Translations under genes and position numbers: made by a program
The notes under the pieces: generated by a model
Told to the model about the DNA's origin: nothing
Seen by the model: the letters and a program-made list of their open reading frames with translations, nothing else
Databases searched by the model: none
Source: a virus
Lineage: Duplodnaviria; Heunggongvirae; Uroviricota; Caudoviricetes
DNA length: 64,000 bases
Strand: one strand, 5' to 3'
IMG/VR virus record: IMGVR_UViG_3300002835_000064
Part shown: in pieces, positions 1 through 64,000 of the stretch
Layout of the letters: each line of letters starts with the position of its first letter
How positions within the stretch are numbered: position 1 is the first letter of the stretch

Positions 1-65
1 TTACTTTCGAAATTAGCTAAATTAGTCGGTAAGCAATTATCTATTAAGTTAATTTAATTAAATAT

Positions 66-97
66 AGAGATGTAGTTTTAATTAAAACTACATCTCT
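66..97. terminator. Perfect 32-bp palindrome (agagatgtagttttaa|ttaaaactacatctct) upstream of the first ORF; possible terminator or operator for a gene left of the window
   Basis: Inverted repeat read directly in the sequence; the flanking T-run is weak. Confidence 0.35.
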
Positions 98-121
98 TTC
101 TCTAGATAAAAAAGGATAATT

Positions 122-334
122 ATGGATTATGTTAATGTTCAATTTACTTCAGATGAATTTAATGATTTTATTTTAAGTATGTTTGCGGCTCATATGTTAA
201 AAGAAATTGATGTTCAAGCTGCGGTTAATAGATTGTTAGAATATATCGACGATCGTAGTGATATCGAAGCAGAAGAAGCTAATCAAGTAGTACTTAATTG
301 TGTAAAACAATTTGAATTAAGAACCGGTGTTTAA
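122..334 (+). CDS. hypothetical small acidic protein (70 aa)
   Basis: ORF with AAGGA Shine-Dalgarno 6 nt upstream; no recognisable motif. Confidence 0.4.
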   Translation: MDYVNVQFTSDEFNDFILSMFAAHMLKEIDVQAAVNRLLEYIDDRSDIEAEEANQVVLNCVKQFELRTGV

Positions 335-953
335 TATGCGAAAATTAAAAATTCATAGTGGCTCAGGCGCTAATTTTGAAAATGATTATGACTTAGAGGG
401 GCGGTTAATTGGATATCGAACAATCGTTGATGGTGATATTATTTTAGAAGAAAAATATCCGATCGATATGTCGGATAGTGCTAGATCAAGATTATTTTGG
501 AGTAATATTGACAGTCAAGGTGAATTTTTTCGTGCGTTTATTTACGAAGATGAACAAGGCGAACGAAACCCAATGGGGGCGACTAAAAAATTAGATGGTC
601 ATGAATGTATGTCGGATTATGACCTTAGTGGTAATTTAGTTAGTTATTCGGATTCGTTAGGAAATTACTTATTCCAAGAGTTCGATGCATTAAATCGATT
701 AATTTATATTGATGATAATGAAGGTGAAGTTATTTGGTATGAGTATAGTAGCGAAGATCTAAATGAACCCAGTAATGTTTCTATTCGCAATACAACTAAT
801 GATATATTAGAATACGATAAAGATGGTAATTGTATCTATATAAAATTAGCTACTGGTTACGAAATACATAAAACATATGACGATCAAGGGAATATATTAT
901 CATATCGAAATTCAGACGGAATTGAATTCTTTAATGAATATATAGATATTTAA
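327..953 (+). CDS. small YD-repeat (Rhs-type repeat) protein, 208 aa
   Basis: At least 5 spaced YD-x-x-G-x-L-h-x-Y motifs (DYDLEGRLIGY, DYDLSGNLVSY, EFDALNRLIYI, EYDKDGNCIYI, TYDDQGNILSY). Confidence 0.55.
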   Translation: MFNMRKLKIHSGSGANFENDYDLEGRLIGYRTIVDGDIILEEKYPIDMSDSARSRLFWSNIDSQGEFFRAFIYEDEQGERNPMGATKKLDGHECMSDYDLSGNLVSYSDSLGNYLFQEFDALNRLIYIDDNEGEVIWYEYSSEDLNEPSNVSIRNTTNDILEYDKDGNCIYIKLATGYEIHKTYDDQGNILSYRNSDGIEFFNEYIDI

Positions 954-954
954 A

Positions 955-979
955 ATATGGGGAGCTTAGCTCCCCATAT
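955..979. terminator. bidirectional rho-independent terminator between convergent genes
   Basis: atatggggagc-tta-gctccccatat hairpin with T/A-rich flanks. Confidence 0.55.
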
Positions 980-982
980 TAA

Positions 983-1279
983 TTACGGCAATTCTCTTAA
1001 TTCTTTCCAAGTCGGCCCAGCCGGATCAGTACAAATCTTTATATGATCTGCAGTTTTATCAAACCATAATTGACCTTTTACTACATTCGCCGGGGCGGAT
1101 GATTTACAAAAATGTTCCATTATATGTAGGAAATTAGAGTTTATCATTTCGCCGTAAACGTCGGTGTCGGGACCGATTAATCCAATACTAACTTTCGCGG
1201 TATCGATACCGGGAGTTGATAATGTCGCTATTGGAGTAGTAATCGTATTATCGAAATGTCTTATATTATACGTACCCAT
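983..1279 (-). CDS. stand-alone paralog of the tail-fibre N-terminal domain (98 aa)
   Basis: Shares the motif YGE..NN.LH..E.F...P...G.LW......W with ORF 10311-10592 and with the N-termini of the fibres at 38267, 53350 and 54962. Confidence 0.45.
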   Translation of the reverse strand: MGTYNIRHFDNTITTPIATLSTPGIDTAKVSIGLIGPDTDVYGEMINSNFLHIMEHFCKSSAPANVVKGQLWFDKTADHIKICTDPAGPTWKELRELP

Positions 1280-1290
1280 TATTTAAATCC

Positions 1291-1752
1291 TTATTTTAAA
1301 AATAACTCAGCTTCTTTTGCTCGACGGACTACCAATCCTTTTAAAACGGTACCGTTAGATTTATTCCATTTTGCAAATTCTTGAGATGCGCCTATAAAAT
1401 CACCAGCATTTACTTTTTTTAATAAAGTTGATGATTTTAAATTACCAACTCCGCAATTATACGCAAAACTAGTTAATGCACCTAATTGATTTTCATTTAA
1501 TTGAACAGTAACTAAAGCTTTAACTTTAGCTTCGAATTCATTTAATAAATTTTCAAATAATTCGTCGGCTTGTTCTTGAGTTATATGATCATGTTCACCA
1601 ACTGGTTTTTTATCAGCATAAAACGTTGAACCCCAACCTATAGTCCAGAATTTTTTATCTCTAGGCAATGATTTTGAGGTTGCGCATTCGTATGCTGCTA
1701 ATTTACATCCTTCAAAGTGTTCTACTAATTGTATCGTTTCTTTATTAGCCAT
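1291..1752 (-). CDS. e: endolysin, GH24 T4-e/lambda-R type lysozyme
   Basis: HFEGCKLAAYECATSKSLPRDKKFWTIGWG... matches the E-x8-D-x5-T catalytic region of phage GH24 lysozymes; soluble, 153 aa. Confidence 0.85.
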   Translation of the reverse strand: MANKETIQLVEHFEGCKLAAYECATSKSLPRDKKFWTIGWGSTFYADKKPVGEHDHITQEQADELFENLLNEFEAKVKALVTVQLNENQLGALTSFAYNCGVGNLKSSTLLKKVNAGDFIGASQEFAKWNKSNGTVLKGLVVRRAKEAELFLK

Positions 1753-1786
1753 GACAAACCCTCTAATTACAAATATGATATTTATC

Positions 1787-1815
1787 TTGATTTTTACCCC
1801 AAAATCCGTTATAAT
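1787..1815 (+). promoter_or_regulatory. sigma70-type (early) promoter: TTGATT -35, 17-nt spacer, TATAAT -10
   Basis: Near-consensus hexamers with optimal spacing in the divergent intergenic region upstream of ORF 1920. Confidence 0.45.
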
Positions 1816-1919
1816 TATTTGTAATTTAATAATTTGGTGTATTTAAATATGATTTGGGTTGTAATAACGTTAATGGTGATAATTATGAGTTTTTATATAA
1901 CATATAATAGGGAAGATTA

Positions 1920-2132
1920 ATGCCTACGGCTTACGTTAAAAAAATGGCTAAGAAACATAATATCTCAGTTGAAAAATCCGAAGAGCATTGGGCTAATGCT
2001 AAAAAAGCTGCTAAAAATAAAGGCGGTGAAGAAAATTGGGGTTTGGTAACTGCGATTTATAAACAAATGATAGGGGAAAGTACTTTTAGTTCTTTCGTTG
2101 ATGATATTAATTCAAATGGAGATAATGAATAA
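1920..2132 (+). CDS. hypothetical basic protein (70 aa)
   Basis: ORF downstream of the sigma70-like promoter, RBS GGGAAG. Confidence 0.4.
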   Translation: MPTAYVKKMAKKHNISVEKSEEHWANAKKAAKNKGGEENWGLVTAIYKQMIGESTFSSFVDDINSNGDNE

Positions 2133-2329
2133 TGCCGCAAGCTGGATCTAGAAACGGTCATAGAAAACGCAATTACGTAGCAACTGAAAAATTAGGTTAT
2201 ATAGATGAGATGTGCCGGGTAACTACGTTAGCTGCTTGTATGCCTGTATTAACTGAACGTAAGTTTTGGTTTGATGTTATGCGAGGTCATCCTAGACAAA
2301 AACAATATTTAATTGAGAAAAAGAAATGA
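2132..2329 (+). CDS. hypothetical protein (65 aa)
   Basis: ORF with start/stop overlaps (ATGA) consistent with translational coupling to its neighbours. Confidence 0.4.
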   Translation: MPQAGSRNGHRKRNYVATEKLGYIDEMCRVTTLAACMPVLTERKFWFDVMRGHPRQKQYLIEKKK

Positions 2330-3219
2330 TTAAAATGCCTTGGGAATTAAAACATACTCCTAATACATTAGATGAGTATATATTTAGTGATCAGGAAATG
2401 CAAGAGTATTTCCTTAGATTATCTGCAGTTCCTGATCTTTTATTAACTGGTTCTCCAGGTACTGGTAAAACATCATTAGCTAAATTATTAGTTAAGCATT
2501 TTAATATAGATGATGAAAATGTTTTGTTTATTGATGCTAGTCATGAAAATAGTGTCGATAATATTAGAACTAGAGTTAGATCTTTTGTTTCAACTAATTC
2601 CTTTTCTGGGGGATATAAGGTTGTTATTTTAGATGAAGCCGATTACTTATCTAGAGATGCGAAAGAGGTATTAAGGGGGTTAATGGTCGAATATACGATG
2701 GTTGCTAAGTTTATCCTAACTGGTAATTATCATCATATGTTTACCGAAGCTATTAAATCTAGATGTAATATCTTTAAAGTTAAACCAATTGACGTAAATG
2801 ATATTAGTATGTTCGCTGCTAATATATTACTTAAAGAAAAAGTTAAATTTGATTTAGATATTTTGGATGAACACGTTGATGCCGCTTACCCAGATATTCG
2901 TAAATTAATTAAAAATTTAGAAAGATTTAGTATTGATGGTAAATTAACTAGTCCGAAAAAAGATTCGTTTGATATTATCAAATATATCGAAAATGATGAT
3001 TGGAGACAATTAAGATTAGATATTATTAATATGCGAGATGTTGATTATGATGGGTTATATACATCATTATATGATAATTTACATAGATCTAAGAAGTTTA
3101 ATGATATGGATTCATATGAAAATGGTATTTTAATTATAGCGGATTATTTAAGTGAAACGGCTAATCCGATGATTAGTTTTGCCGCATGTATTATTGCATT
3201 AAGTCAATTTGGAAAATAA
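2326..3219 (+). CDS. 44: sliding-clamp loader large subunit, T4 gp44-like AAA+ ATPase
   Basis: WELKHTP..LDEYIF, LLLTGSPGTGKTSLAKLL (Walker A), KVVILDEAD (Walker B) and SRC sensor motif line up with T4 gp44. Confidence 0.8.
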   Translation: MIKMPWELKHTPNTLDEYIFSDQEMQEYFLRLSAVPDLLLTGSPGTGKTSLAKLLVKHFNIDDENVLFIDASHENSVDNIRTRVRSFVSTNSFSGGYKVVILDEADYLSRDAKEVLRGLMVEYTMVAKFILTGNYHHMFTEAIKSRCNIFKVKPIDVNDISMFAANILLKEKVKFDLDILDEHVDAAYPDIRKLIKNLERFSIDGKLTSPKKDSFDIIKYIENDDWRQLRLDIINMRDVDYDGLYTSLYDNLHRSKKFNDMDSYENGILIIADYLSETANPMISFAACIIALSQFGK

Positions 3220-3229
3220 AGGAAAGATT

Positions 3230-3508
3230 ATGGTATCGAATGTAAAGCAAGTTTCAAATGTTGCTAATCAAAGTGATAAAAATGCATGGAATCGCAAATT
3301 TGATAATATGCAAAAATTAATTGAGCAAGTTAATGCATTAGCTGATCAAATTATGGATTTAGAAGAACAAAAGATGCCATTAATTGATGAAATTAATCAA
3401 TTAAGAACTATTATGGTGCAAGAATGTATTCATCCAAAAGATATGATCATCGAGTATGATGATCATATCCATTGTAAATTTTGCGATAAAAAGTTTACAG
3501 TTAATTAA
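3230..3508 (+). CDS. small protein with C-terminal zinc-ribbon-like C..H..H..C..C (about 92 aa); start moved to the ATG with AAGGAAAG RBS
   Basis: ORF follows gp44 in the position where T4 has gene 62, but no sequence similarity to gp62 was seen. Confidence 0.4.
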   Translation: MVSNVKQVSNVANQSDKNAWNRKFDNMQKLIEQVNALADQIMDLEEQKMPLIDEINQLRTIMVQECIHPKDMIIEYDDHIHCKFCDKKFTVN

Positions 3509-3571
3509 CTTTAGATTATAGTTATTGAATTTGAGAAAATTGAACTACAGTTACCCGAATTCGAACATAAA

Positions 3572-5446
3572 TTACTGTGGTGATGTGCGATGAATATCAT
3601 ACCCTTGACTTGCTCTAGTAGCCGTAGTAAATGTTACATAGCATGAATATGACGTATTTGGTAATCTATCTGGATGTGCATATGATTTGGAAGCAGTATG
3701 CGGATCGGCTAGACTAGATAGTAATGTAGTTTCTGTTACTCCAGTACTAAGTCCCCCTTCGTACCAATACCAAGTAATATCAGATGTAATAACATCGGTC
3801 GAATTTATAGTTAACGTTGAATTATCAAAATGGGGTGTTCCAGCTACTACATTATTAAAAGTCCAATCAAATGTTGGAATATTTGTCGCTGGTGGTGTGG
3901 GTGGAGTTGGAGCTACTACGTTAGGCCCAGGAACGTCGGCGACACCGGCAGTAGCACTATCAGCATTAGTAAGTGCGGCGCAGTTATCTGGTCTAGTATT
4001 ACCGCCAGTAGCAAATATAAGCTCAGTTCCGGTTGATGAACAGAATGCACTTTTACCGCCTCGCCATGGAACTTCAGTTACGCCATACGGTGGGGCGCCC
4101 CCCGCACTCGGGCCCCTTGGGGCCCCCTGCAAACCACCTTGACCTCCAGCCCCGACTTTAATAGTATAAACCGTTCCTGGAATTACCGCGTAACCAGTAT
4201 ATAATGTAGCACCACCACCTCCACCGCCAGCATTAACACAAGGTCCAATAGCGCCGCCACCGCCGCCGCCGATAACACCAATATCTATTTTAGTTACTCC
4301 GGCCGGAACCGTAAATTGACCAATTAATGCATGATCATACGGATCTACGGCAGTTTTTAGACCAGAACTATTATCCCATTCAATTGCTTTATCGCCAGTA
4401 ATTATTCTAGTTCCAGAAAATGTGGTTAAATCTGCAGGTGTAAATGAATATGATCCAGCGTTTATGGTAATTCTTATCAATCCACCAGTTCCATTACCGC
4501 CCCGAACTTGAGTTAACGTTTGATTCATATTATCAGTTTCTATACCACCCCCACCATTACCAATACCAGTTGCATTAATAGCAACCGCATCATATCCAGG
4601 TAATAAACCAGTACCGGCAACGCCTGCCCAGCTATATCCACCCCCACTACCCCCAGTTCCATACGTCCCATCACTTCCAGTAGCGGATAACCAATTACCC
4701 CCATTACCCCCTACTGGACTTGCGGATCCGCCCCCGCCATTACCATTATGACCGCCGGCTGCACTATATCCGCCGGTATAATTTGCAGTTCCGCCGTACC
4801 CAGCACCACCCCACGCCGCATTCGATGCTGGGATACCGCCTGGTATTACCGGTGGTCCAACAACTGCAGCTTCTACGGTAATTGCAGAACTAGTTACTGA
4901 TTCGGCAGTCCCTTTATCGTCCGTATAACTTACTTTACAGGTTATTGATTGCCCAACATCGCCAGCCACTGTTGCATAATGGTCCTGAGTTTCACCAGTA
5001 ATTAAGGTCGATCCGCGATACCATGCGTAAGTATAAACTGCTTGTAATAAACCATCTAAATCAACTAATGCGGATTTATTTAAGGTTAATGTATTACCGA
5101 CATGAGTATCTCCAGTTAATGTTAAAACTCCAGTTGGGGCGATATTAATTGATTTTAAATCTAATTCGACTATACTTGAATTTTTCTTTAGCCATAATTT
5201 AAAACCATCATATAAAACCTGACCGGGGATCATTTTAGTTTTAATTTCAGTAATTTCATTCGTCGATTTATTAACACATAATGTATAAAAATTAGTCGAT
5301 AGATTTAATACATTTTGTTGTAAAACATCACCGTATTTAAAATAATTAAAACCAATTAAATTTAAATTAGTTTCGTTATTTAAATCTTCAACATAAACAT
5401 TGTACGTTAATGAATCGTCGGATTTTTTTACACTATAATCTGTCAT
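3572..5446 (-). CDS. tail fibre / receptor-binding protein 2 (624 aa), glycine-rich C-terminal half
   Basis: Its first ~130 aa (MTDY..KSD.S.TY.V...LNN...L..IG.NYFKYGDVLQQN...) are paralogous to the upstream gene 5465-7045; poly-Gly tracts IGVIGGGGGGAIGP; last gene of the baseplate operon. Confidence 0.6.
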   Translation of the reverse strand: MTDYSVKKSDDSLTYNVYVEDLNNETNLNLIGFNYFKYGDVLQQNVLNLSTNFYTLCVNKSTNEITEIKTKMIPGQVLYDGFKLWLKKNSSIVELDLKSINIAPTGVLTLTGDTHVGNTLTLNKSALVDLDGLLQAVYTYAWYRGSTLITGETQDHYATVAGDVGQSITCKVSYTDDKGTAESVTSSAITVEAAVVGPPVIPGGIPASNAAWGGAGYGGTANYTGGYSAAGGHNGNGGGGSASPVGGNGGNWLSATGSDGTYGTGGSGGGYSWAGVAGTGLLPGYDAVAINATGIGNGGGGIETDNMNQTLTQVRGGNGTGGLIRITINAGSYSFTPADLTTFSGTRIITGDKAIEWDNSSGLKTAVDPYDHALIGQFTVPAGVTKIDIGVIGGGGGGAIGPCVNAGGGGGGATLYTGYAVIPGTVYTIKVGAGGQGGLQGAPRGPSAGGAPPYGVTEVPWRGGKSAFCSSTGTELIFATGGNTRPDNCAALTNADSATAGVADVPGPNVVAPTPPTPPATNIPTFDWTFNNVVAGTPHFDNSTLTINSTDVITSDITWYWYEGGLSTGVTETTLLSSLADPHTASKSYAHPDRLPNTSYSCYVTFTTATRASQGYDIHRTSPQ

Positions 5447-5464
5447 ATAAAATTACTCTTAAAA

Positions 5465-7045
5465 TTAAACCGGAGTTGTGGCTTTTTTTGGTTTCATATA
5501 TAATTTTCCATTATCATAGGAAACAAAAATATCCCATTTGGATTGATCACTCGCCCCGACATCAACAATTAATTCCGAATCTACGAGTAACGGTGTGCTC
5601 ACTGGAGCTTGAATTGGATTAGCGCCAGATGTTCCAGAAACAAAAAAACTATTGGGTATAGCGGTAACACCACTAACATAGTTAGGTATATTACTACCAG
5701 TTCCAGTATGATCGACCATAACACCATCAACTAACAATATTAATGGATCCGGTGCACTATACATGTTATATGCAATTGAAATTGGAGCAGCGGTCGTTGA
5801 TAAGGTAGCAATGACGAATTTAAATTGAGCATCACCCCATGCTGATGGTTGAAGTGGTGGATCGCCTGCATTTAAGACTAAAAATTCTTCGAATGTGTAT
5901 TTGATTGAATAGGTACTAGCGGAATTATTAGCATCAGTAACAGTTATGGTCAATTCAGATGCTGTAGTTGGCGGATTCATATTTGGGTTCGCACCTGGTA
6001 ACGATCCTTGTGACGTATAATGCAATGTTCCGTCAGGATCGATAGAAAACGTTCCTGCTTGAATATTACTAGTCGGTGTTATAGTGTAATTGTAAACCCC
6101 AGATCCACCACTAACATCAAATGGTTTAAAGGTTAAATTAATATTTGCGAATGTCTGTGTAGCGGCTGCAGACATAGTCGCGGAGAATGGATCATTCGTT
6201 ATAACCGTCGGAGTACTAGTTAATGATTCAGCGGTTCCATGTAAATCAGTATATGATAATTTAACAACTAATGATTTACCTAAATCACCGAAAACTGGTG
6301 TATAACTATCAGTCGTCGAAACGACAGTACCGTCTAATTTCCATTCGTATGTATAGGTAGCTGGCGCCGGTAACCCATCAGCATCAACTAAATTAATAAT
6401 AGATTTAGTTAACGCTACGCCAACTTTACTACCCTGAATAATAATTGATCCAGTCGGTAAAGTATTAACTGCGGTTATGGTTACTTCGGGACTAGTAACT
6501 GTTTCGGTAGAACCGCCTAAATCAGTATATGTAACAGTAATAGATAATTTTTTCCCACCATCCGCAAAAACCGGAGTAAATTTATCAGACGTCGCTCCAC
6601 TAACAGCAACGCCATCAAGTTTCCATTGATATGTAAATGTGCTTGGTAAACCATCTGCGTCAATTAATGCTGTAAGATTTACTGTATCTTCACTATCTGC
6701 ATTATGTGGGCCTGATATAGAAATATTACCAGTAGGTAATGTATTTAATGAGTGCAAATCTAATTTAACTATACTTGAATTTTTTTTAAGCCATAAGTAA
6801 ACTCCGTCGTATAAAATCTGACCTGGAATCATTTTAGCTTTTAATGCATTAATTTCAGTTTGAGATTTTCCAGCACATAATGAATAAAAATTAGTACCTA
6901 AATGTAATTCATTTTGCTGCAAAACATCACCATATTTAAAATAATTATGGCCAATAAACTCTAATAGAGTGTCATTGTTTAATGATGTTTCTAAAACAGA
7001 ATAGGTAGATGAGGTATCTGATTTAGTTAATGTATAATCAGTCAT
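5465..7045 (-). CDS. tail fibre / receptor-binding protein 1 (526 aa) with Ig-like repeats
   Basis: N-terminal domain shared with 3572-5446; three Y-x-W-K-x-DG-x-x-V-S-x-x-T-x-x-TPVF...S.T.TYTD Ig-like repeats. Confidence 0.6.
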   Translation of the reverse strand: MTDYTLTKSDTSSTYSVLETSLNNDTLLEFIGHNYFKYGDVLQQNELHLGTNFYSLCAGKSQTEINALKAKMIPGQILYDGVYLWLKKNSSIVKLDLHSLNTLPTGNISISGPHNADSEDTVNLTALIDADGLPSTFTYQWKLDGVAVSGATSDKFTPVFADGGKKLSITVTYTDLGGSTETVTSPEVTITAVNTLPTGSIIIQGSKVGVALTKSIINLVDADGLPAPATYTYEWKLDGTVVSTTDSYTPVFGDLGKSLVVKLSYTDLHGTAESLTSTPTVITNDPFSATMSAAATQTFANINLTFKPFDVSGGSGVYNYTITPTSNIQAGTFSIDPDGTLHYTSQGSLPGANPNMNPPTTASELTITVTDANNSASTYSIKYTFEEFLVLNAGDPPLQPSAWGDAQFKFVIATLSTTAAPISIAYNMYSAPDPLILLVDGVMVDHTGTGSNIPNYVSGVTAIPNSFFVSGTSGANPIQAPVSTPLLVDSELIVDVGASDQSKWDIFVSYDNGKLYMKPKKATTPV

Positions 7046-7054
7046 TTAATTCGC

Positions 7055-10000
7055 CTATAATATATTTGTTGATGTTAAATATTGAACCATCTCTATATCT
7101 TCCATGTCGATTGACGGTACTAAAATCTCATGCTCCATAGTAAATATCTGAAATAAATTACCAAAATGATTAAATTCGCTTTTTGGTTTTATAACAAATG
7201 AACTTATATTACCATTTAATGAATTATGAACGTAGGTCGATAATTCAGTAAAATTGAAAGTATTACCAAAATCCCAATCTCTAATATTAAAAAATTCATA
7301 TATTAATGTTACAATACTGGATTTAATTTGATTATCCGTAAATGTAGCGAATGGTGATTTCACAACTAAAAATTTAGCCTGTAATTCCTGTGCCGCATAT
7401 TTACCGAATATTACTTTCAACTCACCGGATTTAATAATCATTTCATCAGATATCATCTTATTAGTAATTAATTTATTATAAGATGCTCTTAATTCATGCG
7501 GTAATGGTTTGGCTGGTTTACTACCGATACCATTAATCCAATTCATGGTACTTTGATAATATCCTCTAGTTATAATAAAACAATCTATTATATTAGAACA
7601 TGATGGGTTAATTTTCATATTATCAGTTGGTGTATGTTGCCATAAGAAATTTAATCCTGAGCGTCCTTGTTTGCGTGTATATAATGCTTTTGATGAATCG
7701 AGTAATGCAAAAGCTTCCGCAAACCAATTAATTTTTTTAGAATCATCTATTATAGAATATGGAGTATCGATATCTGGTCTATAAAAATAAACATAGTCTT
7801 TAATTTTAACAGTAATTGTATTATTACTACCGTTATCTATTATAGTAATCTTATTAGTATATTGTAATTTATTAATATCTCGTTCTTTCCAAACTATAGT
7901 ATTATTTTCACCTAGATTCGAATTAGATGAACCTGAAACATCCCCAATAAATTCAACATCAGCTTTACCAGTTACTGGATCTACTATAGTAAATACATCA
8001 TACGGTAATTCAATAGTTGGAGTTTCGACATTAAATGAATCAAATGGCATATCAAAAACTCGATCAAATAATTGATAATAAGCTTTATCTTCGAAAAATT
8101 TATCAGTATCTGGATTAATAGTTATTGTATTAGTAGTTAACTGCAAAACTTCTGCTATATCAGGAACACCATCGTTATTATTATCACTTATTGAAACATT
8201 CAATGTATTATAATCCATTTGACCAATATATTGTGTTGGTTCTCTAAATGTATTAATATTCAAAATCGATAACGAAACTTCATTAGTTAAAAATTTAGTA
8301 TTATTTAATGTTCTATAGTCGGCGGCGTTCGATTTTAATATGGTTATATTATCTTGATTTGCGGCATAATTCCAGAACTTAGTCGATGGGCTATTTGCTA
8401 ATATTCTAGCTATTTTATATTTAATAACCCAATTATTGCCGATAACGTCAATATGAAATAACCAATCATCGCCAGTAATTGCCTGAGGATAATATTTAGT
8501 ATTATAATATATACCGAATGGTAATGTTGCCGGCGGAGCATTCATATCAGATAATGAATAAACTTCGCCCATGAAATTAAATACTATATCGTGTTGTTCG
8601 CTAGTTGCCGAACCACCAGTAAAATAACGTCTAGGTGATATATTATTAAATGCTCTATAATATAATGTATCATTATTCGATAATAATGGTTGAATATGAT
8701 TAATTAAAACCGATAATGCTGAAATTTTATTCGAGACAGTTATAGTACCAATATCATATTCTGTATAAATTGATAAATCAGTCCCAAAATGATTAATATT
8801 TTGGTAAGTATCACTCGGATCATTAAATCCGGTATATTTACTTTCGCCAGCATAGGTTCTATTAATAGACGCTAATTTTAAAATAGTATTATCTTGTAAT
8901 AATAATGAATTATAATCGCGAGCATTAACCATTCGATTTTGAGTATAATAAACCGATGGTGCATTTATTTTAATATGTTCTATATCTTCACTTGGTGCAG
9001 CATTTTGTATTGGTTGAACTAATGAAAATGTAAATATAGCATTTTGAACATTACCTTTACCATCTAAATATGCAAAATTAGATGAGACTTCACTGATCGC
9101 ATTCATTGGGATAGGAATTGGATCCGGATCTGAAGTTCGATACCAAATATCGAATATACCATTAGGTATATTAGCAAAATCACCATCACCAAATAAAATC
9201 GATATTTGGTCATTATCTAAAGTATTAATTTCGTATTTGTTTTTATTTGGATTATTACTAAAAATAATATTTTGTTCATTGATCGTATCGACTGCTTCCC
9301 AAGCGATTGAATCGGTCGAAGTAATTTGATTAACCCAAACATCAGTATTATTAATATTTTTTACATTTATATTAAATGATTGATGTGGGGTTATACCGTC
9401 AAATGAATCGGTTCTAGTTCTTTTTAATATACCTTGTTTAGTTAACATAAAAAAGCCGGTATAATTAGATGAATTACCTAATCCATCAGAACCATATAAT
9501 ATATTAAAATTTTGATTATTATTTGTCGTTATGATTTTTGGTCTTTGTTCGATTGGACCATCCGTTGTTAATTCAACTGATGTTAATTCCATATCAATTG
9601 ATTTATTTTGAACTTGTGTTTTATATTGTATTACACTATTTTCAAACGGCATATTATTAATTGAATATAGTTCAAATATTTGATCAAATACTTGGACTCG
9701 ATCGCTAGGTAAAACATCACCAAACGAACGTAATAATGTAGCGTTAATTACGGCAAAGAATTGTGATTGCCAATTAACATTATTAGAATCATTCCATATA
9801 ATTTTACTATTTGCTAAATTATTACCATTTAAATCATAAACCCGTTCTGATGTAGAAATTGATGTTATTTTTACTAAACCAGAACCTGGAATATTTCTCG
9901 ACGGATTATATGAAATAAATTTAGCTAATTTAAGAACCGAATCTTTACGCTGTGCAGTTGATAACAAATTTTCATTCGCTACCATATCTAATCGATAAGC

Positions 10001-10207
10001 ACTTAATTCGCAGACGTAGGCAAATGCCTCTAAAATCATTACAAATTCGTCGGTTTCAATCCAGTTATTAAATTCAGGATGTGTTAGACGAAAGTAATCT
10101 ATAAGTGATTGTTTTACGGTTGCATAATCAAAGCCGGTAAAATTTATAAATTTACTTGCCTGATATATTGTATCCCAAGATTCCGCTTTAGATAACTGAA
10201 TTGCCAT
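7055..10207 (-). CDS. baseplate wedge protein, gp6 / P2 gpJ family (1050 aa, extended)
   Basis: N-terminus FTGFDYATVKQSLIDYF...EFNNW...DEFVMILEAFAYVCELSAY matches the Baseplate_J / T4 gp6 signature (T4 gp6: IKQNLIEWL..EFLDYDFEGS.LNVLCDLLAY). Confidence 0.75.
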   Translation of the reverse strand: MAIQLSKAESWDTIYQASKFINFTGFDYATVKQSLIDYFRLTHPEFNNWIETDEFVMILEAFAYVCELSAYRLDMVANENLLSTAQRKDSVLKLAKFISYNPSRNIPGSGLVKITSISTSERVYDLNGNNLANSKIIWNDSNNVNWQSQFFAVINATLLRSFGDVLPSDRVQVFDQIFELYSINNMPFENSVIQYKTQVQNKSIDMELTSVELTTDGPIEQRPKIITTNNNQNFNILYGSDGLGNSSNYTGFFMLTKQGILKRTRTDSFDGITPHQSFNINVKNINNTDVWVNQITSTDSIAWEAVDTINEQNIIFSNNPNKNKYEINTLDNDQISILFGDGDFANIPNGIFDIWYRTSDPDPIPIPMNAISEVSSNFAYLDGKGNVQNAIFTFSLVQPIQNAAPSEDIEHIKINAPSVYYTQNRMVNARDYNSLLLQDNTILKLASINRTYAGESKYTGFNDPSDTYQNINHFGTDLSIYTEYDIGTITVSNKISALSVLINHIQPLLSNNDTLYYRAFNNISPRRYFTGGSATSEQHDIVFNFMGEVYSLSDMNAPPATLPFGIYYNTKYYPQAITGDDWLFHIDVIGNNWVIKYKIARILANSPSTKFWNYAANQDNITILKSNAADYRTLNNTKFLTNEVSLSILNINTFREPTQYIGQMDYNTLNVSISDNNNDGVPDIAEVLQLTTNTITINPDTDKFFEDKAYYQLFDRVFDMPFDSFNVETPTIELPYDVFTIVDPVTGKADVEFIGDVSGSSNSNLGENNTIVWKERDINKLQYTNKITIIDNGSNNTITVKIKDYVYFYRPDIDTPYSIIDDSKKINWFAEAFALLDSSKALYTRKQGRSGLNFLWQHTPTDNMKINPSCSNIIDCFIITRGYYQSTMNWINGIGSKPAKPLPHELRASYNKLITNKMISDEMIIKSGELKVIFGKYAAQELQAKFLVVKSPFATFTDNQIKSSIVTLIYEFFNIRDWDFGNTFNFTELSTYVHNSLNGNISSFVIKPKSEFNHFGNLFQIFTMEHEILVPSIDMEDIEMVQYLTSTNIL

Positions 10208-10310
10208 ATATGTCTTTTCTGAAATAAGGGTAAGTTTATAATAAGAGATATTTATGGGAGTTTGTTATCCTCAATAAATACAACTATTACATTTCTCGGT
10301 AATTAAACTT

Positions 10311-10592
10311 ATGGCTTATACACTTAAAATCGATGCGGCCGGTAATTCGTTTACTGTTGATGCTGCCAATAACACTACTAGTACACCATTTACTTTATAT
10401 CCACAAGGAAATGGAGTTGAGTATGGCGAAGGGTTTCAAAATAATTTAGTTCATGTATTAGAGAACTTTGCCGGTCCAACAGAACCAGCTATTAAAATCC
10501 CAGGATTGATGTGGTATAATACTGCTATTACACCACCTAGATTACAATTGTGGACTACCGGCAATGAATGGAAAATGGTTACTCTTATATAA
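10311..10592 (+). CDS. stand-alone paralog of the tail-fibre N-terminal domain (93 aa), opposite strand inside the baseplate operon
   Basis: GLMWYNTAITPPRLQLWTTGNEWK motif shared with the fibre N-termini and with ORF 983-1279. Confidence 0.35.
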   Translation: MAYTLKIDAAGNSFTVDAANNTTSTPFTLYPQGNGVEYGEGFQNNLVHVLENFAGPTEPAIKIPGLMWYNTAITPPRLQLWTTGNEWKMVTLI

Positions 10593-10594
10593 TA

Positions 10595-11077
10595 TTAACT
10601 TACGAATTCAATATTAAAATTCATATTTTTTGTAACATTGAGTTCTATATAAAATAAACTCAATGTTACAGTTAATGCATTATGATCGTAATCCGCGTTA
10701 ACATCAATAGAATTTAGTGATACTCTGGGGTCGTAAGCAACAACAGCTTCTAATTCGCTTCTGCATTGGTCTATAGTTTCTTGATCTAATGGCTCGAAAA
10801 CTAAATACGGAATATTAGTTCCAAATTTAGGCATCATTATTCGCTCGCCTTTTCTCGTAAAAATATGATTTAATATATTACGTTCAACTAATTTAATATC
10901 AGTTAAAACAAAGGTATTATTACCGTCGTTTTCTTTAGCCATAAACGTATCAATAATCGGAGCTATTTTTTTAGTTCCATCTAATTGTTTAGCGGCGAAT
11001 GAACCAGTAGTTTTAAAGCCTAATTTATAATCAATAGACGAAAATCCTTTATATAACGCCATCTTTATCTTCTCCAA
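10595..11077 (-). CDS. 25: baseplate wedge protein gp25 / P2 gpW family
   Basis: HIFTRKGERIMMPKFGTNIPYLVFEP...DP matches the T4 gp25 core (TRKGSRPFDPEFGCDL..LFE); 160 aa. Confidence 0.8.
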   Translation of the reverse strand: MEKIKMALYKGFSSIDYKLGFKTTGSFAAKQLDGTKKIAPIIDTFMAKENDGNNTFVLTDIKLVERNILNHIFTRKGERIMMPKFGTNIPYLVFEPLDQETIDQCRSELEAVVAYDPRVSLNSIDVNADYDHNALTVTLSLFYIELNVTKNMNFNIEFVS

Positions 11078-14000
11078 TATTTACTGCGAGGTGAATTATC
11101 TTTTCCTATTTGTGGATCATCGTATTTATATTTTTGAGTTTTATCAGTATCACTCATATTATCAGATCTAGCCCAAGGTTCATGCTTCGGTATTCTAGTT
11201 GGAAATGCGGCTATTTTAGCAGTCTTTGGAGTCGGTTTAGCATCCATCGTATTTGCATTTGCCATATCTGAAATTTTTTCTGGAGCCATACATGATAATG
11301 CAGTATTCGCCATTTCCGGTGACATATTCGACATAATATTACCCATTTCCAATCCGGGAATATTATTTAATGCATCGCCTAAACCAGGTAATGGAACATT
11401 AGAAAGCATGTCAGTTACATTATTTAATGGTAATTTTGATAATAATCCACTCATATCATTAATTGGTAATTTTGACATTAAATTACCGAAATCCGCACCA
11501 TTTAATTTAGATAAAATACCATTAACATCAGGAATACCGTCTAATACTTTACTAATATCACCACCGGGTAAATTATTAAACATATTACCTAAACTACCAC
11601 CACTAATATCAGATAAGAATTTTTCTGTATTTGGGAATTGATCTAACATATGTGTTAAATCGCCGCCGGGTAATTTTCCTAATAAATCACCGACATGATG
11701 ATCGGCTAAACCATCAAATAAGGTATGTGCATCTGGTATAGCTTTGAGTAATTGACCGGATTGCAATCCTGGTATATTAGTTAATATATCTCCGCATATA
11801 TGTTTAGGTGCATCTAATAATACATTCGCTGCATGAACACCTGGAATATTATTTAAAACATGACCTAAATCCGCACCAGACATAAAATCATGTATTGGAG
11901 CATTAGTTATTTTAGATAATTGAGATGATATACTACTAATATCAACTCTGGGAATTGTACTTTTAATATCGGATACTTTAGCATTTGGAAAATCTGGTAA
12001 TGTATCTAATATATGAGTTGATAACCCGGACATCGCATTTGGAATAACGCCGGATGGTAATTGATGCATTACGTTATTAATTTGCTTAATTGGTAAGGTC
12101 GATAACATACTACCAATATGAGTATCTGGCATTTGCGATAATACGTGGCTAATATTATCAATTGGTAGTCGATTTAAACAATCCCCGACGACATTATGTG
12201 ATAAATTAGTTAAAGTTCCGTTAATATTAGGTAAGCTATTTAAAACCTCAGGTAATAAATTATTAGAAACTTTACCTAAAACATTACCTAAATTACCACT
12301 AGCTAATGCATGAATAGTAGTTCCCATATTAGGTAGTTTATTTAATATAGTATCCATATGCAAATTAGATATATTATTCATAACGCCACCTAAATCTAAG
12401 CTAGGTAGCTTATTCATAATACCACCTAAATCAATATTAGGTAGTTTATTTAATAGATTACCGACGTCTGGTAATTTCGATAATAATCCACCTACATCTG
12501 GCATTTTATTTAATATACCACCAATATCAGGTAACCCACCCATAATATTACTAATATCCGGAATATCTGGTAACATATGAGCTATATCGGGTAAAACATT
12601 ACCTAAATCTGGCATATTAGCTAAAACATCACCAATATTATCAGATATGCTATTCATAATTCCACTCATATCTGGTAATTGATGCATTACGGTATCCATA
12701 ATATTCGGCATTGAATTCATAACGCTATTTAATTGACCCATCGCGGCTGTAAATTCAGTTGATAATGCGCCACCAACTTCGCCGGCTAATGAACTTAATT
12801 CGCCCGTTACATCATTAATAGCGGTCCCTAGTTCGCCCATTACATCACCTAAGGCTCCACTAACTTCACCCATTACTCCACCGATAGTATCAGTAACTGC
12901 ACCCATTGCATCGCCTAATGCACCCATAGCCTCGCCTAATGCCCCACCGATTTCTCCAGCTACTTCTCCTACGGCAGATCCGACTTCACCTAATGCACCA
13001 CTAATTGCTGCACCTACACCACTTAATGCCCCACCTACCGGGTTTGGTTCAACGCCCGTTAATATAGCTGGTGATGCGACGGTTACTAAAGCGCCAGTTA
13101 CATTAGTCATTTTACCGGCTAAGTTTAATGCGCTTTTACTAGATACGCTAGCGGTTCCACCTGACATACTTAACATACCCATACCAGATACACTAGTCAT
13201 AGCGCCAGACATACTCATCATGCCTTTACCACTAACACTAGTCATCAAACTAGAAACACTTGCAGTTCGATCACCGGATACACTAGTTGATTCGCCGGTA
13301 ATACCCATAGATTTTTGAGCGCTAATACCGCAAGTTTTTGACCCGACTGAATAATTATCCGAAGCTGATGATGTTATATTGGTTGCATTTTTATTAATAT
13401 CTTTTGCTGCGGTTAAATTTAAATTATTTTCTGCATTTAAATGAATATCTTTTGCGTTTAATCTAATTGAATTAGCTGCATGCAAATTAATATCTTTATC
13501 CGAATTAATTGATATAGTTTGCGTTCCGAATATATCTATTGTTCCGTCTTGATCTAATTCTATCCAACTATTACCTTCCGCAGTATTAATATAAATTCGT
13601 TCATTAGTATCATCGAATATAACTTGATGACCACTACTAGTTCTTAATCTAACGCGACAATTATCTTGACTATCGTCAAATGATAATGCATGAAATCCTG
13701 GAGTCGTCAATGAATATATTTGACTATCATAATTAGCATCGGTCGCACTATTTTTTAAATTAGGTTGCAATCTAGATTTTTTATAACCGGAAGTTGAATC
13801 TTTTTGTTTTGATGGAGTTGTTTGATTATCTATATGATCCTGAGTTAAACCAGTTACACTAACGTCAGCAGCTCGAGATTTAAACTCATGTTTGCCTTTA
13901 TCATCACCAAACGCCTTTTTAAGATTATCATATAATGGTTGAATTGGTTGTTCTTCTGATGAATAGGGCCCATCATTACCATCTTCGCCGATAAATCTAC

Positions 14001-14364
14001 CGTGGGGCATAGTATGTTCTGCATTAACTGGAGGCATACACCCAATATAAACGCGTCGGGTTGGATCACCACCTAAACACATTACCGCAACTATGGCGCC
14101 TACTTTAGGAGTAGCCCAAAATCCATAAGCGACACCACCTTTCGTTTTATGATCTCCAGAACCTCTAGTCATTTCATCTGAGTTAACTAAACCACCAAAT
14201 GGACTAATATATCGACACCAAGGTAAATTTTCATAATCAGTACTCGGTAAATCGCCGTAATCTTGGCAATATACTTTTATACGGCCTCTATTTTGTGGAT
14301 CATTGGTATCAACTACAGAACCTTCTACAATCGTGGTATATGGGTTAGATGCGCCTGAATACAT
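11065..14364 (-). CDS. baseplate central spike, gp5 / gpV OB-fold family, with a long repetitive C-terminal extension (1099 aa)
   Basis: N-terminal G.VVDTNDPQNRGRIKVY...LPWCRYISPFGG is the Phage_base_V / gp5 OB-fold signature; a beta-helix-like S/T/G-rich middle; >30 degenerate 11-13-aa repeats h-LNKLP-x-h-x-x-G in the C-terminal ~500 aa. Confidence 0.7.
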   Translation of the reverse strand: MYSGASNPYTTIVEGSVVDTNDPQNRGRIKVYCQDYGDLPSTDYENLPWCRYISPFGGLVNSDEMTRGSGDHKTKGGVAYGFWATPKVGAIVAVMCLGGDPTRRVYIGCMPPVNAEHTMPHGRFIGEDGNDGPYSSEEQPIQPLYDNLKKAFGDDKGKHEFKSRAADVSVTGLTQDHIDNQTTPSKQKDSTSGYKKSRLQPNLKNSATDANYDSQIYSLTTPGFHALSFDDSQDNCRVRLRTSSGHQVIFDDTNERIYINTAEGNSWIELDQDGTIDIFGTQTISINSDKDINLHAANSIRLNAKDIHLNAENNLNLTAAKDINKNATNITSSASDNYSVGSKTCGISAQKSMGITGESTSVSGDRTASVSSLMTSVSGKGMMSMSGAMTSVSGMGMLSMSGGTASVSSKSALNLAGKMTNVTGALVTVASPAILTGVEPNPVGGALSGVGAAISGALGEVGSAVGEVAGEIGGALGEAMGALGDAMGAVTDTIGGVMGEVSGALGDVMGELGTAINDVTGELSSLAGEVGGALSTEFTAAMGQLNSVMNSMPNIMDTVMHQLPDMSGIMNSISDNIGDVLANMPDLGNVLPDIAHMLPDIPDISNIMGGLPDIGGILNKMPDVGGLLSKLPDVGNLLNKLPNIDLGGIMNKLPSLDLGGVMNNISNLHMDTILNKLPNMGTTIHALASGNLGNVLGKVSNNLLPEVLNSLPNINGTLTNLSHNVVGDCLNRLPIDNISHVLSQMPDTHIGSMLSTLPIKQINNVMHQLPSGVIPNAMSGLSTHILDTLPDFPNAKVSDIKSTIPRVDISSISSQLSKITNAPIHDFMSGADLGHVLNNIPGVHAANVLLDAPKHICGDILTNIPGLQSGQLLKAIPDAHTLFDGLADHHVGDLLGKLPGGDLTHMLDQFPNTEKFLSDISGGSLGNMFNNLPGGDISKVLDGIPDVNGILSKLNGADFGNLMSKLPINDMSGLLSKLPLNNVTDMLSNVPLPGLGDALNNIPGLEMGNIMSNMSPEMANTALSCMAPEKISDMANANTMDAKPTPKTAKIAAFPTRIPKHEPWARSDNMSDTDKTQKYKYDDPQIGKDNSPRSKYWRR

Positions 14365-14374
14365 GTGGGTTATC

Positions 14375-14884
14375 CTAAAGTGTTAATTGTGTTGAATATT
14401 TTGTATAATCGAATATAAATGGAGTTTTACATACAAAATATAATTTTATAAAATTAAGTTTACCTAATTTAATAGGGGTATGTTGATGTGCGAAATTAGG
14501 CGAGCTCGGAAATATTAATAAATTACCAATTCCTGGTTTAATTATTGTTTTATAATTCTTAAATATTAATTCACCACCATAAACTTCGGTTTCTAAATCA
14601 AATGGTGGTATATTATTATAATCATTTAATGTAATATAACAAGTAAAATCATAATTATTTTTGCGAATCCATTTATATTGATAATAACTATTATCGCATA
14701 TTATTTTATTACTGGGTGATAATATAATAGGTGGTATTATATTATCAATAGTAACATTATAATAATCATTAATTATTGGAATTAATTGTTGAGCTTTTGA
14801 TGTGACGAAATCTAAAACGGTTTCACTACTGCATTTTAATGGCGATATAAATCCATCTATCGTTATAATAGGTGATTTTTGCAT
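14375..14884 (-). CDS. hypothetical baseplate-operon protein (169 aa)
   Basis: ORF tightly packed between the spike and the upstream gene; no motif recognised. Confidence 0.45.
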   Translation of the reverse strand: MQKSPIITIDGFISPLKCSSETVLDFVTSKAQQLIPIINDYYNVTIDNIIPPIILSPSNKIICDNSYYQYKWIRKNNYDFTCYITLNDYNNIPPFDLETEVYGGELIFKNYKTIIKPGIGNLLIFPSSPNFAHQHTPIKLGKLNFIKLYFVCKTPFIFDYTKYSTQLTL

Positions 14885-15483
14885 TGGTCGATAAACTCCT
14901 TAAGATTAGGATCGATTTTGCAATTTAATTTATCAATTAAGTTCATTCCAATTAAAAATGGTTCTAAATTAGACCGATCATTTAAATTAACTTGGATATC
15001 AACTGTATCATTGTTAATTTTACACGTTAATTGAACAACTGGTCTTTCTTCAACTCCACCATCAGCTGTTTGAATTTGTTGTTTACTTACCATTTTTAAT
15101 TTATATGATCTATTATTAAAAGCAAAGGTAACAAACTCATCATCGATTTGAATATTTTTTGCATCTAAACTGCAGCATGCCGCCCCGGTATCAACTTTCC
15201 CATTAATTAATTTACCGTTATTAATACCGATAAGTTCAACATTAACATATGATCCGATAGTTGATTCTAATACAAACGAATTACTAGATTGATATTTACC
15301 ATCAATATAATCATGAGTAACACAATAAGTGATATTATCATGTTCATATATAGAAAAAACTGGAATATTATTATCAAAATCTTCTAATGTTGGGATGTAA
15401 GTATATAATAAGGTAGAGCCATCTTTAATATATTGTTCTTGTTCAGTTTTTGGTTGGTCTTGTTCTAATATTAAATTTGTCAT
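14863..15483 (-). CDS. hypothetical protein with retropepsin-like (clan AA aspartic protease) motif pair, ~206 aa; start reassigned to internal ATG (MTNLILEQ...)
   Basis: LINGKVDTGAACCSLDA ... ~80 aa ... EPFLIGMNLIDKLNCKID resembles the h-h-D-T-G-A and I-L-G-M-D-x-L...ID motifs of the retropepsin/Ddi1 fold; the first 75 codons of the tracked ORF look like antisense read-through of the divergent gene. Confidence 0.45.
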   Translation of the reverse strand: MTNLILEQDQPKTEQEQYIKDGSTLLYTYIPTLEDFDNNIPVFSIYEHDNITYCVTHDYIDGKYQSSNSFVLESTIGSYVNVELIGINNGKLINGKVDTGAACCSLDAKNIQIDDEFVTFAFNNRSYKLKMVSKQQIQTADGGVEERPVVQLTCKINNDTVDIQVNLNDRSNLEPFLIGMNLIDKLNCKIDPNLKEFIDQCKNHLL

Positions 15484-15511
15484 AGGTATTGTAATAGGCC
15501 AATAAATAGTA

Positions 15512-15519
15512 TATTTATA
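15512..15519 (-). promoter_or_regulatory. T4-type late promoter box TATAAATA (minus strand) about 30 nt upstream of the ATG at 15483; likely promoter of the baseplate/fibre operon
   Basis: Exact TATAAATA octamer in the right orientation and spacing; the genome is T4-like (gp21/gp23/gp39/gp52 present), so gp55-dependent late promoters are expected. Confidence 0.4.
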
Positions 15520-15560
15520 TGCATTTTTGCGGGTATTCCAAAAAACATTAAGGTGATAGG

Positions 15561-16688
15561 ATGATTTTTTCAGAATTTTTAAGAGAAGATGGGGAGGCGG
15601 GTTGTGTATCAGCTGGTAATGTTGCTGGAACCCGAGGTTCGCTATTCGGTATGATAACTCGAGATGGTAGTGCCGCCAAAAAGGGCAAAAAAAGAAGATT
15701 AAAAACATTTTTTGAATCAGTTGTTAAATCTGATGAGTTCAGTGCTGAAGATGTATTATCAAAATTAAATGGCGCGGAAAAAGAAAATAAATTAAAAGAT
15801 AACTCTATTGCTTATGGTATCGAAGACGCCGAAGGTAATATTACTAAAGTTTATATCGATAAAGAACAAGACGAAGCTTTTAAAAGAGCATTAGGTGAGT
15901 ATTTAGATGATGATCAAACTTTAGATGTTGCTGAAATTTTATTTAATTTACGCAATTCATTTAATATCTTATTCGTCGAATGGCCTAAATTACCAGAAGA
16001 TGAAGAAGTTGATAATAAATTAGATAACCCAGAAGGTGCACCAGAAGGTGACGAAGGTGAAATGCCTCCCGAGGGTGAACCTGGAACAGAAGGTGATATT
16101 AAACCAGATGATAATACTCCTCAAGAAATTGGTCAACCAGAAGATAGCTCAAGTTTATTATTAAAAGTTATTGATATGTTAAAAGCAGACGCTGATGCTA
16201 AAACGGCGGAGTCTAATGCGAAAGCTAAAGAAGCGGAAGCTGAGCAAGCGAAATTATCTATTCAAATGTCTAATATTAAAGTTAAGAATGAAGAAGATAT
16301 GTTGCGGGCAGAAGAACATTTTAAAAAACAAAACGATGATAAAAAAGAACAAGAACGTGTTGCTAAATTAGCAAAATACAGAAGTGAAATAAACAATAAT
16401 GCTACTTACGAGGGAGCCATGTCAATTTTAGATTTTATGCATTCTGATTTAAAAGATATTAATGAAGATATTAATGATGATGAATTACGTATTCAAACTC
16501 AAATCGCAGATTTAAATGTTCGTAAAAATCGTGCTATGAAAGTTTATGATGATCAAGTTAAAAGATTACAAAATCAACTTTTAAATATTAATAAGCAACA
16601 ACAATCAGCTGGCGGAAGACCACAAGGTAATCCACAACAACAGCAAGGTCAACCACAACAACAACCGCAGGGACAACCACCCCGTTAA
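15561..16688 (+). CDS. acidic coiled-coil protein with PEG-rich and Q/P-rich low-complexity tails (375 aa), opposite strand inside the tail operon
   Basis: AAGGTGA RBS 6 nt upstream of the ATG; PEGAPEGDEGEMPPEGEPGTEGD and QQQQGQPQQQPQGQPPR tracts; converges on the tape-measure stop. Confidence 0.5.
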   Translation: MIFSEFLREDGEAGCVSAGNVAGTRGSLFGMITRDGSAAKKGKKRRLKTFFESVVKSDEFSAEDVLSKLNGAEKENKLKDNSIAYGIEDAEGNITKVYIDKEQDEAFKRALGEYLDDDQTLDVAEILFNLRNSFNILFVEWPKLPEDEEVDNKLDNPEGAPEGDEGEMPPEGEPGTEGDIKPDDNTPQEIGQPEDSSSLLLKVIDMLKADADAKTAESNAKAKEAEAEQAKLSIQMSNIKVKNEEDMLRAEEHFKKQNDDKKEQERVAKLAKYRSEINNNATYEGAMSILDFMHSDLKDINEDINDDELRIQTQIADLNVRKNRAMKVYDDQVKRLQNQLLNINKQQQSAGGRPQGNPQQQQGQPQQQPQGQPPR

Positions 16689-19600
16689 TTTGTTTTAGCT
16701 GCCGGTGGTTGTCTATTATCAGTTGGTTTAATAGGTGGGGTGAGTTCAGCTTGTTTCTCGTCCCACCAAGTTTTTATAATCTTCGCCACTTCATCAAATG
16801 AGTTATTGAATTTTTTAATAGCCATATTCGCATCATTTTGTTTAATATCACCCAATAATTCAATCATTTTAGCTATTTGATCATCTCCAGCATTTGCTAT
16901 TACCTCACTAGGTATAACCGCATTTTGCCGTCCAGTTTCAGTTGGTATTGTTTCAGTGGTACCACTATTATATGGTTTATATCCAGAACCGCCAGTCGCA
17001 TGTCGTTGTGTTTTGGTTGGTGATTCTGCATCACCCCCGGGTAATGACATACTCTTAGAACCTTTACCCTCAGATAAGTATTCGGATGCTAAATATCCAC
17101 CACCGACTAAAATAGCGGCAATCGCTGCAACCACACCACCAACAGCTAACGCACCAACTACACCTTCAGCAACAGCAGCCCCACCTGCGCCCATCATCAT
17201 TCTAGTTAATAATGCAGTCCCACCAATATTTAATGCAGTATTCGCTGCACTAGAAACCGTACTACCACCTAATGTATCAGTCCATGCTTTTAATGTTGCA
17301 TTCGCACTAGCAATACGCTCTATAAAAGTTTGTTGATTCTGCAAACTCATATCAGTTAATAATGGTATTAATTTTTTTTGTTCTTCCGGTATATTCATAC
17401 CCGGCGAAGCAATTGGTGATTTTTTTGCAGTCGATAATGTACCACCGATTGCTTCACCTGCTATTTGAAATGCTTCTGGTAATTTAGATTTAAATTCATC
17501 CATTAATCTATTTAAATTACCAATTTGTTTAGCATCGACTCCAGACACATATCCTGATGAATCTCGTTTTGATTGAGTATACTCTGCTTTAGCTAATTCA
17601 ATTTTTCGAATTAACTCGCGCATAAAATTCATTTCGTCTTCGGTTGCTAATTCTGGACCTTTTCCTGCAATTTCTGCCGCGCGGCGTTTATCAGCTGATG
17701 TTATGTCTTGTAATTCGCCGGCATGTTGTAATATACCGATTAAATTCATCATGCCGCCGGTAGCTTCTGCGCTTTGTTGGGGCGTCATTATTTTAGAACC
17801 GATAGCCATCGCTTCAGCGAATTGCTGAGCAGCTTCATCAGACATTTTTAAACTTTTTGCGTATGCGAAATGTGATGCTATTTCTTCAACTTTCTTTTTA
17901 GCTAATTTATCATCTAATCCAGCTAACATCCGTTGTGCATTAGTCGTTTTAACAATAGCTGATGTAGCGGCTTGTTGGGCTTTTGGATCAGCACCAAACA
18001 TATAATTATTCGCTTGAATACTTCTTTGATAATTTCTTATATCTTGCTCATTCATTGCACCGCCGATGGCTTGATTAATCTGCTCCATCTGCAATGATGC
18101 TTCTAATATATCTTTCGGTAGTGGTCCTAATATTTGTTCCCAAACGTCTCGTTGGCTAGCTAATTTAGCTTTAAATGCTTCATTTCCACCAGCTGCTAAT
18201 GCAGTTGATCTGTTTTCTTGCATTAGTTTAAAGTAATCGGGTTCACCAATTTGCATATCACTCATAAAACCGCGATCAACTCCACCAACAAATCGACTTT
18301 GACCGACGGCTCTACCTTGAATATATGATATATTTTCTTCAAAGAATTTTTTAATCGCTGGTATTAAATTCGCGGCTATTTGGCCTTTAAATCCGGCTAT
18401 TACATCACCTCGATCTCTACCGTCAGAAGTGGTACCAGTTCGGCGAACATCTGCCATATCCGCAATAAAATTACTAAATATACCACCTTGTTCTCTTAAA
18501 TTTCTAGATAAAATAGAACTAAATGTTTTATTATGCTTCGCAAATGCATCCGATGTTTTAATTAAACCATGTTGTATTTGATTACTAACTTCTTCTAATC
18601 GCTCTAATACTCCATTACTAATGGGGCCTGCCGAACCATCACTATTAAATTGATGCAATTTTTCACATAATTCTTCGATTTCCGGCGTAATTAATTTCAT
18701 ACTAGCAGCAAACGCTACATAATTTTCTAATTTAACCGCATTTGCTTCGTTAATATATCCGCCACTAAGGATTAATTCTTTCATAGTAGCTTCGTGCAAA
18801 TCACCGTATCGTCTTAATTTTACAATACCCTCATCTAAACCATTAAATGATAAACCAAGACTTTGCATGTGTTTAGTAAATTCAGATGAAAATTCAGAAT
18901 TCATCTTATCCCAGTTATAAAATACCCCTTTAGCAGTATCAGTTAATTCATCTAATATTTTAGTTAATGATTTATTTGATAATTCGGCTTGATCTATTAA
19001 TCGTTTACTTATTTCTAATTGAGTAGTTCCTAATAGATTAGCTAAAGTATTACGCATTTCAACCATTGATTGAGTAATTTGCCGCTCTAATTCTTGTATA
19101 ACCGTTTGATCTACTCTATTACCGGTATTTAAAAAGTTAGTCATCGGATTAGCTGAAACATCATTGATTGTTCCGGCTGTTTGGCCTGCAGCTAAGTATT
19201 TTTCAGCGGCTTCTTTTGTTACGTTATTTAAAACGCCGGCATTATCTTTTAATGCGTCTATTAAGTTAGCAATCGATTGATCAAAAATAACAAATCGCTG
19301 ATCGCTGTTTAATTTAGCTATCGCATCATTAGAATCCATCCCAGCATCATTTAATTGGCGTAATGATCGTTTGTAACTATTATAAAAATCAGTTATATTT
19401 TTATATTGACTAGATAATGATTGAGTTAAATCAACATTATGTAAATCTTTTGCCATTTTTTCTAATGCATTAGTTGCATCATCGAAAACTTTATTATATT
19501 TGGTTTGATTTTCTTTTGCATCTCTTAATAAAATTGATGCCGCTTGTCTAGTTGCAAAATCTGCTGCTGATATACTACCAAGTATGGATGCATTTGCTTC

Positions 19601-20182
19601 CATTGTGGCTTTAGTCGTATTATTAAATTGTGTTTCGATATCTTTAAATGCAGTCGACATAATATTCGCTGATTTACCCATATCGACAAAACGTTTAACT
19701 ATATTATAATTTTCGTTAGTTATTAAACCGGCACTAGCATTTAAAGATTTAACTAATGTTGCTTGAGCATCAGTAAACTTTTTTAATGTTATAATATTTT
19801 CTAATGGGTTTAATGATTTTTTAAAATAAGCACTTGATGATGCAGCTGCTTTTTGAAATTCTTCTGATGCAGCTCTTAATGATCTAATAGCATTAAGTGA
19901 ATATTGTGTAAATTTAGATGAATTTTTATCTAATGATTTTGATAATGTATCTGTACTTCTCGCCGCAATTTGTTGCTGTTTATTAACTTCTTTTATCTGA
20001 GCTTTAAGATTATCTAATGCAGAAAATGTTTCTTTGGCGCTTTTACTAGCTCCTCTCATGCGAGTATTAAACTCGGCAACTTCTGCCACTGCATCTGCAG
20101 TAATTGATGCTACTGAACTTTGTTGTCTAGCGGCTTCATATAAAAATTGCGTAAATAGGGAGGTTGCGTCTTGAGCTGCCAT
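16685..20182 (-). CDS. tail tape measure protein (1165 aa)
   Basis: Long, largely helical low-complexity protein with a Gly/Ala-rich hydrophobic segment (GGAAVAEGVVGALAVGGVVAAIAAILVGGG) typical of tape-measure proteins; sits immediately upstream of the baseplate genes. Confidence 0.7.
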   Translation of the reverse strand: MAAQDATSLFTQFLYEAARQQSSVASITADAVAEVAEFNTRMRGASKSAKETFSALDNLKAQIKEVNKQQQIAARSTDTLSKSLDKNSSKFTQYSLNAIRSLRAASEEFQKAAASSSAYFKKSLNPLENIITLKKFTDAQATLVKSLNASAGLITNENYNIVKRFVDMGKSANIMSTAFKDIETQFNNTTKATMEANASILGSISAADFATRQAASILLRDAKENQTKYNKVFDDATNALEKMAKDLHNVDLTQSLSSQYKNITDFYNSYKRSLRQLNDAGMDSNDAIAKLNSDQRFVIFDQSIANLIDALKDNAGVLNNVTKEAAEKYLAAGQTAGTINDVSANPMTNFLNTGNRVDQTVIQELERQITQSMVEMRNTLANLLGTTQLEISKRLIDQAELSNKSLTKILDELTDTAKGVFYNWDKMNSEFSSEFTKHMQSLGLSFNGLDEGIVKLRRYGDLHEATMKELILSGGYINEANAVKLENYVAFAASMKLITPEIEELCEKLHQFNSDGSAGPISNGVLERLEEVSNQIQHGLIKTSDAFAKHNKTFSSILSRNLREQGGIFSNFIADMADVRRTGTTSDGRDRGDVIAGFKGQIAANLIPAIKKFFEENISYIQGRAVGQSRFVGGVDRGFMSDMQIGEPDYFKLMQENRSTALAAGGNEAFKAKLASQRDVWEQILGPLPKDILEASLQMEQINQAIGGAMNEQDIRNYQRSIQANNYMFGADPKAQQAATSAIVKTTNAQRMLAGLDDKLAKKKVEEIASHFAYAKSLKMSDEAAQQFAEAMAIGSKIMTPQQSAEATGGMMNLIGILQHAGELQDITSADKRRAAEIAGKGPELATEDEMNFMRELIRKIELAKAEYTQSKRDSSGYVSGVDAKQIGNLNRLMDEFKSKLPEAFQIAGEAIGGTLSTAKKSPIASPGMNIPEEQKKLIPLLTDMSLQNQQTFIERIASANATLKAWTDTLGGSTVSSAANTALNIGGTALLTRMMMGAGGAAVAEGVVGALAVGGVVAAIAAILVGGGYLASEYLSEGKGSKSMSLPGGDAESPTKTQRHATGGSGYKPYNSGTTETIPTETGRQNAVIPSEVIANAGDDQIAKMIELLGDIKQNDANMAIKKFNNSFDEVAKIIKTWWDEKQAELTPPIKPTDNRQPPAAKTN

Positions 20183-20311
20183 TAAATATCACCTAATCAA
20201 AATTAACTTATTACATATTTATTTGGCTAAATATATCTATTCCATAATGGGTAAGATAAATATATAATTATATTTTTTACCCTACTATAATACCAATTAG
20301 GAGTTAACCAA

Positions 20312-20647
20312 ATGACTGAAAAATTAGCTGAAATGCTTGATGCAGTATTAAAAAAAGATGATGCATTAGCTGAAAGTGCATTCCATGATTATTTGACTGG
20401 TAAATTCAAACAAATCATCGAAGAAGATGAAGACGAAGACGAAGACAAATATTCAGATGAAGAAGGCGAATCATCAGAAGAAGATGATGAAGATGCTGAA
20501 TATTCAGATGAAGATGAAGATAAAGAAGAAGATGAAGATGACGATGAGAATTATGAAGATCGTGAATATTCAGATGAAGATGATTTTGATGCAGACAACG
20601 AAGACGACGATTCAATCGAAGACGAAGACGAAGAATGCATGAGATAA
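20312..20647 (+). CDS. hyper-acidic protein (111 aa, about half D/E); candidate DNA mimic or internal protein
   Basis: AGGAG RBS; DEDEDEDKYSDEEGESSEEDDEDAEYSDEDEDKEEDEDDDENYEDREYSDEDDFDADNEDDDSIEDEDEE. Confidence 0.55.
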   Translation: MTEKLAEMLDAVLKKDDALAESAFHDYLTGKFKQIIEEDEDEDEDKYSDEEGESSEEDDEDAEYSDEDEDKEEDEDDDENYEDREYSDEDDFDADNEDDDSIEDEDEECMR

Positions 20648-20650
20648 TAA

Positions 20651-20710
20651 CTAAATATTTAAATATTTAGTTAGATAAAAAGCCGATTTTTAATCGGCTT
20701 TTTCTTTTTA
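20651..20710 (+). terminator. 20-bp perfect A/T palindrome (ctaaatatttaaatatttag) followed by a GC-stem rho-independent terminator (aaagccgatt-ttta-aatcggcttt + T-run)
   Basis: Read directly in the sequence. Confidence 0.6.
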
Positions 20711-20761
20711 CGGGAATAAATAATTCGATATTGTTGCGGTACTAACTGAGGGATCAAAATA

Positions 20762-21445
20762 ATGTCGAAAACTACGAAACGCGTTAAACGAGATCAACAA
20801 CCAAATGAATTGTTGGAATTAGAACCAAAGGAAATTGTAACATTAACAAATACTCAACATCGGTATTTGAATTCAATTAAACACAACATTTTAACCTTTG
20901 GGGTTGGTGTTGCTGGTACTGGTAAATCTTATGTCGCATTATCTTATGCGGCCGAGCAGTTAAAAGCAAAACGTATTTCGAAAATTATTATTACTCGACC
21001 TATAGTAGAAGCGGGTGAAAAATTAGGGCATCTTCCTGGCGAATTAGAGGAAAAAATTGCACCGTATTTTGATCCGATTATATCGATATTAAATAAACGA
21101 TTAGGCCAATCATTTACCGAATATCTTATTAAGCGCAAAATCATCGAAGCTAAACCATTGGCTTATCTTCGTGGTTCTACATTTGAAGATGCTATTGTTA
21201 TATTAGATGAAGCACAAAATACAACTCCAGCTCAAATGAAAATGTTTTTGACTCGCATTGGGGAAAATTGCAAAGTAATTATTGATGGTGATGTTGTTCA
21301 ATCTGATATAAAAGGTGAATCGGGCTTAGCTGACGCATTAACTAGATTAAAATCAGTTAATAACGTCGGATGGGTTAATTTTACAATCGACGATGTTGTT
21401 CGTTCTGGTATTTGTAAAGATATCTTAATCGCTTATTCTCAGTAA
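20762..21445 (+). CDS. phoH: PhoH-like ATPase
   Basis: GVGVAGTGKSYVAL (Walker A), LAYLRGSTFEDAIVILDEAQN, DGDVVQSDI match the PhoH family. Confidence 0.85.
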   Translation: MSKTTKRVKRDQQPNELLELEPKEIVTLTNTQHRYLNSIKHNILTFGVGVAGTGKSYVALSYAAEQLKAKRISKIIITRPIVEAGEKLGHLPGELEEKIAPYFDPIISILNKRLGQSFTEYLIKRKIIEAKPLAYLRGSTFEDAIVILDEAQNTTPAQMKMFLTRIGENCKVIIDGDVVQSDIKGESGLADALTRLKSVNNVGWVNFTIDDVVRSGICKDILIAYSQ

Positions 21446-21450
21446 CAATA

Positions 21451-21476
21451 ATGGGGGCTTTTAGCCCCCATTTTTC
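21451..21476. terminator. bidirectional terminator between phoH and gene 21
   Basis: atgggggct-ttt-agcccccat hairpin followed by TTTTT. Confidence 0.6.
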
Positions 21477-21479
21477 TGC

Positions 21480-22136
21480 TTATTTTTTTACAAATAAACT
21501 ACTATCCAACCATTTTTTAATTTCAGTCACTAAATATTTTTGAGCTGATTGATCTTCTTGTACTGATTCAGCTAGTGTTAAAATACGACGACCTTTAACT
21601 GATTCATCTAATGATTCATAAATTGATGTTGGATATGCGCTTGCGCAGCTTGGTGTTCCAACTATATCAACCGTAATTAAATTAAATCCACTTACTATAC
21701 CTTGCTCGTTTACTTCTCCTGCACCACGGCTACTTACGCCAGGTTTAACACCACTTTCAGTAATTAAAACTTTAGCGATTTGGCCCATTGGAGTATTTAG
21801 AATTTTAGCTTTACCATAAACATTATTACCTTCAACTCGTAATTCTTGTATTACATGGCTTACTCGATCGCTAGCTACTTGTAATGATGGTGGGTGATCT
21901 AATTCACCCCAAACACCGCCGGTTTGTTTAATTTGTTCAGTTAATCTAGCAACGGCATTTTGCATTTCAGTAATTGGATAAATTCTACCGTTTCTGTTTT
22001 TTGTTTCTGCTTGCATAAAGCAACCAGATAAGTATAAATTTTTACCTTCGGTATCTACGACTGATTCTTGGATCAAATTACCCTGATCGTAGGTCAAAGT
22101 CTCAACTAAAAATTGTGTTTTCATTTTGTACGTCAT
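21480..22136 (-). CDS. 21: prohead core protease, T4 gp21 family
   Basis: LYLSGCFMQAETKNRNGRIYP...GELDHPP...GNNVYGKAKIL...GVSSRGAGEV aligns with T4 gp21 (LYIEGIFMQAEVVNRNKRLYP..GELNHPP..GNDVYGRARVI..GVSSRGLGSL). Confidence 0.85.
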   Translation of the reverse strand: MTYKMKTQFLVETLTYDQGNLIQESVVDTEGKNLYLSGCFMQAETKNRNGRIYPITEMQNAVARLTEQIKQTGGVWGELDHPPSLQVASDRVSHVIQELRVEGNNVYGKAKILNTPMGQIAKVLITESGVKPGVSSRGAGEVNEQGIVSGFNLITVDIVGTPSCASAYPTSIYESLDESVKGRRILTLAESVQEDQSAQKYLVTEIKKWLDSSLFVKK

Positions 22137-22221
22137 CCGTTAAATATTAGAATATCCAAATATTTATCAACGAATCTACTGATAAATATCATAATTCATA
22201 TATTTTAATAGGTATCACGCA

Positions 22222-23466
22222 ATGGAATTAGATCGCATTTTACAATTGGCTGGATTACTATCCGAAAGTCAATTGTTACTCGAAGCAAAAGAAGATGATA
22301 TTAATAATGATAAAAGTATCAGCTTACCAGTTTGGCAAAAATACCAATCTGAAGCTAAACGTTTACCCGAAGGATTAGGTGCAGAAAATTTACAAACTTC
22401 ATTAGAAGTTATTAAATGGATTGGTTTGCATATGGTTACTCCGGCAACTAAAGCAAAATACTTAAAACGTATTTGCCAATGGTATGCTCAGCCTAATAGC
22501 TTCTCATTAAATCAATTTAAAGCAGTTAAAGAGGAATTAGCTTATTTTGAAACTCATTCAGCTAATTTACCGCAAAATGATATTAATAACCCAGCATATA
22601 ATGATTTTCATGAGTTTACTCACATATTAGATCAATTTGCTAAAACTTCAACCGCAAAATCATCATTAACTCGTATAGTTAATAAAGGTGGGTTTGGCGC
22701 TTACGGTCAAGTTATTATTAATGATCCACATCACGAAGGCTTTTATGCCGTTAAATTAGGTAGTAAACAACAATCGATTCAATTCGGCCAAACATTCTTA
22801 CGTCCTTTTGATTCTGAAGGTAAAGTAAAATGGTGTACTGCGGTCGATAGTAGTGATAATTTGTTTGATAGTTATAATTCAGGTGGTGAGAATGACGTTA
22901 TCGTTATTTGGGCCGGTAAAAGTGCCAGTTCGAATCCAACTAGTACATCAGTTCGTAAATTTTGTATCATTGTTGCTAAAAACGAATTCCAAAACGAAAA
23001 GAATGAAAATATTATTAAAGTCCCCGGCGATATTACATACTTAAGTCAATTTGAAGGTTATAAAGATCTTTTAAATATATTAATTAAAAAGCATTATCAT
23101 GTTGACGGCGAAGAAGGTGTTCGTGAATCATTCGGCGAATTTTCTTTCTTATCAACACTCGATGATTCAATTACATCAACTGTAATTATTAATGAATCAT
23201 CTGATTTATCATACGAAGAAAAACTTAAATTAGTTGCAGAACGTATTATGAATGAAGCTTGTATGGGGAAATCAAAATCTAAAGCTAAATCGAAAGCTAA
23301 AAAAGCAAGCAAAGACTATGACGGCGATGGTAAAATTGAATCAGGAACTGATGAATATAAAGGTTCAGTTGATAAAGCGATCAAAAAAGCCAAAAAAGAA
23401 AAATGGGTTCCTAAATGGCAGGAAGATTTAAATAAAGAAAAAGCCAAAAAAAAATCTAAAAAATAA
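22222..23466 (+). CDS. hypothetical protein (414 aa) with lysine-rich C-terminus; candidate packaged or internal protein
   Basis: N-terminus MELDRILQLAGLLSESQLLLE has a leader-like shape with L-x-E motifs and shares ILxLAGL with the C-terminus of the gp22-like scaffold. Confidence 0.5.
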   Translation: MELDRILQLAGLLSESQLLLEAKEDDINNDKSISLPVWQKYQSEAKRLPEGLGAENLQTSLEVIKWIGLHMVTPATKAKYLKRICQWYAQPNSFSLNQFKAVKEELAYFETHSANLPQNDINNPAYNDFHEFTHILDQFAKTSTAKSSLTRIVNKGGFGAYGQVIINDPHHEGFYAVKLGSKQQSIQFGQTFLRPFDSEGKVKWCTAVDSSDNLFDSYNSGGENDVIVIWAGKSASSNPTSTSVRKFCIIVAKNEFQNEKNENIIKVPGDITYLSQFEGYKDLLNILIKKHYHVDGEEGVRESFGEFSFLSTLDDSITSTVIINESSDLSYEEKLKLVAERIMNEACMGKSKSKAKSKAKKASKDYDGDGKIESGTDEYKGSVDKAIKKAKKEKWVPKWQEDLNKEKAKKKSKK

Positions 23467-23471
23467 AAACA

Positions 23472-23498
23472 AAAGGGGCTTAAAAAGCCCCTTTTTTA
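23472..23498. terminator. bidirectional terminator
   Basis: aggggctt-aaa-aagcccct hairpin followed by TTTTTT. Confidence 0.6.
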
Positions 23499-23852
23499 TA
23501 TTCTGCGTTTATTTAATGTCGATATTTCATCGTCAGTTAATGGATGGATCAAACTAAGTAAATCATCAAGTTCTGATTTTGTCATGTCAGCCCCAAAATA
23601 ATGATAAGATAATATATTTTTAGTTTGGGTTATTACCCACATCGTAAATTTATCTAATAATTCCCAATCAATAGGATATGAATTGCAAGCATACCGATAA
23701 TCTCTAGGTGACATAGTAATATAAACATCGGGTTCGTTTTTATCTGGTATATATTTAATCGGTAATCCATTACAATCTTTAGTATAAATCGTTATAATTC
23801 CGGGAAGTCCGGTTTTGGTGGCGGTTAAACAAAGTTTATTATCTATACTCAT
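23496..23852 (-). CDS. hypothetical protein (118 aa)
   Basis: ORF downstream of gene 52 on the same strand. Confidence 0.45.
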   Translation of the reverse strand: MSIDNKLCLTATKTGLPGIITIYTKDCNGLPIKYIPDKNEPDVYITMSPRDYRYACNSYPIDWELLDKFTMWVITQTKNILSYHYFGADMTKSELDDLLSLIHPLTDDEISTLNKRRI

Positions 23853-23924
23853 TATCTATCCTTAAATAACATTAATAATAAAAAAAACCTCAACTAACAC
23901 ATATATTTAACTTAACTAATCATT

Positions 23925-25229
23925 TTATATTTCTAGCTCGGCTAGTTCTTTTTTATACATTTTAATACAATTAGTTTTTTCTAATGCTTGTATATCTTTT
24001 TCAATTCTTTCTATATTTTTATCTAGCTTAAATATATCATCTTTCGTTAAATGATACAAGCGTATATCTAACAAATCATTAATATGATTAAAATTATTTT
24101 CAGTTAATAATTGTTCTAATTCTTTTTTACTTTTACTTGAAAATAACTTACTATTTTCAATATACCAATTAATAAATCTACGCTTTTCCGATAACCAAAC
24201 TAATTCTTCGTTTAGTATTTCTAATAATTTAATTCTACGTTCTTCGTATTTCTCTAATCTAAATGCGACAAAATAATCAATAATATCCTGAACTTGTTTA
24301 AAAACTTTAATAAAGCCATCTTCCGTCCACGCAGTTAAATTTTGGGTATCCTTACCTATTAATTTAAATTTAGTTAATATTGCGTCATGCGGTAATTGAG
24401 TCGTTGTTCTAGGAACATTAAAAATATAATCGAATGATGATTCAGTTGACCTATCATCTACGTCTTTAATAAGACCTTGTTCCTGTAATTTAATACAGTG
24501 GGCTTTATAATCATCTTGATAAATGCCGATAGGTAATTCAGTAACTCTAATGGTCGTTGAATTTACTATTTCATAAACGCCTATATTTAAAACTTGATCA
24601 CCATTCATACTAATGGTTCCTTTAAAACCATTATACCAAGGCATTAATTGCTGCGGTTCTTTGCCCGATAACAAAGCTAATATATTTTCTTTTAATTCTA
24701 TTGGATTATATTTTAATATATGAGTCGCATAACCAGTTCCCATACCTCGCGCCCCATTTATTAATATATTTGGTAATATAGGTAAATAATAATCGGGTTC
24801 GATTGATTGCCCATCAGAATCTAAATGATTTAAAATAATATCATCTTCTTTTTTAAATATTTTTCTAAAATTATCAGTAAATTCAGTAAAAATATAACGA
24901 GGAGCCGATGACTCACTAGATAACCGGCTTCCGAATTGGCCATTTGGTTTAAAATAATTAATATTATTACTACCAGTATAATTCTGCGCTAAACCTACTA
25001 TAGTCTCGTTTAAACTGGCTTCGCCGTGATGGTAATCACTTACTTGGGATATATACCCAGAAACCTGAGCTACCTTAATTTCGCCCGCATTTTCACCACG
25101 TTTAATCATTCCGAAGATACATTTTCGTTGCGATGGTTTAAATCCATCAACGACTGAGGGAATAGAACGTATACAATCAGCAATAGAAAATTGCTTGAAT
25201 TCATTATCAAAAAAATCTTTAACTTTCAT
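23925..25229 (-). CDS. 52: DNA topoisomerase II medium subunit, T4 gp52 (GyrA-like cleavage-religation subunit)
   Basis: DGFKPSQRK motif and active-site region; 434 aa, the T4 gp52 size class. Confidence 0.85.
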   Translation of the reverse strand: MKVKDFFDNEFKQFSIADCIRSIPSVVDGFKPSQRKCIFGMIKRGENAGEIKVAQVSGYISQVSDYHHGEASLNETIVGLAQNYTGSNNINYFKPNGQFGSRLSSESSAPRYIFTEFTDNFRKIFKKEDDIILNHLDSDGQSIEPDYYLPILPNILINGARGMGTGYATHILKYNPIELKENILALLSGKEPQQLMPWYNGFKGTISMNGDQVLNIGVYEIVNSTTIRVTELPIGIYQDDYKAHCIKLQEQGLIKDVDDRSTESSFDYIFNVPRTTTQLPHDAILTKFKLIGKDTQNLTAWTEDGFIKVFKQVQDIIDYFVAFRLEKYEERRIKLLEILNEELVWLSEKRRFINWYIENSKLFSSKSKKELEQLLTENNFNHINDLLDIRLYHLTKDDIFKLDKNIERIEKDIQALEKTNCIKMYKKELAELEI

Positions 25230-25476
25230 CCGCTCTTTTTTCCTCTATTTGCTGTAAAAATTCGAGCAATTTATTATAATCGTCTTGTTCAAAATATGAC
25301 ATATCTCTAGCAACGTCATTTAAACACCCTAAAACATTATAACGCATAATTGCGCCAGATGTAAAGGTTAATGATATAGTCCCATTATCATTAACCGAAT
25401 ACGATCTAATATTATTAGTCCTAAATAAAACCGGATTCATTAATAATGAATACCGCTTCGATGTAAAATGATTCAT
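25219..25476 (-). CDS. small hypothetical protein (~85 aa) between genes 39 and 52; start reassigned to the ATG with GGAG RBS
   Basis: The first 47 codons of the tracked ORF are low-complexity I/V read-through. Confidence 0.4.
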   Translation of the reverse strand: MNHFTSKRYSLLMNPVLFRTNNIRSYSVNDNGTISLTFTSGAIMRYNVLGCLNDVARDMSYFEQDDYNKLLEFLQQIEEKRADES

Positions 25477-25659
25477 CTTATCTCCAACGATTACCGTAAT
25501 ATTGATAATGATGTTCATGTCTATGTATCGGGGTTGGTATATAATAATTATGATGATATTCAGTATAATTATTATAACCAGTATAACCCGGATGTGGATA
25601 ATATGTCGCACAACCACTTAATAAACCACACAATAATATAATTTTTTTCATAATGTTAC

Positions 25660-27546
25660 CTATTCGTCAGTGCCTAAAATGTTTAACCAATTTTTACGTT
25701 CGCCAGTTTTACCATTATCTTTACTAAATGCTAATTTAATCGCGTCCGCATCCGTTACATCGTCAATCTCATACTTAATTAAATTCTTATCGAAATTAGC
25801 TAAGTAAGTTTTAAAATCCGCTGCTGTACTAGTACCTAACCCCTTAAAATATTTCGATGTATATTTTTTAGTAGTTTTATTTTTCCATTTAATAAAATCT
25901 TGTTCTTCATAAAATTCAATTAACTCCTTACCGCAAGTTACTTTAATTAACGGCGTTTTAAATCTATGGATAACACCTAAATCAAATAACTCAGGCCAAA
26001 ATGTATGGATCATATTAATTAATAAACCGTTAATATGCAATCCATCTAAATCTTGATCGGTTAAAAAACATATTTTACCGTAACGCAATTGCTTTACATC
26101 AGTTATCTTTTCTCCGATTTTTAATCCAGTTATTGTTAATATATTCTGAAATTCTTCATTATCCATTAAATTTCTAGGTTTAACGGTACTTACATTAACT
26201 GGCTTACCTTTTAATGGAAAAATACCGTGCAATTGTGGGTCTCTAGCACTACTAACAGCCTTGGCTGCAGAATCTCCCTCAGTTAAAAATAAAATACATT
26301 TAGATCTATCTTTCTTTTCTAATGCATCATTTAATTTAATAATCTTACTAGGATCAACTTTATCCGTATTTTTATTTAATTTTCGCATTTCTGCTAATAA
26401 ATTAGCATTTGCTTTCGCTTCGGCCCAATCTAATATACTTTGAACAATAGATGACTTAATAATATTTTTAATAAACTTATCAGAAACTTCAAATGATGTT
26501 CCGAAATTTTTAATTTCAGTTATCATATCTTCTTTAGTCTGACTTGAATATCTAGGTTTAATAATATTACAATTAATAAACAAATTTAAATGATTTTTAA
26601 TCTCACTCGGTTTTATCTGAATCTTATGCTTCTTTTCAATAAACTCACGCAACTTAACTATAATTTGATCCGCTATATAACTAACATGTAACCCACCGAT
26701 AGTAGTTTCTGTACTATTTACAAATGAAACATGAGAAAATCCACCATCTGATTTGCTAATACCTACTTTCCAATTATCATTTTGATCGTAGATATATTCA
26801 TCTACGTACATCTTAATATAATCTTCGAAATTTTTAATATCTATTTTTTTATCATTAAAATAAATCTTTAATTGAGGATTACATCCAGCAACATCATAAA
26901 CCCGTTTTTCTATTTTACGAAAATCGCCGTCGGATAAATTTTCTAAATTTAATTTAGGATAATCTGGAATAAAAGTAATTTTAGTATAATGCTCTTTACT
27001 TTTCTTTATAATCGGAGTAGTCTTATCCCGACTATTATTTGTATGAGTCTGTAAAAATTTATTCTTACCATCAGCCGTATCGACTATAAATGAGGTCGAG
27101 AAAATAGAGGTTAATGCAGCACCTTCACCATTTTGACCAGTTAAAGTCGAATCCTCATCATCATTAAAATTACTACCAGCTCGCAATTCAAAAATCATCT
27201 CCGGAATATATTGATCATGCTCCGGATGTTTAACTACGACAATACCGCCATTATCATAAACCGATATAGCTCCGGTTGTTTTATCAACATTAACTTTAAT
27301 CGTATCTAAATGAGTCCCTGAATCAGTTTTTGAATAATCAACACTATTACTAATAATCTCATCGAATATTTTTAATAATGCTGGGCACCAAGTAAGTTCA
27401 TCTGATATCATCTTATGTTTATCATCGGCTATAGTATAAGATACAGCCGTATGCGGATTGATACTACCAATATATCTACCCGGTCTTAATAAGACGTGAG
27501 ATATCTCATCTAACTTTTTAAATTTTTGACTAATATGTGCTGTCAT
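25660..27546 (-). CDS. 39: DNA topoisomerase II large subunit, T4 gp39 family (GyrB-like), unsplit gp39+gp60 equivalent
   Basis: GHKL ATPase N-domain, Toprim FLTEGDSA, and DQDLDGLHINGLLIN motifs; 628 aa. Confidence 0.85.
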   Translation of the reverse strand: MTAHISQKFKKLDEISHVLLRPGRYIGSINPHTAVSYTIADDKHKMISDELTWCPALLKIFDEIISNSVDYSKTDSGTHLDTIKVNVDKTTGAISVYDNGGIVVVKHPEHDQYIPEMIFELRAGSNFNDDEDSTLTGQNGEGAALTSIFSTSFIVDTADGKNKFLQTHTNNSRDKTTPIIKKSKEHYTKITFIPDYPKLNLENLSDGDFRKIEKRVYDVAGCNPQLKIYFNDKKIDIKNFEDYIKMYVDEYIYDQNDNWKVGISKSDGGFSHVSFVNSTETTIGGLHVSYIADQIIVKLREFIEKKHKIQIKPSEIKNHLNLFINCNIIKPRYSSQTKEDMITEIKNFGTSFEVSDKFIKNIIKSSIVQSILDWAEAKANANLLAEMRKLNKNTDKVDPSKIIKLNDALEKKDRSKCILFLTEGDSAAKAVSSARDPQLHGIFPLKGKPVNVSTVKPRNLMDNEEFQNILTITGLKIGEKITDVKQLRYGKICFLTDQDLDGLHINGLLINMIHTFWPELFDLGVIHRFKTPLIKVTCGKELIEFYEEQDFIKWKNKTTKKYTSKYFKGLGTSTAADFKTYLANFDKNLIKYEIDDVTDADAIKLAFSKDNGKTGERKNWLNILGTDE

Positions 27547-27773
27547 ACGATATTTTTATAATTCCAAGTTATTTCATAATTAGTTGTATATATGATATAG
27601 CAATTTTGTAGTAAAAACAAGCATTAATTGTATTATGGTATTATTTTATAAAATTTCGGGAGAAAGCCAAGCATCAAGCCTATATATTATATTATAGTAA
27701 TGGTCTGGTTTATTTTGGGTTAACCTATTGTTTTATATAAAATTCAATTTATTTTTAAGGATATTCCGATGTT

Positions 27774-27789
27774 GGTATAAATATTTAAA
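27774..27789 (+). promoter_or_regulatory. T4-type late promoter, extended box GTATAAATATTTAAAT, about 28 nt upstream of ORF 27810
   Basis: TATAAATA at 27776-27783; an identical 16-mer recurs at 34841. Confidence 0.45.
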
Positions 27790-27809
27790 TTTGTAGGGTG
27801 TAGGTCGGT

Positions 27810-28457
27810 ATGAAACTTAATGAATTATTATTTGAAAACCCGCAATTGATTGACCCCATTGATTCGAAAAAATTTGTTAATGATCACGACCATAATCATA
27901 AATTATACGATACTTTGATTATGCAATCGCATCAATTAATTAAGCAGATCAATGATCATATTATATTAGTTCGAATCGATGCGAAACGAGGTAAAGATTT
28001 TAACTTCCAATATGTTGGATTAGATAATAAAAACGAACAAGTCTGTTTTTTATCTAGATGTGTGGTTAAAACCGATAAAATTTTAGGTAGATATGTTTTC
28101 CAAAATTTTTTATGGGTTAGCCCACAACATAAAAAAGAATTCCATGGTTGGCCTAGTAAATTAGTATTCGAGCAGTTATTACCTAAATACGGAACTATTA
28201 CCACTGATGAATTTCATACACCGAAGGGTATGAATTATTGGGCGAAATTAGTTAAACAAACTCATACCGAACATGATGGTGCATTTTATGTTTATCATTT
28301 TAATAAAAAACAAGAACAAATTCATTTGGTAAAAACAGTTCATCATTTAATTGAATTACAAAAAGAACATAAGATTTGGGATCACGGTCCAAGCGGAGCT
28401 CATCAATTAGTAGTTATATCTACTAAAAAATTACATCAGAAAAAACACAGTGGTTAA
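27810..28457 (+). CDS. hypothetical protein (215 aa), His-rich
   Basis: ORF immediately downstream of the late-promoter box. Confidence 0.5.
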   Translation: MKLNELLFENPQLIDPIDSKKFVNDHDHNHKLYDTLIMQSHQLIKQINDHIILVRIDAKRGKDFNFQYVGLDNKNEQVCFLSRCVVKTDKILGRYVFQNFLWVSPQHKKEFHGWPSKLVFEQLLPKYGTITTDEFHTPKGMNYWAKLVKQTHTEHDGAFYVYHFNKKQEQIHLVKTVHHLIELQKEHKIWDHGPSGAHQLVVISTKKLHQKKHSG

Positions 28458-28483
28458 CACTAATTTATAAGCGAGATTTTAAT

Positions 28484-30349
28484 ATGTTATTAAGTGAAGT
28501 TGTAACTAAAATGAGTAAGATCGGCGAAACGCCTGAAGGTGATGGTGTTTATAAGCATGAACCGATTATGCATGATATGGAAGATAATGGTAAGTTTGTA
28601 GCTGGTAGTAATTCCGATTTATCAACTATGGGATGTGAAAAACTAGAAGTTAATTATACAAAAGAAGAACGCGATTTCTTTAAGAATTTAGAGGATAATT
28701 TAAGAAAGCAACGTCAATCATTAGAAGCTGATGGTAAATTCGACGAAGCTAAAAAAATTAATTATAAAATGAAATCACCGCAACAAATAATTAAAGTATT
28801 TCATGCTTATCAATTATTTAAAAATCCATTAACTAGAGAAGAAATGTTAAAAACTCACGGGTTTATGTCTGCAGTAAAAGAACGCGATCCGAGACATTTA
28901 ATGGATAAGAAAGATATTCAATCTATCGTTGATCATAGCGTGACTAGATTAATTAATGCTATGAAAGAACCACCAGTTTTAAAAGGATTCGATAGAGCAG
29001 ATTTTAGTAAGGCGTATACCGATTTTATCCAACCATTTATGGAAACGGGCAAACAAGCAGATAAAAAAAGAAATAATATCATTATTGTCCCATTATCATC
29101 TAGTTCTAAATTAGTTAGTTCGTTCGCCCATACGCTTAGTGAAAGGTTAGGTGGAGCTCAAATTGAATCAGGTGCATTATTAAAAAATTCATGGCCCCGA
29201 TTATCCAAATGGACAACAACTATCAAACATGGGGATTTACTTAGATTACCATCTAATTTCCATATTAAAATGGTTGATGAGATGGATAATCATACTTATT
29301 CGCCAAATATTACTAAATTATTGCGTCAAATTAAAGATTTAATGAGAATTTTAGGTGATGCGGCGAGAAATGTTGCGGATGATGGTGAAGAAGTTGTTAA
29401 TGCGGCGACACCAACCGATAAATTAAAAGAATTGTTAATCGCGTTGCGTCATGCAATAACTGATGAATATATTGATTTAAAAGATCAAATTAATGCGAAG
29501 TTAAATGAATTAGCGACTTATAATAGAACTCATAAGTTAGATAGCGATTTAGCTATTAAACAACATAGACATACACCACAATATACAAAGATTATTAAAG
29601 ATATTGACGTTTTACGTAAAAAACGAGATTCACTACCTAAAGCGGATATTGCTATAACTAGACCATCAGGTAAAGAAACTATCCAATATCAAAAACAAGT
29701 TCATATCGTTAATATTCAAAGATTTGCTAAACATTATGATAGTTTACAACAAGCATATGAATATGCATTAATTAATTGGGAAGATGATCCGGATAATGCA
29801 GCTAAATTAAAAGCAGCTGAGGATTTAGAAGCTCAACTTAAATCATTATCGAATGAATATAATAAATCATTGGAAACATTATACGATGCGGTATTATCAA
29901 ACCCATTTAAAATTCATAATGCGTATGCTAGATCTGGTGGGGATCGTGGTAAAGGATATTATAGATTTCAAATATTACATGAAGATTATGCAGATAAATT
30001 AAACGGAAAAAGTATTATATTAGTTGATGATAATGTTGATACTGGTAAATCTATTATTGATGCAGTTAAATCTATGGCAGCGGTTGGAGTTATACCAGAA
30101 CGTATTATAGCAATGACGCCTCATAAATTTAATACTTCAGCTGAAAATACTAAGAAAACTGCGGCTTTACCTGCAGCTAGACGTGAAGAATTAGCTAATA
30201 TACGTAGTCAATTAGCTTCTAATGCGAGACAGTATAAAAACGAGAAATTACAAGCGAAAAAAACAGCACCTGATTATAATGAAAAGAAAGAAACATTCGG
30301 TCAGCATGTGGCAAGAACTGGTAAATTACCAGGACATGGTCTGTATTAA
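28484..30349 (+). CDS. 621-aa protein with type-I phosphoribosyltransferase (PRPP-binding) motif near the C-terminus and a large helical insertion
   Basis: GKSIILVDDNVDTGKSIIDAV fits the PRTase/Prs PRPP motif (h4-DD-x-x-D/T-T-G-x-S/T); an upstream NNIIIVPLSSSSKLVSS segment is a possible PP-loop region; ~300 aa lie between them. Confidence 0.5.
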   Translation: MLLSEVVTKMSKIGETPEGDGVYKHEPIMHDMEDNGKFVAGSNSDLSTMGCEKLEVNYTKEERDFFKNLEDNLRKQRQSLEADGKFDEAKKINYKMKSPQQIIKVFHAYQLFKNPLTREEMLKTHGFMSAVKERDPRHLMDKKDIQSIVDHSVTRLINAMKEPPVLKGFDRADFSKAYTDFIQPFMETGKQADKKRNNIIIVPLSSSSKLVSSFAHTLSERLGGAQIESGALLKNSWPRLSKWTTTIKHGDLLRLPSNFHIKMVDEMDNHTYSPNITKLLRQIKDLMRILGDAARNVADDGEEVVNAATPTDKLKELLIALRHAITDEYIDLKDQINAKLNELATYNRTHKLDSDLAIKQHRHTPQYTKIIKDIDVLRKKRDSLPKADIAITRPSGKETIQYQKQVHIVNIQRFAKHYDSLQQAYEYALINWEDDPDNAAKLKAAEDLEAQLKSLSNEYNKSLETLYDAVLSNPFKIHNAYARSGGDRGKGYYRFQILHEDYADKLNGKSIILVDDNVDTGKSIIDAVKSMAAVGVIPERIIAMTPHKFNTSAENTKKTAALPAARREELANIRSQLASNARQYKNEKLQAKKTAPDYNEKKETFGQHVARTGKLPGHGLY

Positions 30350-30368
30350 TAAAAAATAGTTGATTTTT

Positions 30369-30410
30369 AAGTTAAGAAGTGTTATACTTTAATACTTCTT
30401 AACTTTATTG
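30369..30410 (+). terminator. hairpin terminator after the PRTase-motif gene
   Basis: aagttaagaagt - 13 nt loop - acttcttaactt followed by T-rich sequence. Confidence 0.4.
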
Positions 30411-30421
30411 TTTTATAAATT

Positions 30422-30739
30422 ATGATACTTAACAATTATAAGTATTTTATAGCGCCGATCGAATCAATCGATTTAACATATCCCGAAGCTCTTATGTATT
30501 GCGCCTTTCTTAATATAGATGATTATTTTGATTGGTATATTCCGTCATTAAAAGAATGGCAGTTTATTTTACAAGAAAATAAAAATATATTATCGCAAGA
30601 TAGTTCATATTGGTCCGGATCTAATGCAGTTAGTCAAAAACGAATTTGGACAATATCTGAAAATTCTAAAAATATTAAAGTTAGACATATATTAGATAAA
30701 TGCAAAGTAAGAGCAATTCGGAAAGAATTATTATCTTGA
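30422..30739 (+). CDS. hypothetical protein (105 aa)
   Basis: ORF only. Confidence 0.4.
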   Translation: MILNNYKYFIAPIESIDLTYPEALMYCAFLNIDDYFDWYIPSLKEWQFILQENKNILSQDSSYWSGSNAVSQKRIWTISENSKNIKVRHILDKCKVRAIRKELLS

Positions 30740-30787
30740 TTTTATTATACTAATATAGTATACTATATCTTTTAACGAGAATATATT

Positions 30788-31228
30788 ATGGCAACTGAAC
30801 GATTAGATATATTTGAAGTTCTTCGAAATATTAATAAAAAGAATTATAATTACGTCCAAGATTTGGAAGATGACCAGAGAAAACAATTTTCTCCGTTCGT
30901 CGTAAATCAATGGTTGTGTTGTTCAAATAGCCCATTACAAATAGTATTAATGGACAAGTTAGTAAATCGACGATTCTTTAAATTATCAAGACATCCAAAT
31001 TTAATTTATAAATTATTCTGTATTACGGCAGTTGATAAAAATGCTAGATATAATTGGCTATTTAAAAAAGCCGAGAAAAGTGATGCGATAGATATTATTG
31101 CAAAATATCTAAATTGTTCTAGACGCGACGCTAGTAGATATAAAGATTCTTTTAGTCAGGATGATATAAAAGAAATGATTAAGATATTAGGATATCAACC
31201 ATCTGAAATTAAGAAATTAAAGGTTTAA
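30788..31228 (+). CDS. hypothetical protein (146 aa), possibly DNA-binding
   Basis: ORF only; basic C-terminal half. Confidence 0.4.
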   Translation: MATERLDIFEVLRNINKKNYNYVQDLEDDQRKQFSPFVVNQWLCCSNSPLQIVLMDKLVNRRFFKLSRHPNLIYKLFCITAVDKNARYNWLFKKAEKSDAIDIIAKYLNCSRRDASRYKDSFSQDDIKEMIKILGYQPSEIKKLKV

Positions 31229-31230
31229 AA

Positions 31231-31422
31231 ATGAAAACATATTTTAAAATATTAGGTATTACGTTATTATTTAGTTTGCAGTATATTTTTGTATTGCCGT
31301 ATTATTTTTCATCTGATAATTGGTGGGAATTTTTATTAGGTTGGTTTATTTTATTAGTTATAGACCCAATTATTATTTGGAAATTAACGGAAAATTATCG
31401 GATTAAAAAGGAGGTTGAGTGA
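31231..31422 (+). CDS. small membrane protein (63 aa, two predicted TM helices)
   Basis: Hydrophobic ILGITLLFSLQYIFVLPYYF and LLGWFILLVIDPIIIW segments. Confidence 0.45.
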   Translation: MKTYFKILGITLLFSLQYIFVLPYYFSSDNWWEFLLGWFILLVIDPIIIWKLTENYRIKKEVE

Positions 31423-31562
31423 TTTATGTCGTTAGTTTATTGATTGCATTGGGTATCGCCTCGTTTATTGTTGTAGTTATTGCGGTTAGTATATTAACTT
31501 GTTTTGCATTTATTATATTCATTTGCAAATTGTTTAATATGGTAATTGATTGGGATGAGTAG
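31419..31562 (+). CDS. 47-aa hydrophobic membrane peptide (GTG start, AAGGAGG RBS 4 nt upstream); not in the ORF track
   Basis: Translation MIYVVSLLIALGIASFIVVVIAVSILTCFAFIIFICKLFNMVIDWDE; overlaps the upstream stop (GTGA); immediately precedes the SPFH gene. Confidence 0.3.
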   Translation: MIYVVSLLIALGIASFIVVVIAVSILTCFAFIIFICKLFNMVIDWDE

Positions 31563-31579
31563 TTTTAATTAAAATTATA

Positions 31580-32446
31580 TTGGAAAAATATTTTATGAAA
31601 AAGGTATTATTAGTATCGGCTATTTTATTAGTTTTAACTGGGTGTTCGAATGTTAATGTCGGGGAAGTCGGCATTAAAGTTCATTTATTGGGTGGTGATA
31701 AAGGTGTTGATTCGGAACAATTAGGACCCGGTAGATATTGGATTGGTGTGAATGAACAATTATATACTTTCCCAACCTTTATGCAGAATTATACCTGGAC
31801 TAAATCTAGAAGTGAAGGACGAGATGAAGATGAATCAATTACATTTCAGACAAAAGAAGGTTTATCAGTAAATGCGGATATTGGTATTACTTATACCTTA
31901 CAACCTGATAAAATTCCAGTTCTATTTCAAAAATATCGTAAAGGTATTGATGAAATTACGCATATCTACTTACGTAATTTAGTTCGTGATGCTATTAATA
32001 CGGAATCATCAACTAAACCAATTGAATCAGTTTACGGCGAAGGTAAAGCAGAATTAATTAAAGCTGCCGAAGGTCGTGTTCGAGTTGAGATTGAACCCTA
32101 CGGTATTCATTTAGATCATTTATCTTGGGTTGGTAATATTAGATTGCCAGAAACAGTTACTGATGCAATTGATGCGAAAATTTCAGCATCACAAATTGCA
32201 ATAACAAGACAAAATGAAATCGAAACTGCTAAAGCCGAAGCTCAAAAAGCAATTGCCGTTGCAGAAGGCGAAGCTAATGCTAGATTATTAGTTGCTGAAG
32301 CTGAAGCAAAAGCTATTCGATTAAAAGGTGAAGCGGTTCGTAATAATCCAGGTGTTGCAGAATTAAATGCTATCGAAAAATGGAATGGTGTTTTGCCGGT
32401 AACTATGTTACCAAATTCAACTTTACCATTGATTGGCGTTAAGTAA
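31580..32446 (+). CDS. SPFH/band-7 (HflC/prohibitin-like) lipoprotein
   Basis: Signal peptide plus lipobox LLVLTGCS; SPFH-like core followed by an Ala/Glu-rich coiled-coil (AKAEAQKAIAVAEGEANARLLVAEAEAKAIRLKGEA) as in HflK/C and prohibitins. Confidence 0.7.
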   Translation: MEKYFMKKVLLVSAILLVLTGCSNVNVGEVGIKVHLLGGDKGVDSEQLGPGRYWIGVNEQLYTFPTFMQNYTWTKSRSEGRDEDESITFQTKEGLSVNADIGITYTLQPDKIPVLFQKYRKGIDEITHIYLRNLVRDAINTESSTKPIESVYGEGKAELIKAAEGRVRVEIEPYGIHLDHLSWVGNIRLPETVTDAIDAKISASQIAITRQNEIETAKAEAQKAIAVAEGEANARLLVAEAEAKAIRLKGEAVRNNPGVAELNAIEKWNGVLPVTMLPNSTLPLIGVK

Positions 32447-32458
32447 TATTAAATTAGT

Positions 32459-32508
32459 AGTACCAAAGTATTGATTTTTTGATACTTTGGTACTATAATA
32501 TTATTTTT
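32459..32508 (+). terminator. rho-independent terminator after the SPFH gene
   Basis: agtaccaaagtat - 10 nt loop - atactttggtact, then a T-rich tail. Confidence 0.5.
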
Positions 32509-32518
32509 AGGGGGAATT

Positions 32519-32683
32519 ATGACGTATTATGTTTTAGCTACAATTATTCATGGGTTTTTAACTATATCTGAACCGATGACTTTTAGTGAGTGTATGCATA
32601 AAAAAATGATTTTTTTAGATCAAGAACATTCATTACCGATAAGCGAACAAATGCATAGATCAGTGGAATGCCGTAAACTATGA
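32519..32683 (+). CDS. small protein (54 aa), AGGGGG RBS, translationally coupled (ATGA) to ORF 32680; not in the ORF track
   Basis: Translation MTYYVLATIIHGFLTISEPMTFSECMHKKMIFLDQEHSLPISEQMHRSVECRKL. Confidence 0.35.
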   Translation: MTYYVLATIIHGFLTISEPMTFSECMHKKMIFLDQEHSLPISEQMHRSVECRKL

Positions 32684-33351
32684 TGTTTTTACAATGTCGA
32701 TTTTGTGGAAAAGGATTTAAACGCGAATCTGCTTTCGTTTCTCATTATTGCAATGAACGTAAGAAGCATGAAGATTTATCATCAATTAATGGACAAATTG
32801 CATTTTCATTATATGAAAAATGGGTTCATATAAGACATACACGAAAAGTTGATTTTGAAGATTTTAAAGCATCTAGATTTTTTAATGCGTTTATTAAATT
32901 TGCTAATTATTATAAAAAGATAAAAGGTTTATCTGATGTTGATGAATTTCTTAGAATAATGATTGGTAAAAATATACAACCAAGTAATTGGTTAAATGAA
33001 AAAGTTTTAAGTTTTTATTTAGATTTTATAGATCAAAATCCACCGTATAAAAAAATTCAAGTTACTTGTGATTATATTATTAAAATTTGTGACGGTTATG
33101 ATTGCGAAACATCGGAATTTTTTGATCATTTAGAATTTCATGTTTTAATTGATTTTATTAAATTACATAAATTATCACCTTGGGTTTTATTAAATAGTAA
33201 AAAATTTATTAAATGGGTTCGTCATTTATCGGACGAAGAGCAAGATATTATCGATTTAATTATAGATAGTCCAACTTGGTTAAATACGTTTAATAAAGAT
33301 GCAAAGAATTTAAAATTAGCGAGATTGTGTTGTGGGGAGTTAGGATTATGA
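32680..33351 (+). CDS. hypothetical protein with N-terminal zinc-finger-like CRFCGKGF..HYC motif (223 aa)
   Basis: C-x2-C-x12-H-x2-C arrangement at the N-terminus. Confidence 0.45.
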   Translation: MMFLQCRFCGKGFKRESAFVSHYCNERKKHEDLSSINGQIAFSLYEKWVHIRHTRKVDFEDFKASRFFNAFIKFANYYKKIKGLSDVDEFLRIMIGKNIQPSNWLNEKVLSFYLDFIDQNPPYKKIQVTCDYIIKICDGYDCETSEFFDHLEFHVLIDFIKLHKLSPWVLLNSKKFIKWVRHLSDEEQDIIDLIIDSPTWLNTFNKDAKNLKLARLCCGELGL

Positions 33352-33599
33352 GTTTAGATACCTCAATTATACCAAAAGGAATGTATTGTTATACATCATT
33401 AGGTGATTTTGTTGATGGGAAAATGCCGATTAAACTTTGCCCGTATTGGAGTAGAGATGAAACGAAATCTGAACAAGAAAGCGGGTATTGTGAGTTTTTA
33501 AAAAAAGGTGATTGGATGGAAAATGGAACTTGGTTATTATGGGATCAAGTTAAAGCATGCGATATAAACGCGGAGTGGGAAGATGAATTTGAAATATAG
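33327..33599 (+). CDS. hypothetical Cys-containing small protein (90 aa)
   Basis: ORF only. Confidence 0.35.
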   Translation: MLWGVRIMSLDTSIIPKGMYCYTSLGDFVDGKMPIKLCPYWSRDETKSEQESGYCEFLKKGDWMENGTWLLWDQVKACDINAEWEDEFEI

Positions 33600-33765
33600 A
33601 AATTATGTTGCTCAGAATCCATTACTTAGAAAAAGTCATGTTCATACTGAGAAACAAGAAGATGTTAAACGATGGATTGATGATGAAATTCGAAAATGGG
33701 ATTTTGATACGCCAGAAGGTCGATTGATGTATGTTCAATCGTTTAATAGAGATAATGGGGTTTAA
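33583..33765 (+). CDS. hypothetical small protein (60 aa)
   Basis: ORF only. Confidence 0.3.
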   Translation: MNLKYRNYVAQNPLLRKSHVHTEKQEDVKRWIDDEIRKWDFDTPEGRLMYVQSFNRDNGV

Positions 33766-33832
33766 TTATGAAATTATATCATTTACTTATTATTTTAATA
33801 GGTAAATTATATACTTTTAATGGAGACTTACT

Positions 33833-34498
33833 TTGAAAATTGTTGTTTTAACTGGAGCTGGTATTAGTGCGGAATCTGGAATTTCTACATTTCGTGATTC
33901 GAATGGATTATGGGAAAATCATAATATTGAAGAAATCGCAACTCCTTGGGGTTGGGAAATGAATCCAGATTTAGTCTTAGAGTTTTATAATCAAAGACGA
34001 AGACAATTACATGAAGTAACTCCTAATTTAGCGCATTATGCATTAGCAGAATTAGAAAAACATCATGATGTCGTTGTTATAACTCAGAATGTTGATGATT
34101 TGCATGAACGTGCTGGTTCGACTAATATTATTCATTTGCACGGCGAATTATTAAAAGCTAGAGATGAAGTAACTGATGATGTTTATGATAATCCGGGTGA
34201 TATTAATTTAGGTGATTTTAGTCCGAATGGTCATCAATTAAGACCCCATATCGTTTGGTTTTATGAGCCGGTTCCGTTATTAGATAAAGCAGTTGACGAA
34301 GTTCGTAATGCAGATCATTTAGTTGTTATTGGAACTAGTTTGGTTGTTTACCCGGCGGCGAGTCTTTTATTTTTTACACCTCCCGATTGTAAGATTACTA
34401 TTATTGATAAATCAATACCTGAAACAGCAATTAAAGTTGATTCATTAGAAGGATCGGCTTGCGAAAAAGTACCTCAGTTTGTAAATAGTATTATCTAA
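33833..34498 (+). CDS. Sir2-family (sirtuin) NAD-dependent enzyme without a zinc-ribbon module
   Basis: GAGISAESGISTFRDSNGLW (Rossmann/NAD motif), ITQNVDDLHERAGS, and catalytic IIHLHGEL; no Cys pairs where sirtuins carry C-x2-C...C-x2-C. Confidence 0.8.
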   Translation: MKIVVLTGAGISAESGISTFRDSNGLWENHNIEEIATPWGWEMNPDLVLEFYNQRRRQLHEVTPNLAHYALAELEKHHDVVVITQNVDDLHERAGSTNIIHLHGELLKARDEVTDDVYDNPGDINLGDFSPNGHQLRPHIVWFYEPVPLLDKAVDEVRNADHLVVIGTSLVVYPAASLLFFTPPDCKITIIDKSIPETAIKVDSLEGSACEKVPQFVNSII

Positions 34499-34520
34499 AT
34501 TTAAATCATAATACAACAAA

Positions 34521-34560
34521 AAGGCAAAGATTTTATTAATCTTTGCCTTTTTTCTTTTTT
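34521..34560. terminator. bidirectional terminator between the sirtuin gene and the convergent small ORF
   Basis: aaggcaaagat - 7 nt - atctttgcctt hairpin followed by a T-run. Confidence 0.55.
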
Positions 34561-34730
34561 TTCTTCTTTTGTTTTTTATCTATCTGCTGATAAGCTTGTA
34601 ATTTTTGAGCTAATTCAGCTATCGTCGTCTGCATACAATTAATCGTTTTATTACATCTACTAAGCTCTAATTCATGTTGGGCAATTAACGTCTGCTTCTC
34701 GAAATCATCCTCTAATTTAGTGTTATCCAT
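34536..34730 (-). CDS. small coiled-coil protein (64 aa); the poly-Lys tail is read from the terminator T-run, so the true C-terminus is uncertain
   Basis: ORF only. Confidence 0.3.
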   Translation of the reverse strand: MDNTKLEDDFEKQTLIAQHELELSRCNKTINCMQTTIAELAQKLQAYQQIDKKQKKKKKKKGKD

Positions 34731-34840
34731 AGCTTCTTATCCAAATCCATTACTTTGATAAAAATTTAGGTTTAGATCGGTTTAATTAGTAAAAAACCAT
34801 ATGATTTCCCCCATTTAATACAAATATTTATTTTCCATTA

Positions 34841-34856
34841 GTATAAATATTTAAAT
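34841..34856 (+). promoter_or_regulatory. T4-type late promoter, extended box GTATAAATATTTAAAT, upstream of the head-gene cluster
   Basis: TATAAATA at 34842-34849; identical to the 16-mer at 27774. Confidence 0.45.
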
Positions 34857-34969
34857 TACAATTTTTAAAGACATATTTGTAAACAATTGAAAATTCCTGC
34901 ATCAGGTTATAGCTCATAAATAAACCAAATATGGCAACATCTAAATTATATTCCCGGGAGATTTTTTAT

Positions 34970-35905
34970 ATGAATGAAATTCTTAAAAAATTACTTGCAG
35001 AATCAGGTATCCTGACAGATGAAAGTAAACAAGAATTAGAAGAAGCATTTTCTGCTTCATTAACTGCTGCGGTCGACGCTGCAGTAGCAGAAGCTAAAGC
35101 TGAAACTATTGCTCAAACAAAAATCGAATTGCATGAACAATATACAACTCAACGTGAGATGTTAATTGAAGCAATTGATAGTAAAGTTAATGATTTCTTA
35201 TTGGCGGAAATGAAAGTGTTGCGCAATGACATTAAAGCATTTCGCGATCTAGAAGCAGAAAAAATTGTTGAAATTGCTAAAGAAAAGAAAGCATTAGGCA
35301 AACAATTGAAAGAAGAAATGGTTCAGTTAGTAAAACAGCTTGACATTTTCTTAGAAACTCGTTTACATGAAGAATTTAAATCATTAAAAGCTGATATTCA
35401 TGAAGCGAAAAAATTAGACTTCGGTCGTAAAGTATTTGAAGCTTTTGCTCACGAATACAATAAACATTATGTTAATCCAAGCGAAACTGAAGCTCAATTA
35501 GTTGAAGCTAAAACAAAATTGGATAAATTGTTTAAAAATTATAAAAACGTTAAGAAAGAAAAAGAAGAATTGTATCGTAAAGTTAAATTAGAATCAGTTC
35601 TTGCTCCTCTTTCTGGCTATCAAAAAGATTTGATGGAATCTATTCTTTCTAGTGTAGCCACTGATAAATTAGAAGAAGCATATAAATTATATGTTAAAAA
35701 AGTAATTAAAGAATCCATTGATCAATCGACTGGGTCAAAATCGGCTCAACTTGACGAATCAGCTGCTCCAGTAGATGTAACAACTACTGAAACTATTATT
35801 ATTGATGGTGATACGCAAGGCCAAGAACAACCTGCTGCAACTACTGTTGTAAGCGAAGCCGTCGATATTAAAGCACAAATTCTTAGATTAGCCGGACTCG
35901 GTTGA
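34970..35905 (+). CDS. 22: prohead scaffolding core protein, T4 gp22-like; start moved to the ATG with GGGAGA RBS
   Basis: Acidic, all-helical, coiled-coil 311-aa protein with L-x-E motifs, directly upstream of gene 23 as in T4. Confidence 0.6.
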   Translation: MNEILKKLLAESGILTDESKQELEEAFSASLTAAVDAAVAEAKAETIAQTKIELHEQYTTQREMLIEAIDSKVNDFLLAEMKVLRNDIKAFRDLEAEKIVEIAKEKKALGKQLKEEMVQLVKQLDIFLETRLHEEFKSLKADIHEAKKLDFGRKVFEAFAHEYNKHYVNPSETEAQLVEAKTKLDKLFKNYKNVKKEKEELYRKVKLESVLAPLSGYQKDLMESILSSVATDKLEEAYKLYVKKVIKESIDQSTGSKSAQLDESAAPVDVTTTETIIIDGDTQGQEQPAATTVVSEAVDIKAQILRLAGLG

Positions 35906-35964
35906 TTTTAGTACGATTCAATAAATATATTTAATTTTTTAAAGAAACTAGGAGTATTTACACA

Positions 35965-37365
35965 ATGATTACAGAATTAAACGAAAACTGGGGTGATCTT
36001 AAAAGCAAATTGCTTGAAGGTTTACCAGAAAACAAACGCAAAATGGTTGCACCTTTATTAGAAAACCAAAAACAAATGCTGACGGAAACAGCTGCTGATG
36101 GTTCTACAAGTGCTTCTGCAATTGCAGGCTTACGTAAAATTATGATTCCAATGATTCGCCGGGTTATTCCTAATGCGATTGCAACTGAGTTAGTTGGTGT
36201 TCAACCAATGACCGGTCCAGTTGGATTAGTTTATTCTATGCGTTTAAAATATCAAGATTCAATTGCGGCACCTAGTGCATTTAGTGATATCGATGGTGGT
36301 ATTGGTGCAATTGATACAGCAACTGACTCAGAAGCGTTCGGTAACGTTAATTTGATCCGTCGTTTTTATTCTGGTCAAATTGGCGGTGCTCAAACTGCTG
36401 GTACTGGTGGTTTTGGTGGTGGTACTTTCTCAAGCGCTACTGCACCATCTGGTACAGGTTGGGGTTCAGCTTTAGATGCAACTGCCGGTGCTACTATCAC
36501 TGGTTTAGGCGCAACTGGTCCGTTATACGGCGGTGGTGGTACTTACTTAGAAGGTTCAGGTGGTCGTCGTTTTGGTATGGAAATCGTATCACAAGCGGTT
36601 GAAGCTAACTCACGTAAATTACAAGCTAGCTGGACTGTTGAAGCAATGCAAGATTTGTCTTCGCAACACGGTTTAGATATCGAAAACGAAATGACACAAG
36701 CTATGTCAGCTGAAATCGTTCAAGAGATTGATAATGAAATCATCACTGACTTATTGTCATTAGCTGGTACTATTTCAACATTTGATGGTTCAGTTCCTGC
36801 AGCAGCTGGTTACTACAAACCAACATTCGTCGGTGATCGTTTAGCTAACTTAGGCGTTCAAATCAACTATGTAGCGAATGAGATTGGTCGTAGAACACGT
36901 CGTAATTCAGCAAACTGGATCGTTGTTTCTCCAATGATCGTTTCTGTATTGCAAACAGCTTCTAAATCAGTTTTTGCACCTGCAGTTGAAGGTTCATTCC
37001 AAGGTCCAAACAATACAAAATTGGTTGGTACTTTAAATGGTCAAATCAAAGTTTACAGCTACTTGTGGAACAACGTTCGTTCAACTGATGCATTAGCATC
37101 TGGTTTATATTCACAAGGTACAGGCGATGATGCTATCTTAGTTGGTTATAAAGGTGGTAATGGCGAAACTGATACAGGTTATTTCTACTGTCCATATATT
37201 CCATTGATGTCTTCTGGTATCATTATGAATCCATCAACAACTCAACCAATGATTTCATTGATGACACGTTATGGTAAAGCATCATTTACTGATCGTCGTA
37301 GTTCATTAGCTAACAGCTCTGACTACTATGGTAAATTGACTGTTACTAACTTAAGCTTACAATAA
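35965..37365 (+). CDS. 23: major capsid protein, T4 gp23 family
   Basis: LLEGLPENKRKMVAPLLENQK, MIPMIRRVIPNAIATELVGVQPMTGPVGLVYSMRLKY and C-terminal YFYCPYIPLMS...TRYGKA align with T4 gp23 (VMGMVRRAIPNLIAFDICGVQPMNSPTGQVFALRAVY ... IYYAPYVAL...KTRYGIG). Confidence 0.85.
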   Translation: MITELNENWGDLKSKLLEGLPENKRKMVAPLLENQKQMLTETAADGSTSASAIAGLRKIMIPMIRRVIPNAIATELVGVQPMTGPVGLVYSMRLKYQDSIAAPSAFSDIDGGIGAIDTATDSEAFGNVNLIRRFYSGQIGGAQTAGTGGFGGGTFSSATAPSGTGWGSALDATAGATITGLGATGPLYGGGGTYLEGSGGRRFGMEIVSQAVEANSRKLQASWTVEAMQDLSSQHGLDIENEMTQAMSAEIVQEIDNEIITDLLSLAGTISTFDGSVPAAAGYYKPTFVGDRLANLGVQINYVANEIGRRTRRNSANWIVVSPMIVSVLQTASKSVFAPAVEGSFQGPNNTKLVGTLNGQIKVYSYLWNNVRSTDALASGLYSQGTGDDAILVGYKGGNGETDTGYFYCPYIPLMSSGIIMNPSTTQPMISLMTRYGKASFTDRRSSLANSSDYYGKLTVTNLSLQ

Positions 37366-37393
37366 AATCTAATTTTATAAATTAGCTTAATCA

Positions 37394-37427
37394 AAACCCG
37401 CTTGATGAAAATCAAGCGGGTTTTTTA
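37394..37427 (+). terminator. strong rho-independent terminator after gene 23
   Basis: aaacccgcttgat-gaaa-atcaagcgggttt followed by TTTTTT. Confidence 0.7.
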
Positions 37428-37486
37428 TTGCCTAATTAGTTGGTTAATTTATAACGGGTAATAAATATAACTTATATTAAGTAATA

Positions 37487-38209
37487 ATGGATAATAACAC
37501 TCATATGATTATCGATAAATTAAATACATTAATGGGTACTAGTACATCCCATATAATTCAAAATACTACTAATGCTTTATATGCCACCGCAACGTTTACT
37601 GATGGGTTAATTTTACTAACCGATAATCCATATAAGTTATATAAAAAAACTGGCGGAACTAAAACTGCAGTAGCTGAACCAACTAATACTGACGTAGTTA
37701 ATGCAACCGTTAATATGATGCAGCCTGATGGTTATATAGGCGTAACTATCGATGATATAATAGATCCTACGTGGCCACCGAAAATCCCAAATAGTAGAAC
37801 GTATGTTTGTAATTCATTTACAACATTATTTGGATTAACTGGTATTAAAAAAGGTGAAATTGCCATAATCGGTGATTATACGTATTTGTTAATAACGTTT
37901 AATTATCGAAATACTGCAGATTGGATCCAATTAAAATCCAGAATAACTGATTTTACTTTAATTTCAGGATTCACTAAAGATAATGTTGGTTTGCCAAACG
38001 CAGATAATACTTCAGATTTGAATAAACCTATTAGCACGGCGACCCAAACGGCTTTAGGGTTAAAAGCAGATCAAACAGCAATGGCGACTGCTTTAGGATT
38101 AAAATCAGATAAATCAACAACATATACAAAAACCGAAGTCGATTCATTATTGGCAGCAAAACAAACACAAATAACGGCATTGCAAACAGCGGTAGCTGCA
38201 TTGCAATAA
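37487..38209 (+). CDS. fibre / fibritin-like protein (240 aa) with C-terminal coiled-coil
   Basis: C-terminus TATQTALGLKADQTAMATALGLKSDKSTTYTKTEVDSLLAAKQTQITALQTAVAALQ resembles fibre shaft/trimerisation repeats. Confidence 0.5.
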   Translation: MDNNTHMIIDKLNTLMGTSTSHIIQNTTNALYATATFTDGLILLTDNPYKLYKKTGGTKTAVAEPTNTDVVNATVNMMQPDGYIGVTIDDIIDPTWPPKIPNSRTYVCNSFTTLFGLTGIKKGEIAIIGDYTYLLITFNYRNTADWIQLKSRITDFTLISGFTKDNVGLPNADNTSDLNKPISTATQTALGLKADQTAMATALGLKSDKSTTYTKTEVDSLLAAKQTQITALQTAVAALQ

Positions 38210-38266
38210 TAAAATTTTAGCAATTAATACTCGTTTGGGTATTTAACATACAAGGATATAATTAAT

Positions 38267-41200
38267 ATGTTAGTAGATGGGTTTAAATTCATTGATGGTT
38301 CCACTTCGGTTAATTTTGTATTACCGGTAATGTCTAAACTCGACCGTTTAGCTATGACCTCGTTAGATATGGGTGAAATTGTTTACCAATATGATGGTGA
38401 TGCTACTGCTGAAAGTGGGTTATACTTATGGTCTACCACTGCAGGTTGGGAACGATTTGGTTCAGGAACTTTAGATATATCTAAAATGCAAACCGGTAGA
38501 TTGCTACCTAGCTTTAATTCACCAATTTCTGGTGATATGGAATCTTCGGTAGATGGAACTAATTTAAAATTAGAGTTAAAATCGCATACTATCCCAGATG
38601 GTGATTTACAAGCGGATGGCTTAGCTGAATATAATTTCGTTAAAGTAAATACTAAAGGTTTAGTTGTTAGTGGTGCAAAATATACGGATATTAGACGAAC
38701 TGGTATTACGAATGTTTACACTGCAGATGAAATTAATACTAAACTTGCCGGTTACTTATCAACAAGCCAAAAAAATGTTGATGGTGGTTATGTAGCTTGC
38801 GTTAATGGTAAAATTGATCCAACCATGTTACCAGTTTATTCATCTGGTGGTGATATTATTTCAGTCGGTGGAACTTTACGATTAATTTCTAGAGGTATTG
38901 ATGCATCTAAAAAATACGATCGTGTTATTTTAAATGATGCTGGGGTCGTAGTTAGCGCAGAACAATATCACTCTATTTCTGAAGTTGCACCAGATGCAGT
39001 TACTGCGGCTGAGTTTAATGTTTTATCTAATAGTGCAATTAAAACGACACAAAAAAATCAACCAAATGGTTACGTTTCATTAGAGCCAAATGGTAAAATT
39101 AATGCATCATTTTTACCGAGTATTACGACTAATAATATTCAAGTTATTGCATTAGACGCGGATCTTATTAATGTAGTAAGTCAGGTTGGTGATGTTGTTC
39201 TTACTTTAGATCAACGTAAAACTTATATTAGACGACATGTTTCATCTCCAGTTGCGATAGGTGATTGGGTTGAATTATTGCAACCGGTTAGCCAAGTTAG
39301 CTCAATTAATAATAAAGCCGGAACTATATCGCGTTTAGATTATGATGATATCAATAATTTAGCAGAATCAGCTCGAGTTGATACAACAAATGCTAGTTTA
39401 ATTTCTAAAGGAACGTTATCTGTTGGTAGATTACCTCTATTTTGGGGTGATGTTGAATCAGTCGCCGGTAGTAATGAATTGACATTAAAACAAAAAAGTT
39501 TACTTCCAGGCTGGTATAATTCAGTTCATGTCGATAATAAAGGTTTAGTTTATGAAGGTGAACTTAAATCAACTATCGCCGATCTTGGTATTAAAGACGT
39601 TTATAATAAAACCGAAATTGACTCACAATCATTAGCATTCGAACGTTTATATAATAAAAATAGAGCAAATGGTTATGCTGGGTTAAATGCAGACGGCTTA
39701 ATTAATACAAATCAATTACCACCTTTATCAATTACTAATGTTCATTTAATTGATGTTAAATTAGATGCAGTTAATTTAACTAATGCTAAAAAAGGTGATG
39801 TTGCTATTGCAAATACTGATAAAAAATCATATATTTTGATTGATAGTGATTATGCAAATCAATATAATTGGCAACCATTATTAACCCCAGAAACTGGAGT
39901 TATTTCAATTAATGGTAAAAAAGGTAGTTTGCGCTATTTGGAAGCTGCTGATATTAATGGTTTATCTCGATCAGCAATAGTTGATACGACAAATGCATCT
40001 AATATTACATCTGGAAAATTAATTCCTGCAGTGTTACCTGATTTTACTGGCGATGTTATTTCATCTAACGGTACCGTTTTAAAATTAACTGATAAATTTT
40101 TAGTTGATCCAGCTGTTAAATTTAATTGGGTTCGAGTCGGTAAAGATGGTCGTGTTTATGACGGCGGTGCGTACAATACTATTAGTGAAGCTTGTGCTGA
40201 TGCCGTATCAACAACCGAATTATCAAATCAATTGCAAAATTATGTTTTAGCAAAAGATTATAATTTACCAGGAACTTACGCTCGATTAGGCAATGACGGT
40301 AAAATTGATATTCATTTATTACCTGATTTAGCATTAACTGATACTTTTGTTATTAGTGATGATATTTCAACTTATGATGGATATGTCGTCGGTAATACAG
40401 CAAGCGATCTTAGTTTACAATCAGTTCTAAAAAAATTAAATGGCTTTTCACCATCTAATTTAACTGGTCATAATTACGGAACTACCATTCCAAATAAAGG
40501 TGACGTTGTTATTGCTCAAGCCGCATCAAGAACTTTCATCTTAGCTGATAATTCATTATATGACGGCGCTTGGAAAGAAATGTTATCTCCTATGGATGGG
40601 GTATTTACTATTGGGGCTGGGGCTGATTTACAAAAAGGTTATATTAATAAAATTAAAGTTGCTAATATTGATGGTTTAGCTCCATCTGCTACTATTAATA
40701 CAACAAACGCTACTAATATCACAACTGGAACTTTAGCATTTGAAAGATTACCAGTTTTTGATAGCGAAACTGTCGCATTTAATAGAAATAATGTAGCAAT
40801 GTCGCCTGATTTCGTTCATAGCGATGTTTCATCTTATTCTAGTAAATATCCAAATTTATTAATATTAAATGATGTTTCTTCATTGAATAATATAGACGCA
40901 TCAAAAACGTATACTAAAGTTAAATTTAATAAAAAAGGTTTAATCGTCGATGCATCAAACCCAACAACATTAAATGGTTATGATATTACCGATGCTATTT
41001 GGCAATCACAAATTCATAATACAACCATTAAACGTAATATTGCTGGTAATCCATTAGATGTGAATAATGTTATTATTCCAACTGATGCAAATGGTAAAAT
41101 AGCAACTGGTGATTTGCATAAAGCGGTTATATTAACTAATGGATCAACTCCATTAAAAGGTATTGCGGAATTAGATGCAAATAACTACATTATGTTAGAT

Positions 41201-42802
41201 CAAATTCCATTCTCAGTTGGTGCTCATGTTGTTTGGAGTGATATTCCAGATCGCCCTCGCGGAACTTCGGTTGATTATAATGTCGGTTCACAATCATCAT
41301 CTAAAGGCGTATTTGCATTAGACGGAACTACCATCGATCCAGTTACTAATTTAGCTATTAAACCAGAAGTTGTTTTAGGTAATGATTATCGTTTAACTGA
41401 CGATCGTTATCCAACCGCACATAAACATGCATGGGATGATATTAATAATGGTATAGTAAATACTGATGCTGCATATAGAACTTTACCTGAATTAATGGAT
41501 GGTAAATTAATTAATGGTGTTTTAACTGGCGGTAAAGCAGATAAGTCAGAATTGCGAGATGCTATTGAAAATATTACTGGTGTCTATACCTATATAGATG
41601 AAAATGCAGCAGACGGTTCAACTTCAACAGTTCCAGCTTTGGGTAATTATGATACTTTAGCTAGATTGTACGGTTGGATTATGGGTAAAGTAAAAGAAGT
41701 TGTTATTGATAATAATAGCGATATTTTAACTACTCAACTTGATTTATCAGTAAAAGCACCATTTACATTATTCGTCAAACATGATGATAATGATCCAGAT
41801 CAAAACAATTGGGCGTTATATAGAGTTTTTAAAATTAAAACCGTCGGCTCTATTAGTACTATCGAAAGTTTAAATGATATAACTAAAGTAACTGATAATA
41901 GTTTATATACCGCATTATCAGATCAAACATTTAAAGAAAAATATAATACTTTAACAGGTTGGAATACTGATAGTAATCATAAACGTATCGAAGTAACTGC
42001 AATGGCCGGTGATGCGAATATTGCGATTACAGATGGTGAATATTATAAATGGTATATTAGTACATTATCAGCCAAAAAACGTCCAGTATTTGAAGATTGG
42101 GCTAAAGCACCTTATTTTGAATCAACTACAACCGTTGCTGGTGAAGCACCACTTAAAGTTGCATCTAAAGTAAAAGTCGATAATTTTAATACTGATTTAA
42201 TTAACGGTGTTCAAGTCGGACCAACCCCAACTGCTGAAAATTTAGTGTTAGTAACTAAAGCTCCAGTTGCTGGTCAAACTATTACTTCAGAATGGAAAGC
42301 TCATATTAATGGCGGTGAGAATTTTACATCAGGAACAGTAAATCATGTTCCTTATGTTAGTGCTGCATATACTATGAATTCTATGACTGGCGTTACATAT
42401 AATTCAACTGATGATGTATTAACTATCGCAAAATCAGAATTGACTTATACTAAGTTTAAAGGTTATAGTGAAACTGTTATTAAAACCGCGGCTAATACTT
42501 TAACAATTGATTTAACTGCAGCTACGGTATTTAAATTAAATGCGAATTCCGATAATATTACTATCGCATTCCATTCTAATTTTACAATGACAATGGCGGC
42601 CGGTAGATCATTTACTATTATTCTTAAATATGGTAACTATCCAAACGGTAATACAATAACTTGGCCATCTCAAGTTATTTGGACTGAAAATAATACCAGA
42701 CCAACACCGTCTGGCGCTAACGCAACTGATATTTTTAATTTTATTTGTGATGGTGATTATGTTTACGGTAGTATTTCAGGTCAGTTGTATAATGCAAACT
42801 AA
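38267..42802 (+). CDS. long tail fibre protein (1511 aa)
   Basis: N-terminal domain shared with the fibres at 53350 and 54962; recurring modules (VDTTNAS..I..G.L....LP.F.GDV.S..G...L.L.); R-x-TD-D-R-x-P-x-x-H-K-H motif (YRLTDDRYPTAHKHAWDDI). Confidence 0.7.
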   Translation: MLVDGFKFIDGSTSVNFVLPVMSKLDRLAMTSLDMGEIVYQYDGDATAESGLYLWSTTAGWERFGSGTLDISKMQTGRLLPSFNSPISGDMESSVDGTNLKLELKSHTIPDGDLQADGLAEYNFVKVNTKGLVVSGAKYTDIRRTGITNVYTADEINTKLAGYLSTSQKNVDGGYVACVNGKIDPTMLPVYSSGGDIISVGGTLRLISRGIDASKKYDRVILNDAGVVVSAEQYHSISEVAPDAVTAAEFNVLSNSAIKTTQKNQPNGYVSLEPNGKINASFLPSITTNNIQVIALDADLINVVSQVGDVVLTLDQRKTYIRRHVSSPVAIGDWVELLQPVSQVSSINNKAGTISRLDYDDINNLAESARVDTTNASLISKGTLSVGRLPLFWGDVESVAGSNELTLKQKSLLPGWYNSVHVDNKGLVYEGELKSTIADLGIKDVYNKTEIDSQSLAFERLYNKNRANGYAGLNADGLINTNQLPPLSITNVHLIDVKLDAVNLTNAKKGDVAIANTDKKSYILIDSDYANQYNWQPLLTPETGVISINGKKGSLRYLEAADINGLSRSAIVDTTNASNITSGKLIPAVLPDFTGDVISSNGTVLKLTDKFLVDPAVKFNWVRVGKDGRVYDGGAYNTISEACADAVSTTELSNQLQNYVLAKDYNLPGTYARLGNDGKIDIHLLPDLALTDTFVISDDISTYDGYVVGNTASDLSLQSVLKKLNGFSPSNLTGHNYGTTIPNKGDVVIAQAASRTFILADNSLYDGAWKEMLSPMDGVFTIGAGADLQKGYINKIKVANIDGLAPSATINTTNATNITTGTLAFERLPVFDSETVAFNRNNVAMSPDFVHSDVSSYSSKYPNLLILNDVSSLNNIDASKTYTKVKFNKKGLIVDASNPTTLNGYDITDAIWQSQIHNTTIKRNIAGNPLDVNNVIIPTDANGKIATGDLHKAVILTNGSTPLKGIAELDANNYIMLDQIPFSVGAHVVWSDIPDRPRGTSVDYNVGSQSSSKGVFALDGTTIDPVTNLAIKPEVVLGNDYRLTDDRYPTAHKHAWDDINNGIVNTDAAYRTLPELMDGKLINGVLTGGKADKSELRDAIENITGVYTYIDENAADGSTSTVPALGNYDTLARLYGWIMGKVKEVVIDNNSDILTTQLDLSVKAPFTLFVKHDDNDPDQNNWALYRVFKIKTVGSISTIESLNDITKVTDNSLYTALSDQTFKEKYNTLTGWNTDSNHKRIEVTAMAGDANIAITDGEYYKWYISTLSAKKRPVFEDWAKAPYFESTTTVAGEAPLKVASKVKVDNFNTDLINGVQVGPTPTAENLVLVTKAPVAGQTITSEWKAHINGGENFTSGTVNHVPYVSAAYTMNSMTGVTYNSTDDVLTIAKSELTYTKFKGYSETVIKTAANTLTIDLTAATVFKLNANSDNITIAFHSNFTMTMAAGRSFTIILKYGNYPNGNTITWPSQVIWTENNTRPTPSGANATDIFNFICDGDYVYGSISGQLYNAN

Positions 42803-42823
42803 TTAATAGTTTCGTATTCTATT

Positions 42824-42856
42824 AAATGGGGTTAATTATATTAACCCCATTTTTTA
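42824..42856 (+). terminator. rho-independent terminator after the 1511-aa fibre gene
   Basis: aaatggggttaat-tat-attaaccccattt followed by TTT. Confidence 0.55.
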
Positions 42857-42941
42857 TGCCCTCGATAAATCAATTTTACCCATAAATAACATATTATGAC
42901 TAATTAGTACTTACCTTAAGTCCCATTCATTATGAGTAATT

Positions 42942-45900
42942 ATGTTTATATCTAAACCCCTATTAAATACTAGATTATTTACTGCCGCCACTATATTATT
43001 ACCATCAGATCCGTTACCGGCGGTTGTAGCTTCTGTTTTTTCGTATTCGCCTATAGATACATTAACGGTTAGAGGCGGAACTAAATATCGGGCAGATAAT
43101 GGAATACATCCATATCGATATAAATTAGTTGGATCTAATGATGTTGGTATTACTATCGATGAGTTTACTGGTGCAATAACAGGAACTATATCTCGAATTA
43201 ATGCTAAATTTTTAAATATAACATTAAGATTAGAAGTCGCGGATTTCCATAATATTCGAGCTAATTTTAATGATCCTATTGTTAATTTAGGAACAAAAAA
43301 ATATTGCACTATCGATATTAAAGTTTCATGGCCTGCCATAGTCGTTACTACACCAGCAAATAAAGCAACATTAAATAAAAATATGGATGATACTGTTAGT
43401 TTCAATCCATTTACTTATGCTGACGGTCATTATGATATAGTCGGTGGTGCAAGTGCGGGTGGGACTTTTGCTGATGCCGATTTTAAATATTATTTCGACT
43501 CGGAAAGTTTACAATTAGCGTTTCCCGAAGCAGTCCACGGTTCAGCTTTTTTTAATACTATAACCGAAACTTCGTTCGGTGATTTAATTTTAAATCCAGA
43601 TACTGGTGAAATTACTGGGCGATTAAATCATTATTTTAATCCTATGTTTAATCATACAGCCGGAACGAAGAATATGACGTTACCGGTATTCGTTCGAGAT
43701 AAATTTAGAAATAGCAGTAATGTTATTAACGTTCAATTTAATTTAACTTTAGAGCCGATTGCGATTATACCTGCACCACCTATTGATATTCATGTTACGG
43801 ATGGTAACCCAACTGATATATCTATACCGATAACTAATGGTAACGGTAATGGTGGTGTTGGGCCTTTTGATTATACATTTAATGATAATAGATTAACTGA
43901 TGAAGGTTTTAGAATTGTAACCGGAGATGATGGTGTTACTCGATTAGTAAGAGATGATGCTAGTTCTGGAGGTACTGGCGGATCAGGAGGTACTGGTGGA
44001 TCAGGAGGTACTGGTGGATCGGGAGGTACTGGTGGATCAGGAGGTACTGGTGGATCAGGAGGTACTGGTGGATCAGGTGGATCAGGTGGTACTGGAGGAA
44101 CTGGTGGATCAGGTGGATCAGGTGGTACTGGAGGAACTGGTGGATCTGGAGGAACTGGTGGATCAGGAGGTACTGGCGGAACTGGTGGAACTGGCGGAAC
44201 TAGTTCGACTATAACTGTTACCGACGGAGCTGGTCAAACCACAACTATAACGATTTGGGTTGAAGTCGTACCTGATATCGTATTAACAGCAACTAATCAA
44301 ACTATTATATTAGTAGTAAATGATCCATTAAGTTATTATGATGATAATTCTAAATCATATTATAACAAATATGTTTTAGATCCGTTTAATGGCACGACGG
44401 GTGGGTATCCAGTAAGTACCGCCGGCGGAGTTAGTGTTTATAAATCATATACTAGTTCGAATGTTTCTGTCCCGATCGGTTTAACCACTGGTATAGTAAC
44501 TAGAACATCATCGTTTGCAAATCCTAGCACCGATGGTTCGACTAAAAGTATTTTTACATTAACTGATAATTATGGGTTTACTAAAACTATCACCCATACA
44601 TATTTAATTTATCCAGCATTAGCCGCTTCGGTCGTTACTAGTTTACCATTAAAGGGTAATAATACGCAGTATAGAACTAAATCATTTTATAATGAATCAT
44701 CATTAGCTATATTCGAACCAATTACAGTAACAGCCGGTTCTGGTTCATATGTTTATCATATAAAAAGTACGACTGACGGTGCTATTATAAACGGAACTAC
44801 AACCGATACAACCGACAAATATCAATTAGATATTAGAACTGGCGAATTATCATCAATTACGCAAGTTACTGGCGTCGGTCAAAAATTAATTGAAATTGAA
44901 GTTACCGATACTATCACTAAACGGGTAGTTAATGGATTATTTGTTCAACTATCCGTCGATTATAAACCATTTATTGTTGTTGATAACCCGGTCACGATAC
45001 CGGCGACCGAAACTATTCGAGGAAGTGCGTCTACTTATACTCCGAATACTATAACTAGTGGTAATGGTTCTTATACTTGGACCGTATCGGTCGAATCAAC
45101 GAATTCTCATAATACGACAGATTATGGTAATGTTTCTATCGATGCTAGTGGTATTGTTACTTATACTCCACCAATAACGTTACCGTCGGATATAAGAACT
45201 AATCCATCGGTTAATATAACAGTTACAGTTACTGATGTCGCATTAAGTGATTTACCGTCCGGAACACATACATATACATTTACCAGACCATTAGCATTAC
45301 CGGCAAATACTCCAGGAACTATTATATTAACTGGAGCTATTTCGGGTGCATATTATTCAGATACTGCAATTACTGCATCACTATCTGATTTCGATGATGT
45401 TGTTGGTAATGTTATTTGGTCTTTAATTCCATCTAATAATGCGGCACCGACTATAAATCAAACATTAGATAATGCATCAAGCGTTACTTACAATTCTAGT
45501 GTCGGGACTGACGTTACAGTAACCGCGACATATACCGATACCTTAGCTTCTAATCAAAGAGCTCAAACAACATTTAATATAAGACAAAGTTCAACCAAAA
45601 TAACAGATTTACCGACTGACGGTCCGTTCATAGATTATCCAGTTCCGCCGGGTATTATATCGATTGATGTCATCGTAAATGGTGGCGGTGGTGGTGGCGG
45701 TGGCTGGGATTTATTAACCGGAGGTGATGGTTGCGATGGTGATTCTATCACTGCCACTTTCGATGTTAATGTCGGTGAAAATCTACAAATTTATATTGGT
45801 GCTGGTGGTGCTGGCGGTACAGTTGTATACGACCAATTCCATTGGGATCAAATCAATAGAATACCGAATGATAAATTACCAAATATTATAAATCCAGCTA

Positions 45901-48404
45901 AATTAGTTGCATTATCAACTCCAACCCAACCGCTAGTAAATGTATCATCATTTGTAAATGGTGGTTGTAAATGGTATAATGATAATGCAATATGGGATAG
46001 CACTACTGATTGGGGTAGTACTCCGCGAGTTTGGACTAGAACTATTAATTTCCCACGCGATTCAAATTACGTATTTACGTTCTGCGCAGATAATATCGGA
46101 ACTGTATCAGTCGATTCAAATATTGTCGTTGATATATCAATTATGACTTCGACTAATCCTAATTTTACTAATACCAATTGGGGCCATCAATATTTAACGA
46201 AAGGTGATCATGTTATAACTATTGAAGCTAAAAACGCCGGCGGTGATGCTATTTCCGGCCACGCTGGATTTGCTTTAGATATAGTCGATTCTGGTTCTGG
46301 TTATACAGCTGGTGGTGTTGGTGGTAGAGCTGGGAAAGCTGGTGATTCTGGTTCTGGTGGTTGGGGTGGCGGTTCTTCAGCTATTTTACGAGCGGATGGA
46401 ACAGTTATGGTTGTTGCGGCTGGTGGAGCCGGTGGTGGTGGTGGTGGTAATCAAGCCAAAGGTAAATCAGCAGATTGGAATGTGATTAATATCGGTGGGG
46501 CAATAGATGGCGGTAATAAAGGAACTGGTGATGGTGGCGGTGGCGGTGCTGGGGGTGGTGGAGCGCCAGCCGGGTACGGTAGTATTTTAATTGGTCATGG
46601 TACTGGTGGTTTAGTTAATACTGGCGATAAAGGTGGTGAGGCAGGTAGTAAAGGTAGATCTTATATTAACCCAATAATTGAAGATTGGGCTATAAACCCA
46701 GCTGGCAATAAAGGTTTACTTAGTACCAAAACTATTACCGGTGATGCCGGAAATGGGGGCGTATGGATTACTGCAATACCAAAACCACCAATGACAAAAA
46801 TGCTTCCTGATGATGTTGCTAATCAAGCCGGAGCTAACTTCGGAACGGTTATTGCTTATAGTGGAGATGGTACCAGAGTTGTTATTGGATCACCATTAGC
46901 GGGACCGACGGATACTGGGGCTGTGTATATATTTGTGGGTAATGGTAATACATGGACTCAAGAAGCTAAATTAGTTTCGTCTAATATAGTAGATGGTGAT
47001 CATTTTGGTTCTGCTGTCGATATAACTTATAATGGCGATCGCATTATAGTCGGAGCCCCTAATGCTAATGCATTGCCTTATAATCAAAATGATTCCGGTG
47101 GTGCTTATATATTCAAACGTAATGGAACCTCATGGACCGAAGAGTTTTATATTACTGGTGGTAATGGCGGAGCCAACGATTATTTTGGTAGTGCAGTTTC
47201 TATTAATAGTGATGGGTCTATTGTAATTATTGGTGCCAGTGGTGATGATACTGGGGAATTAGCGCAAGTCGGTTATGTTTATGCGTATTATCGAGCCGGT
47301 AGTGTTTGGGCTAATTTAGATTGGAAAACTGATGCAGAAATAATACCAGCCCATGGTTCTGAAGCTGGAGCGATGCATGGTTCTGCAACGGCATGTAATT
47401 TAGCTGGCGATCGGGCTATTGAAGGTTCACCAACTGATAATAATAACGTAAAAAATGTAACTAATTGCGGAACCGTAACTATTCATCATAAAAATAAAGG
47501 CATTCCTGGCTGGAAACATGTTAGTTATGGTAGTTGGGGTTCATTTATGAATAAGTATGCGATCTGGTCCGGTCCATTTACTGCAAATAGAACGGTTACT
47601 ATAACCACACCCATAACTTTTCCAGCTTTCGGCTTGTATTGGGTACAAATGGCTGCGGATAATAATGTAGAGTATTATATGCTCGATATGGGGTCAAATA
47701 ATTATTCGGGATTTACGGGCTCGCAAACTTGGTTTATTAACATTCATAATCAACTTACTCAAGATTTAACATTAACTATTCGTAATGGTAGTGGATCAGG
47801 TGGTAATCCGGCAGGTGTTGCAGTTAGAATTACGACATACGAAGATAATAGTGAAGTATGGACTACCTTAAATTTAGTTGATTCTGAATGGACTAGAGAA
47901 TTATGGATCGATGCCCCGTTCCCAATAAAAGATGGTCATTTTGGTGCTAGTGTCGATATGGATGGTAACGGTGATCGTGTTGTTATTGGGGCTCCGGATG
48001 AAACGCAATCTGGTTTAGTTAAAGCTGGCGCAGCTTATGTTTATAGACGAGCCAATTCAACTTGGATTTATGAAGGTAAATTAACAGCATCGGATAAGGA
48101 AGCCAATACTAATTTTGGTTCGGCCGTTTCGATTAATGGGGCGGGTGATGTTATCGCGGTAGGTGAAATGAAAGCAAATGCGATTGGATTAGTTGCTTGT
48201 GGTGCAGTTTATATTTACAAGCGAGTCGGTAAGGTATGGACTCAGTATACTAAATTAATGGCGAATGATAAAGCGGCGGGAGATAATTTTGGATGTTCGG
48301 TTTCTTTAAATAATGCCGGAACACAAGTAGTAGTGGGAGCTAAAAACAAAAATCGCCAAGCAATTGGAAATGCTGGCGCAGTTTATTATATACCAATAAA
48401 TTAA
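42942..48404 (+). CDS. multi-domain adhesin-like virion protein (1820 aa): N-terminal Ig/cadherin-like (He_PIG-like) module, (GGTGGS)n linker, Ig-like domains, PA14-like domain, Gly-rich segments, C-terminal FG-GAP beta-propeller
   Basis: He_PIG-like D.FNPF..GG.G.F.Y.FD...LP.G..L....G.I.G motifs; PA14-like SNYVFTFCADNIGTVSVDSNIVVD...KGDHVITIEAKNAGGDA; at least 6 FG-GAP repeats (HFGSAVDITYNGDRIIVGAP...GGAYIF, YFGSAVSINSDGSIVIIGAS, HFGASVDMDGNGDRVVIGAP...GAAYVY, NFGSAVSINGAGDVIAVGE, NFGCSVSLNNAGTQVVVGA). Confidence 0.6.
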   Translation: MFISKPLLNTRLFTAATILLPSDPLPAVVASVFSYSPIDTLTVRGGTKYRADNGIHPYRYKLVGSNDVGITIDEFTGAITGTISRINAKFLNITLRLEVADFHNIRANFNDPIVNLGTKKYCTIDIKVSWPAIVVTTPANKATLNKNMDDTVSFNPFTYADGHYDIVGGASAGGTFADADFKYYFDSESLQLAFPEAVHGSAFFNTITETSFGDLILNPDTGEITGRLNHYFNPMFNHTAGTKNMTLPVFVRDKFRNSSNVINVQFNLTLEPIAIIPAPPIDIHVTDGNPTDISIPITNGNGNGGVGPFDYTFNDNRLTDEGFRIVTGDDGVTRLVRDDASSGGTGGSGGTGGSGGTGGSGGTGGSGGTGGSGGTGGSGGSGGTGGTGGSGGSGGTGGTGGSGGTGGSGGTGGTGGTGGTSSTITVTDGAGQTTTITIWVEVVPDIVLTATNQTIILVVNDPLSYYDDNSKSYYNKYVLDPFNGTTGGYPVSTAGGVSVYKSYTSSNVSVPIGLTTGIVTRTSSFANPSTDGSTKSIFTLTDNYGFTKTITHTYLIYPALAASVVTSLPLKGNNTQYRTKSFYNESSLAIFEPITVTAGSGSYVYHIKSTTDGAIINGTTTDTTDKYQLDIRTGELSSITQVTGVGQKLIEIEVTDTITKRVVNGLFVQLSVDYKPFIVVDNPVTIPATETIRGSASTYTPNTITSGNGSYTWTVSVESTNSHNTTDYGNVSIDASGIVTYTPPITLPSDIRTNPSVNITVTVTDVALSDLPSGTHTYTFTRPLALPANTPGTIILTGAISGAYYSDTAITASLSDFDDVVGNVIWSLIPSNNAAPTINQTLDNASSVTYNSSVGTDVTVTATYTDTLASNQRAQTTFNIRQSSTKITDLPTDGPFIDYPVPPGIISIDVIVNGGGGGGGGWDLLTGGDGCDGDSITATFDVNVGENLQIYIGAGGAGGTVVYDQFHWDQINRIPNDKLPNIINPAKLVALSTPTQPLVNVSSFVNGGCKWYNDNAIWDSTTDWGSTPRVWTRTINFPRDSNYVFTFCADNIGTVSVDSNIVVDISIMTSTNPNFTNTNWGHQYLTKGDHVITIEAKNAGGDAISGHAGFALDIVDSGSGYTAGGVGGRAGKAGDSGSGGWGGGSSAILRADGTVMVVAAGGAGGGGGGNQAKGKSADWNVINIGGAIDGGNKGTGDGGGGGAGGGGAPAGYGSILIGHGTGGLVNTGDKGGEAGSKGRSYINPIIEDWAINPAGNKGLLSTKTITGDAGNGGVWITAIPKPPMTKMLPDDVANQAGANFGTVIAYSGDGTRVVIGSPLAGPTDTGAVYIFVGNGNTWTQEAKLVSSNIVDGDHFGSAVDITYNGDRIIVGAPNANALPYNQNDSGGAYIFKRNGTSWTEEFYITGGNGGANDYFGSAVSINSDGSIVIIGASGDDTGELAQVGYVYAYYRAGSVWANLDWKTDAEIIPAHGSEAGAMHGSATACNLAGDRAIEGSPTDNNNVKNVTNCGTVTIHHKNKGIPGWKHVSYGSWGSFMNKYAIWSGPFTANRTVTITTPITFPAFGLYWVQMAADNNVEYYMLDMGSNNYSGFTGSQTWFINIHNQLTQDLTLTIRNGSGSGGNPAGVAVRITTYEDNSEVWTTLNLVDSEWTRELWIDAPFPIKDGHFGASVDMDGNGDRVVIGAPDETQSGLVKAGAAYVYRRANSTWIYEGKLTASDKEANTNFGSAVSINGAGDVIAVGEMKANAIGLVACGAVYIYKRVGKVWTQYTKLMANDKAAGDNFGCSVSLNNAGTQVVVGAKNKNRQAIGNAGAVYYIPIN
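43966..44207 (+). repeat. about 13 tandem copies of an 18-nt unit (GGAGGTACTGGTGGATCA) encoding (GGTGGS)n, with a few 12-nt variants
   Basis: Tandem periodicity read directly in the sequence; in frame inside ORF 42942-48404. Confidence 0.8.
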
Positions 48405-48413
48405 TTTAGTAAT

Positions 48414-49529
48414 ATGCATATATCAAAACCAAATTCCGAAGATAGAATTTTTGCAGCAACTAATATACTGATGCCCGAAAATGGTAAAGTTATTTTAGTT
48501 CGTGATACTATTATTTACTATCCAATCGATGCGTATACCGTACAAGGTGGAACTAGATTTAAAACTAATCCATGGACTAGTCCATATCGCTACAAGTTAG
48601 TCGGTCCTAATGCTCTTGGTTTAGTTATTAATTCTAAAAACGGTAAGATATCCGGAACTGTAAATCCAATATCAACTAAAACAAAAATAGTTCCGGTAAA
48701 AATAGCGATATTTGATAGTATTAATAAAAAATGTAATTTTTCCGACCCGCTAAATAATTTCACTAGAATAAAATTTTGTACTATTTATTTTGACGTTAGA
48801 TGGCCGCCTATTAGTGCAGCTATAACTAAAACATCATTAATTATTAATATTAACGATACTATAGACTTTAATCCATTTGTTAATAATGGGGTTTCTGTTG
48901 TTACTGGCGGAACTGGTAAAAGTTTTAAATATGAATTCGATGTCGACTATTTAAAATTATTATATCCGCATATTTCATTCGGACCTAATATTACAAAAAA
49001 AACATTCGGTAGTTTATCACTTAATAATAATACCGGAAAAATTACTGGGACTATATCAACAGAGTTCTTAGAATTTTTTAATAACAATAAATTCGGAACT
49101 AAAATAATTCCATTATATTTTATCATTAAAGATAGATTAAATAATATTAGTGGTGTTGATAATGACGGTAAAATTTACAGTAGAATTAAGATTGATTTAT
49201 CATTAACTGTAGATGAATTATATATTTTAACTCCTCCAAATCCAATTAATTTAACCTTAGCCAAAGCGGTTGATAATACTAACCAATCATTTACTGTTAT
49301 ATCTAAAATTGGCGGGGGATTAAAACCGTATACAGTTTCCTTCGAATCTAAAACTTTCGATAAACATTTTCAATTGATAATTCAGTCAGATGATTCGGTT
49401 ATTATCAAACCTAAAACGGTCAATTTGCCGGAAATACCCCGCATTAACAATCAATCGTCGGCAAAAGTTAACGTTATTGATTCTATGGGGCAATTCGCCT
49501 ATATTACTGCGTTTATAGAAGTTCATTAA
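48414..49529 (+). CDS. 371-aa paralog consisting only of the shared N-terminal Ig/cadherin-like module
   Basis: MHISKPNSEDRIFAATNIL..., RYKLVGPNALGL, DFNPFVNNG...GKSFKYEFDVDYLKLLYP... are colinear with the first ~370 aa of ORFs 42942 and 49615. Confidence 0.55.
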   Translation: MHISKPNSEDRIFAATNILMPENGKVILVRDTIIYYPIDAYTVQGGTRFKTNPWTSPYRYKLVGPNALGLVINSKNGKISGTVNPISTKTKIVPVKIAIFDSINKKCNFSDPLNNFTRIKFCTIYFDVRWPPISAAITKTSLIININDTIDFNPFVNNGVSVVTGGTGKSFKYEFDVDYLKLLYPHISFGPNITKKTFGSLSLNNNTGKITGTISTEFLEFFNNNKFGTKIIPLYFIIKDRLNNISGVDNDGKIYSRIKIDLSLTVDELYILTPPNPINLTLAKAVDNTNQSFTVISKIGGGLKPYTVSFESKTFDKHFQLIIQSDDSVIIKPKTVNLPEIPRINNQSSAKVNVIDSMGQFAYITAFIEVH

Positions 49530-49614
49530 TATGATAGAACAGGTAAAATTACCGTTGATAAAGATAAATATCATATTATCCATTTATACCATTTTAACCA
49601 TACCGTGAGTAATT

Positions 49615-52600
49615 ATGTTTATATCAAAACCATTATTAAATACTAGATTATTTACTGCAGCTACTGCTAGTTTACCGGCGAATAATACAGTAGAAGTCGA
49701 AGTAAATTCATTAGTATCATTCTCACCAGTTAATTCTCTTACTATAAGAGGTGGTACTAAATATAGAGCAAATAACTACGCATTCCCGTATAGATATCAA
49801 TTTATCGGAACTAATACATTAAATTTAACTATCAATAACCAAACCGGATTAGTTAGTGGAACTATTCCAAGAATTAATGCAAAATCGATAACTTCAGATG
49901 CAATGAAAATAGAAGTTGTTGATTTTCAAAAATATCGAGCTAATTTTGCGGATAGATTAGATAATTTCAAAAAAAATCGATATTGTGAAGTTTTATTTAA
50001 AGTTGTTTGGCCGGCTATCGTCGTTTCAATACCCCAAAATAAATTATCATTTGCTCAAAATATGGATGATACTGTTAGTTTTAATCCATTTATTGATGCG
50101 AATAATAATTATGTGGTTTCTGGTGGGGCAATGGCGGGCGGAACTTATGCGGATGCCGGATTTAAATATGAATTTGATATTGATAAATTAAAAGAAGTTT
50201 ATCCATCAGTTCCATTCCTTAATGATATATCGGCGACTACTTTTGGTGATCTATCTATTAATAACGATACTGGTTTAATAACTGGGAAATTAAATGATAA
50301 ATTTTTAACATTTTTTTCAGATCATGTTCCTGCTACTAAAAATAAAGCATTATATTTTATAGTTAAAGATAAATTCGATAACAAATATGGTGTGGATAGA
50401 GATGGGAATATTAATAACCGAATTAGTATTAATTTAGCGTTAACTCTAACTGAATTAACGGTCGATGCGCCAGCAACCGCGGCTAATTTATTTTATTTAA
50501 AAAGTTGGTTTAATCCACAAAATCCATCTCCAATAAAATTAATTAATAATGTAACATTAGGTATTAAACCATATACATATACTTTCGCATCAACAGTTTT
50601 TCCGGATAATGGTTTAGCATTAGCCCAACAAGCTGATGGGTCTGTTAATTTAACCCGACCTTTAGGTGCAACAAATCAAATATTAGCTGCAAATAACGGA
50701 ACAACTGCAGTTATTAATATAACAGATAAAGTAGGCCAACAAAAATCAATAACTGCATTTATTGAGATTCGAGATAATATTTGGTGGGATGATGGGAACA
50801 CTGGTACTAGAAATTTTGATATTGCTGTCGGTGATGGATTATTGACGATATATGACGATAATACAAAATCATATTATAATAAATTTGTAAAATCACCATT
50901 TCCTAACTTGACTGGCGGTTATCCGGTTTATGCATTTACTGCATCAAATAATTCAACGACTATCAACGCAACTACCGGATTGGTAAATAATCAATCATTT
51001 GCTACGGTCGGATCATATACTAATGATTATACAGTCACTGATTCGAAATCGTATACATGGTGGGTAAGACATAATTATAAAGTTTGGCCAAAATTAATTG
51101 CAGTTATTGATTCTACCTTACCGTTAGTAAATAATAAAAAAACAAAAATATATTTTGCAGAAACTAATTTATCTAATTTTAAACCATTCGAAATAACGAC
51201 TGCTGGTTCTGGAACTTATAAGTATGCGATAACTGCATCTAGCGGAACATATGCTAGTCGTTATTCAATGAATGAGGATACTGGCGCCATATCAACTGCT
51301 ACTATAGTAATGGATGACGCCGCAGTTACTAATTTTACAGTTATGATAACGGATATAGTTACTCATGTCGTAATAACGGGCGAAGTTCAGATTAATACCA
51401 AACCAGCTAAAGTTTCAATCAATCCATTAACCTTTACTTATCCATTAAATGAAGTTAATGGATTTTCTCCATTTACTGATGTTTCTTCGAATAATACAAT
51501 AACATCTAAATTATCTGGCGTTCCCGTATTTAAATATAGTTTTGTTACGTCGGCGTCTGATACTGATTCTGGCGTCGCAACCAAAGATTATTATACCATC
51601 GACTCAACTGGTAAAATTACATATACTGGTAATGGTTTACCATTCGATATGGCAAAAACAATTCTATATGTTAAAGTAGCTGATAATGATTCACCTACTG
51701 TAGTTAAACCAGCAATTGCAACGATTACCTTATTTGGATTAACTATTACTTTTTCTGGTTTAGCTCCTCAAATTGGAAGTTCTCTTTCAGTCAGTGGATT
51801 ACCGTCTGGCGCCTCAGGTATGACATATCAATGGTATACTGTTGATAATGGTGTAGCGTCTATATTATCTGGATCTACTGGGACTACATTTACGCCTGCT
51901 GCAACCGAAACCCATAAAAGTATAGCAGTCGTAGTAAATTACGTATCCGACGGTTTTAAATATTCGGTTAGTTCATTAAACTCGGTTACTGTTTTAGCAG
52001 CAGATGAAACACCAATTTCATTCTCGTATCCAGTATTTGCATATAAATGGAGTAAAACAAATGTAAATAATTTTGGTCAGGCTGATATGGATGGTTATTT
52101 TGCGGTTTATGGTCAAGGGACGATAACTAATGCGCCTAGAATTGGCGGCGGCGGTTTTAGCGCTCAAGGTGGGGCGAGTGTTTGTTACGTAACTAATATA
52201 TCAGGTCATCCATCCGCGAATACTGCTGCGGATTTAACAGCAGCTAGTTATTCGTCTAGTGGGTATATCGACGTTCAAAAAACTAATATTTACGAAGCAT
52301 TTAAATTCGAATTAAAAACTATATTAACAGACCCCACATTTAAAAATATTAAATATTTTGCATTCGTAGTTCATGACTTAGCATCAGTTTTGCGGACTGT
52401 CGGTTCACAATTAACCTATAAGTTATATGATTTCGAGAATCCTAGTGTTATTTTAGATAGTACGGCAATGCAGGAACCAGGTAATGGTTATATATTTAAA
52501 ACCAATATGGCGTATGATGGTAGTGCAGCATCTGCAGTCGTTTTAGGATATTTTACTAGATACGAATCGGTTTGGGTTTATACGCCGAAAATGGTTTATT

Positions 52601-53280
52601 TACCTGGTTCTGGTGATAGCGACCCGAATATATCCGGATTACATTTAGATGCACCGAAAGTAGTAGTTCCTCCTAATCATGCACCGACTGGTTCAATTAC
52701 TATAACTAGTAATAATGCAGCTAATGCCGCCGGTTGTACATTATCATTAACTAATACCGTAGCTGATGCTGATGGATTAGGGACTTTCTCATATCAATGG
52801 AAAGCCGACGGAACTGCAATTGCGAACGCAACAGCGGCTACTTATAAAACAGTAGCTTCGGATAACGGTAAAGTTATGACTTGCGAAATGAAGTATACTG
52901 ACGGTATTGGAAATTTAGAGACTATTACAAGTTCAAATTCAATTACCATTACACAAAATCATCCAGCAACTCTTACGGTTACTCTAACGGGAACCGGTAA
53001 AATAGGCGAGAATTTAACCGCTACTATAACTAATGCATCGGATGCGGAAGGATTAGATTCAAACGCATATCAGTACATGTGGAGTTATAGCTCGAATAAT
53101 CAATTGCGAAATGGTTTCAACGCACCAAATTCGGGGTCGTATTATAATAGTTCTACGTATCCAGTTCAAGCTCCACTAGTAGTGGGCAATGCGGTTTATG
53201 TCCGTGTTTGGGTAACCGACGCATTGGGTGTAGCGAGTGGGTGGGCTGAAAGTAATGATATTATAGTTGCTGCGGCGTAA
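49615..53280 (+). CDS. 1221-aa paralog: shared N-terminal module plus C-terminal Ig-like (Y-Q-W...GAT..TYT) repeat domains
   Basis: MFISKPLLNTRLFTAAT start identical to ORF 42942; the 20-nt context including the ATG (GAGTAATTATGTTTATATC) is duplicated; C-terminal repeats MTYQWYTVDNGVASILSGSTGTTFTP and FSYQWKADGTAIANATAATYKTV resemble those in fibre 5465-7045. Confidence 0.6.
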   Translation: MFISKPLLNTRLFTAATASLPANNTVEVEVNSLVSFSPVNSLTIRGGTKYRANNYAFPYRYQFIGTNTLNLTINNQTGLVSGTIPRINAKSITSDAMKIEVVDFQKYRANFADRLDNFKKNRYCEVLFKVVWPAIVVSIPQNKLSFAQNMDDTVSFNPFIDANNNYVVSGGAMAGGTYADAGFKYEFDIDKLKEVYPSVPFLNDISATTFGDLSINNDTGLITGKLNDKFLTFFSDHVPATKNKALYFIVKDKFDNKYGVDRDGNINNRISINLALTLTELTVDAPATAANLFYLKSWFNPQNPSPIKLINNVTLGIKPYTYTFASTVFPDNGLALAQQADGSVNLTRPLGATNQILAANNGTTAVINITDKVGQQKSITAFIEIRDNIWWDDGNTGTRNFDIAVGDGLLTIYDDNTKSYYNKFVKSPFPNLTGGYPVYAFTASNNSTTINATTGLVNNQSFATVGSYTNDYTVTDSKSYTWWVRHNYKVWPKLIAVIDSTLPLVNNKKTKIYFAETNLSNFKPFEITTAGSGTYKYAITASSGTYASRYSMNEDTGAISTATIVMDDAAVTNFTVMITDIVTHVVITGEVQINTKPAKVSINPLTFTYPLNEVNGFSPFTDVSSNNTITSKLSGVPVFKYSFVTSASDTDSGVATKDYYTIDSTGKITYTGNGLPFDMAKTILYVKVADNDSPTVVKPAIATITLFGLTITFSGLAPQIGSSLSVSGLPSGASGMTYQWYTVDNGVASILSGSTGTTFTPAATETHKSIAVVVNYVSDGFKYSVSSLNSVTVLAADETPISFSYPVFAYKWSKTNVNNFGQADMDGYFAVYGQGTITNAPRIGGGGFSAQGGASVCYVTNISGHPSANTAADLTAASYSSSGYIDVQKTNIYEAFKFELKTILTDPTFKNIKYFAFVVHDLASVLRTVGSQLTYKLYDFENPSVILDSTAMQEPGNGYIFKTNMAYDGSAASAVVLGYFTRYESVWVYTPKMVYLPGSGDSDPNISGLHLDAPKVVVPPNHAPTGSITITSNNAANAAGCTLSLTNTVADADGLGTFSYQWKADGTAIANATAATYKTVASDNGKVMTCEMKYTDGIGNLETITSSNSITITQNHPATLTVTLTGTGKIGENLTATITNASDAEGLDSNAYQYMWSYSSNNQLRNGFNAPNSGSYYNSSTYPVQAPLVVGNAVYVRVWVTDALGVASGWAESNDIIVAAA

Positions 53281-53349
53281 ATGGTAAATTAACCGTCGGA
53301 TAAATACAATATTATAATCATATTTCCCTATTTTTGGAGTTAATTTAAT

Positions 53350-54864
53350 ATGTTATCCGACGGCTTACAATTTCTCGCGGGAGCAGTAAATACAAATTTT
53401 TCACTTCCGTTTACTAATAATTTATCCACTGTCGTTAACGCGACCCGAGGGGATTTAGTTTACAATACTGGGATTAACCCAGGTCTTTATATTCATGATG
53501 GAGCTAAATGGGTTTTAGGCTTAGATTTAGGACCACAAACCGCTACACCCGATGCTGAAGTAACTACAAATAAAGGCATTGCTGGTGGATATGCTGCATT
53601 AGATACTAATAGTTTATTATTAACAGCTAACTTACCAGCATTTACTGGAGATGTTACTTCAAATGCCGGTTCTAATACTCTATCATTAAATGCAATTCCT
53701 TGGAGTAAACTATCAGGTAAACCAACCACATTATCAAATTACGGTATTATCGAAACTGATGATTTATTAGTTGGTTTAATGAATAGTAAAGTTTCAAAAT
53801 CTGGTGTTGCATTAGCCGCAGGCACGGCAATTAAAGTTACCTTTAATTCAAATGGTTTAATCACAGCTGCTGGTTCATTAGCATTATCTGATATTCCGGA
53901 TTTACCTTGGAATAAAATTACAACTGGTAAACCGACTGCATTAACTGGTTATGGTATCACTGAAGCTGATCCATTATTAATGGCGATATCTAACTCTAAA
54001 ATAAATAAACCAAGTACCGCTTTAACGCCAACTACAGCCACCAAAATTTCATTTAATGAAAATGGTTTAGTTACTAGTTCTGGTTCATTATCAGCTAATG
54101 ATATTCCTATTATACCTTGGTCTAAATTAAATAATACTCCGACTTTATTAACTAATTATGGTATTAGTGAAGCTGATCCATTATTAATGGCATTATATAA
54201 TGCCAAAGTTCAAAAATCGGGTGCTATGTTGACAGCCGGAACTGCAACTAAAGTTACTTTTAATGCTAGTGGTTTAATAACTGCATCTAGTCCATTAACC
54301 GTTTCTGATTTACCTGCCGGTTCATTAACTACGACGTCAGATTTAAATTGGGATAGAATTACCAATCATCCAACTACATTAGCTGGTTATGGTATAATTG
54401 CAACTGATACTATATTAACGGCTATTACTGATTTGATTACTGGTGTTAATGGTGGATCATCTGCTATTACAGCAGATCCAACTATTAAAATAGTTCGAGT
54501 AAATGGCGATAATTATAATATAACAGTTGCTGATAATGGTAAATTTTTACAAGTAAACGATGAAGTTAATAGATCAATTATAGTTCCTGCGGTTGGTGTT
54601 TTAACTATAGGTAAAAACTTTACCGTTTATAATCAATCACCTAATTATATAACAAACGTAGTAATTCCGGTTGGTTATACAGTTCGTCAAAGTGGGGATG
54701 CAACTATAAAAATTAATGGTGCTAATGGTGGTAAAATTGTCATCGCCCCATTCTGTAAAGTTACTTTATTATTTACGTCGGAAGATGGAACATCAACTGG
54801 ACCAACATCAGCAGTTAATCAAATTATTGTAGATGGTGTTTTTGATACTGCATCATTAACCTAA
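53350..54864 (+). CDS. tail fibre protein (504 aa) with repeated LPAFTGDVTS-type modules
   Basis: N-terminal MLSDGLQFLAGAVNTNFSLPF...GDLVYNTGINPGLYIHDGAKW is paralogous to 38267 and 54962; four ~45-aa repeats (S.L.A.DIP.LPW.KI...PTTL..YGI.E.D). Confidence 0.6.
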   Translation: MLSDGLQFLAGAVNTNFSLPFTNNLSTVVNATRGDLVYNTGINPGLYIHDGAKWVLGLDLGPQTATPDAEVTTNKGIAGGYAALDTNSLLLTANLPAFTGDVTSNAGSNTLSLNAIPWSKLSGKPTTLSNYGIIETDDLLVGLMNSKVSKSGVALAAGTAIKVTFNSNGLITAAGSLALSDIPDLPWNKITTGKPTALTGYGITEADPLLMAISNSKINKPSTALTPTTATKISFNENGLVTSSGSLSANDIPIIPWSKLNNTPTLLTNYGISEADPLLMALYNAKVQKSGAMLTAGTATKVTFNASGLITASSPLTVSDLPAGSLTTTSDLNWDRITNHPTTLAGYGIIATDTILTAITDLITGVNGGSSAITADPTIKIVRVNGDNYNITVADNGKFLQVNDEVNRSIIVPAVGVLTIGKNFTVYNQSPNYITNVVIPVGYTVRQSGDATIKINGANGGKIVIAPFCKVTLLFTSEDGTSTGPTSAVNQIIVDGVFDTASLT

Positions 54865-54961
54865 TAAAATCGTTTAAAATTAAGTAGTTCGTGGTAGTTC
54901 TAGCCGGTAGAATAAATAAAATATTACAATACAAATTTACATCATTTGGAGTTAATATTAT

Positions 54962-57900
54962 ATGTTATCTGCCGGCTTACAATTTATTGGTGGAGCAGTA
55001 AGTTCCAATCTTATCTTACCGTTTACCAACAATTTAGCATCCATTACACCAGAACGCGGGTCAATCGTTTATAATACAGGTGTTAATCCTGGTATTTACA
55101 TATATAATGGAACCACATGGATGGACGTAGTCCCAGTTCCAGACGGCGACCCATCAAAAATTATTTCATCAAATACACTTCCAGCATTTACAGGTGATGT
55201 TCGTTCGGTAGCCGGATCTGCAACATTATTATTAAATGATATTTTACCAGACTTAATTGGTGATGAAGCTACTTATAATTCAGTCGTAGTTAATAGTAAA
55301 GGTCAGATTATTGATGGGTATTACTATACCACATTAACCGATATGGGTATATCTGATGCGGATGAATTATTATTAAACAAAGAAATAATTGATAATAAAG
55401 GTATGCCGGATGGTTACGCCGGTTTAGATTCCGATGCATATTTGTTAGCTGAAAATTTTCCGGGATTTACTGGAGACGTAGTTTCAGTTCCCGGTACTAA
55501 TATATTAACCTTAAAATCATTAAATAATGCATCTAACCCATTAGTTTCAATTACCGGAACTTATAATTCAGTTATCGTTAATAATAAAGGTTTAGTAATT
55601 GGTGGTACTAAATTAGATTTATATACAAAATCGGAAGTTGATTTTTTAATTGGTAGTAATGTTTATCAACTCGATACTCAATTAGTTAATATAGCTGGAA
55701 CTCAAACTCCAATTAATTATAAAAATTCAAAATATGCTATATTAAATAATACCGCTGCAGCTAGTGCAAAAAAGGGTGATATTGCTGTCGTTACTGCAGT
55801 TAATACTACTTACGTTAGAAAACAAATAACTGAAGATATTTTATCTGATTGGATTGAATTACCTCAGCGCGATAATGGATTAAGTGGCGTCGATATTACA
55901 TCTAGATTAACCCTTGATCTTAGATTAACTAATACTTCAGCTGGATTGCAGATTATTAATTCAGCTAATCCGGGTCGTAGATTTTCATTACCTGCTCCAT
56001 CTACAGTTCAAACTGGCGGACCATTATTCATCTTTAAAAATAAAGATATTACTAATGGATTTAAATTATTTACATCGACTGGTAATTTCTTATTTGATGT
56101 GAATAGTGATTCTACTGTTAGTGTTTATCTAGCCGGATCAACTGACTTAGATTGGATGTTCGTCGATCATAGCTTAAAAGGTCGCGAATTATCAAGTAAT
56201 AAATCAGCCAATACATCATTAGTTGGAACTAATAATGTTTCTAGTGATACTTTATATCCGACTCAAAAAGCAGTTAAAACTTACGTCGATAATAAAATAT
56301 CTGACAATATTACCAGTATAAAAGGAACCTCTATTACAACTGGCGGTAATGCCCCAGAATTAATTAATGCTGGTTTAGCCACATTAGATAAAAATAATTT
56401 ATTAACAATTGAGCAATTACCGCCTCAAGCTATTGCTAAAGTTTATAGTTTACCTGCGACGTATGATAAAGATGGTCAAACGTATACAACTTCTACGATA
56501 AATTATTTGGATGCATTATATGCTTATGCATCGACCAATAATATTGAATACAATATCGGTGATACTTTAGTTATCGATAGTCTTAAAAAGACTTTTATTG
56601 TTCAATCTGTTGGGCCAGTTCATTTCCTTGATTTACCGGTTGGTGTTACTTCTGTTAATGGTCGAATTGGTGCCGTTACTATAGATGCAAGTGATGTTTC
56701 TACTGGTGTATTTGACCCTAGTTTAATACCGAACGTTACATCTATTAGCTCAGTTAGAAATCATGGTCCTATCACCGAATCGTTAGTACTAACCAAGGAT
56801 TCTGAAAATATTCAGTTGTTTAGTACACAAACCGATAATTTAAATATTAAATTACCAGCTGTATCGTCAATGTCTGCGGTCGGCGTTAAATTTATTATTA
56901 AAAATACAGGTTTCGTTACTGAAAAATCAATAGATATTAAAAATTCAGCTAATACTACATTATATACATTAGCTCCAAACCAAGCAGTTACTGCGATATT
57001 AGTTAATAAGGATATTGATGATGCCTCATCTTGGATTGTAGCTGGTTATGCGGTTCCGGATCGATTTGCTGAATTAGATCGCAATAAAAAAATATTAGCA
57101 GCTCAATTACCGACCTTTACTGGTGATGTTACTTCTGATGGAACTGATATTACGATTAAAGATGCACCATTTTATAATGAATCGTATACTGATGAGTTTT
57201 ATGGTTATACGAAAGTTAATAGACAAGGTTTAATTACCGACGTTAAAAATAGATTAGTTACTATATCAGATATCAATCAATTACCAGAATTGAGTGATGA
57301 TACTTTTGATCCAGATATTAGATATTCAATAGCGGATACAAAATTAGTTTATACTTGGGATGGAAGTAAATATGTTCTAGTAGATAACTTATATGCAGCC
57401 CATAATTATATTATAAGTACATTAGGGGCCGATAAATCACACATCATTAAACCAGGATCGAAAGCATTATTAGCAACTAAAGGTGATTTAGTTCATATTT
57501 TATCCGAGAAAAAAACCTATTATTTAAATAGCCCTAATTCATCCGTTTTAGCTAATTGGGTTGAATTGTTTGCTAATTTAGAGGGTGTTGAATTTGCAGC
57601 GAATAAAAATAAAATCGATGGTTATGCTGGTTTAGATGCATCGGGTAAATTAGATTTAACTCAAATCCCAGCTTTTGCGTATACTAAAGTAGAATCAGAT
57701 GCTAAATATGCAGATAAAACATTATTAGGTGATCGAAATACAGCTGGTGGTTATTTAGGTTTAAATTTAGATAATAAAATAGATTCTGCTTATTTACCTG
57801 CGATTACAACTAATAATATCGCAACTGTTACTACTATAGCAGAACGTGATGCATTAGTTGCATCTATTGGTGATATGGCTATAGTGATGGGGTCTGTAAA

Positions 57901-60900
57901 TAAGAATTATATCTTATCTGCAACCGAGCCTAATGTTTGGACTGAATTAGCTAATCCGACCGGAGGTGTAACCTCAATAAACGGTAATACGGGGGTTATT
58001 AGTTTAACATTAGCGAATATATCGGGAACCTTACCTGCGACTGCTTTACCGACGTTTACTGGTGATATTTTACGAGCAAATGGCTCAGCTGAACTGACTA
58101 TTGCTAAATTAAACGGTATCGTATTAGATTCATCGTTTAATGGAACAACATTGCCATCAGACGGTGCAGTTTTTACTTATTCGGTAGCTGGCGGTAAAGC
58201 AACTTGGCGCCCATTAACAATCAATAATTTATCTGGAACATTAAGCCCGACTGCATTACCTGCATTGATCGGTGATGTTACTTCTATCGCTGGAACTAAT
58301 AATTTAGCAATTAATAAATTAAACGGTATTAATTTAGATCCAGCATTTAGTGATTCAGTTTTACCTGACGATGGTGATGTATTTACTTTCTCTGCGACCG
58401 GCGCTAAAGCAACTTGGAAACCATTAAATGCGAGTAGCTTTACTACCGGAACATTATCAATTAATATTTTACCAGCATTCGCTGGCGATGTTTCATCAGT
58501 TGCTGGAACAAACGAATTAGTTATATCTAAAATTAACGGTATTGCATTAGATACTGAATTTAATAAAGATAACTTACCAATTGATGGTTCCATTTTAACT
58601 TATTCGTCATCTACTTCTAAAATAGCATGGAAAGCATTTGATGCAAGTATAATGGTAACTGGAACGTTAGGAATCGGTAGGTTACCAGCGTTTACTGGAG
58701 ATGTAACGTCTACTTTAGGAACCAATACTTTAACCTTATCGAATACTGGAGTCGTTGCTGGAACGTATAATTCAGTAACGGTGGATGCAAAAGGTCGTGT
58801 TACTGCTGGATCATCATTTGAAACCTATTCAAAAACAGAAGCCGATGCAAAATACTTACTAAAAACAGCTCTAGGTAATAGAGATGAAGCGGGTGGATAT
58901 GTCGGTTTAAATAATGCGAAAAAAATCGACCCTTCTTTCTTACCAGCAATTACATTAAATACGTCATATAGTGTTACTACATTAGAAGAAAGAGATGCAT
59001 TAACAACCACTAATATTGGCGATATCGCTATTGTAACTGGTGATATAAATGCGACTTATATTTTATCGAATGCGTCACCAAAGACTTGGACTTTATTATC
59101 AAATCCATTAAGTGCAGGATCTGGTTTTAACCCAGATAGTTTTGTTTTAGCTGATATTAAAGGTAATTTATCAGCGGAAGCATTACCAGCATTTACTGGT
59201 GATGTTACTTCAGTTGCTGGGACTAATATATTAACATTATCTAATACTAATGCAATTGCCGGTACTTATAATAATGACGCTAGTGCAATAACTCCATTTA
59301 CTGTCGATACTAAAGGTCGAATTGTTAGTGTTGGATCTCCAGTTACTATCAAACCACATTTTACTGATATTATTGGGATGCCTGCATCATTAGCCGATTT
59401 CGGTATTGGTGATTTATATACTAAAGCACAAATAGATACCTTAATAACTAATAAATTAGAAAAAAATGCGGATATTGTTGCTGGTTCAGGTTTTAAAATT
59501 ACTTATGACACAAAAGGTTTAATTACTGGCAGTTCAGATTTATTATTAGCTGATATCCCAGCATTACCGGCAGATAAAATTACATCTGGCATCATTGATA
59601 TTAATAGATTACCAGCTAATTTAGTATTTAAAGATGAATCTGGTAGTATTCCATCATCGTTAATTCCATCAGTTTCATTAACTAGTACAGTAACTCCAGC
59701 TACCACTGCGGATATGACTTCGTCTACTGCATCTACTGGTACTTTAGCTATTATTACGAACGACCCAGATCCGACTAAAAATGGATCTTATATTAAAGCG
59801 GATGATGGTTCATGGAAACAATTATCAGTACCGACTGGAACAGTTGCTTCGATTAACGGCAAATCAGGTAATATTGAAAAAATATTACCAGAAGATATAG
59901 CCGGTTTATTTGCAGATGATTTAAATAAAACATTATTAACTTCAAAATTACCGTTATTTGATGGTGATATAGTTTCAACTGCAAATAATAGAAATATATT
60001 AACTTTAAAAGATATTCCGACTATAACCGAAAATATTAGTTATACTTCAGTTAAAGTAAATAGTAAAGGTATAGTAATTGGCGGTATAATTGGCGATAAT
60101 TATAATAAAGCTGATATCGATGATAAATTTGTTACTAAATTATCTTTAGGTGAGAAAAATGCAATTGGTGGTTATGTTAGTTTAAATCTATCGAATGCAA
60201 TTCCAGCAGAACATTTACCGATATTTGACGGCGATGTTGTTTCTACATCATTTGCGAGAAATACATTAACATTAAAAGATATGCCTGGTTTAGTAGAAGG
60301 CGCTTCTTATTCTTCTATTACTGTAAACAAAAAAGGTTTAGTAATTGGTGGTTCAATCGGAACTAACTACTCCAAAGAAGAAATCGATACTAAATTTTTA
60401 TCGAAATCAATTGCTGGCGATCGTAATGCACCAGATGGTTTTGCCGGATTAAATTCAGACGGTAAAATCGATTCGGCTTATTTACCATCTATTACATTAA
60501 ACAATATCAAATCAGTTACTACAATTGCTGCGAGAGATGCATTAGTAGCAAAAATTGGTGATATTGCTATCGTATCCGGTAATATCAATAAAACCTATAT
60601 ATTATCGTCATTAACACCAAAAATTTGGAACGAAATGTTAAGTCCAACTGGTGGTGTTACGTCAGTTAATGGTAATATCGGGGCTGTTACTTTAGATTTA
60701 TCTAATTTACCTGGTAATTTAGCAATGGAAAATGCGCCAGTTTATACAACTGGCGATGTAATAACTAATGTTGATACCCATGAATTATCATTAAATACAA
60801 TTGATGGATTAGCGGCCGGGACTTATAGTAAAGTTACGGTTAATAATAAAGGTTTAGTAATAGCAGCAACTCAATTGACATTAGCTGATATTCCAGATTT

Positions 60901-63900
60901 ATCTTGGGATAAAATTAAATTAAATAAACCCACTACCTTAGCAGAATTTGGTATTACTGATGTTGTATCTGCGAGTGATGTTAGATTAACTGATTCTAGA
61001 ACACCATTAGCTCATACTCATGCTATTGCAGATATTATCGATTTAAGATCCGAATTAGACAGTAAAATGATCGGTAACCCGACTATTATTGCAAAAACCG
61101 GATTTAAAATATCATATGATGCAAAAGGTTTAGTAACAAGTAGTTCAGAACTCACATTAGCTGATATTCCTGAGTTATCTGCAGATAAAATTACATCTGG
61201 ATTAATTGATGTTAATCGATTACCGACTAATGTAGTTTTGATGGATTCTAATGGTAATTTACCATCTAATTTAATTCCTACGGTTTCATTAACTGGAACC
61301 ATTACTGTTGCTTCTTATGCTGCGATGATAGGTAGTACATCATCTGCGGTAGGAACTGCAGCTATAGTAACATCGGACCCAGATCCATCTAAAAACGGAA
61401 CATATATTAAAGCTGCCGGTAATATCTGGCGTACTTTAGTTACTCCAACTAATACGGTTTTATCAATTAATAGTAAATTTGGCCATATTGGTAAAATTAC
61501 TCCAGATGATATATCGGGTGTGTTTGCCGATGATGCAAATAAAACAATATTACCATCTAAATTACCTGATTTTGATGGCGATGTGATTTCTTCTACTTCA
61601 TCTAAAAATACTTTATTATTAAAAGAAATTCCTGGTTTATCTGAAAATGTTAGTTATTCATCCGTTCGAGTAAATAGCAAAGGTTTAGTTATCAGCGGTA
61701 TAGTCGGCGATAATTATACTAAAACGGAAATTGATAGTAAATTTATTCCAAAAACTGCATTAGGTGAACGCAATATAGCTGGCGGATACGCAGGATTAAA
61801 TCCATCTAATACTATAGATGCAGATCAATTACCAGCATTTGAAGGAGATGTAATATCATCAGCTTCTCATAAAAATGTTTTAACCTTAAAAGAAGTTCCT
61901 GGTTTAATTGAAAATATTAATTATGCATCAGTTAAAGTAAATAGTAAAGGTATAGTAATTGGTGGTATAGTCGGTGAAAATTATACTAAGGATGAAATAG
62001 ATAGCAAATTCTTATTAAAATCGGTTTCTGGTGATAAAAATGCAGCTGGTGGTTTCGTAGGATTAAATTCATCATTAAAAATAGATCCAGCGTATTTACC
62101 AGCAATTACATTAAATTCAATTAAAGCAGTTACTACAATTGCAGAACGAGATTTATTATCAGTTCGAGTTGGTGATGTTGCTATAGTTGCTGGTTCAGTT
62201 AATAAGACCTTTATCTTAGCAGATACATCACCAAAAACTTGGATTGAAATGTTAAATCCAGTTGGTGGTGTTGCTTCAGTTAATGGTAATACTGGAGCTG
62301 TTGTTTTAGATTTATCTAATTTATCGGGAACTTTATCAATTGATAAATTGCCTGCATTTACAACTGGAGATGTAATTACTAATTCAACAACAAAAGAATT
62401 AGAATTAAAAACGATTGGTGGTTTAATCGCAGGTACGTATAGTAAAGTAACTATCAATAATAAAGGGTTGGTAACTAATGCATCTCAATTATCAGCATCA
62501 GATATTCCAGATTTATCCTGGGATAAAATTATTAATAAACCGACTACGTTGGCTGAATTTGGTGTCGGTGATGTCGTTTTAACGACTGATGTTAGATTAA
62601 ATAATGCAAGAGAACCATTAGCTCATACGCATACGATTAGTAATATTCTTGGATTGCAAGATACCTTAGATAATGTATTATCTAAAAATATTGATATTAC
62701 ACCGAATACTGCAACTAAAGTAACATATGATAATAAAGGTTTGATAACTGGTAGTGAATCATTAGCGGCGGCTGATATTCCTAATTTAGATATTAGTAAA
62801 ATTACCGGATTACAAGATACATTAACTTTATTACAAACTTCATCTAGTACTGGCTTAGCTAAAAATGCAGATATCGTAGCTGGAGTCGGCACTAAAATAT
62901 CATATGATATTAAAGGTTTGGTAACTGGTAGTTCTAATTTAACCGCAACCGATATTCCAACGTTACCGATTAATAAAATTTCTGGTCTGCAATTAGCGTT
63001 CGATGATAAAGTTACTAAAAATGCAAATATACCTGCGGGATCCGGGTTTAAAATTACATATGATGCTAAAGGTTTAGTAACTGGTAGTTCTAATTTAACA
63101 TCATTGGATATACCACTATTAAGCATTAATCAGGTTGATGGTTTACAAGCTAGTTTAGATACTAAATTAACAAAACCTAGTCAAATTACTGCTGGTTCCG
63201 GTACTAAAATTACATTTAATGCCGACGGTTTAGTAACCTCAGGTACTGCGATGACTGATGCCGATTTACCGAATCTAGCCATTTCAAAAATTACTGGATT
63301 GCAATCAGCATTAGATAATAAATTAACTAAAAATGTAAATGTTATTGCTGGTACTGGCGTTAAAATTACATATGATGCTAAAGGTTTAGTAACTGGTAGT
63401 TCAATATTAACATCGACTGATATTCCGACTTTGCCGTCAACTAAAATTAGTGGGTTACAAAATATATTAGATTCCGTTATGTATGCTAATGTTCCTATTA
63501 CATCAGGCACTGCAGCTAAAATAACATATGATGAAAAAGGATTAGTAACTGCCGGTACATCATTAATCGCATCCGACATACCAGATTTAAACATCAGTCA
63601 AATTACTGGATTACAAGATGCATTATCTGGTGGGGCAACTGCCGATTTATTAAATACCGCAATTGATGCATTGAAAGATAATGTTGCGGCTGAAGGTGAT
63701 ACACTTAAAAAATTATACGATTTAATCGTTGCTAGTTTTAAAGAGATTACAGTAGCTGATACTGCAGCTAGAGATGCATTTGATGTTAAAACTTTACCGA
63801 CTAATTTATTCGTTTCTGATGATGGTGATGGTCATTGGGCATTATATAAAGCAACGTCTACTGGAATTGGAGCTACTTTCATTAAGTTATCAGATCCAGA

Positions 63901-64000
63901 TTTATTAAATTCGTCTATTGGTTTTAATCCAGAAAACGTTATTAATAAATCAGCTGATACTACGTTAGGTGGTTTAACGCCAGACGATATTAAATACCCA
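54962..64000 (+). CDS. giant tail fibre protein, more than 3012 codons, open at the window end (3' partial)
   Basis: Uninterrupted reading frame from the ATG at 54962 to the end of the window; N-terminus MLSAGLQFIGGAVSSNLILPFTNN..GSIVYNTGVNPGIYIYNGTTW is paralogous to 53350; the upstream TTTGGAGTTAAT...ATG context is duplicated; two R-x-P-L-A-H-T-H motifs. Confidence 0.65.
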   Translation, partial: MLSAGLQFIGGAVSSNLILPFTNNLASITPERGSIVYNTGVNPGIYIYNGTTWMDVVPVPDGDPSKIISSNTLPAFTGDVRSVAGSATLLLNDILPDLIGDEATYNSVVVNSKGQIIDGYYYTTLTDMGISDADELLLNKEIIDNKGMPDGYAGLDSDAYLLAENFPGFTGDVVSVPGTNILTLKSLNNASNPLVSITGTYNSVIVNNKGLVIGGTKLDLYTKSEVDFLIGSNVYQLDTQLVNIAGTQTPINYKNSKYAILNNTAAASAKKGDIAVVTAVNTTYVRKQITEDILSDWIELPQRDNGLSGVDITSRLTLDLRLTNTSAGLQIINSANPGRRFSLPAPSTVQTGGPLFIFKNKDITNGFKLFTSTGNFLFDVNSDSTVSVYLAGSTDLDWMFVDHSLKGRELSSNKSANTSLVGTNNVSSDTLYPTQKAVKTYVDNKISDNITSIKGTSITTGGNAPELINAGLATLDKNNLLTIEQLPPQAIAKVYSLPATYDKDGQTYTTSTINYLDALYAYASTNNIEYNIGDTLVIDSLKKTFIVQSVGPVHFLDLPVGVTSVNGRIGAVTIDASDVSTGVFDPSLIPNVTSISSVRNHGPITESLVLTKDSENIQLFSTQTDNLNIKLPAVSSMSAVGVKFIIKNTGFVTEKSIDIKNSANTTLYTLAPNQAVTAILVNKDIDDASSWIVAGYAVPDRFAELDRNKKILAAQLPTFTGDVTSDGTDITIKDAPFYNESYTDEFYGYTKVNRQGLITDVKNRLVTISDINQLPELSDDTFDPDIRYSIADTKLVYTWDGSKYVLVDNLYAAHNYIISTLGADKSHIIKPGSKALLATKGDLVHILSEKKTYYLNSPNSSVLANWVELFANLEGVEFAANKNKIDGYAGLDASGKLDLTQIPAFAYTKVESDAKYADKTLLGDRNTAGGYLGLNLDNKIDSAYLPAITTNNIATVTTIAERDALVASIGDMAIVMGSVNKNYILSATEPNVWTELANPTGGVTSINGNTGVISLTLANISGTLPATALPTFTGDILRANGSAELTIAKLNGIVLDSSFNGTTLPSDGAVFTYSVAGGKATWRPLTINNLSGTLSPTALPALIGDVTSIAGTNNLAINKLNGINLDPAFSDSVLPDDGDVFTFSATGAKATWKPLNASSFTTGTLSINILPAFAGDVSSVAGTNELVISKINGIALDTEFNKDNLPIDGSILTYSSSTSKIAWKAFDASIMVTGTLGIGRLPAFTGDVTSTLGTNTLTLSNTGVVAGTYNSVTVDAKGRVTAGSSFETYSKTEADAKYLLKTALGNRDEAGGYVGLNNAKKIDPSFLPAITLNTSYSVTTLEERDALTTTNIGDIAIVTGDINATYILSNASPKTWTLLSNPLSAGSGFNPDSFVLADIKGNLSAEALPAFTGDVTSVAGTNILTLSNTNAIAGTYNNDASAITPFTVDTKGRIVSVGSPVTIKPHFTDIIGMPASLADFGIGDLYTKAQIDTLITNKLEKNADIVAGSGFKITYDTKGLITGSSDLLLADIPALPADKITSGIIDINRLPANLVFKDESGSIPSSLIPSVSLTSTVTPATTADMTSSTASTGTLAIITNDPDPTKNGSYIKADDGSWKQLSVPTGTVASINGKSGNIEKILPEDIAGLFADDLNKTLLTSKLPLFDGDIVSTANNRNILTLKDIPTITENISYTSVKVNSKGIVIGGIIGDNYNKADIDDKFVTKLSLGEKNAIGGYVSLNLSNAIPAEHLPIFDGDVVSTSFARNTLTLKDMPGLVEGASYSSITVNKKGLVIGGSIGTNYSKEEIDTKFLSKSIAGDRNAPDGFAGLNSDGKIDSAYLPSITLNNIKSVTTIAARDALVAKIGDIAIVSGNINKTYILSSLTPKIWNEMLSPTGGVTSVNGNIGAVTLDLSNLPGNLAMENAPVYTTGDVITNVDTHELSLNTIDGLAAGTYSKVTVNNKGLVIAATQLTLADIPDLSWDKIKLNKPTTLAEFGITDVVSASDVRLTDSRTPLAHTHAIADIIDLRSELDSKMIGNPTIIAKTGFKISYDAKGLVTSSSELTLADIPELSADKITSGLIDVNRLPTNVVLMDSNGNLPSNLIPTVSLTGTITVASYAAMIGSTSSAVGTAAIVTSDPDPSKNGTYIKAAGNIWRTLVTPTNTVLSINSKFGHIGKITPDDISGVFADDANKTILPSKLPDFDGDVISSTSSKNTLLLKEIPGLSENVSYSSVRVNSKGLVISGIVGDNYTKTEIDSKFIPKTALGERNIAGGYAGLNPSNTIDADQLPAFEGDVISSASHKNVLTLKEVPGLIENINYASVKVNSKGIVIGGIVGENYTKDEIDSKFLLKSVSGDKNAAGGFVGLNSSLKIDPAYLPAITLNSIKAVTTIAERDLLSVRVGDVAIVAGSVNKTFILADTSPKTWIEMLNPVGGVASVNGNTGAVVLDLSNLSGTLSIDKLPAFTTGDVITNSTTKELELKTIGGLIAGTYSKVTINNKGLVTNASQLSASDIPDLSWDKIINKPTTLAEFGVGDVVLTTDVRLNNAREPLAHTHTISNILGLQDTLDNVLSKNIDITPNTATKVTYDNKGLITGSESLAAADIPNLDISKITGLQDTLTLLQTSSSTGLAKNADIVAGVGTKISYDIKGLVTGSSNLTATDIPTLPINKISGLQLAFDDKVTKNANIPAGSGFKITYDAKGLVTGSSNLTSLDIPLLSINQVDGLQASLDTKLTKPSQITAGSGTKITFNADGLVTSGTAMTDADLPNLAISKITGLQSALDNKLTKNVNVIAGTGVKITYDAKGLVTGSSILTSTDIPTLPSTKISGLQNILDSVMYANVPITSGTAAKITYDEKGLVTAGTSLIASDIPDLNISQITGLQDALSGGATADLLNTAIDALKDNVAAEGDTLKKLYDLIVASFKEITVADTAARDAFDVKTLPTNLFVSDDGDGHWALYKATSTGIGATFIKLSDPDLLNSSIGFNPENVINKSADTTLGGLTPDDIKYP
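59466..62690 (+). repeat. tandem segmental duplication of a ~1.6-kb module (about 59466-61080 and 61080-62690) inside the giant fibre gene, followed by about seven ~150-nt tandem repeats (62690-63600)
   Basis: Colinear protein modules with roughly 60-70% identity (e.g. LPLFDGDIVSTANNRNILTLKDIPTITENISYTSVKVNSKGIVIGGIIGDNY vs LPDFDGDVISSTSSKNTLLLKEIPGLSENVSYSSVRVNSKGLVISGIVGDNY; both end in PLAHTH); a near-identical 40-mer aaaattacatatgatgctaaaggtttagtaactggtagttc occurs at about 63051 and 63361. Confidence 0.7.

Follow-up and report, generated by a model that had tools for sequence, protein, structure and literature searches.

Three adjacent genes of an uncultured jumbo myophage, here denoted A, B and C, form a paralog family whose members share an N-terminal unit and differ in what follows it (Table 1). 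We judge it fairly probable that they encode exterior virion proteins expressed late in infection, accessory adhesins that have one base in common, with exchangeable outer cassettes on two of them. Gene position, a late-promoter-like motif and the domain types make incorporation into the virion and glycan binding plausible, and the neighbouring genes would favour the tail or fibres over the capsid as the site of attachment. The window, meaning the whole stretch of DNA that was analysed, is 64,000 nucleotides long.

Genomic setting of A, B and C in an XacN1-related phage

The major capsid protein, encoded at 35965-37365, matches PHROG 138 (3.6e-90) and is 56% identical to its counterpart in Xanthomonas phage XacN1, to which this phage is related; baseplate, hub, tape-measure-like and topoisomerase II genes were found in the same phage. 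The three genes are part of its late structural region and are flanked on both sides by fibre-like genes. Matches to tail-fibre and virion-structural PHROGs were obtained for p240, p1511, p504 and a giant ORF of ~5730 amino acids, and the last three constitute a second paralog set nearby, with an N-terminus common to all of them.

The motif ATAAATANNATATTA, which is similar to the T4 late promoter TATAAATA, has four exact matches within the 64 kb, all of them 50-60 nucleotides upstream of A, C, p504 and the giant ORF. A late sigma factor is encoded by the relative XacN1. Gene B starts 9 nucleotides past the stop codon of A and lacks a separate promoter motif. Strong terminators stand between A and both the capsid gene and p1511.

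Table 1. Features of the A, B and C genes and their flanks (positions in the window)
Feature	Position	Strand	Description and evidence
Terminator-like hairpin with U-run	42825..42855	+	between p1511 (fibre-like, 1511 aa) and A; RNA folding energy -16.2 kcal/mol, z -4.5
Promoter-like motif ATAAATAACATATTA, 5' of A	42882..42896	+	exact ATAAATANNATATTA match
Gene A, 1820 aa	42942..48404	+	N-module, module 2, one Ig repeat, glycine-rich domain with nested PA14-like domain, 7-bladed FG-GAP_2 propeller with nested PA14-like domain; ORF, Pfam
N-terminal 17-aa peptide MFISKPLLNTRLFTAAT of A	42942..42992	+	most conserved part of the family; putative docking element
N-module of A, aa 1-445	42942..44276	+	three cadherin/He_PIG-like beta-sandwich domains, Gly-rich insertion in the third; alignments, AF2 of B, Foldseek, profile search
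18-nt tandem repeat encoding (GGTGGS)n, aa ~341-418	43968..44198	+	TRF, 12.8 copies
Module 2 of A, aa 446-760	44277..45221	+	common to C and both sister-phage orthologs; BLASTP 34% to C, 53% to P0003
Y-Q-W-type Ig-like repeat of A, aa 761-893	45222..45620	+	A755-892 vs P0003 1058-1189, 34%
Gly_rich_2 domain with nested PA14-like beta-sandwich, aa 894-1290	45621..46811	+	one conserved unit; Pfam, homolog alignment
PA14-like domain 1, aa ~1000-1116	45939..46289	+	Pfam 18.8 bits (below 24), family profile, Foldseek; AF2 pLDDT 62-90
Seven-bladed FG-GAP_2 beta-propeller, aa ~1291-1820	46812..48401	+	Pfam, seven FG motifs, blade alignment
PA14-like domain 2, aa ~1523-1639	47508..47858	+	in blade 4, between strands 3 and 4; hhalign vs family profile, probability 90%, E 1.5e-6
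Gene B, 371 aa	48414..49529	+	N-module alone; ORF, AF2 pLDDT 78.9
Promoter-like motif ATAAATATCATATTA, 5' of C	49564..49578	+	exact ATAAATANNATATTA match
Gene C, 1221 aa	49615..53280	+	N-module aa 1-386, module 2 387-700, Ig repeat 701-790, uncharacterised domain 791-1015, two Ig repeats 1016-1221

A sequence-only reading of this DNA had proposed a three-gene paralog family, and pairwise BLASTP bore it out. All three ORFs were found where that reading had placed them, on the + strand. A and C are 45% identical over aa 1-352 (7e-80), B and C 39% identical across all 371 aa (1e-77), and B and A 37% identical over aa 1-264 (7e-45). The members had been described as beginning with colinear modules of ~370 aa; the sharing stands, but between A and C the colinear part extends to ~740 aa, with a second block that pairs A415-742 with C358-671 (34%, 7e-32). 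The start context is duplicated as proposed, being TGAGTAATT-ATG-TTTATATC(T/A)AAACC in A and C and TTAGTAAT-ATG-CATATATCAAAACC in B. The three C-termini share nothing that might act as a common anchor. Searches with Pfam, PHROGs and NCBIfam found no fibre, beta-helix or known anchor domain of trimeric fibres or tailspikes in A, B or C; the three also showed no domain known to bind the baseplate or the capsid.

The shared N-module starts with a near-invariant peptide

The 17-residue peptide at the start of the N-module is identical in A, C and P0027 and is kept at 16 of 17 positions in P0003, the ortholog of A in a sister phage. Over the first 51 nucleotides A and C differ by five synonymous changes with the peptide 17/17 identical, in paralogs that are 45% identical overall; despite this synonymous change, the first 17 residues are conserved far beyond the rest of the N-module. 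The equivalent residues 1-17 of B are disordered in the AF2 model (pLDDT below 50).

The same model of B (pLDDT 78.9) folds into three beta-sandwich domains whose best Foldseek matches in the PDB are cadherin ectodomains (EC tandems, E 6e-11), in agreement with the Ig/cadherin-like module that had been suggested. The assignment to He_PIG (PF05345) received a split answer: Pfam scores were below the gathering cut-off (20.1 bits for B and 17.1 bits for A vs 24), whereas the fold and the reciprocal search supported it, the N-module profile matching proteins with nine He_PIG repeats (P0028, 2.5e-24; P0029, 5.5e-20). Among 1.84 billion representative proteins the N-module is confined to two phage lineages, this phage and its sister, and no homolog was found in 50,697 phage records. 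Since the search found no characterised homolog, a docking role is argued by analogy with families of phage fibres and tailspikes in which the N-terminus is shared, and on that analogy the N-module would be a common docking and stalk unit.

Gene B consists of the module alone, as the earlier reading had it, and ends exactly at the module end. Compared with a 91%-identical variant its dN/dS is 0.07; B is under strong purifying selection and is functional. The ortholog of B in the sister phage (372 aa, 59% identity) has kept both length and position.

Distal parts of A and C

Gene A was found at 100% identity in four contigs from other samples. Its (GGTGGS)n stretch had been taken for a linker. 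A419-445 aligns to the last strands of the N-module of B and C, and by TRF and this alignment the stretch is a loop expansion ahead of the two final strands of the third N-module domain; lying inside that domain, it is not a linker following the module. The repeat is missing from P0003. The Ig-like domains claimed for A could be confirmed for one Y-Q-W repeat at aa 761-893 but not for A446-760 (module 2), which gave no PDB match and no match to the N-module profile. Residues 761-893 are the last segment that A has in common with its sister ortholog and, judging by the alignment, likely mark a recombination boundary.

Next in A comes a glycine-rich domain. Gly_rich_2 (PF21722) scored above the Pfam cut-off (29.8-32.5 bits vs 24.3), with only profile positions 4-73 of 226 matched. 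This domain, which houses the first PA14-like domain, had gone unrecognised in the sequence-only reading. Thirty-two homologs align across the whole of A906-1275, and in the family of this unit 23 of 33 members match Gly_rich_2 and 17 of 33 match PA14 (best 1e-5). The glycine-rich part is modelled by AF2 at low confidence (overall pLDDT 58).

A single PA14-like domain of carbohydrate-binding type had been proposed. Its presence is supported by profile and fold, but PF07691 remains below the Pfam gathering cut-off (15.9-18.8 bits vs 24), and there are two nested copies instead of one. Searched against the PDB, the profile built from the family of the unit in A matched 6qdi_A, a PA14 domain-containing protein (E 7e-7), and an RTX adhesin (7.5e-4), with anthrax PA at 0.19. 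The best Foldseek matches of domain 1 were PA14-bearing GH3/GH31 enzymes and CBM6/35. By domain family, and as far as the models allow, the nested domains would be of sugar-binding type.

The remainder of A is an FG-GAP beta-propeller, as had been read from the sequence, matching FG-GAP_2 (PF14312) with 162 bits against a cut-off of 23 (E 3.5e-48, in 6 stretches). The estimate of at least six repeats rises to seven blades, given by the FG motifs at aa 1300, 1355, 1415, 1479, 1667, 1725 and 1783 and by the blade alignment; blade 4 contains the second PA14-like domain and aligns with the other blades after its removal. Seven repeats of this kind are predicted to be able to close a ring, with the closing strand probably coming from ~aa 1272. 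The family originally named, the integrin-alpha-type PF01839, had to be replaced: it gave no match at E up to 1, integrin alpha-IIb reached only E 0.1 in PDB sequences, and no canonical Ca-binding DxDxDGxxD loops are visible in the blade alignment. The nearest relatives of the propeller are bacterial FG-GAP_2 multi-propeller proteins. It is rare in sequenced phages, as suspected, with a tblastn match in just 4 of 50,697 phage records and no PHROG family over the region.

In C, the Y-Q-W Ig-like repeats that had been noted were recovered. Residues 1016-1111 match PHROGs 4069 and 1407 (PHROG 4069, 'Hoc-like head decoration', 7e-7), and the repeats are ~40% identical to those carried by p526 and p624, two genes that adjoin the baseplate wedge gene. 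No PDB match was obtained for aa 790-1015.

Comparison with the sister phage shows how the distal parts vary. P0003 has A1-342 (58%) and A419-787 (53%) in common with A, and at least five Ig repeats where A has the glycine-rich/PA14/propeller cassette (A894-1820). These Ig repeats match those at the C-terminal end of C, and P0003 matches PHROG 1149. Read from these alignments, the sister lineages differ by a cassette swap; related phages would exchange cassettes by recombination beyond the shared part.

A common base with different distal cassettes

In the model we favour, the near-invariant 17-residue peptide and the three cadherin/He_PIG-like sandwiches would attach all three proteins at one site, or at sites of one kind, on the particle, and the common base would double as a stalk. 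The distal ligand-binding cassette of A would comprise the glycine-rich domain and the seven-bladed FG-GAP_2 propeller, each with a nested PA14-like lectin-type domain, and that of C the Ig repeats around a 225-aa uncharacterised domain. B has no cassette and would take up docking sites as no more than a stalk or spacer. A bolder version, which we offer tentatively, is that the trio constitutes a display system of a plug-in kind not described before: a docking unit specific to the clade might let one virion site bear alternative heads, headless B might set adhesin density or spacing, and the propeller with nested PA14 might be a novel kind of phage domain for binding receptors or matrix, with an ancient origin in the surface proteins of bacteria.

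Modular surface proteins underlie the host range of phages and their adhesion in the environment, and the locus is a natural example, with a common base bearing three loads, one of them empty, and a cassette swap between sister lineages. The general principle is familiar from other phages; the mix of domains is unusual, and a complete FG-GAP_2 propeller and nested PA14-like domains, both of which sequenced phages almost entirely lack, are part of it. Should the N-terminal unit suffice for docking by itself, it could provide a handle to display foreign binding domains on a jumbo phage, and the distal cassettes could hint at the surface glycans of the phage's host.

Alternative explanations

Tandem Ig-like domains are generic, being found in capsid, tail and non-virion proteins alike, and other placements of the trio were weighed. 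The major capsid gene precedes the trio by a few kb, much as genes 23/24 shortly precede hoc in T4, and the domains of the trio are of a monomer type, arranged like beads on a string, not trimeric fibre folds; together with the matches of C to PHROG 4069 and of P0003 to PHROG 1149, this is what would be expected if the N-module bound the capsid lattice and the distal domains projected from the head toward environmental glycans or mucus-like matrices. We nevertheless consider a Hoc-like capsid decoration rather unlikely. Strong terminators set A apart from the capsid gene and p1511, fibre-like genes stand immediately on either side, and the PHROG matches are limited to generic Ig repeats, which are present also in p526 and p624 beside the baseplate wedge gene. 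Moreover, Hoc binds the capsid via its C-terminal domain, whereas the common part of A, B and C is N-terminal.

Colinearity and the duplicated start context are accounted for by tandem duplication, and tandem Ig-like domains are often passive spacers, so the N-module might simply have been inherited, with no common docking role, the paralogs attaching otherwise if at all and B being a truncated by-product. The low dN/dS of B, its unchanged length and position in the sister lineage, where identity is only 59%, the conservation of the first 17 residues and the lack of any shared candidate anchor at the C-termini make this improbable. We give still less credence to export by the infected cell, with A, B and C as secreted or cell-surface adhesins and the conserved N-terminus as the export signal. 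In the N-terminus, the basic residues K5 and R11 do precede a moderately hydrophobic stretch, and every domain is of an extracellular type; a Bacteroidota phage is reported to encode T9SS cargo, a PA14 protein included (PMC7468147), which provides a precedent, and the bacterial relative P0014 joins FG-GAP_2, Gly_rich, Ig_7 and a T9SS tail. However, Pfam and NCBIfam detected no T9SS C-terminal sorting domain (Por_Secre_tail) in A, B or C, and the hydrophobicity is weak for a Sec signal (10-aa Kyte-Doolittle maxima 1.2-1.96, that of A at residue 25). The peptide is kept as a specific sequence and not as generic hydrophobicity, and both the promoter motif and the cluster are shared with fibre genes.

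Relation to known systems

TSP1-4 of CBA120 and the branched fibre sets of the RaK2 type are paralogous tailspikes or fibres with a shared N-terminal anchor and differing receptor-binding ends. The trio resembles them in being adjacent late genes with a conserved N-terminal part, divergent or exchangeable C-terminal ends and cassette exchange between related phages. It differs in having no detected trimeric beta-helix or fibre fold, in a shared part made of a peptide and three cadherin-like sandwiches, and in a member, B, without a distal domain. With T4 Hoc and other Ig decoration proteins it shares tandem Ig-like domains, a proposed weak glycan adhesion from the virion and, in C and P0003, matches to Hoc-like PHROGs; unlike Hoc, which has about four domains, the trio reaches 1820 aa, has its common part at the N-terminus and bears distal ends of propeller, PA14-like and glycine-rich type.

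The propeller of A shares its Pfam family with the bacterial FG-GAP_2 multi-propeller surface proteins (P0004-P0011), whose repeats it matches at 28-41% identity. These proteins have cellular gene contexts and many propeller repeats, whereas A has a single seven-bladed ring with an insert in blade 4 and a phage-specific N-terminal unit. PA14 is likewise inserted into a host domain in the GH3 beta-glucosidase KmBglI (3abz/3ac0) and the GH31 alpha-xylosidase 2xvg, which were the best fold matches, and RTX adhesins match by profile through their sugar-binding PA14 domains. In A, unlike these GH3/GH31 enzymes, the host domains are a glycine-rich domain and a propeller blade, and the sequence score is below the Pfam cut-off.

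The glycine-rich domain of A is distal in a phage protein, as are the polyglycine-II receptor-binding domains of T-even gp38; gp38 polyglycine adhesins have been documented (PMC12032242, PMC12892980). Foldseek matched the glycine-rich region to ALK GRD and LTK TG (E ~2e-3 over ~450 columns), and the unit gave no sequence-profile match to gp38 or ALK. AF2 confidence there is low, and we take the resemblance to gp38 and ALK/LTK as a lead only. Standalone Gly_rich_2/PA14 proteins of uncultured phages (P0079-P0110) have N-terminal 340 residues that align with the whole of A906-1275 at ~31-36% identity. These proteins are 440-700 aa long, with the unit N-terminal and, in some, C-terminal Hint domains, whereas in A the unit is internal, between the Ig repeat and the propeller. 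One of them sits in a jumbo-phage-like contig.

A paralog trio in an uncultured jumbo phage

The sequence in the window is that of an uncultured jumbo phage. Among 50,697 phage records, the product of its T4-type major capsid gene (phage protein family PHROG 138, 3.6e-90) is closest to that of Xanthomonas phage XacN1 (56% identity); other phages of 300-380 kb come next. The minus strand in the left part of the window carries baseplate wedge, hub/lysozyme and tape-measure-like genes and both topoisomerase II subunits. GC content in 2-kb windows is 29-42%, mostly about 31-34%. Other samples yielded four contigs, up to 84 kb long, that reproduce 11-13 kb of the trio region at 100% identity. A search for close relatives in sequenced phages or IMG/VR gave no megablast match for the locus, and the XacN1 region downstream of the capsid gene showed neither colinearity nor a counterpart of the trio.

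Features of the locus and of related window genes
Feature	Position	Strand	Remarks
p624	3572-5446	-	adjoins baseplate wedge gene
p526	5465-7045	-	adjoins baseplate wedge gene
Major capsid gene	35965-37365		T4-type
Hairpin + U-run	37393-37424	+	after capsid gene; z -7.0
p1511	38267-42802	+	second paralog family
Hairpin + U-run	42825-42855	+	after p1511; z -4.5
A	42942-48404	+	1820 aa
18-nt tandem repeat in A	43968-44198		12.8 copies
B	48414-49529	+	371 aa
C	49615-53280	+	1221 aa
p504	53350-54864	+	second paralog family
Giant ORF	54962-64000, runs off window end	+	second paralog family; PHROGs 7389 and 26941 (tail-fibre)
ATAAATANNATATTA, exact	42882, 49564, 53300, 54912	+
ATAAATANNATATTA, one mismatch	15502, 42045	+
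ATAAATANNATATTA, one mismatch	1771	-

The three ORFs delimited by a sequence-only reading are all present with unchanged limits, and the N-terminal paralogy that it proposed is borne out by pairwise similarities of 37-45%: A and C share 45% identity over aa 1-352 (7e-80), B and C 39% across all of B (1e-77), and B and A 37% over aa 1-264. The paralog family of A, B and C is real and clearly bounded, and its mix of domains is unusual. The duplicated start-codon context was also recovered, as TGAGTAATT-ATG-TTTATATC.AAACC in A and C, the B copy having diverged. The 17-residue N-terminal peptide MFISKPLLNTRLFTAAT is exactly the same in A and C, whose modules are overall only 45% identical. The first 51 nt of the two genes differ at five sites and all five differences are synonymous, indicating that the peptide is maintained by selection and not by recent gene conversion. 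In the related sister phage, the C-type protein has the identical peptide and the A-type protein matches 16 of the 17 residues.

The short member B is a working gene: relative to a variant of 91% identity its dN/dS is 0.07, and an ortholog of 372 aa (59% identity) is present in the sister lineage. In a variant strain (contigs L014 and L015, compared with window 48206-50120) B has 86-92% nucleotide identity over most of its length, against 95-100% for the adjoining A end and C start, which suggests local mosaicism around B.

Fold and distribution of the N-module

An AF2 model of B, built on a 7-sequence alignment (pLDDT 78.9, pTM 0.66), consists of 17 disordered residues followed by three beta-sandwich domains, which span about aa 20-130, 131-268 and 269-371. 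Foldseek of this model against the PDB gave cadherin/protocadherin ectodomain tandems as top matches (E 6e-11). The common N-terminal unit (N-module) as a profile, searched against 1.84 billion representative proteins, found only three full-length relatives, one each of B, C and A type; the remaining 50 matches are multi-stretch, and both of those checked (P0028 and P0029) have nine He_PIG repeats each. Together with the cadherin-tandem fold, these He_PIG-repeat proteins indicate that the N-module domains are He_PIG/cadherin-like. The Ig/cadherin-like character proposed from sequence therefore stands by fold; by Pfam, the He_PIG scores stay below the cut-off (17-20 bits, cut-off 24). No matches to B or C were obtained by tblastn in the 50,697 phage records, and no N-module relatives were found in IMG/VR contigs. 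As far as these sequence searches reach, the three-domain unit and its peptide occur only in this phage and a single sister lineage, being absent from the phage records and IMG/VR.

Architecture of A

The colinear modules of ~370 aa described for A and C extend further than that limit, through a second module in which A415-742 aligns with C358-671 (34%, 7e-32); the sister ortholog matches A419-787 at 53% identity. Additional He_PIG domains were considered for this module and rejected (hhalign against the N-module profile, probability 0.6%), and a PDB sequence search with it matched nothing. The (GGTGGS)n stretch of A, about aa 341-418, is encoded by the 18-nt tandem repeat. It had been taken as a linker following the N-module; instead it splits the third N-module domain, stranding A419-445 (SSTITVTDGAGQTTTITIWVEVV), which aligns to the final two strands of B and C, beyond the repeat. 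The sister ortholog has only about 8 residues at this position. Copy-number variation was sought in the four other contigs, which were 100% identical wherever they overlap the window. Two of them, independent assemblies (L007 and L008), have contig ends within the repeat, at window positions about 43931 and about 44136, probably an assembly artefact. A single Y-Q-W-type Ig repeat (aa 761-893) precedes the distal cassette.

The cassette opens with a unit, aa 894-1290, that is conserved as a single module: 32 metagenomic proteins of 440-700 aa align over A906-1275, one of them in a jumbo-phage-like contig. Its flanks match Gly_rich_2 (32.5 bits, cut-off 24.3), as do 23 of the 33 family members, and the core, about aa 1000-1116, resembles PA14. 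The PA14 domain named in the sequence-only reading misses the Pfam cut-off in A (18.8 against 24 bits) and is upheld by the family and the fold, in two copies, the second lying in the propeller. PA14 matches occur in 17 of the 33 members (best 1e-5), a profile of the family picks up a solved PA14 protein at 7e-7 and an RTX adhesin at 7.5e-4, and the AF2 model (pLDDT 62-90 in the core, 58 overall) has its closest folds in PA14-bearing GH3 and GH31 enzymes and CBM6/35. Foldseek with the model of A881-1290 (window 45582-46811) also aligned the ALK/LTK glycine-rich (TG) domain across ~450 columns (E about 2e-3), in a part where model confidence is low. This resemblance is a hint that a sandwich may be embedded in a polyglycine-II lattice there; no sequence-profile link between the glycine-rich part and that domain was found. 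Hint (intein/hedgehog-type) matches occur in 7 of the 32 standalone homologs, including P0087, P0094, P0101, P0103, P0105 and P0106, and suggest from sequence that this standalone family may carry an autoprocessing C-terminal part.

A bona fide propeller follows (Pfam FG-GAP_2, 162 bits). FG motifs at aa 1300, 1355, 1415, 1479, 1667, 1725 and 1783 define seven blades, at least six repeats having been predicted, and the blades align after removal of a ~117-residue insert from blade 4. An hhalign comparison with the family profile identifies this insert as the second PA14-like domain (probability 90%, E 1.5e-6). Judged by eye, the seventh W-strand apparently lies N-terminal to blade 1 (VWITAI, about aa 1272), so that the ring would close. 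The integrin type that had been suggested is not supported: integrin-type PF01839 is not the family matched in A, and no integrin-type calcium loops are evident. The propeller has its nearest relatives in FG-GAP_2 multi-propeller proteins of bacteria, encoded among cellular genes. A tblastn search with A881-1820 matched four of the 50,697 phage records: two of Vibrio phage nt-1 (an FG-GAP protein of 402 aa with non-structural gene neighbours), an uncultured freshwater phage, and the Sinorhizobium jumbo phage Phosso, with the repeats in a 3692-aa hypothetical protein. No PHROG family covers this part of A, and full-text literature searches did not find FG-GAP linked to jumbo phages; FG-GAP, bacteriophage and tail fiber came together only in two related giant-virus papers. 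The propeller can fairly be called rare in phages, as had been claimed, though it is not confined to this one.

The sister phage keeps the gene order (1509, 1761, 52, 372, 1233, 485 and 5372 aa). Its A ortholog, P0003, has counterparts of A1-342, A419-787 and the single Ig repeat, beyond which at least five further Ig repeats replace the glycine-rich/PA14/propeller cassette. The cassette has a GC content of 0.41-0.43 against 0.31-0.34, and a recent foreign origin was suspected on this ground and rejected: GC3 is uniform across all domains (0.15-0.27), so the excess is due to Gly/Ala codons and the acquisition was not recent.

Neighbouring genes and location of the trio

Family and PDB sequence searches with C791-1015 gave zero matches. 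The terminal Ig repeats of C are about 40% identical to those of p526 and p624, which have a common N-terminus of their own (52% identity over the first 192 aa). The trio is flanked by a second paralog family, p1511, p504 and the giant ORF, with a common N-terminus ML.DG..F..G and internal repeats; these three and p240 match tail-fibre and virion-structural PHROGs. The giant ORF has 5730 aa in the identical 84-kb contig and a 5372-aa counterpart in the sister phage. A tRNA array, considered for the ORF-poor stretch past 54.9 kb, was rejected, as zero tRNAs were found and the stretch is this single ORF.

In phage fibre and tailspike families, too, adjacent late genes join a conserved N-terminal unit to distal binding domains that can be exchanged. 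Because the design of the trio matches this logic, we read A, B and C, by analogy, as exterior virion adhesins, a variant of an already known phage surface-protein type. The N-terminal peptide and cadherin-like stalk would dock them at a common site, and the distal cassettes (propeller, PA14-like, glycine-rich, Ig repeats and one uncharacterised domain) may bind putative host-surface or matrix ligands; B could occupy the common docking sites without a distal head. The fibre-rich neighbourhood favours attachment on the tail or fibres, with Hoc-like capsid decoration a serious alternative; a BFVD search with the N-module, which returned many phage Ig-tandem proteins of mixed annotation, was uninformative on location. 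Export from the infected cell has a precedent in a phage-encoded T9SS cargo with PA14 (PMC7468147) but is unlikely, as no T9SS sorting domain was found in A, B or C and the hydrophobic core is weak for Sec.

Expression signals

The strong hairpins with U-runs after the capsid gene and p1511 look like intrinsic terminators; a simple terminator scan did not report either. A sigma-70 promoter scan gave 91 sites against 91.5 expected. The exact motif ATAAATANNATATTA has four copies in 64 kb, all on the plus strand, and each precedes one of four successive large late genes (A, C, p504, the giant ORF) by 50-60 nt; two other ORFs have a one-mismatch copy upstream. These four exact matches come with NN spacing; the motif with NNN spacing was rejected, with no excess above chance. 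The T4 late promoter is TATAAATA, which ATAAATANNATATTA resembles, and XacN1 encodes a late sigma factor. ATAAATANNATATTA probably serves this phage as its late promoter. B starts 9 nt past the A stop and has no upstream motif, so that transcription together with A is probable. The 40-nt stretches ahead of p504 and of the giant ORF are nearly identical (TTTGGAGTTAAT.TTAT-ATG).

Follow-up and report, generated by a model that had tools for sequence, protein, structure and literature searches.

The stop-free frame starting at position 54962 of the window, as we call the whole 64,000-nt stretch of viral DNA analysed here, belongs with a probability of roughly 0.7 to one late gene of 17,193 nt, of which it makes up the 5′ half. 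The 5,730-aa product would be a fibre, most likely of the tail, on the virion of an uncultured jumbo myovirus resembling T4. The gene arose by old duplications, nested within one another, of fibre parts that are themselves ordinary, and is remarkable solely for its size; its product is the longest of the top 150 out of 5,374 profile matches. An ORF scan showed that frame 1 continues for 3,013 codons without a stop as far as the window end, in agreement with the original prediction (more than 3012 codons); the remaining two forward frames contain 267 and 431 stops over the same span, and the probability of finding none, given the composition, is ~1e-103. The prediction had regarded the frame as one giant fibre gene and proposed to seek its stop codon in the downstream sequence. 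This was found in ENA contig L004 (k141_321674), which agrees with window positions 46865–64000 in 17,135 of 17,136 nt (one mismatch) and contains the gene at 8098–25290, ending in TAA at 25288–25290. The full product was thus recovered from an independent assembly (P0172), and its residues 1–3013 are identical to the window translation.

Features of the gene and its surroundings are collected in Table 1. ATAAATA-like elements occur upstream of the giant gene, of the capsid gene and of the other fibre genes, and from its sequence the element may act as a late promoter. The N-terminal adaptor of ca. 60 residues is common to the giant and to the 504- and 1,511-aa ORFs of the window, and it also heads metagenomic fibres of 141–3,236 aa. 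The uncharacterised metagenomic fibres of this family (“ML.DGL” fibres: P0121–P0128, P0151 and others) span 141–3,479 aa, all shorter than the giant among the 150 best matches mentioned above. These fibres, encoded by T4-like phages in clusters of several fibre genes, also contain the modules of the giant, and differ in their C-terminal ends, which comprise an S74 chaperone, a propeller-like end of ca. 500 aa or a phrog_9017 tip. The 504-aa fibre, with a homologue in P0174, is a “minimal” version of the giant.

Table 1. Features of the giant fibre gene and of related loci in the window (aa, residues of the encoded protein).
Feature	Position	Strand	Remarks
Paralogous 1,511-aa fibre	38267..42802	+	Same adaptor; phrog_9017 tip domain
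HxH element of 1,511-aa fibre, aa 1040–1054	41384..41428	+	NDYRLTDDRYPTAHKH
Paralogous 504-aa fibre	53350..54864	+	Adaptor shared; contains three 52-aa-type units and a C-terminal domain of its own
Late-promoter-like element	54912..54918	+	ATAAATA, ~45 nt 5′ of start codon; sequence inspection only
Ribosome-binding site	54948..54951	+	GGAG, 10 nt 5′ of ATG
Giant fibre gene, codons 1–3013	54962..64000	+	P0172, L004; 5′ 53% of 17,193 nt; runs past window
N-terminal adaptor, aa 1–62	54962..55147	+	ML.xGLxF..G...N..LP....G..VY....G.Y.Y.G..W
Putative side domain A, aa 300–410	55859..56191	+	~100 aa, beta-rich
Putative side domain B, aa 590–700	56729..57061	+	~100 aa, beta-rich
Knob K1, aa 907–1036	57680..58069	+	Full-length HMM match, 220 bits
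70-aa repeat, aa 1015–1266	58004..58759	+	3–4 copies; LP..LP.F.GD...L.I.K.NGI.LD..F...P.DG..Y....A.W
Knob K2, aa 1289–1415	58826..59206	+	
Supermodule M1, aa 1484–2020	59411..61021	+	52-aa-type unit, variant knob, two 86–92-aa sub-repeats, knob K3, hairpin, HxH element
Knob K3, aa 1803–1933	60368..60760	+	Modelled
HxH element 1, aa 2006–2020	60977..61021	+	DVRLTDSRTPLAHTH; HxH at aa 2018
Supermodule M2, aa 2021–2557	61022..62632	+	Tandem copy of M1
Knob K4, aa 2341–2471	61982..62374	+	
HxH element 2, aa 2543–2557	62588..62632	+	DVRLNNAREPLAHTH; HxH at aa 2555; Pfam PTR 26.4 bits
Array of six 52-aa units	62675..63631	+	KN..I.AG.G.KITYD.KGLVT....L...DIP.L...KI.GLQ..L
Single-copy element, aa 2895–3013	63644..64000	+	GDTLKKLYDLI...DDGDGHWALYKA...NKS.D..L....YP.

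Self-comparison of the protein revealed a diagonal of 587 residues with an offset of 537 aa (1,611 nt), which bears out the predicted tandem module of about 1.6 kb with 60–70% aa identity: with boundaries placed immediately after HTH, M1 and M2 share 326 of 536 residues (61%, two gap columns) and 69% of their nucleotides, and they end, as anticipated, in R-x-P-L-A-H-T-H (RTPLAHTH and REPLAHTH, respectively). The module coordinates first proposed (59466–61080 and 61080–62690) have the same period, displaced by ca. 58 nt. The full-length protein contains five such supermodules, and M1 and M2 each include an 86–92-aa sub-repeat that the original prediction had not mentioned. Duplication is indeed nested, from units of 52–92 aa to the fivefold 537-aa supermodule. 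The five copies are mutually 58–65% identical in amino acids and 67–71% in nucleotides. They are no closer to one another than to the supermodule copies in fibres of other phages, which are 55–60% identical in amino acids; for instance, P0122 has two supermodules 57–60% identical to the copies in the window.

The tandem array of the 52-aa unit was also present, with six copies instead of the approximately seven proposed, spaced by 177, 156, 156, 156 and 156 nt, and M1 and M2 each begin with a solitary copy. Its near-identical 40-mers were limited to copies 3 and 5, which have an exact 43-mer in common, whereas all other pairs share at most 23 exact bases. Since the array copies are just 57–71% identical in nucleotides (44–65% in amino acids) and the supermodules have diverged to a similar extent, the recent expansion suggested in the original prediction is not sustained, and the sequence divergence points to an old amplification. 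The 70-aa repeat between residues 1015 and 1266 was likewise missing from the original prediction.

The chain also has knobs of ca. 130 residues; K3 was modelled with a mean pLDDT of 71.8 (core ~90). For an entire module the AlphaFold monomer reached a mean pLDDT of 49 and could not be used. Side domains A and B are weakly related to each other (E 1.5e-4), with no family match for A, and the single-copy element at the window end continues beyond it as TQKAVKAYVD and recurs in homologous fibres. The small units are related to those of P2 gpH, phiCTX ORF20 and R-type pyocin fibres (6CL5, 6CL6): a beta-hairpin (G.Y..V.V...G.V..G in the giant, G.Y.KVTV.AKG.VT.G as the shared form) is found together with a helix-turn (DIP.L...KI and DIP.L..SKI, respectively), and the 52-aa profile matched R1/R2 pyocin fibres at the beginning of their crystallised constructs with E 0.02. 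Fibre genes of phiCTX type are 35–37% identical across the repeat regions by tblastn. For residues 1–1,000, tblastn against 50,697 phage records gave no match. The pyocin fibre is nevertheless different in having 691 residues with one HxH, as opposed to 5,730 with three, and in its N-terminal adaptor; comparison with its Knob, Shaft and lectin “foot” domains gave no match. It has a trimeric shaft with buried HxH-bound Fe (PMC6116203), features that the giant may share.

The three HxH sites of the giant, at 35, 45 and 64% of the chain, all lie within the conserved sequence D-x-R-[LF]-x-[DN]-x-R-x-P-L-A-H-T-H and coincide with module junctions in the shaft, not with the fibre tip; modules 4 and 5 are devoid of the element. 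The related D/R-x-P-x-x-H-x-H that had been noticed in the 1,511-aa fibre is present there and is kept as ...PTAHLH in its homologue P0188. A profile of the element matched the solved fibre 9d93 (chain La, “Tail collar fibers, gp4”) in three stretches with E 6e-14. Both proteins contain P-x-x-H-x-H-x-I-x-x-I/V-x-x-L-x-x-x-L-D preceded by N-D-x-R-L-x-x-x-R-T-P, gp4 being only 356 aa long, and Pfam PTR (PF12789, phage tail repeat like) covers the same residues just below its cut-off of 27 bits. Related proteins have 31 distinct copies of the looser D/N-x-R-x-x-x-R/S-x-P, of which 23 include HxH.

HxH pairs bind metal in T4 gp37 and gp12, R1/R2 pyocin fibres, P2 gpV, the phi92 and PA0616 spikes and monocin FtbO, the metal being Fe, or Zn in T4 gp12 (PMC6116203; PMC11830787). 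With one HxH from each of three chains, gp37, R-pyocin fibres and FtbO form octahedral Fe sites, which lie buried along the axis of the trimer in gp37 and FtbO (PMC6116203; PMC11830787). By analogy, metal binding by the HxH sites of the giant is plausible, and the gp37 and FtbO sites probably show how these putative sites would work. However, in gp37 seven sites lie close together in the distal needle, and the giant has three in mid-shaft, ca. 540 and 1,130 residues apart, with no sequence match between the two proteins, whereas FtbO contains the P.GGVTS.NG..G.V.L motif from the C-terminal flank of the giant's knobs (E 8e-4), at a place where the giant has no HxH.

Both His are invariant in the 14 aligned copies of the HxH class, His is otherwise rare in the giant (24 of 5,730 residues, 0.4%; Cys is absent), HxH occurs 55 times in homologues against 6.2 expected (ca. 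9-fold enrichment), and the solved trimeric HxH sites described in PMC6116203 and PMC11830787 all bind metal. These observations speak against, but leave some probability for, the alternative that the pairs are not ligands and are conserved only as part of a structural or assembly motif, such as a turn before the short helix I..L...LD. In favour of this alternative, the other eight of the 31 copies of the looser pattern have a different residue in place of the second His, while D, R, L, R, P and, in most cases, the first His are kept; the element is missing from two of the five modules; and the monomer model, with low confidence, predicts coil followed by helix at this place. Since the second His or the whole element can be missing, the metal site, if real, is dispensable for the fold.

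Identification as a fibre rests on matches to the PHROG tail-fibre families phrog_7389 (1e-51) and phrog_26941 (1e-27), on tblastn matches to genes for tail fibres in several phages, phiCTX-like ones included, and on homologous giants of 1,805–3,479 aa made of the same modules. The window also encodes a baseplate wedge, a tape measure, a split topoisomerase II and a gp23-like capsid protein. Judged by the latter, the nearest relative in culture is Xanthomonas phage XacN1, with 56% identity, in which no comparable fibre cluster adjoins the capsid gene. Here the cluster lies directly 3′ of the capsid gene, away from the baseplate genes at 7055–20182, as might suit a hair or whisker of the head, neck or tail sheath that provides spacing or a weak and reversible adhesion; models for such a structure are the 119-nm hairs on the tail of the jumbo phage CBB and the collar fibres of other phages. 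Some of the matched PHROG families are annotated as head decoration or as virion structural protein, the only solved relative of the HxH element was deposited as “Tail collar fibers”, and CBB, with 45% capsid-protein identity, bears tail hairs that are unexplained (PMC5259590). Even so, we consider this rather unlikely, because the best-matching named families are those of tail fibres or tail proteins, homologues that have the adaptor in common carry ends of receptor-binding type (Peptidase_S74 chaperone or phrog_9017 tip), and the tail-fibre genes of CBB also lie just 3′ of its capsid gene (PMC5259590).

The related fibres P0125–P0127 terminate in a self-cleaving Peptidase_S74 chaperone, and the very long fibres of T4 are made of several gene products; cleavage of the giant into shorter segments, or shedding of a C-terminal chaperone, before or during assembly is nonetheless improbable, since searches of the protein, including its C-terminal 901 aa, revealed neither Peptidase_S74 nor another domain of protease or chaperone type, and module junctions bear no cleavage-site mark. 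The next gene, beyond the window, encodes a 193-aa Mtd_N-type fibre protein and is followed by an ORF interrupted by the contig end, with no recognisable fibre-assembly chaperone gene in this interval. Although the gene is highly repetitive and known from metagenome assemblies, an artefact from short-read mis-joining of repeats, or from fusion of several fibre genes by sequencing error, is hardly credible given the near-complete agreement of window and ENA contig, a second 5,730-aa cluster member on separate contigs of 107–108 kb, independent homologues of 2,821–3,479 aa that are likewise single ORFs, and repeats of just 67–71% DNA identity with only two exact repeats of at least 40 nt (43 and 41 nt) in the entire 17.2-kb gene, too little for an assembler to be misled.

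As a tail fibre, the giant chain would form a parallel homotrimer, with its adaptor attached either to the baseplate or to some other fibre, at a place where the 504- and 1,511-aa paralogues would dock as well. Local nodes of trimerisation or registration may be provided by the knobs, and at the three module junctions six His, from the HxH of three chains, could hold a buried metal, probably Fe, that clamps the register. Two distal domains of ca. 100 aa, and perhaps also the side domains along the shaft, would bind the host surface. The trimer would be roughly 0.3 µm long if each residue adds the same rise as in the long tail fibre of T4. The very long flexible filaments of the jumbo phage Goslar (Chimalliviridae), the DUF7941 “fibre cloud”, were proposed to extend the reach for host capture (bioRxiv 10.64898/2026.04.21.720040), the same apparent purpose; they are non-covalent head-to-tail polymers of small subunits in thousands of copies, whereas the giant is one covalent chain of unrelated sequence. 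A fibre of ca. 0.3 µm, if true, would give a larger capture radius to a large, slowly diffusing virion.

The giant fibre protein is the product of a late-type single gene that combines a shared N-terminal adaptor with a modular, repetitive shaft. As the original prediction had it, the frame opening at position 54962 is uninterrupted up to the window end (3,013 codons), whereas 267 and 431 stops interrupt the two remaining forward frames there; given the base composition of the window (33% G+C), a run of 3,013 codons without a stop has a probability of ca. 1e-103. A 50-mer taken from the end of the window had no exact match in viral_contigs, metagenome_contigs or genome_contigs, and zero matches were obtained among 50,697 phage records with either the 9 kb of the gene (megablast) or the first 1,000 residues of its product (tblastn). 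Among 1.84 billion representative proteins, a search with a profile of residues 1–62 recovered P0172, a protein of 5,730 aa whose residues 1–3,013 are identical to the window translation. Its gene is on ENA contig k141_321674 of sample ERZ27271758 (locus L004, 26,085 nt), which agrees with window positions 46865–64000 at 17,135 of 17,136 positions; the sole mismatch, at window 62950, is synonymous, the two translations being the same. In L004 the frame extends from 8098 to a TAA at 25288–25290, and the stop codon that was to be sought downstream is thus located, delimiting one gene of 17,193 nt. A second member of the 5,730-aa cluster, an NCBI 'hypothetical protein', is found on contigs of 107–108 kb. 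The predicted giant is real, and its full gene is larger than what is visible in the window.

When the protein was compared with itself in chunks, a diagonal of 587 residues appeared, displaced by 537 residues, which bears out the tandem pair of 1.6-kb modules proposed earlier, both copies of which are closed by R-x-P-L-A-H-T-H. The full protein contains five copies of this 537-residue supermodule (M1 to M5; see the table). M1 and M2 are identical at 326 of 536 aligned residues (61%, two gap columns) and at 69% of nucleotides; among all five, pairwise identities are 58–65% for protein and 67–71% for DNA, and no pair stands closer. Smaller elements recur both in and out of the modules: a hairpin unit (LP.F.GDV...G.Y..V.V...G.V..G), which occurs in full ca. 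15 times in the window; a knob of ca. 130 residues (Y.K...D.K......G.RN..G..GLN...KID...LP.I..N......T...RD.L....GD.A.V......Y.L......W.E...P.GGV.S.NG..G.V.L), present in seven canonical copies along the whole protein, four of them in the window, and in diverged versions; and the 52-residue unit, with one solitary copy heading each module and a tandem array at nt 62675–63631. This array exists as predicted, with six copies instead of about seven; as for the near-identical 40-mers ascribed to it, an exact 43-mer is shared by copies 3 and 5, and only by that pair. The last 900 residues contain further hairpins and two domains of ca. 100 residues, 43% identical to each other (E 9e-27).

Coordinates of the modules of the giant fibre protein and of neighbouring features (window positions unless stated)
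Feature	Position	Strand	Evidence or remarks
M1	aa 1484-2020, nt 59411-61021	+	self-comparison; boundary just after HTH
M2	aa 2021-2557, nt 61022-62632	+	self-comparison; boundary just after HTH
M3	~aa 3014-3690		expanded by additional 89-92-residue sub-repeats; closed by HxH
M4	~aa 3691-4232		without HxH
M5	~aa 4301-4829		without HxH
GGAG	10 nt 5' of the giant's ATG	+	ribosome-binding site
ATAAATA	54912-54918	+	sequence inspection
Split topoisomerase II	23925-25229, 25660-27546	-	phrog_551 (3e-137); phrog_543 (4e-176)
240-aa ORF	37487-38209	+	between capsid gene and first fibre
1,820-aa ORF	42942-48404	+	second adaptor
371-aa ORF	48414-49529	+	second adaptor (by eye)
1,221-aa ORF	49615-53280	+	second adaptor
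193-aa protein gene	L004 25292-25873, beyond window end		starts 1 nt after the giant's stop

The recent expansion postulated for these repeats does not hold. Identity at the DNA level is around 70% throughout (57–71% between pairs of array copies), and copies within the gene (58–65% aa identity) are no more alike than copies from different phages (55–60%); the duplications are therefore old. The same codon is used at only 228 of the 326 residues identical between M1 and M2. Only two exact repeats of at least 40 nt occur in the whole 17.2-kb gene, and Tandem Repeats Finder detected the 267-nt sub-repeat only, the larger repeats being too diverged for it. Drift to ca. 70% DNA identity would allow five direct repeats of 1.6 kb to escape recombinational collapse.

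The best PHROG match of the giant is phrog_5181, with no known function, and it also matches phrog_7389 'tail fiber protein' (1.1e-51) and phrog_26941 'tail protein' (1.1e-27); its C-terminal 901 aa likewise match phrog_7389 (4e-22). Pfam gave essentially no matches on any segment. When PDB sequences were searched with the whole protein, the monocin fibre FtbO was the sole match (E 8e-4), in a segment without HxH, and the C-terminal 901 aa gave weak FtbO matches only. A possible relation to the P2 gpH/R-type pyocin fibres is seen in tblastn matches to phiCTX-type fibre genes (35–37% identity over 11–15% of the query, E 2e-6 to 3e-15), and the profile of the 52-residue unit matches the first crystallised residues, VTAGMALAATDIPGLDASKLVS, of the R1 and R2 pyocin fibres 6CL5 and 6CL6 (E 0.02–0.027 over 22–24 residues). 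The 'helix-plus-turn' Rod domain of the pyocin fibre comprises residues 328–356, at the N-terminal end of the fragment whose structure was solved (PMC6116203). The C-terminal Knob-Knob-Shaft-lectin foot of the R-type pyocins was not found in the giant (Pfam, PDB search, last 901 aa), and neither Pfam nor PDB searches revealed similarity to T4 gp34, gp36 and gp37 or to their Pfam families. The Peptidase_S74 chaperone (PF13884) was not found in the last 901 aa either, although the metagenomic relatives P0125–P0127 have it.

The difference in size is considerable, with 5,730 aa in the giant against 691 aa in the R-pyocin fibre and 356 aa in the gp4 of 9d93; the T4 long tail fibre, of ca. 145 nm, has ca. 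2,500 residues per chain distributed over several proteins. For the 'fibre cloud' of phage Goslar, which is built by polymerising small subunits instead, a purpose like the long reach envisaged for the giant has been proposed (bioRxiv 10.64898/2026.04.21.720040). In kind, the giant is an ordinary modular phage fibre made from known elements; its scale, 5,730 residues and five supermodules, is unusual.

The HxH sites of the giant are at aa 2018, 2555 and 3689, all in the element D.R[LF].[DN].R.PLAHTH, and are located at mid-shaft module junctions, not at the tip; the third one, in RAPLAHTH, closes M3. The first 3,013 residues include just two HxH, 16 His and no Cys. The D/R-x-P-x-x-H-x-H element noticed earlier in the 1,511-aa fibre was located at nt 41384–41428, where the sequence is NDYRLTDDRYPTAHKH. 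In an alignment of 14 sequences of the element, V, D, R, L, P, H and H are invariant, both His included. Its profile matches three stretches of chain La of 9d93, the solved 'Tail collar fibers, gp4' (E 6e-14), among them TPSSHTHSIANVTGLQDALDEKL and GNDSRLSNTRTP. In the giant, the residues of the element (HTHTISNILGLQDTLDN) match Pfam PF12789 (PTR) below the gathering threshold of 27 bits, with 23.6 bits for the whole protein and 26.4 for the fragment aa 2541–2893, and a precomputed 'faint' PTR match is on record for P0172. A 54-aa profile of the HxH element retrieved three short proteins only from a set of 5.8 billion proteins.

The first 129 homologues contain 55 HxH, against 6.2 expected from His frequency. 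The motif, contributed by three chains, forms an octahedral Fe site in T4 gp37, the R1 and R2 pyocin fibres and P2 gpV (PMC6116203), as well as in the monocin FtbO stalks (PMC11830787); by this precedent, metal binding is the best reading of the HxH sites in the giant, where they would be trimeric sites of the same sort. The related proteins retrieved contain 31 distinct D/N-x-R-x-x-x-R/S-x-P copies: 23 with HxH, six with HxT, one with HxV and one lacking both His. The variants missing the second His show that the element can manage without the site.

For a whole module, AlphaFold gave a monomer model with a mean pLDDT of 49, in which HxH lies in low-confidence coil, and this model was left out of the fold search; a poor model is to be expected from an intertwined trimer and an alignment of eight rows. 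The knob was modelled better (22-row alignment, mean pLDDT 71.8, core near 90), and its model had no significant Foldseek match in the PDB. The hhalign match between the adaptor and the knob core (E 0.024, probability 2%) was not accepted as a sign of homology, although the register is suggestive.

Other genes in the window code for tape-measure-like proteins, a gp6-like baseplate wedge protein (phrog_10646, 3e-228) and a gp23-like capsid protein; the latter shares 56% identity with its counterpart in XacN1, a Xanthomonas jumbo phage, and 45% with those of the Rak2-like group. In its capsid, baseplate wedge and topoisomerase genes, the phage is T4-like; no tRNA genes were found in the whole 64 kb. 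The fibre cluster is situated directly 3' of the capsid gene. No comparable cluster adjoins the capsid gene of XacN1, and in phage CBB the capsid gene is followed by tail-fibre genes (PMC5259590). A 240-aa ORF separating the first fibre gene from the capsid gene contains a knob-core-like motif (KKGEIAIIGDYTYLLI...ADWIQL) and an A/L/Q-rich C-terminal tail, coiled-coil-like by eye; it may code for a small fibritin-like or decoration protein.

One N-terminal adaptor is common to three ORFs, the giant and those of 504 and 1,511 aa. A different N-terminal region, ca. 350 aa long and opening with MFISKPLLNTRLF, links the 1,820-aa and 1,221-aa ORFs (45% identity, E 7e-92); by eye, the 371-aa ORF has it too, opening there with MHISKPNSEDRIF. 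This region is a second adaptor family besides ML.DGL. Further features are a (GGTGGS)n tract of ca. 75 residues, six FG-GAP repeats (3.5e-48) and a glycine-rich domain in the 1,820-aa protein, and Hoc-like Ig domains in the 1,221-aa protein. The 193-aa protein encoded next to the giant carries Mtd_N (5.5e-13) and the phrog_9017 tip domain with which the 1,511-aa fibre ends; in the metagenomic protein P0215, this tip and the ML.DGL adaptor are fused. Mtd_N brought targeting by a diversity-generating retroelement into consideration; among the ORFs scanned, none proved to encode a reverse transcriptase, and Mtd_N is common as a fibre N-terminus. ATAAATA-like elements, often followed by ATATTA, occur on the plus strand at ca. 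35920, 37460, 42890, 49570, 53305 and 54912, some 30–50 nt 5' of the capsid gene and most fibre genes, and resemble the T4 late-promoter core TATAAATA. Promoter and terminator scans returned no more than the shuffle expectation. The arrangement suggests that each fibre gene may have its own late promoter.

The conserved adaptor, of ca. 60 aa, starts at residue 1 of the giant, and the adaptor alignment has nine invariant positions. Its profile gave full-length N-terminal matches in P0126, P0002, P0128, P0151, P0123 and others; proteins with the adaptor have lengths of 141–5,730 aa, the window protein being the longest among the best 150 of 5,374 profile matches. A full-length search identified metagenomic fibres of 1,805–3,479 aa with the adaptor and modules as in the giant, in differing order and copy number, and with C-termini that are Peptidase_S74 in some and unrelated domains in others. 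One of them, P0122, has two supermodule copies, 80% identical to each other and 57–60% to those of the window; the gene for P0124 belongs to a cluster of six fibre-like genes adjoining a T4 gp13-like neck gene. Adaptor positions 12–60 correspond to an internal repeat of ca. 50 aa (LIPRMT..QR.AI.SP..GLLIYQTD...GFYYYNGSAW) in 5,374 representative proteins (e.g., P0130, P0131, P0143); some of these have a signal peptide, which in P0130 is accompanied by six copies of the adaptor-type repeat, and one matches DUF2793. Together with the 33% GC, the occurrence of adaptor-like domains in secreted proteins such as P0130 hints at a host of low GC content, which may belong to the Bacteroidota. Homologues of the 52-aa repeat (P0001 and P0003) are also encoded by the 246-kb JGI contig Ga0456363_0000124, a further jumbo phage that encodes giant repeat proteins, which carries, a few kb from them, a gene for a tubulin-family protein (14543–15697; Pfam Tubulin, Tubulin_2), as well as a 2,425-aa ORF.

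We propose that the giant assembles as a homotrimer and that its adaptor would dock it where the 504- and 1,511-aa paralogues also dock. Knobs and three metal-clamped junctions would hold the three chains in register along a very long shaft, and distal domains would bind the host; scaled from the dimensions of the T4 long tail fibre, its reach might be ca. 0.3 µm. More speculatively, with a probability of roughly 0.15, the 5,730 residues, all in one covalent chain, could form a multivalent 'fishing line' of ca. 0.3 µm, exceeding, to our knowledge, the fibres of any characterised phage, and not a classical tip-binder, with binding domains along the shaft and at the tip, and with the register maintained by periodic nodes, namely by collagen-XV/XVIII-like trimerisation knobs (at least seven canonical) and by the metal-clamped HxH junctions.

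At ca. 590 kDa per chain and ca. 1.8 MDa per trimer, the giant would rank among the largest phage structural proteins recorded. Its parts are ordinary and current understanding is not overturned; besides scale, its unusual aspect is a clean record of old nested duplication, in which a fibre was lengthened by repeated duplication with copies drifting to ca. 70% DNA identity. The five diverged copies of the supermodule are a natural set for examining how very long trimers keep register. The adaptor family, with three paralogues in one phage and members of 141–5,730 aa across metagenomes, offers a ready case of modular fibre exchange, which bears on host-range engineering.
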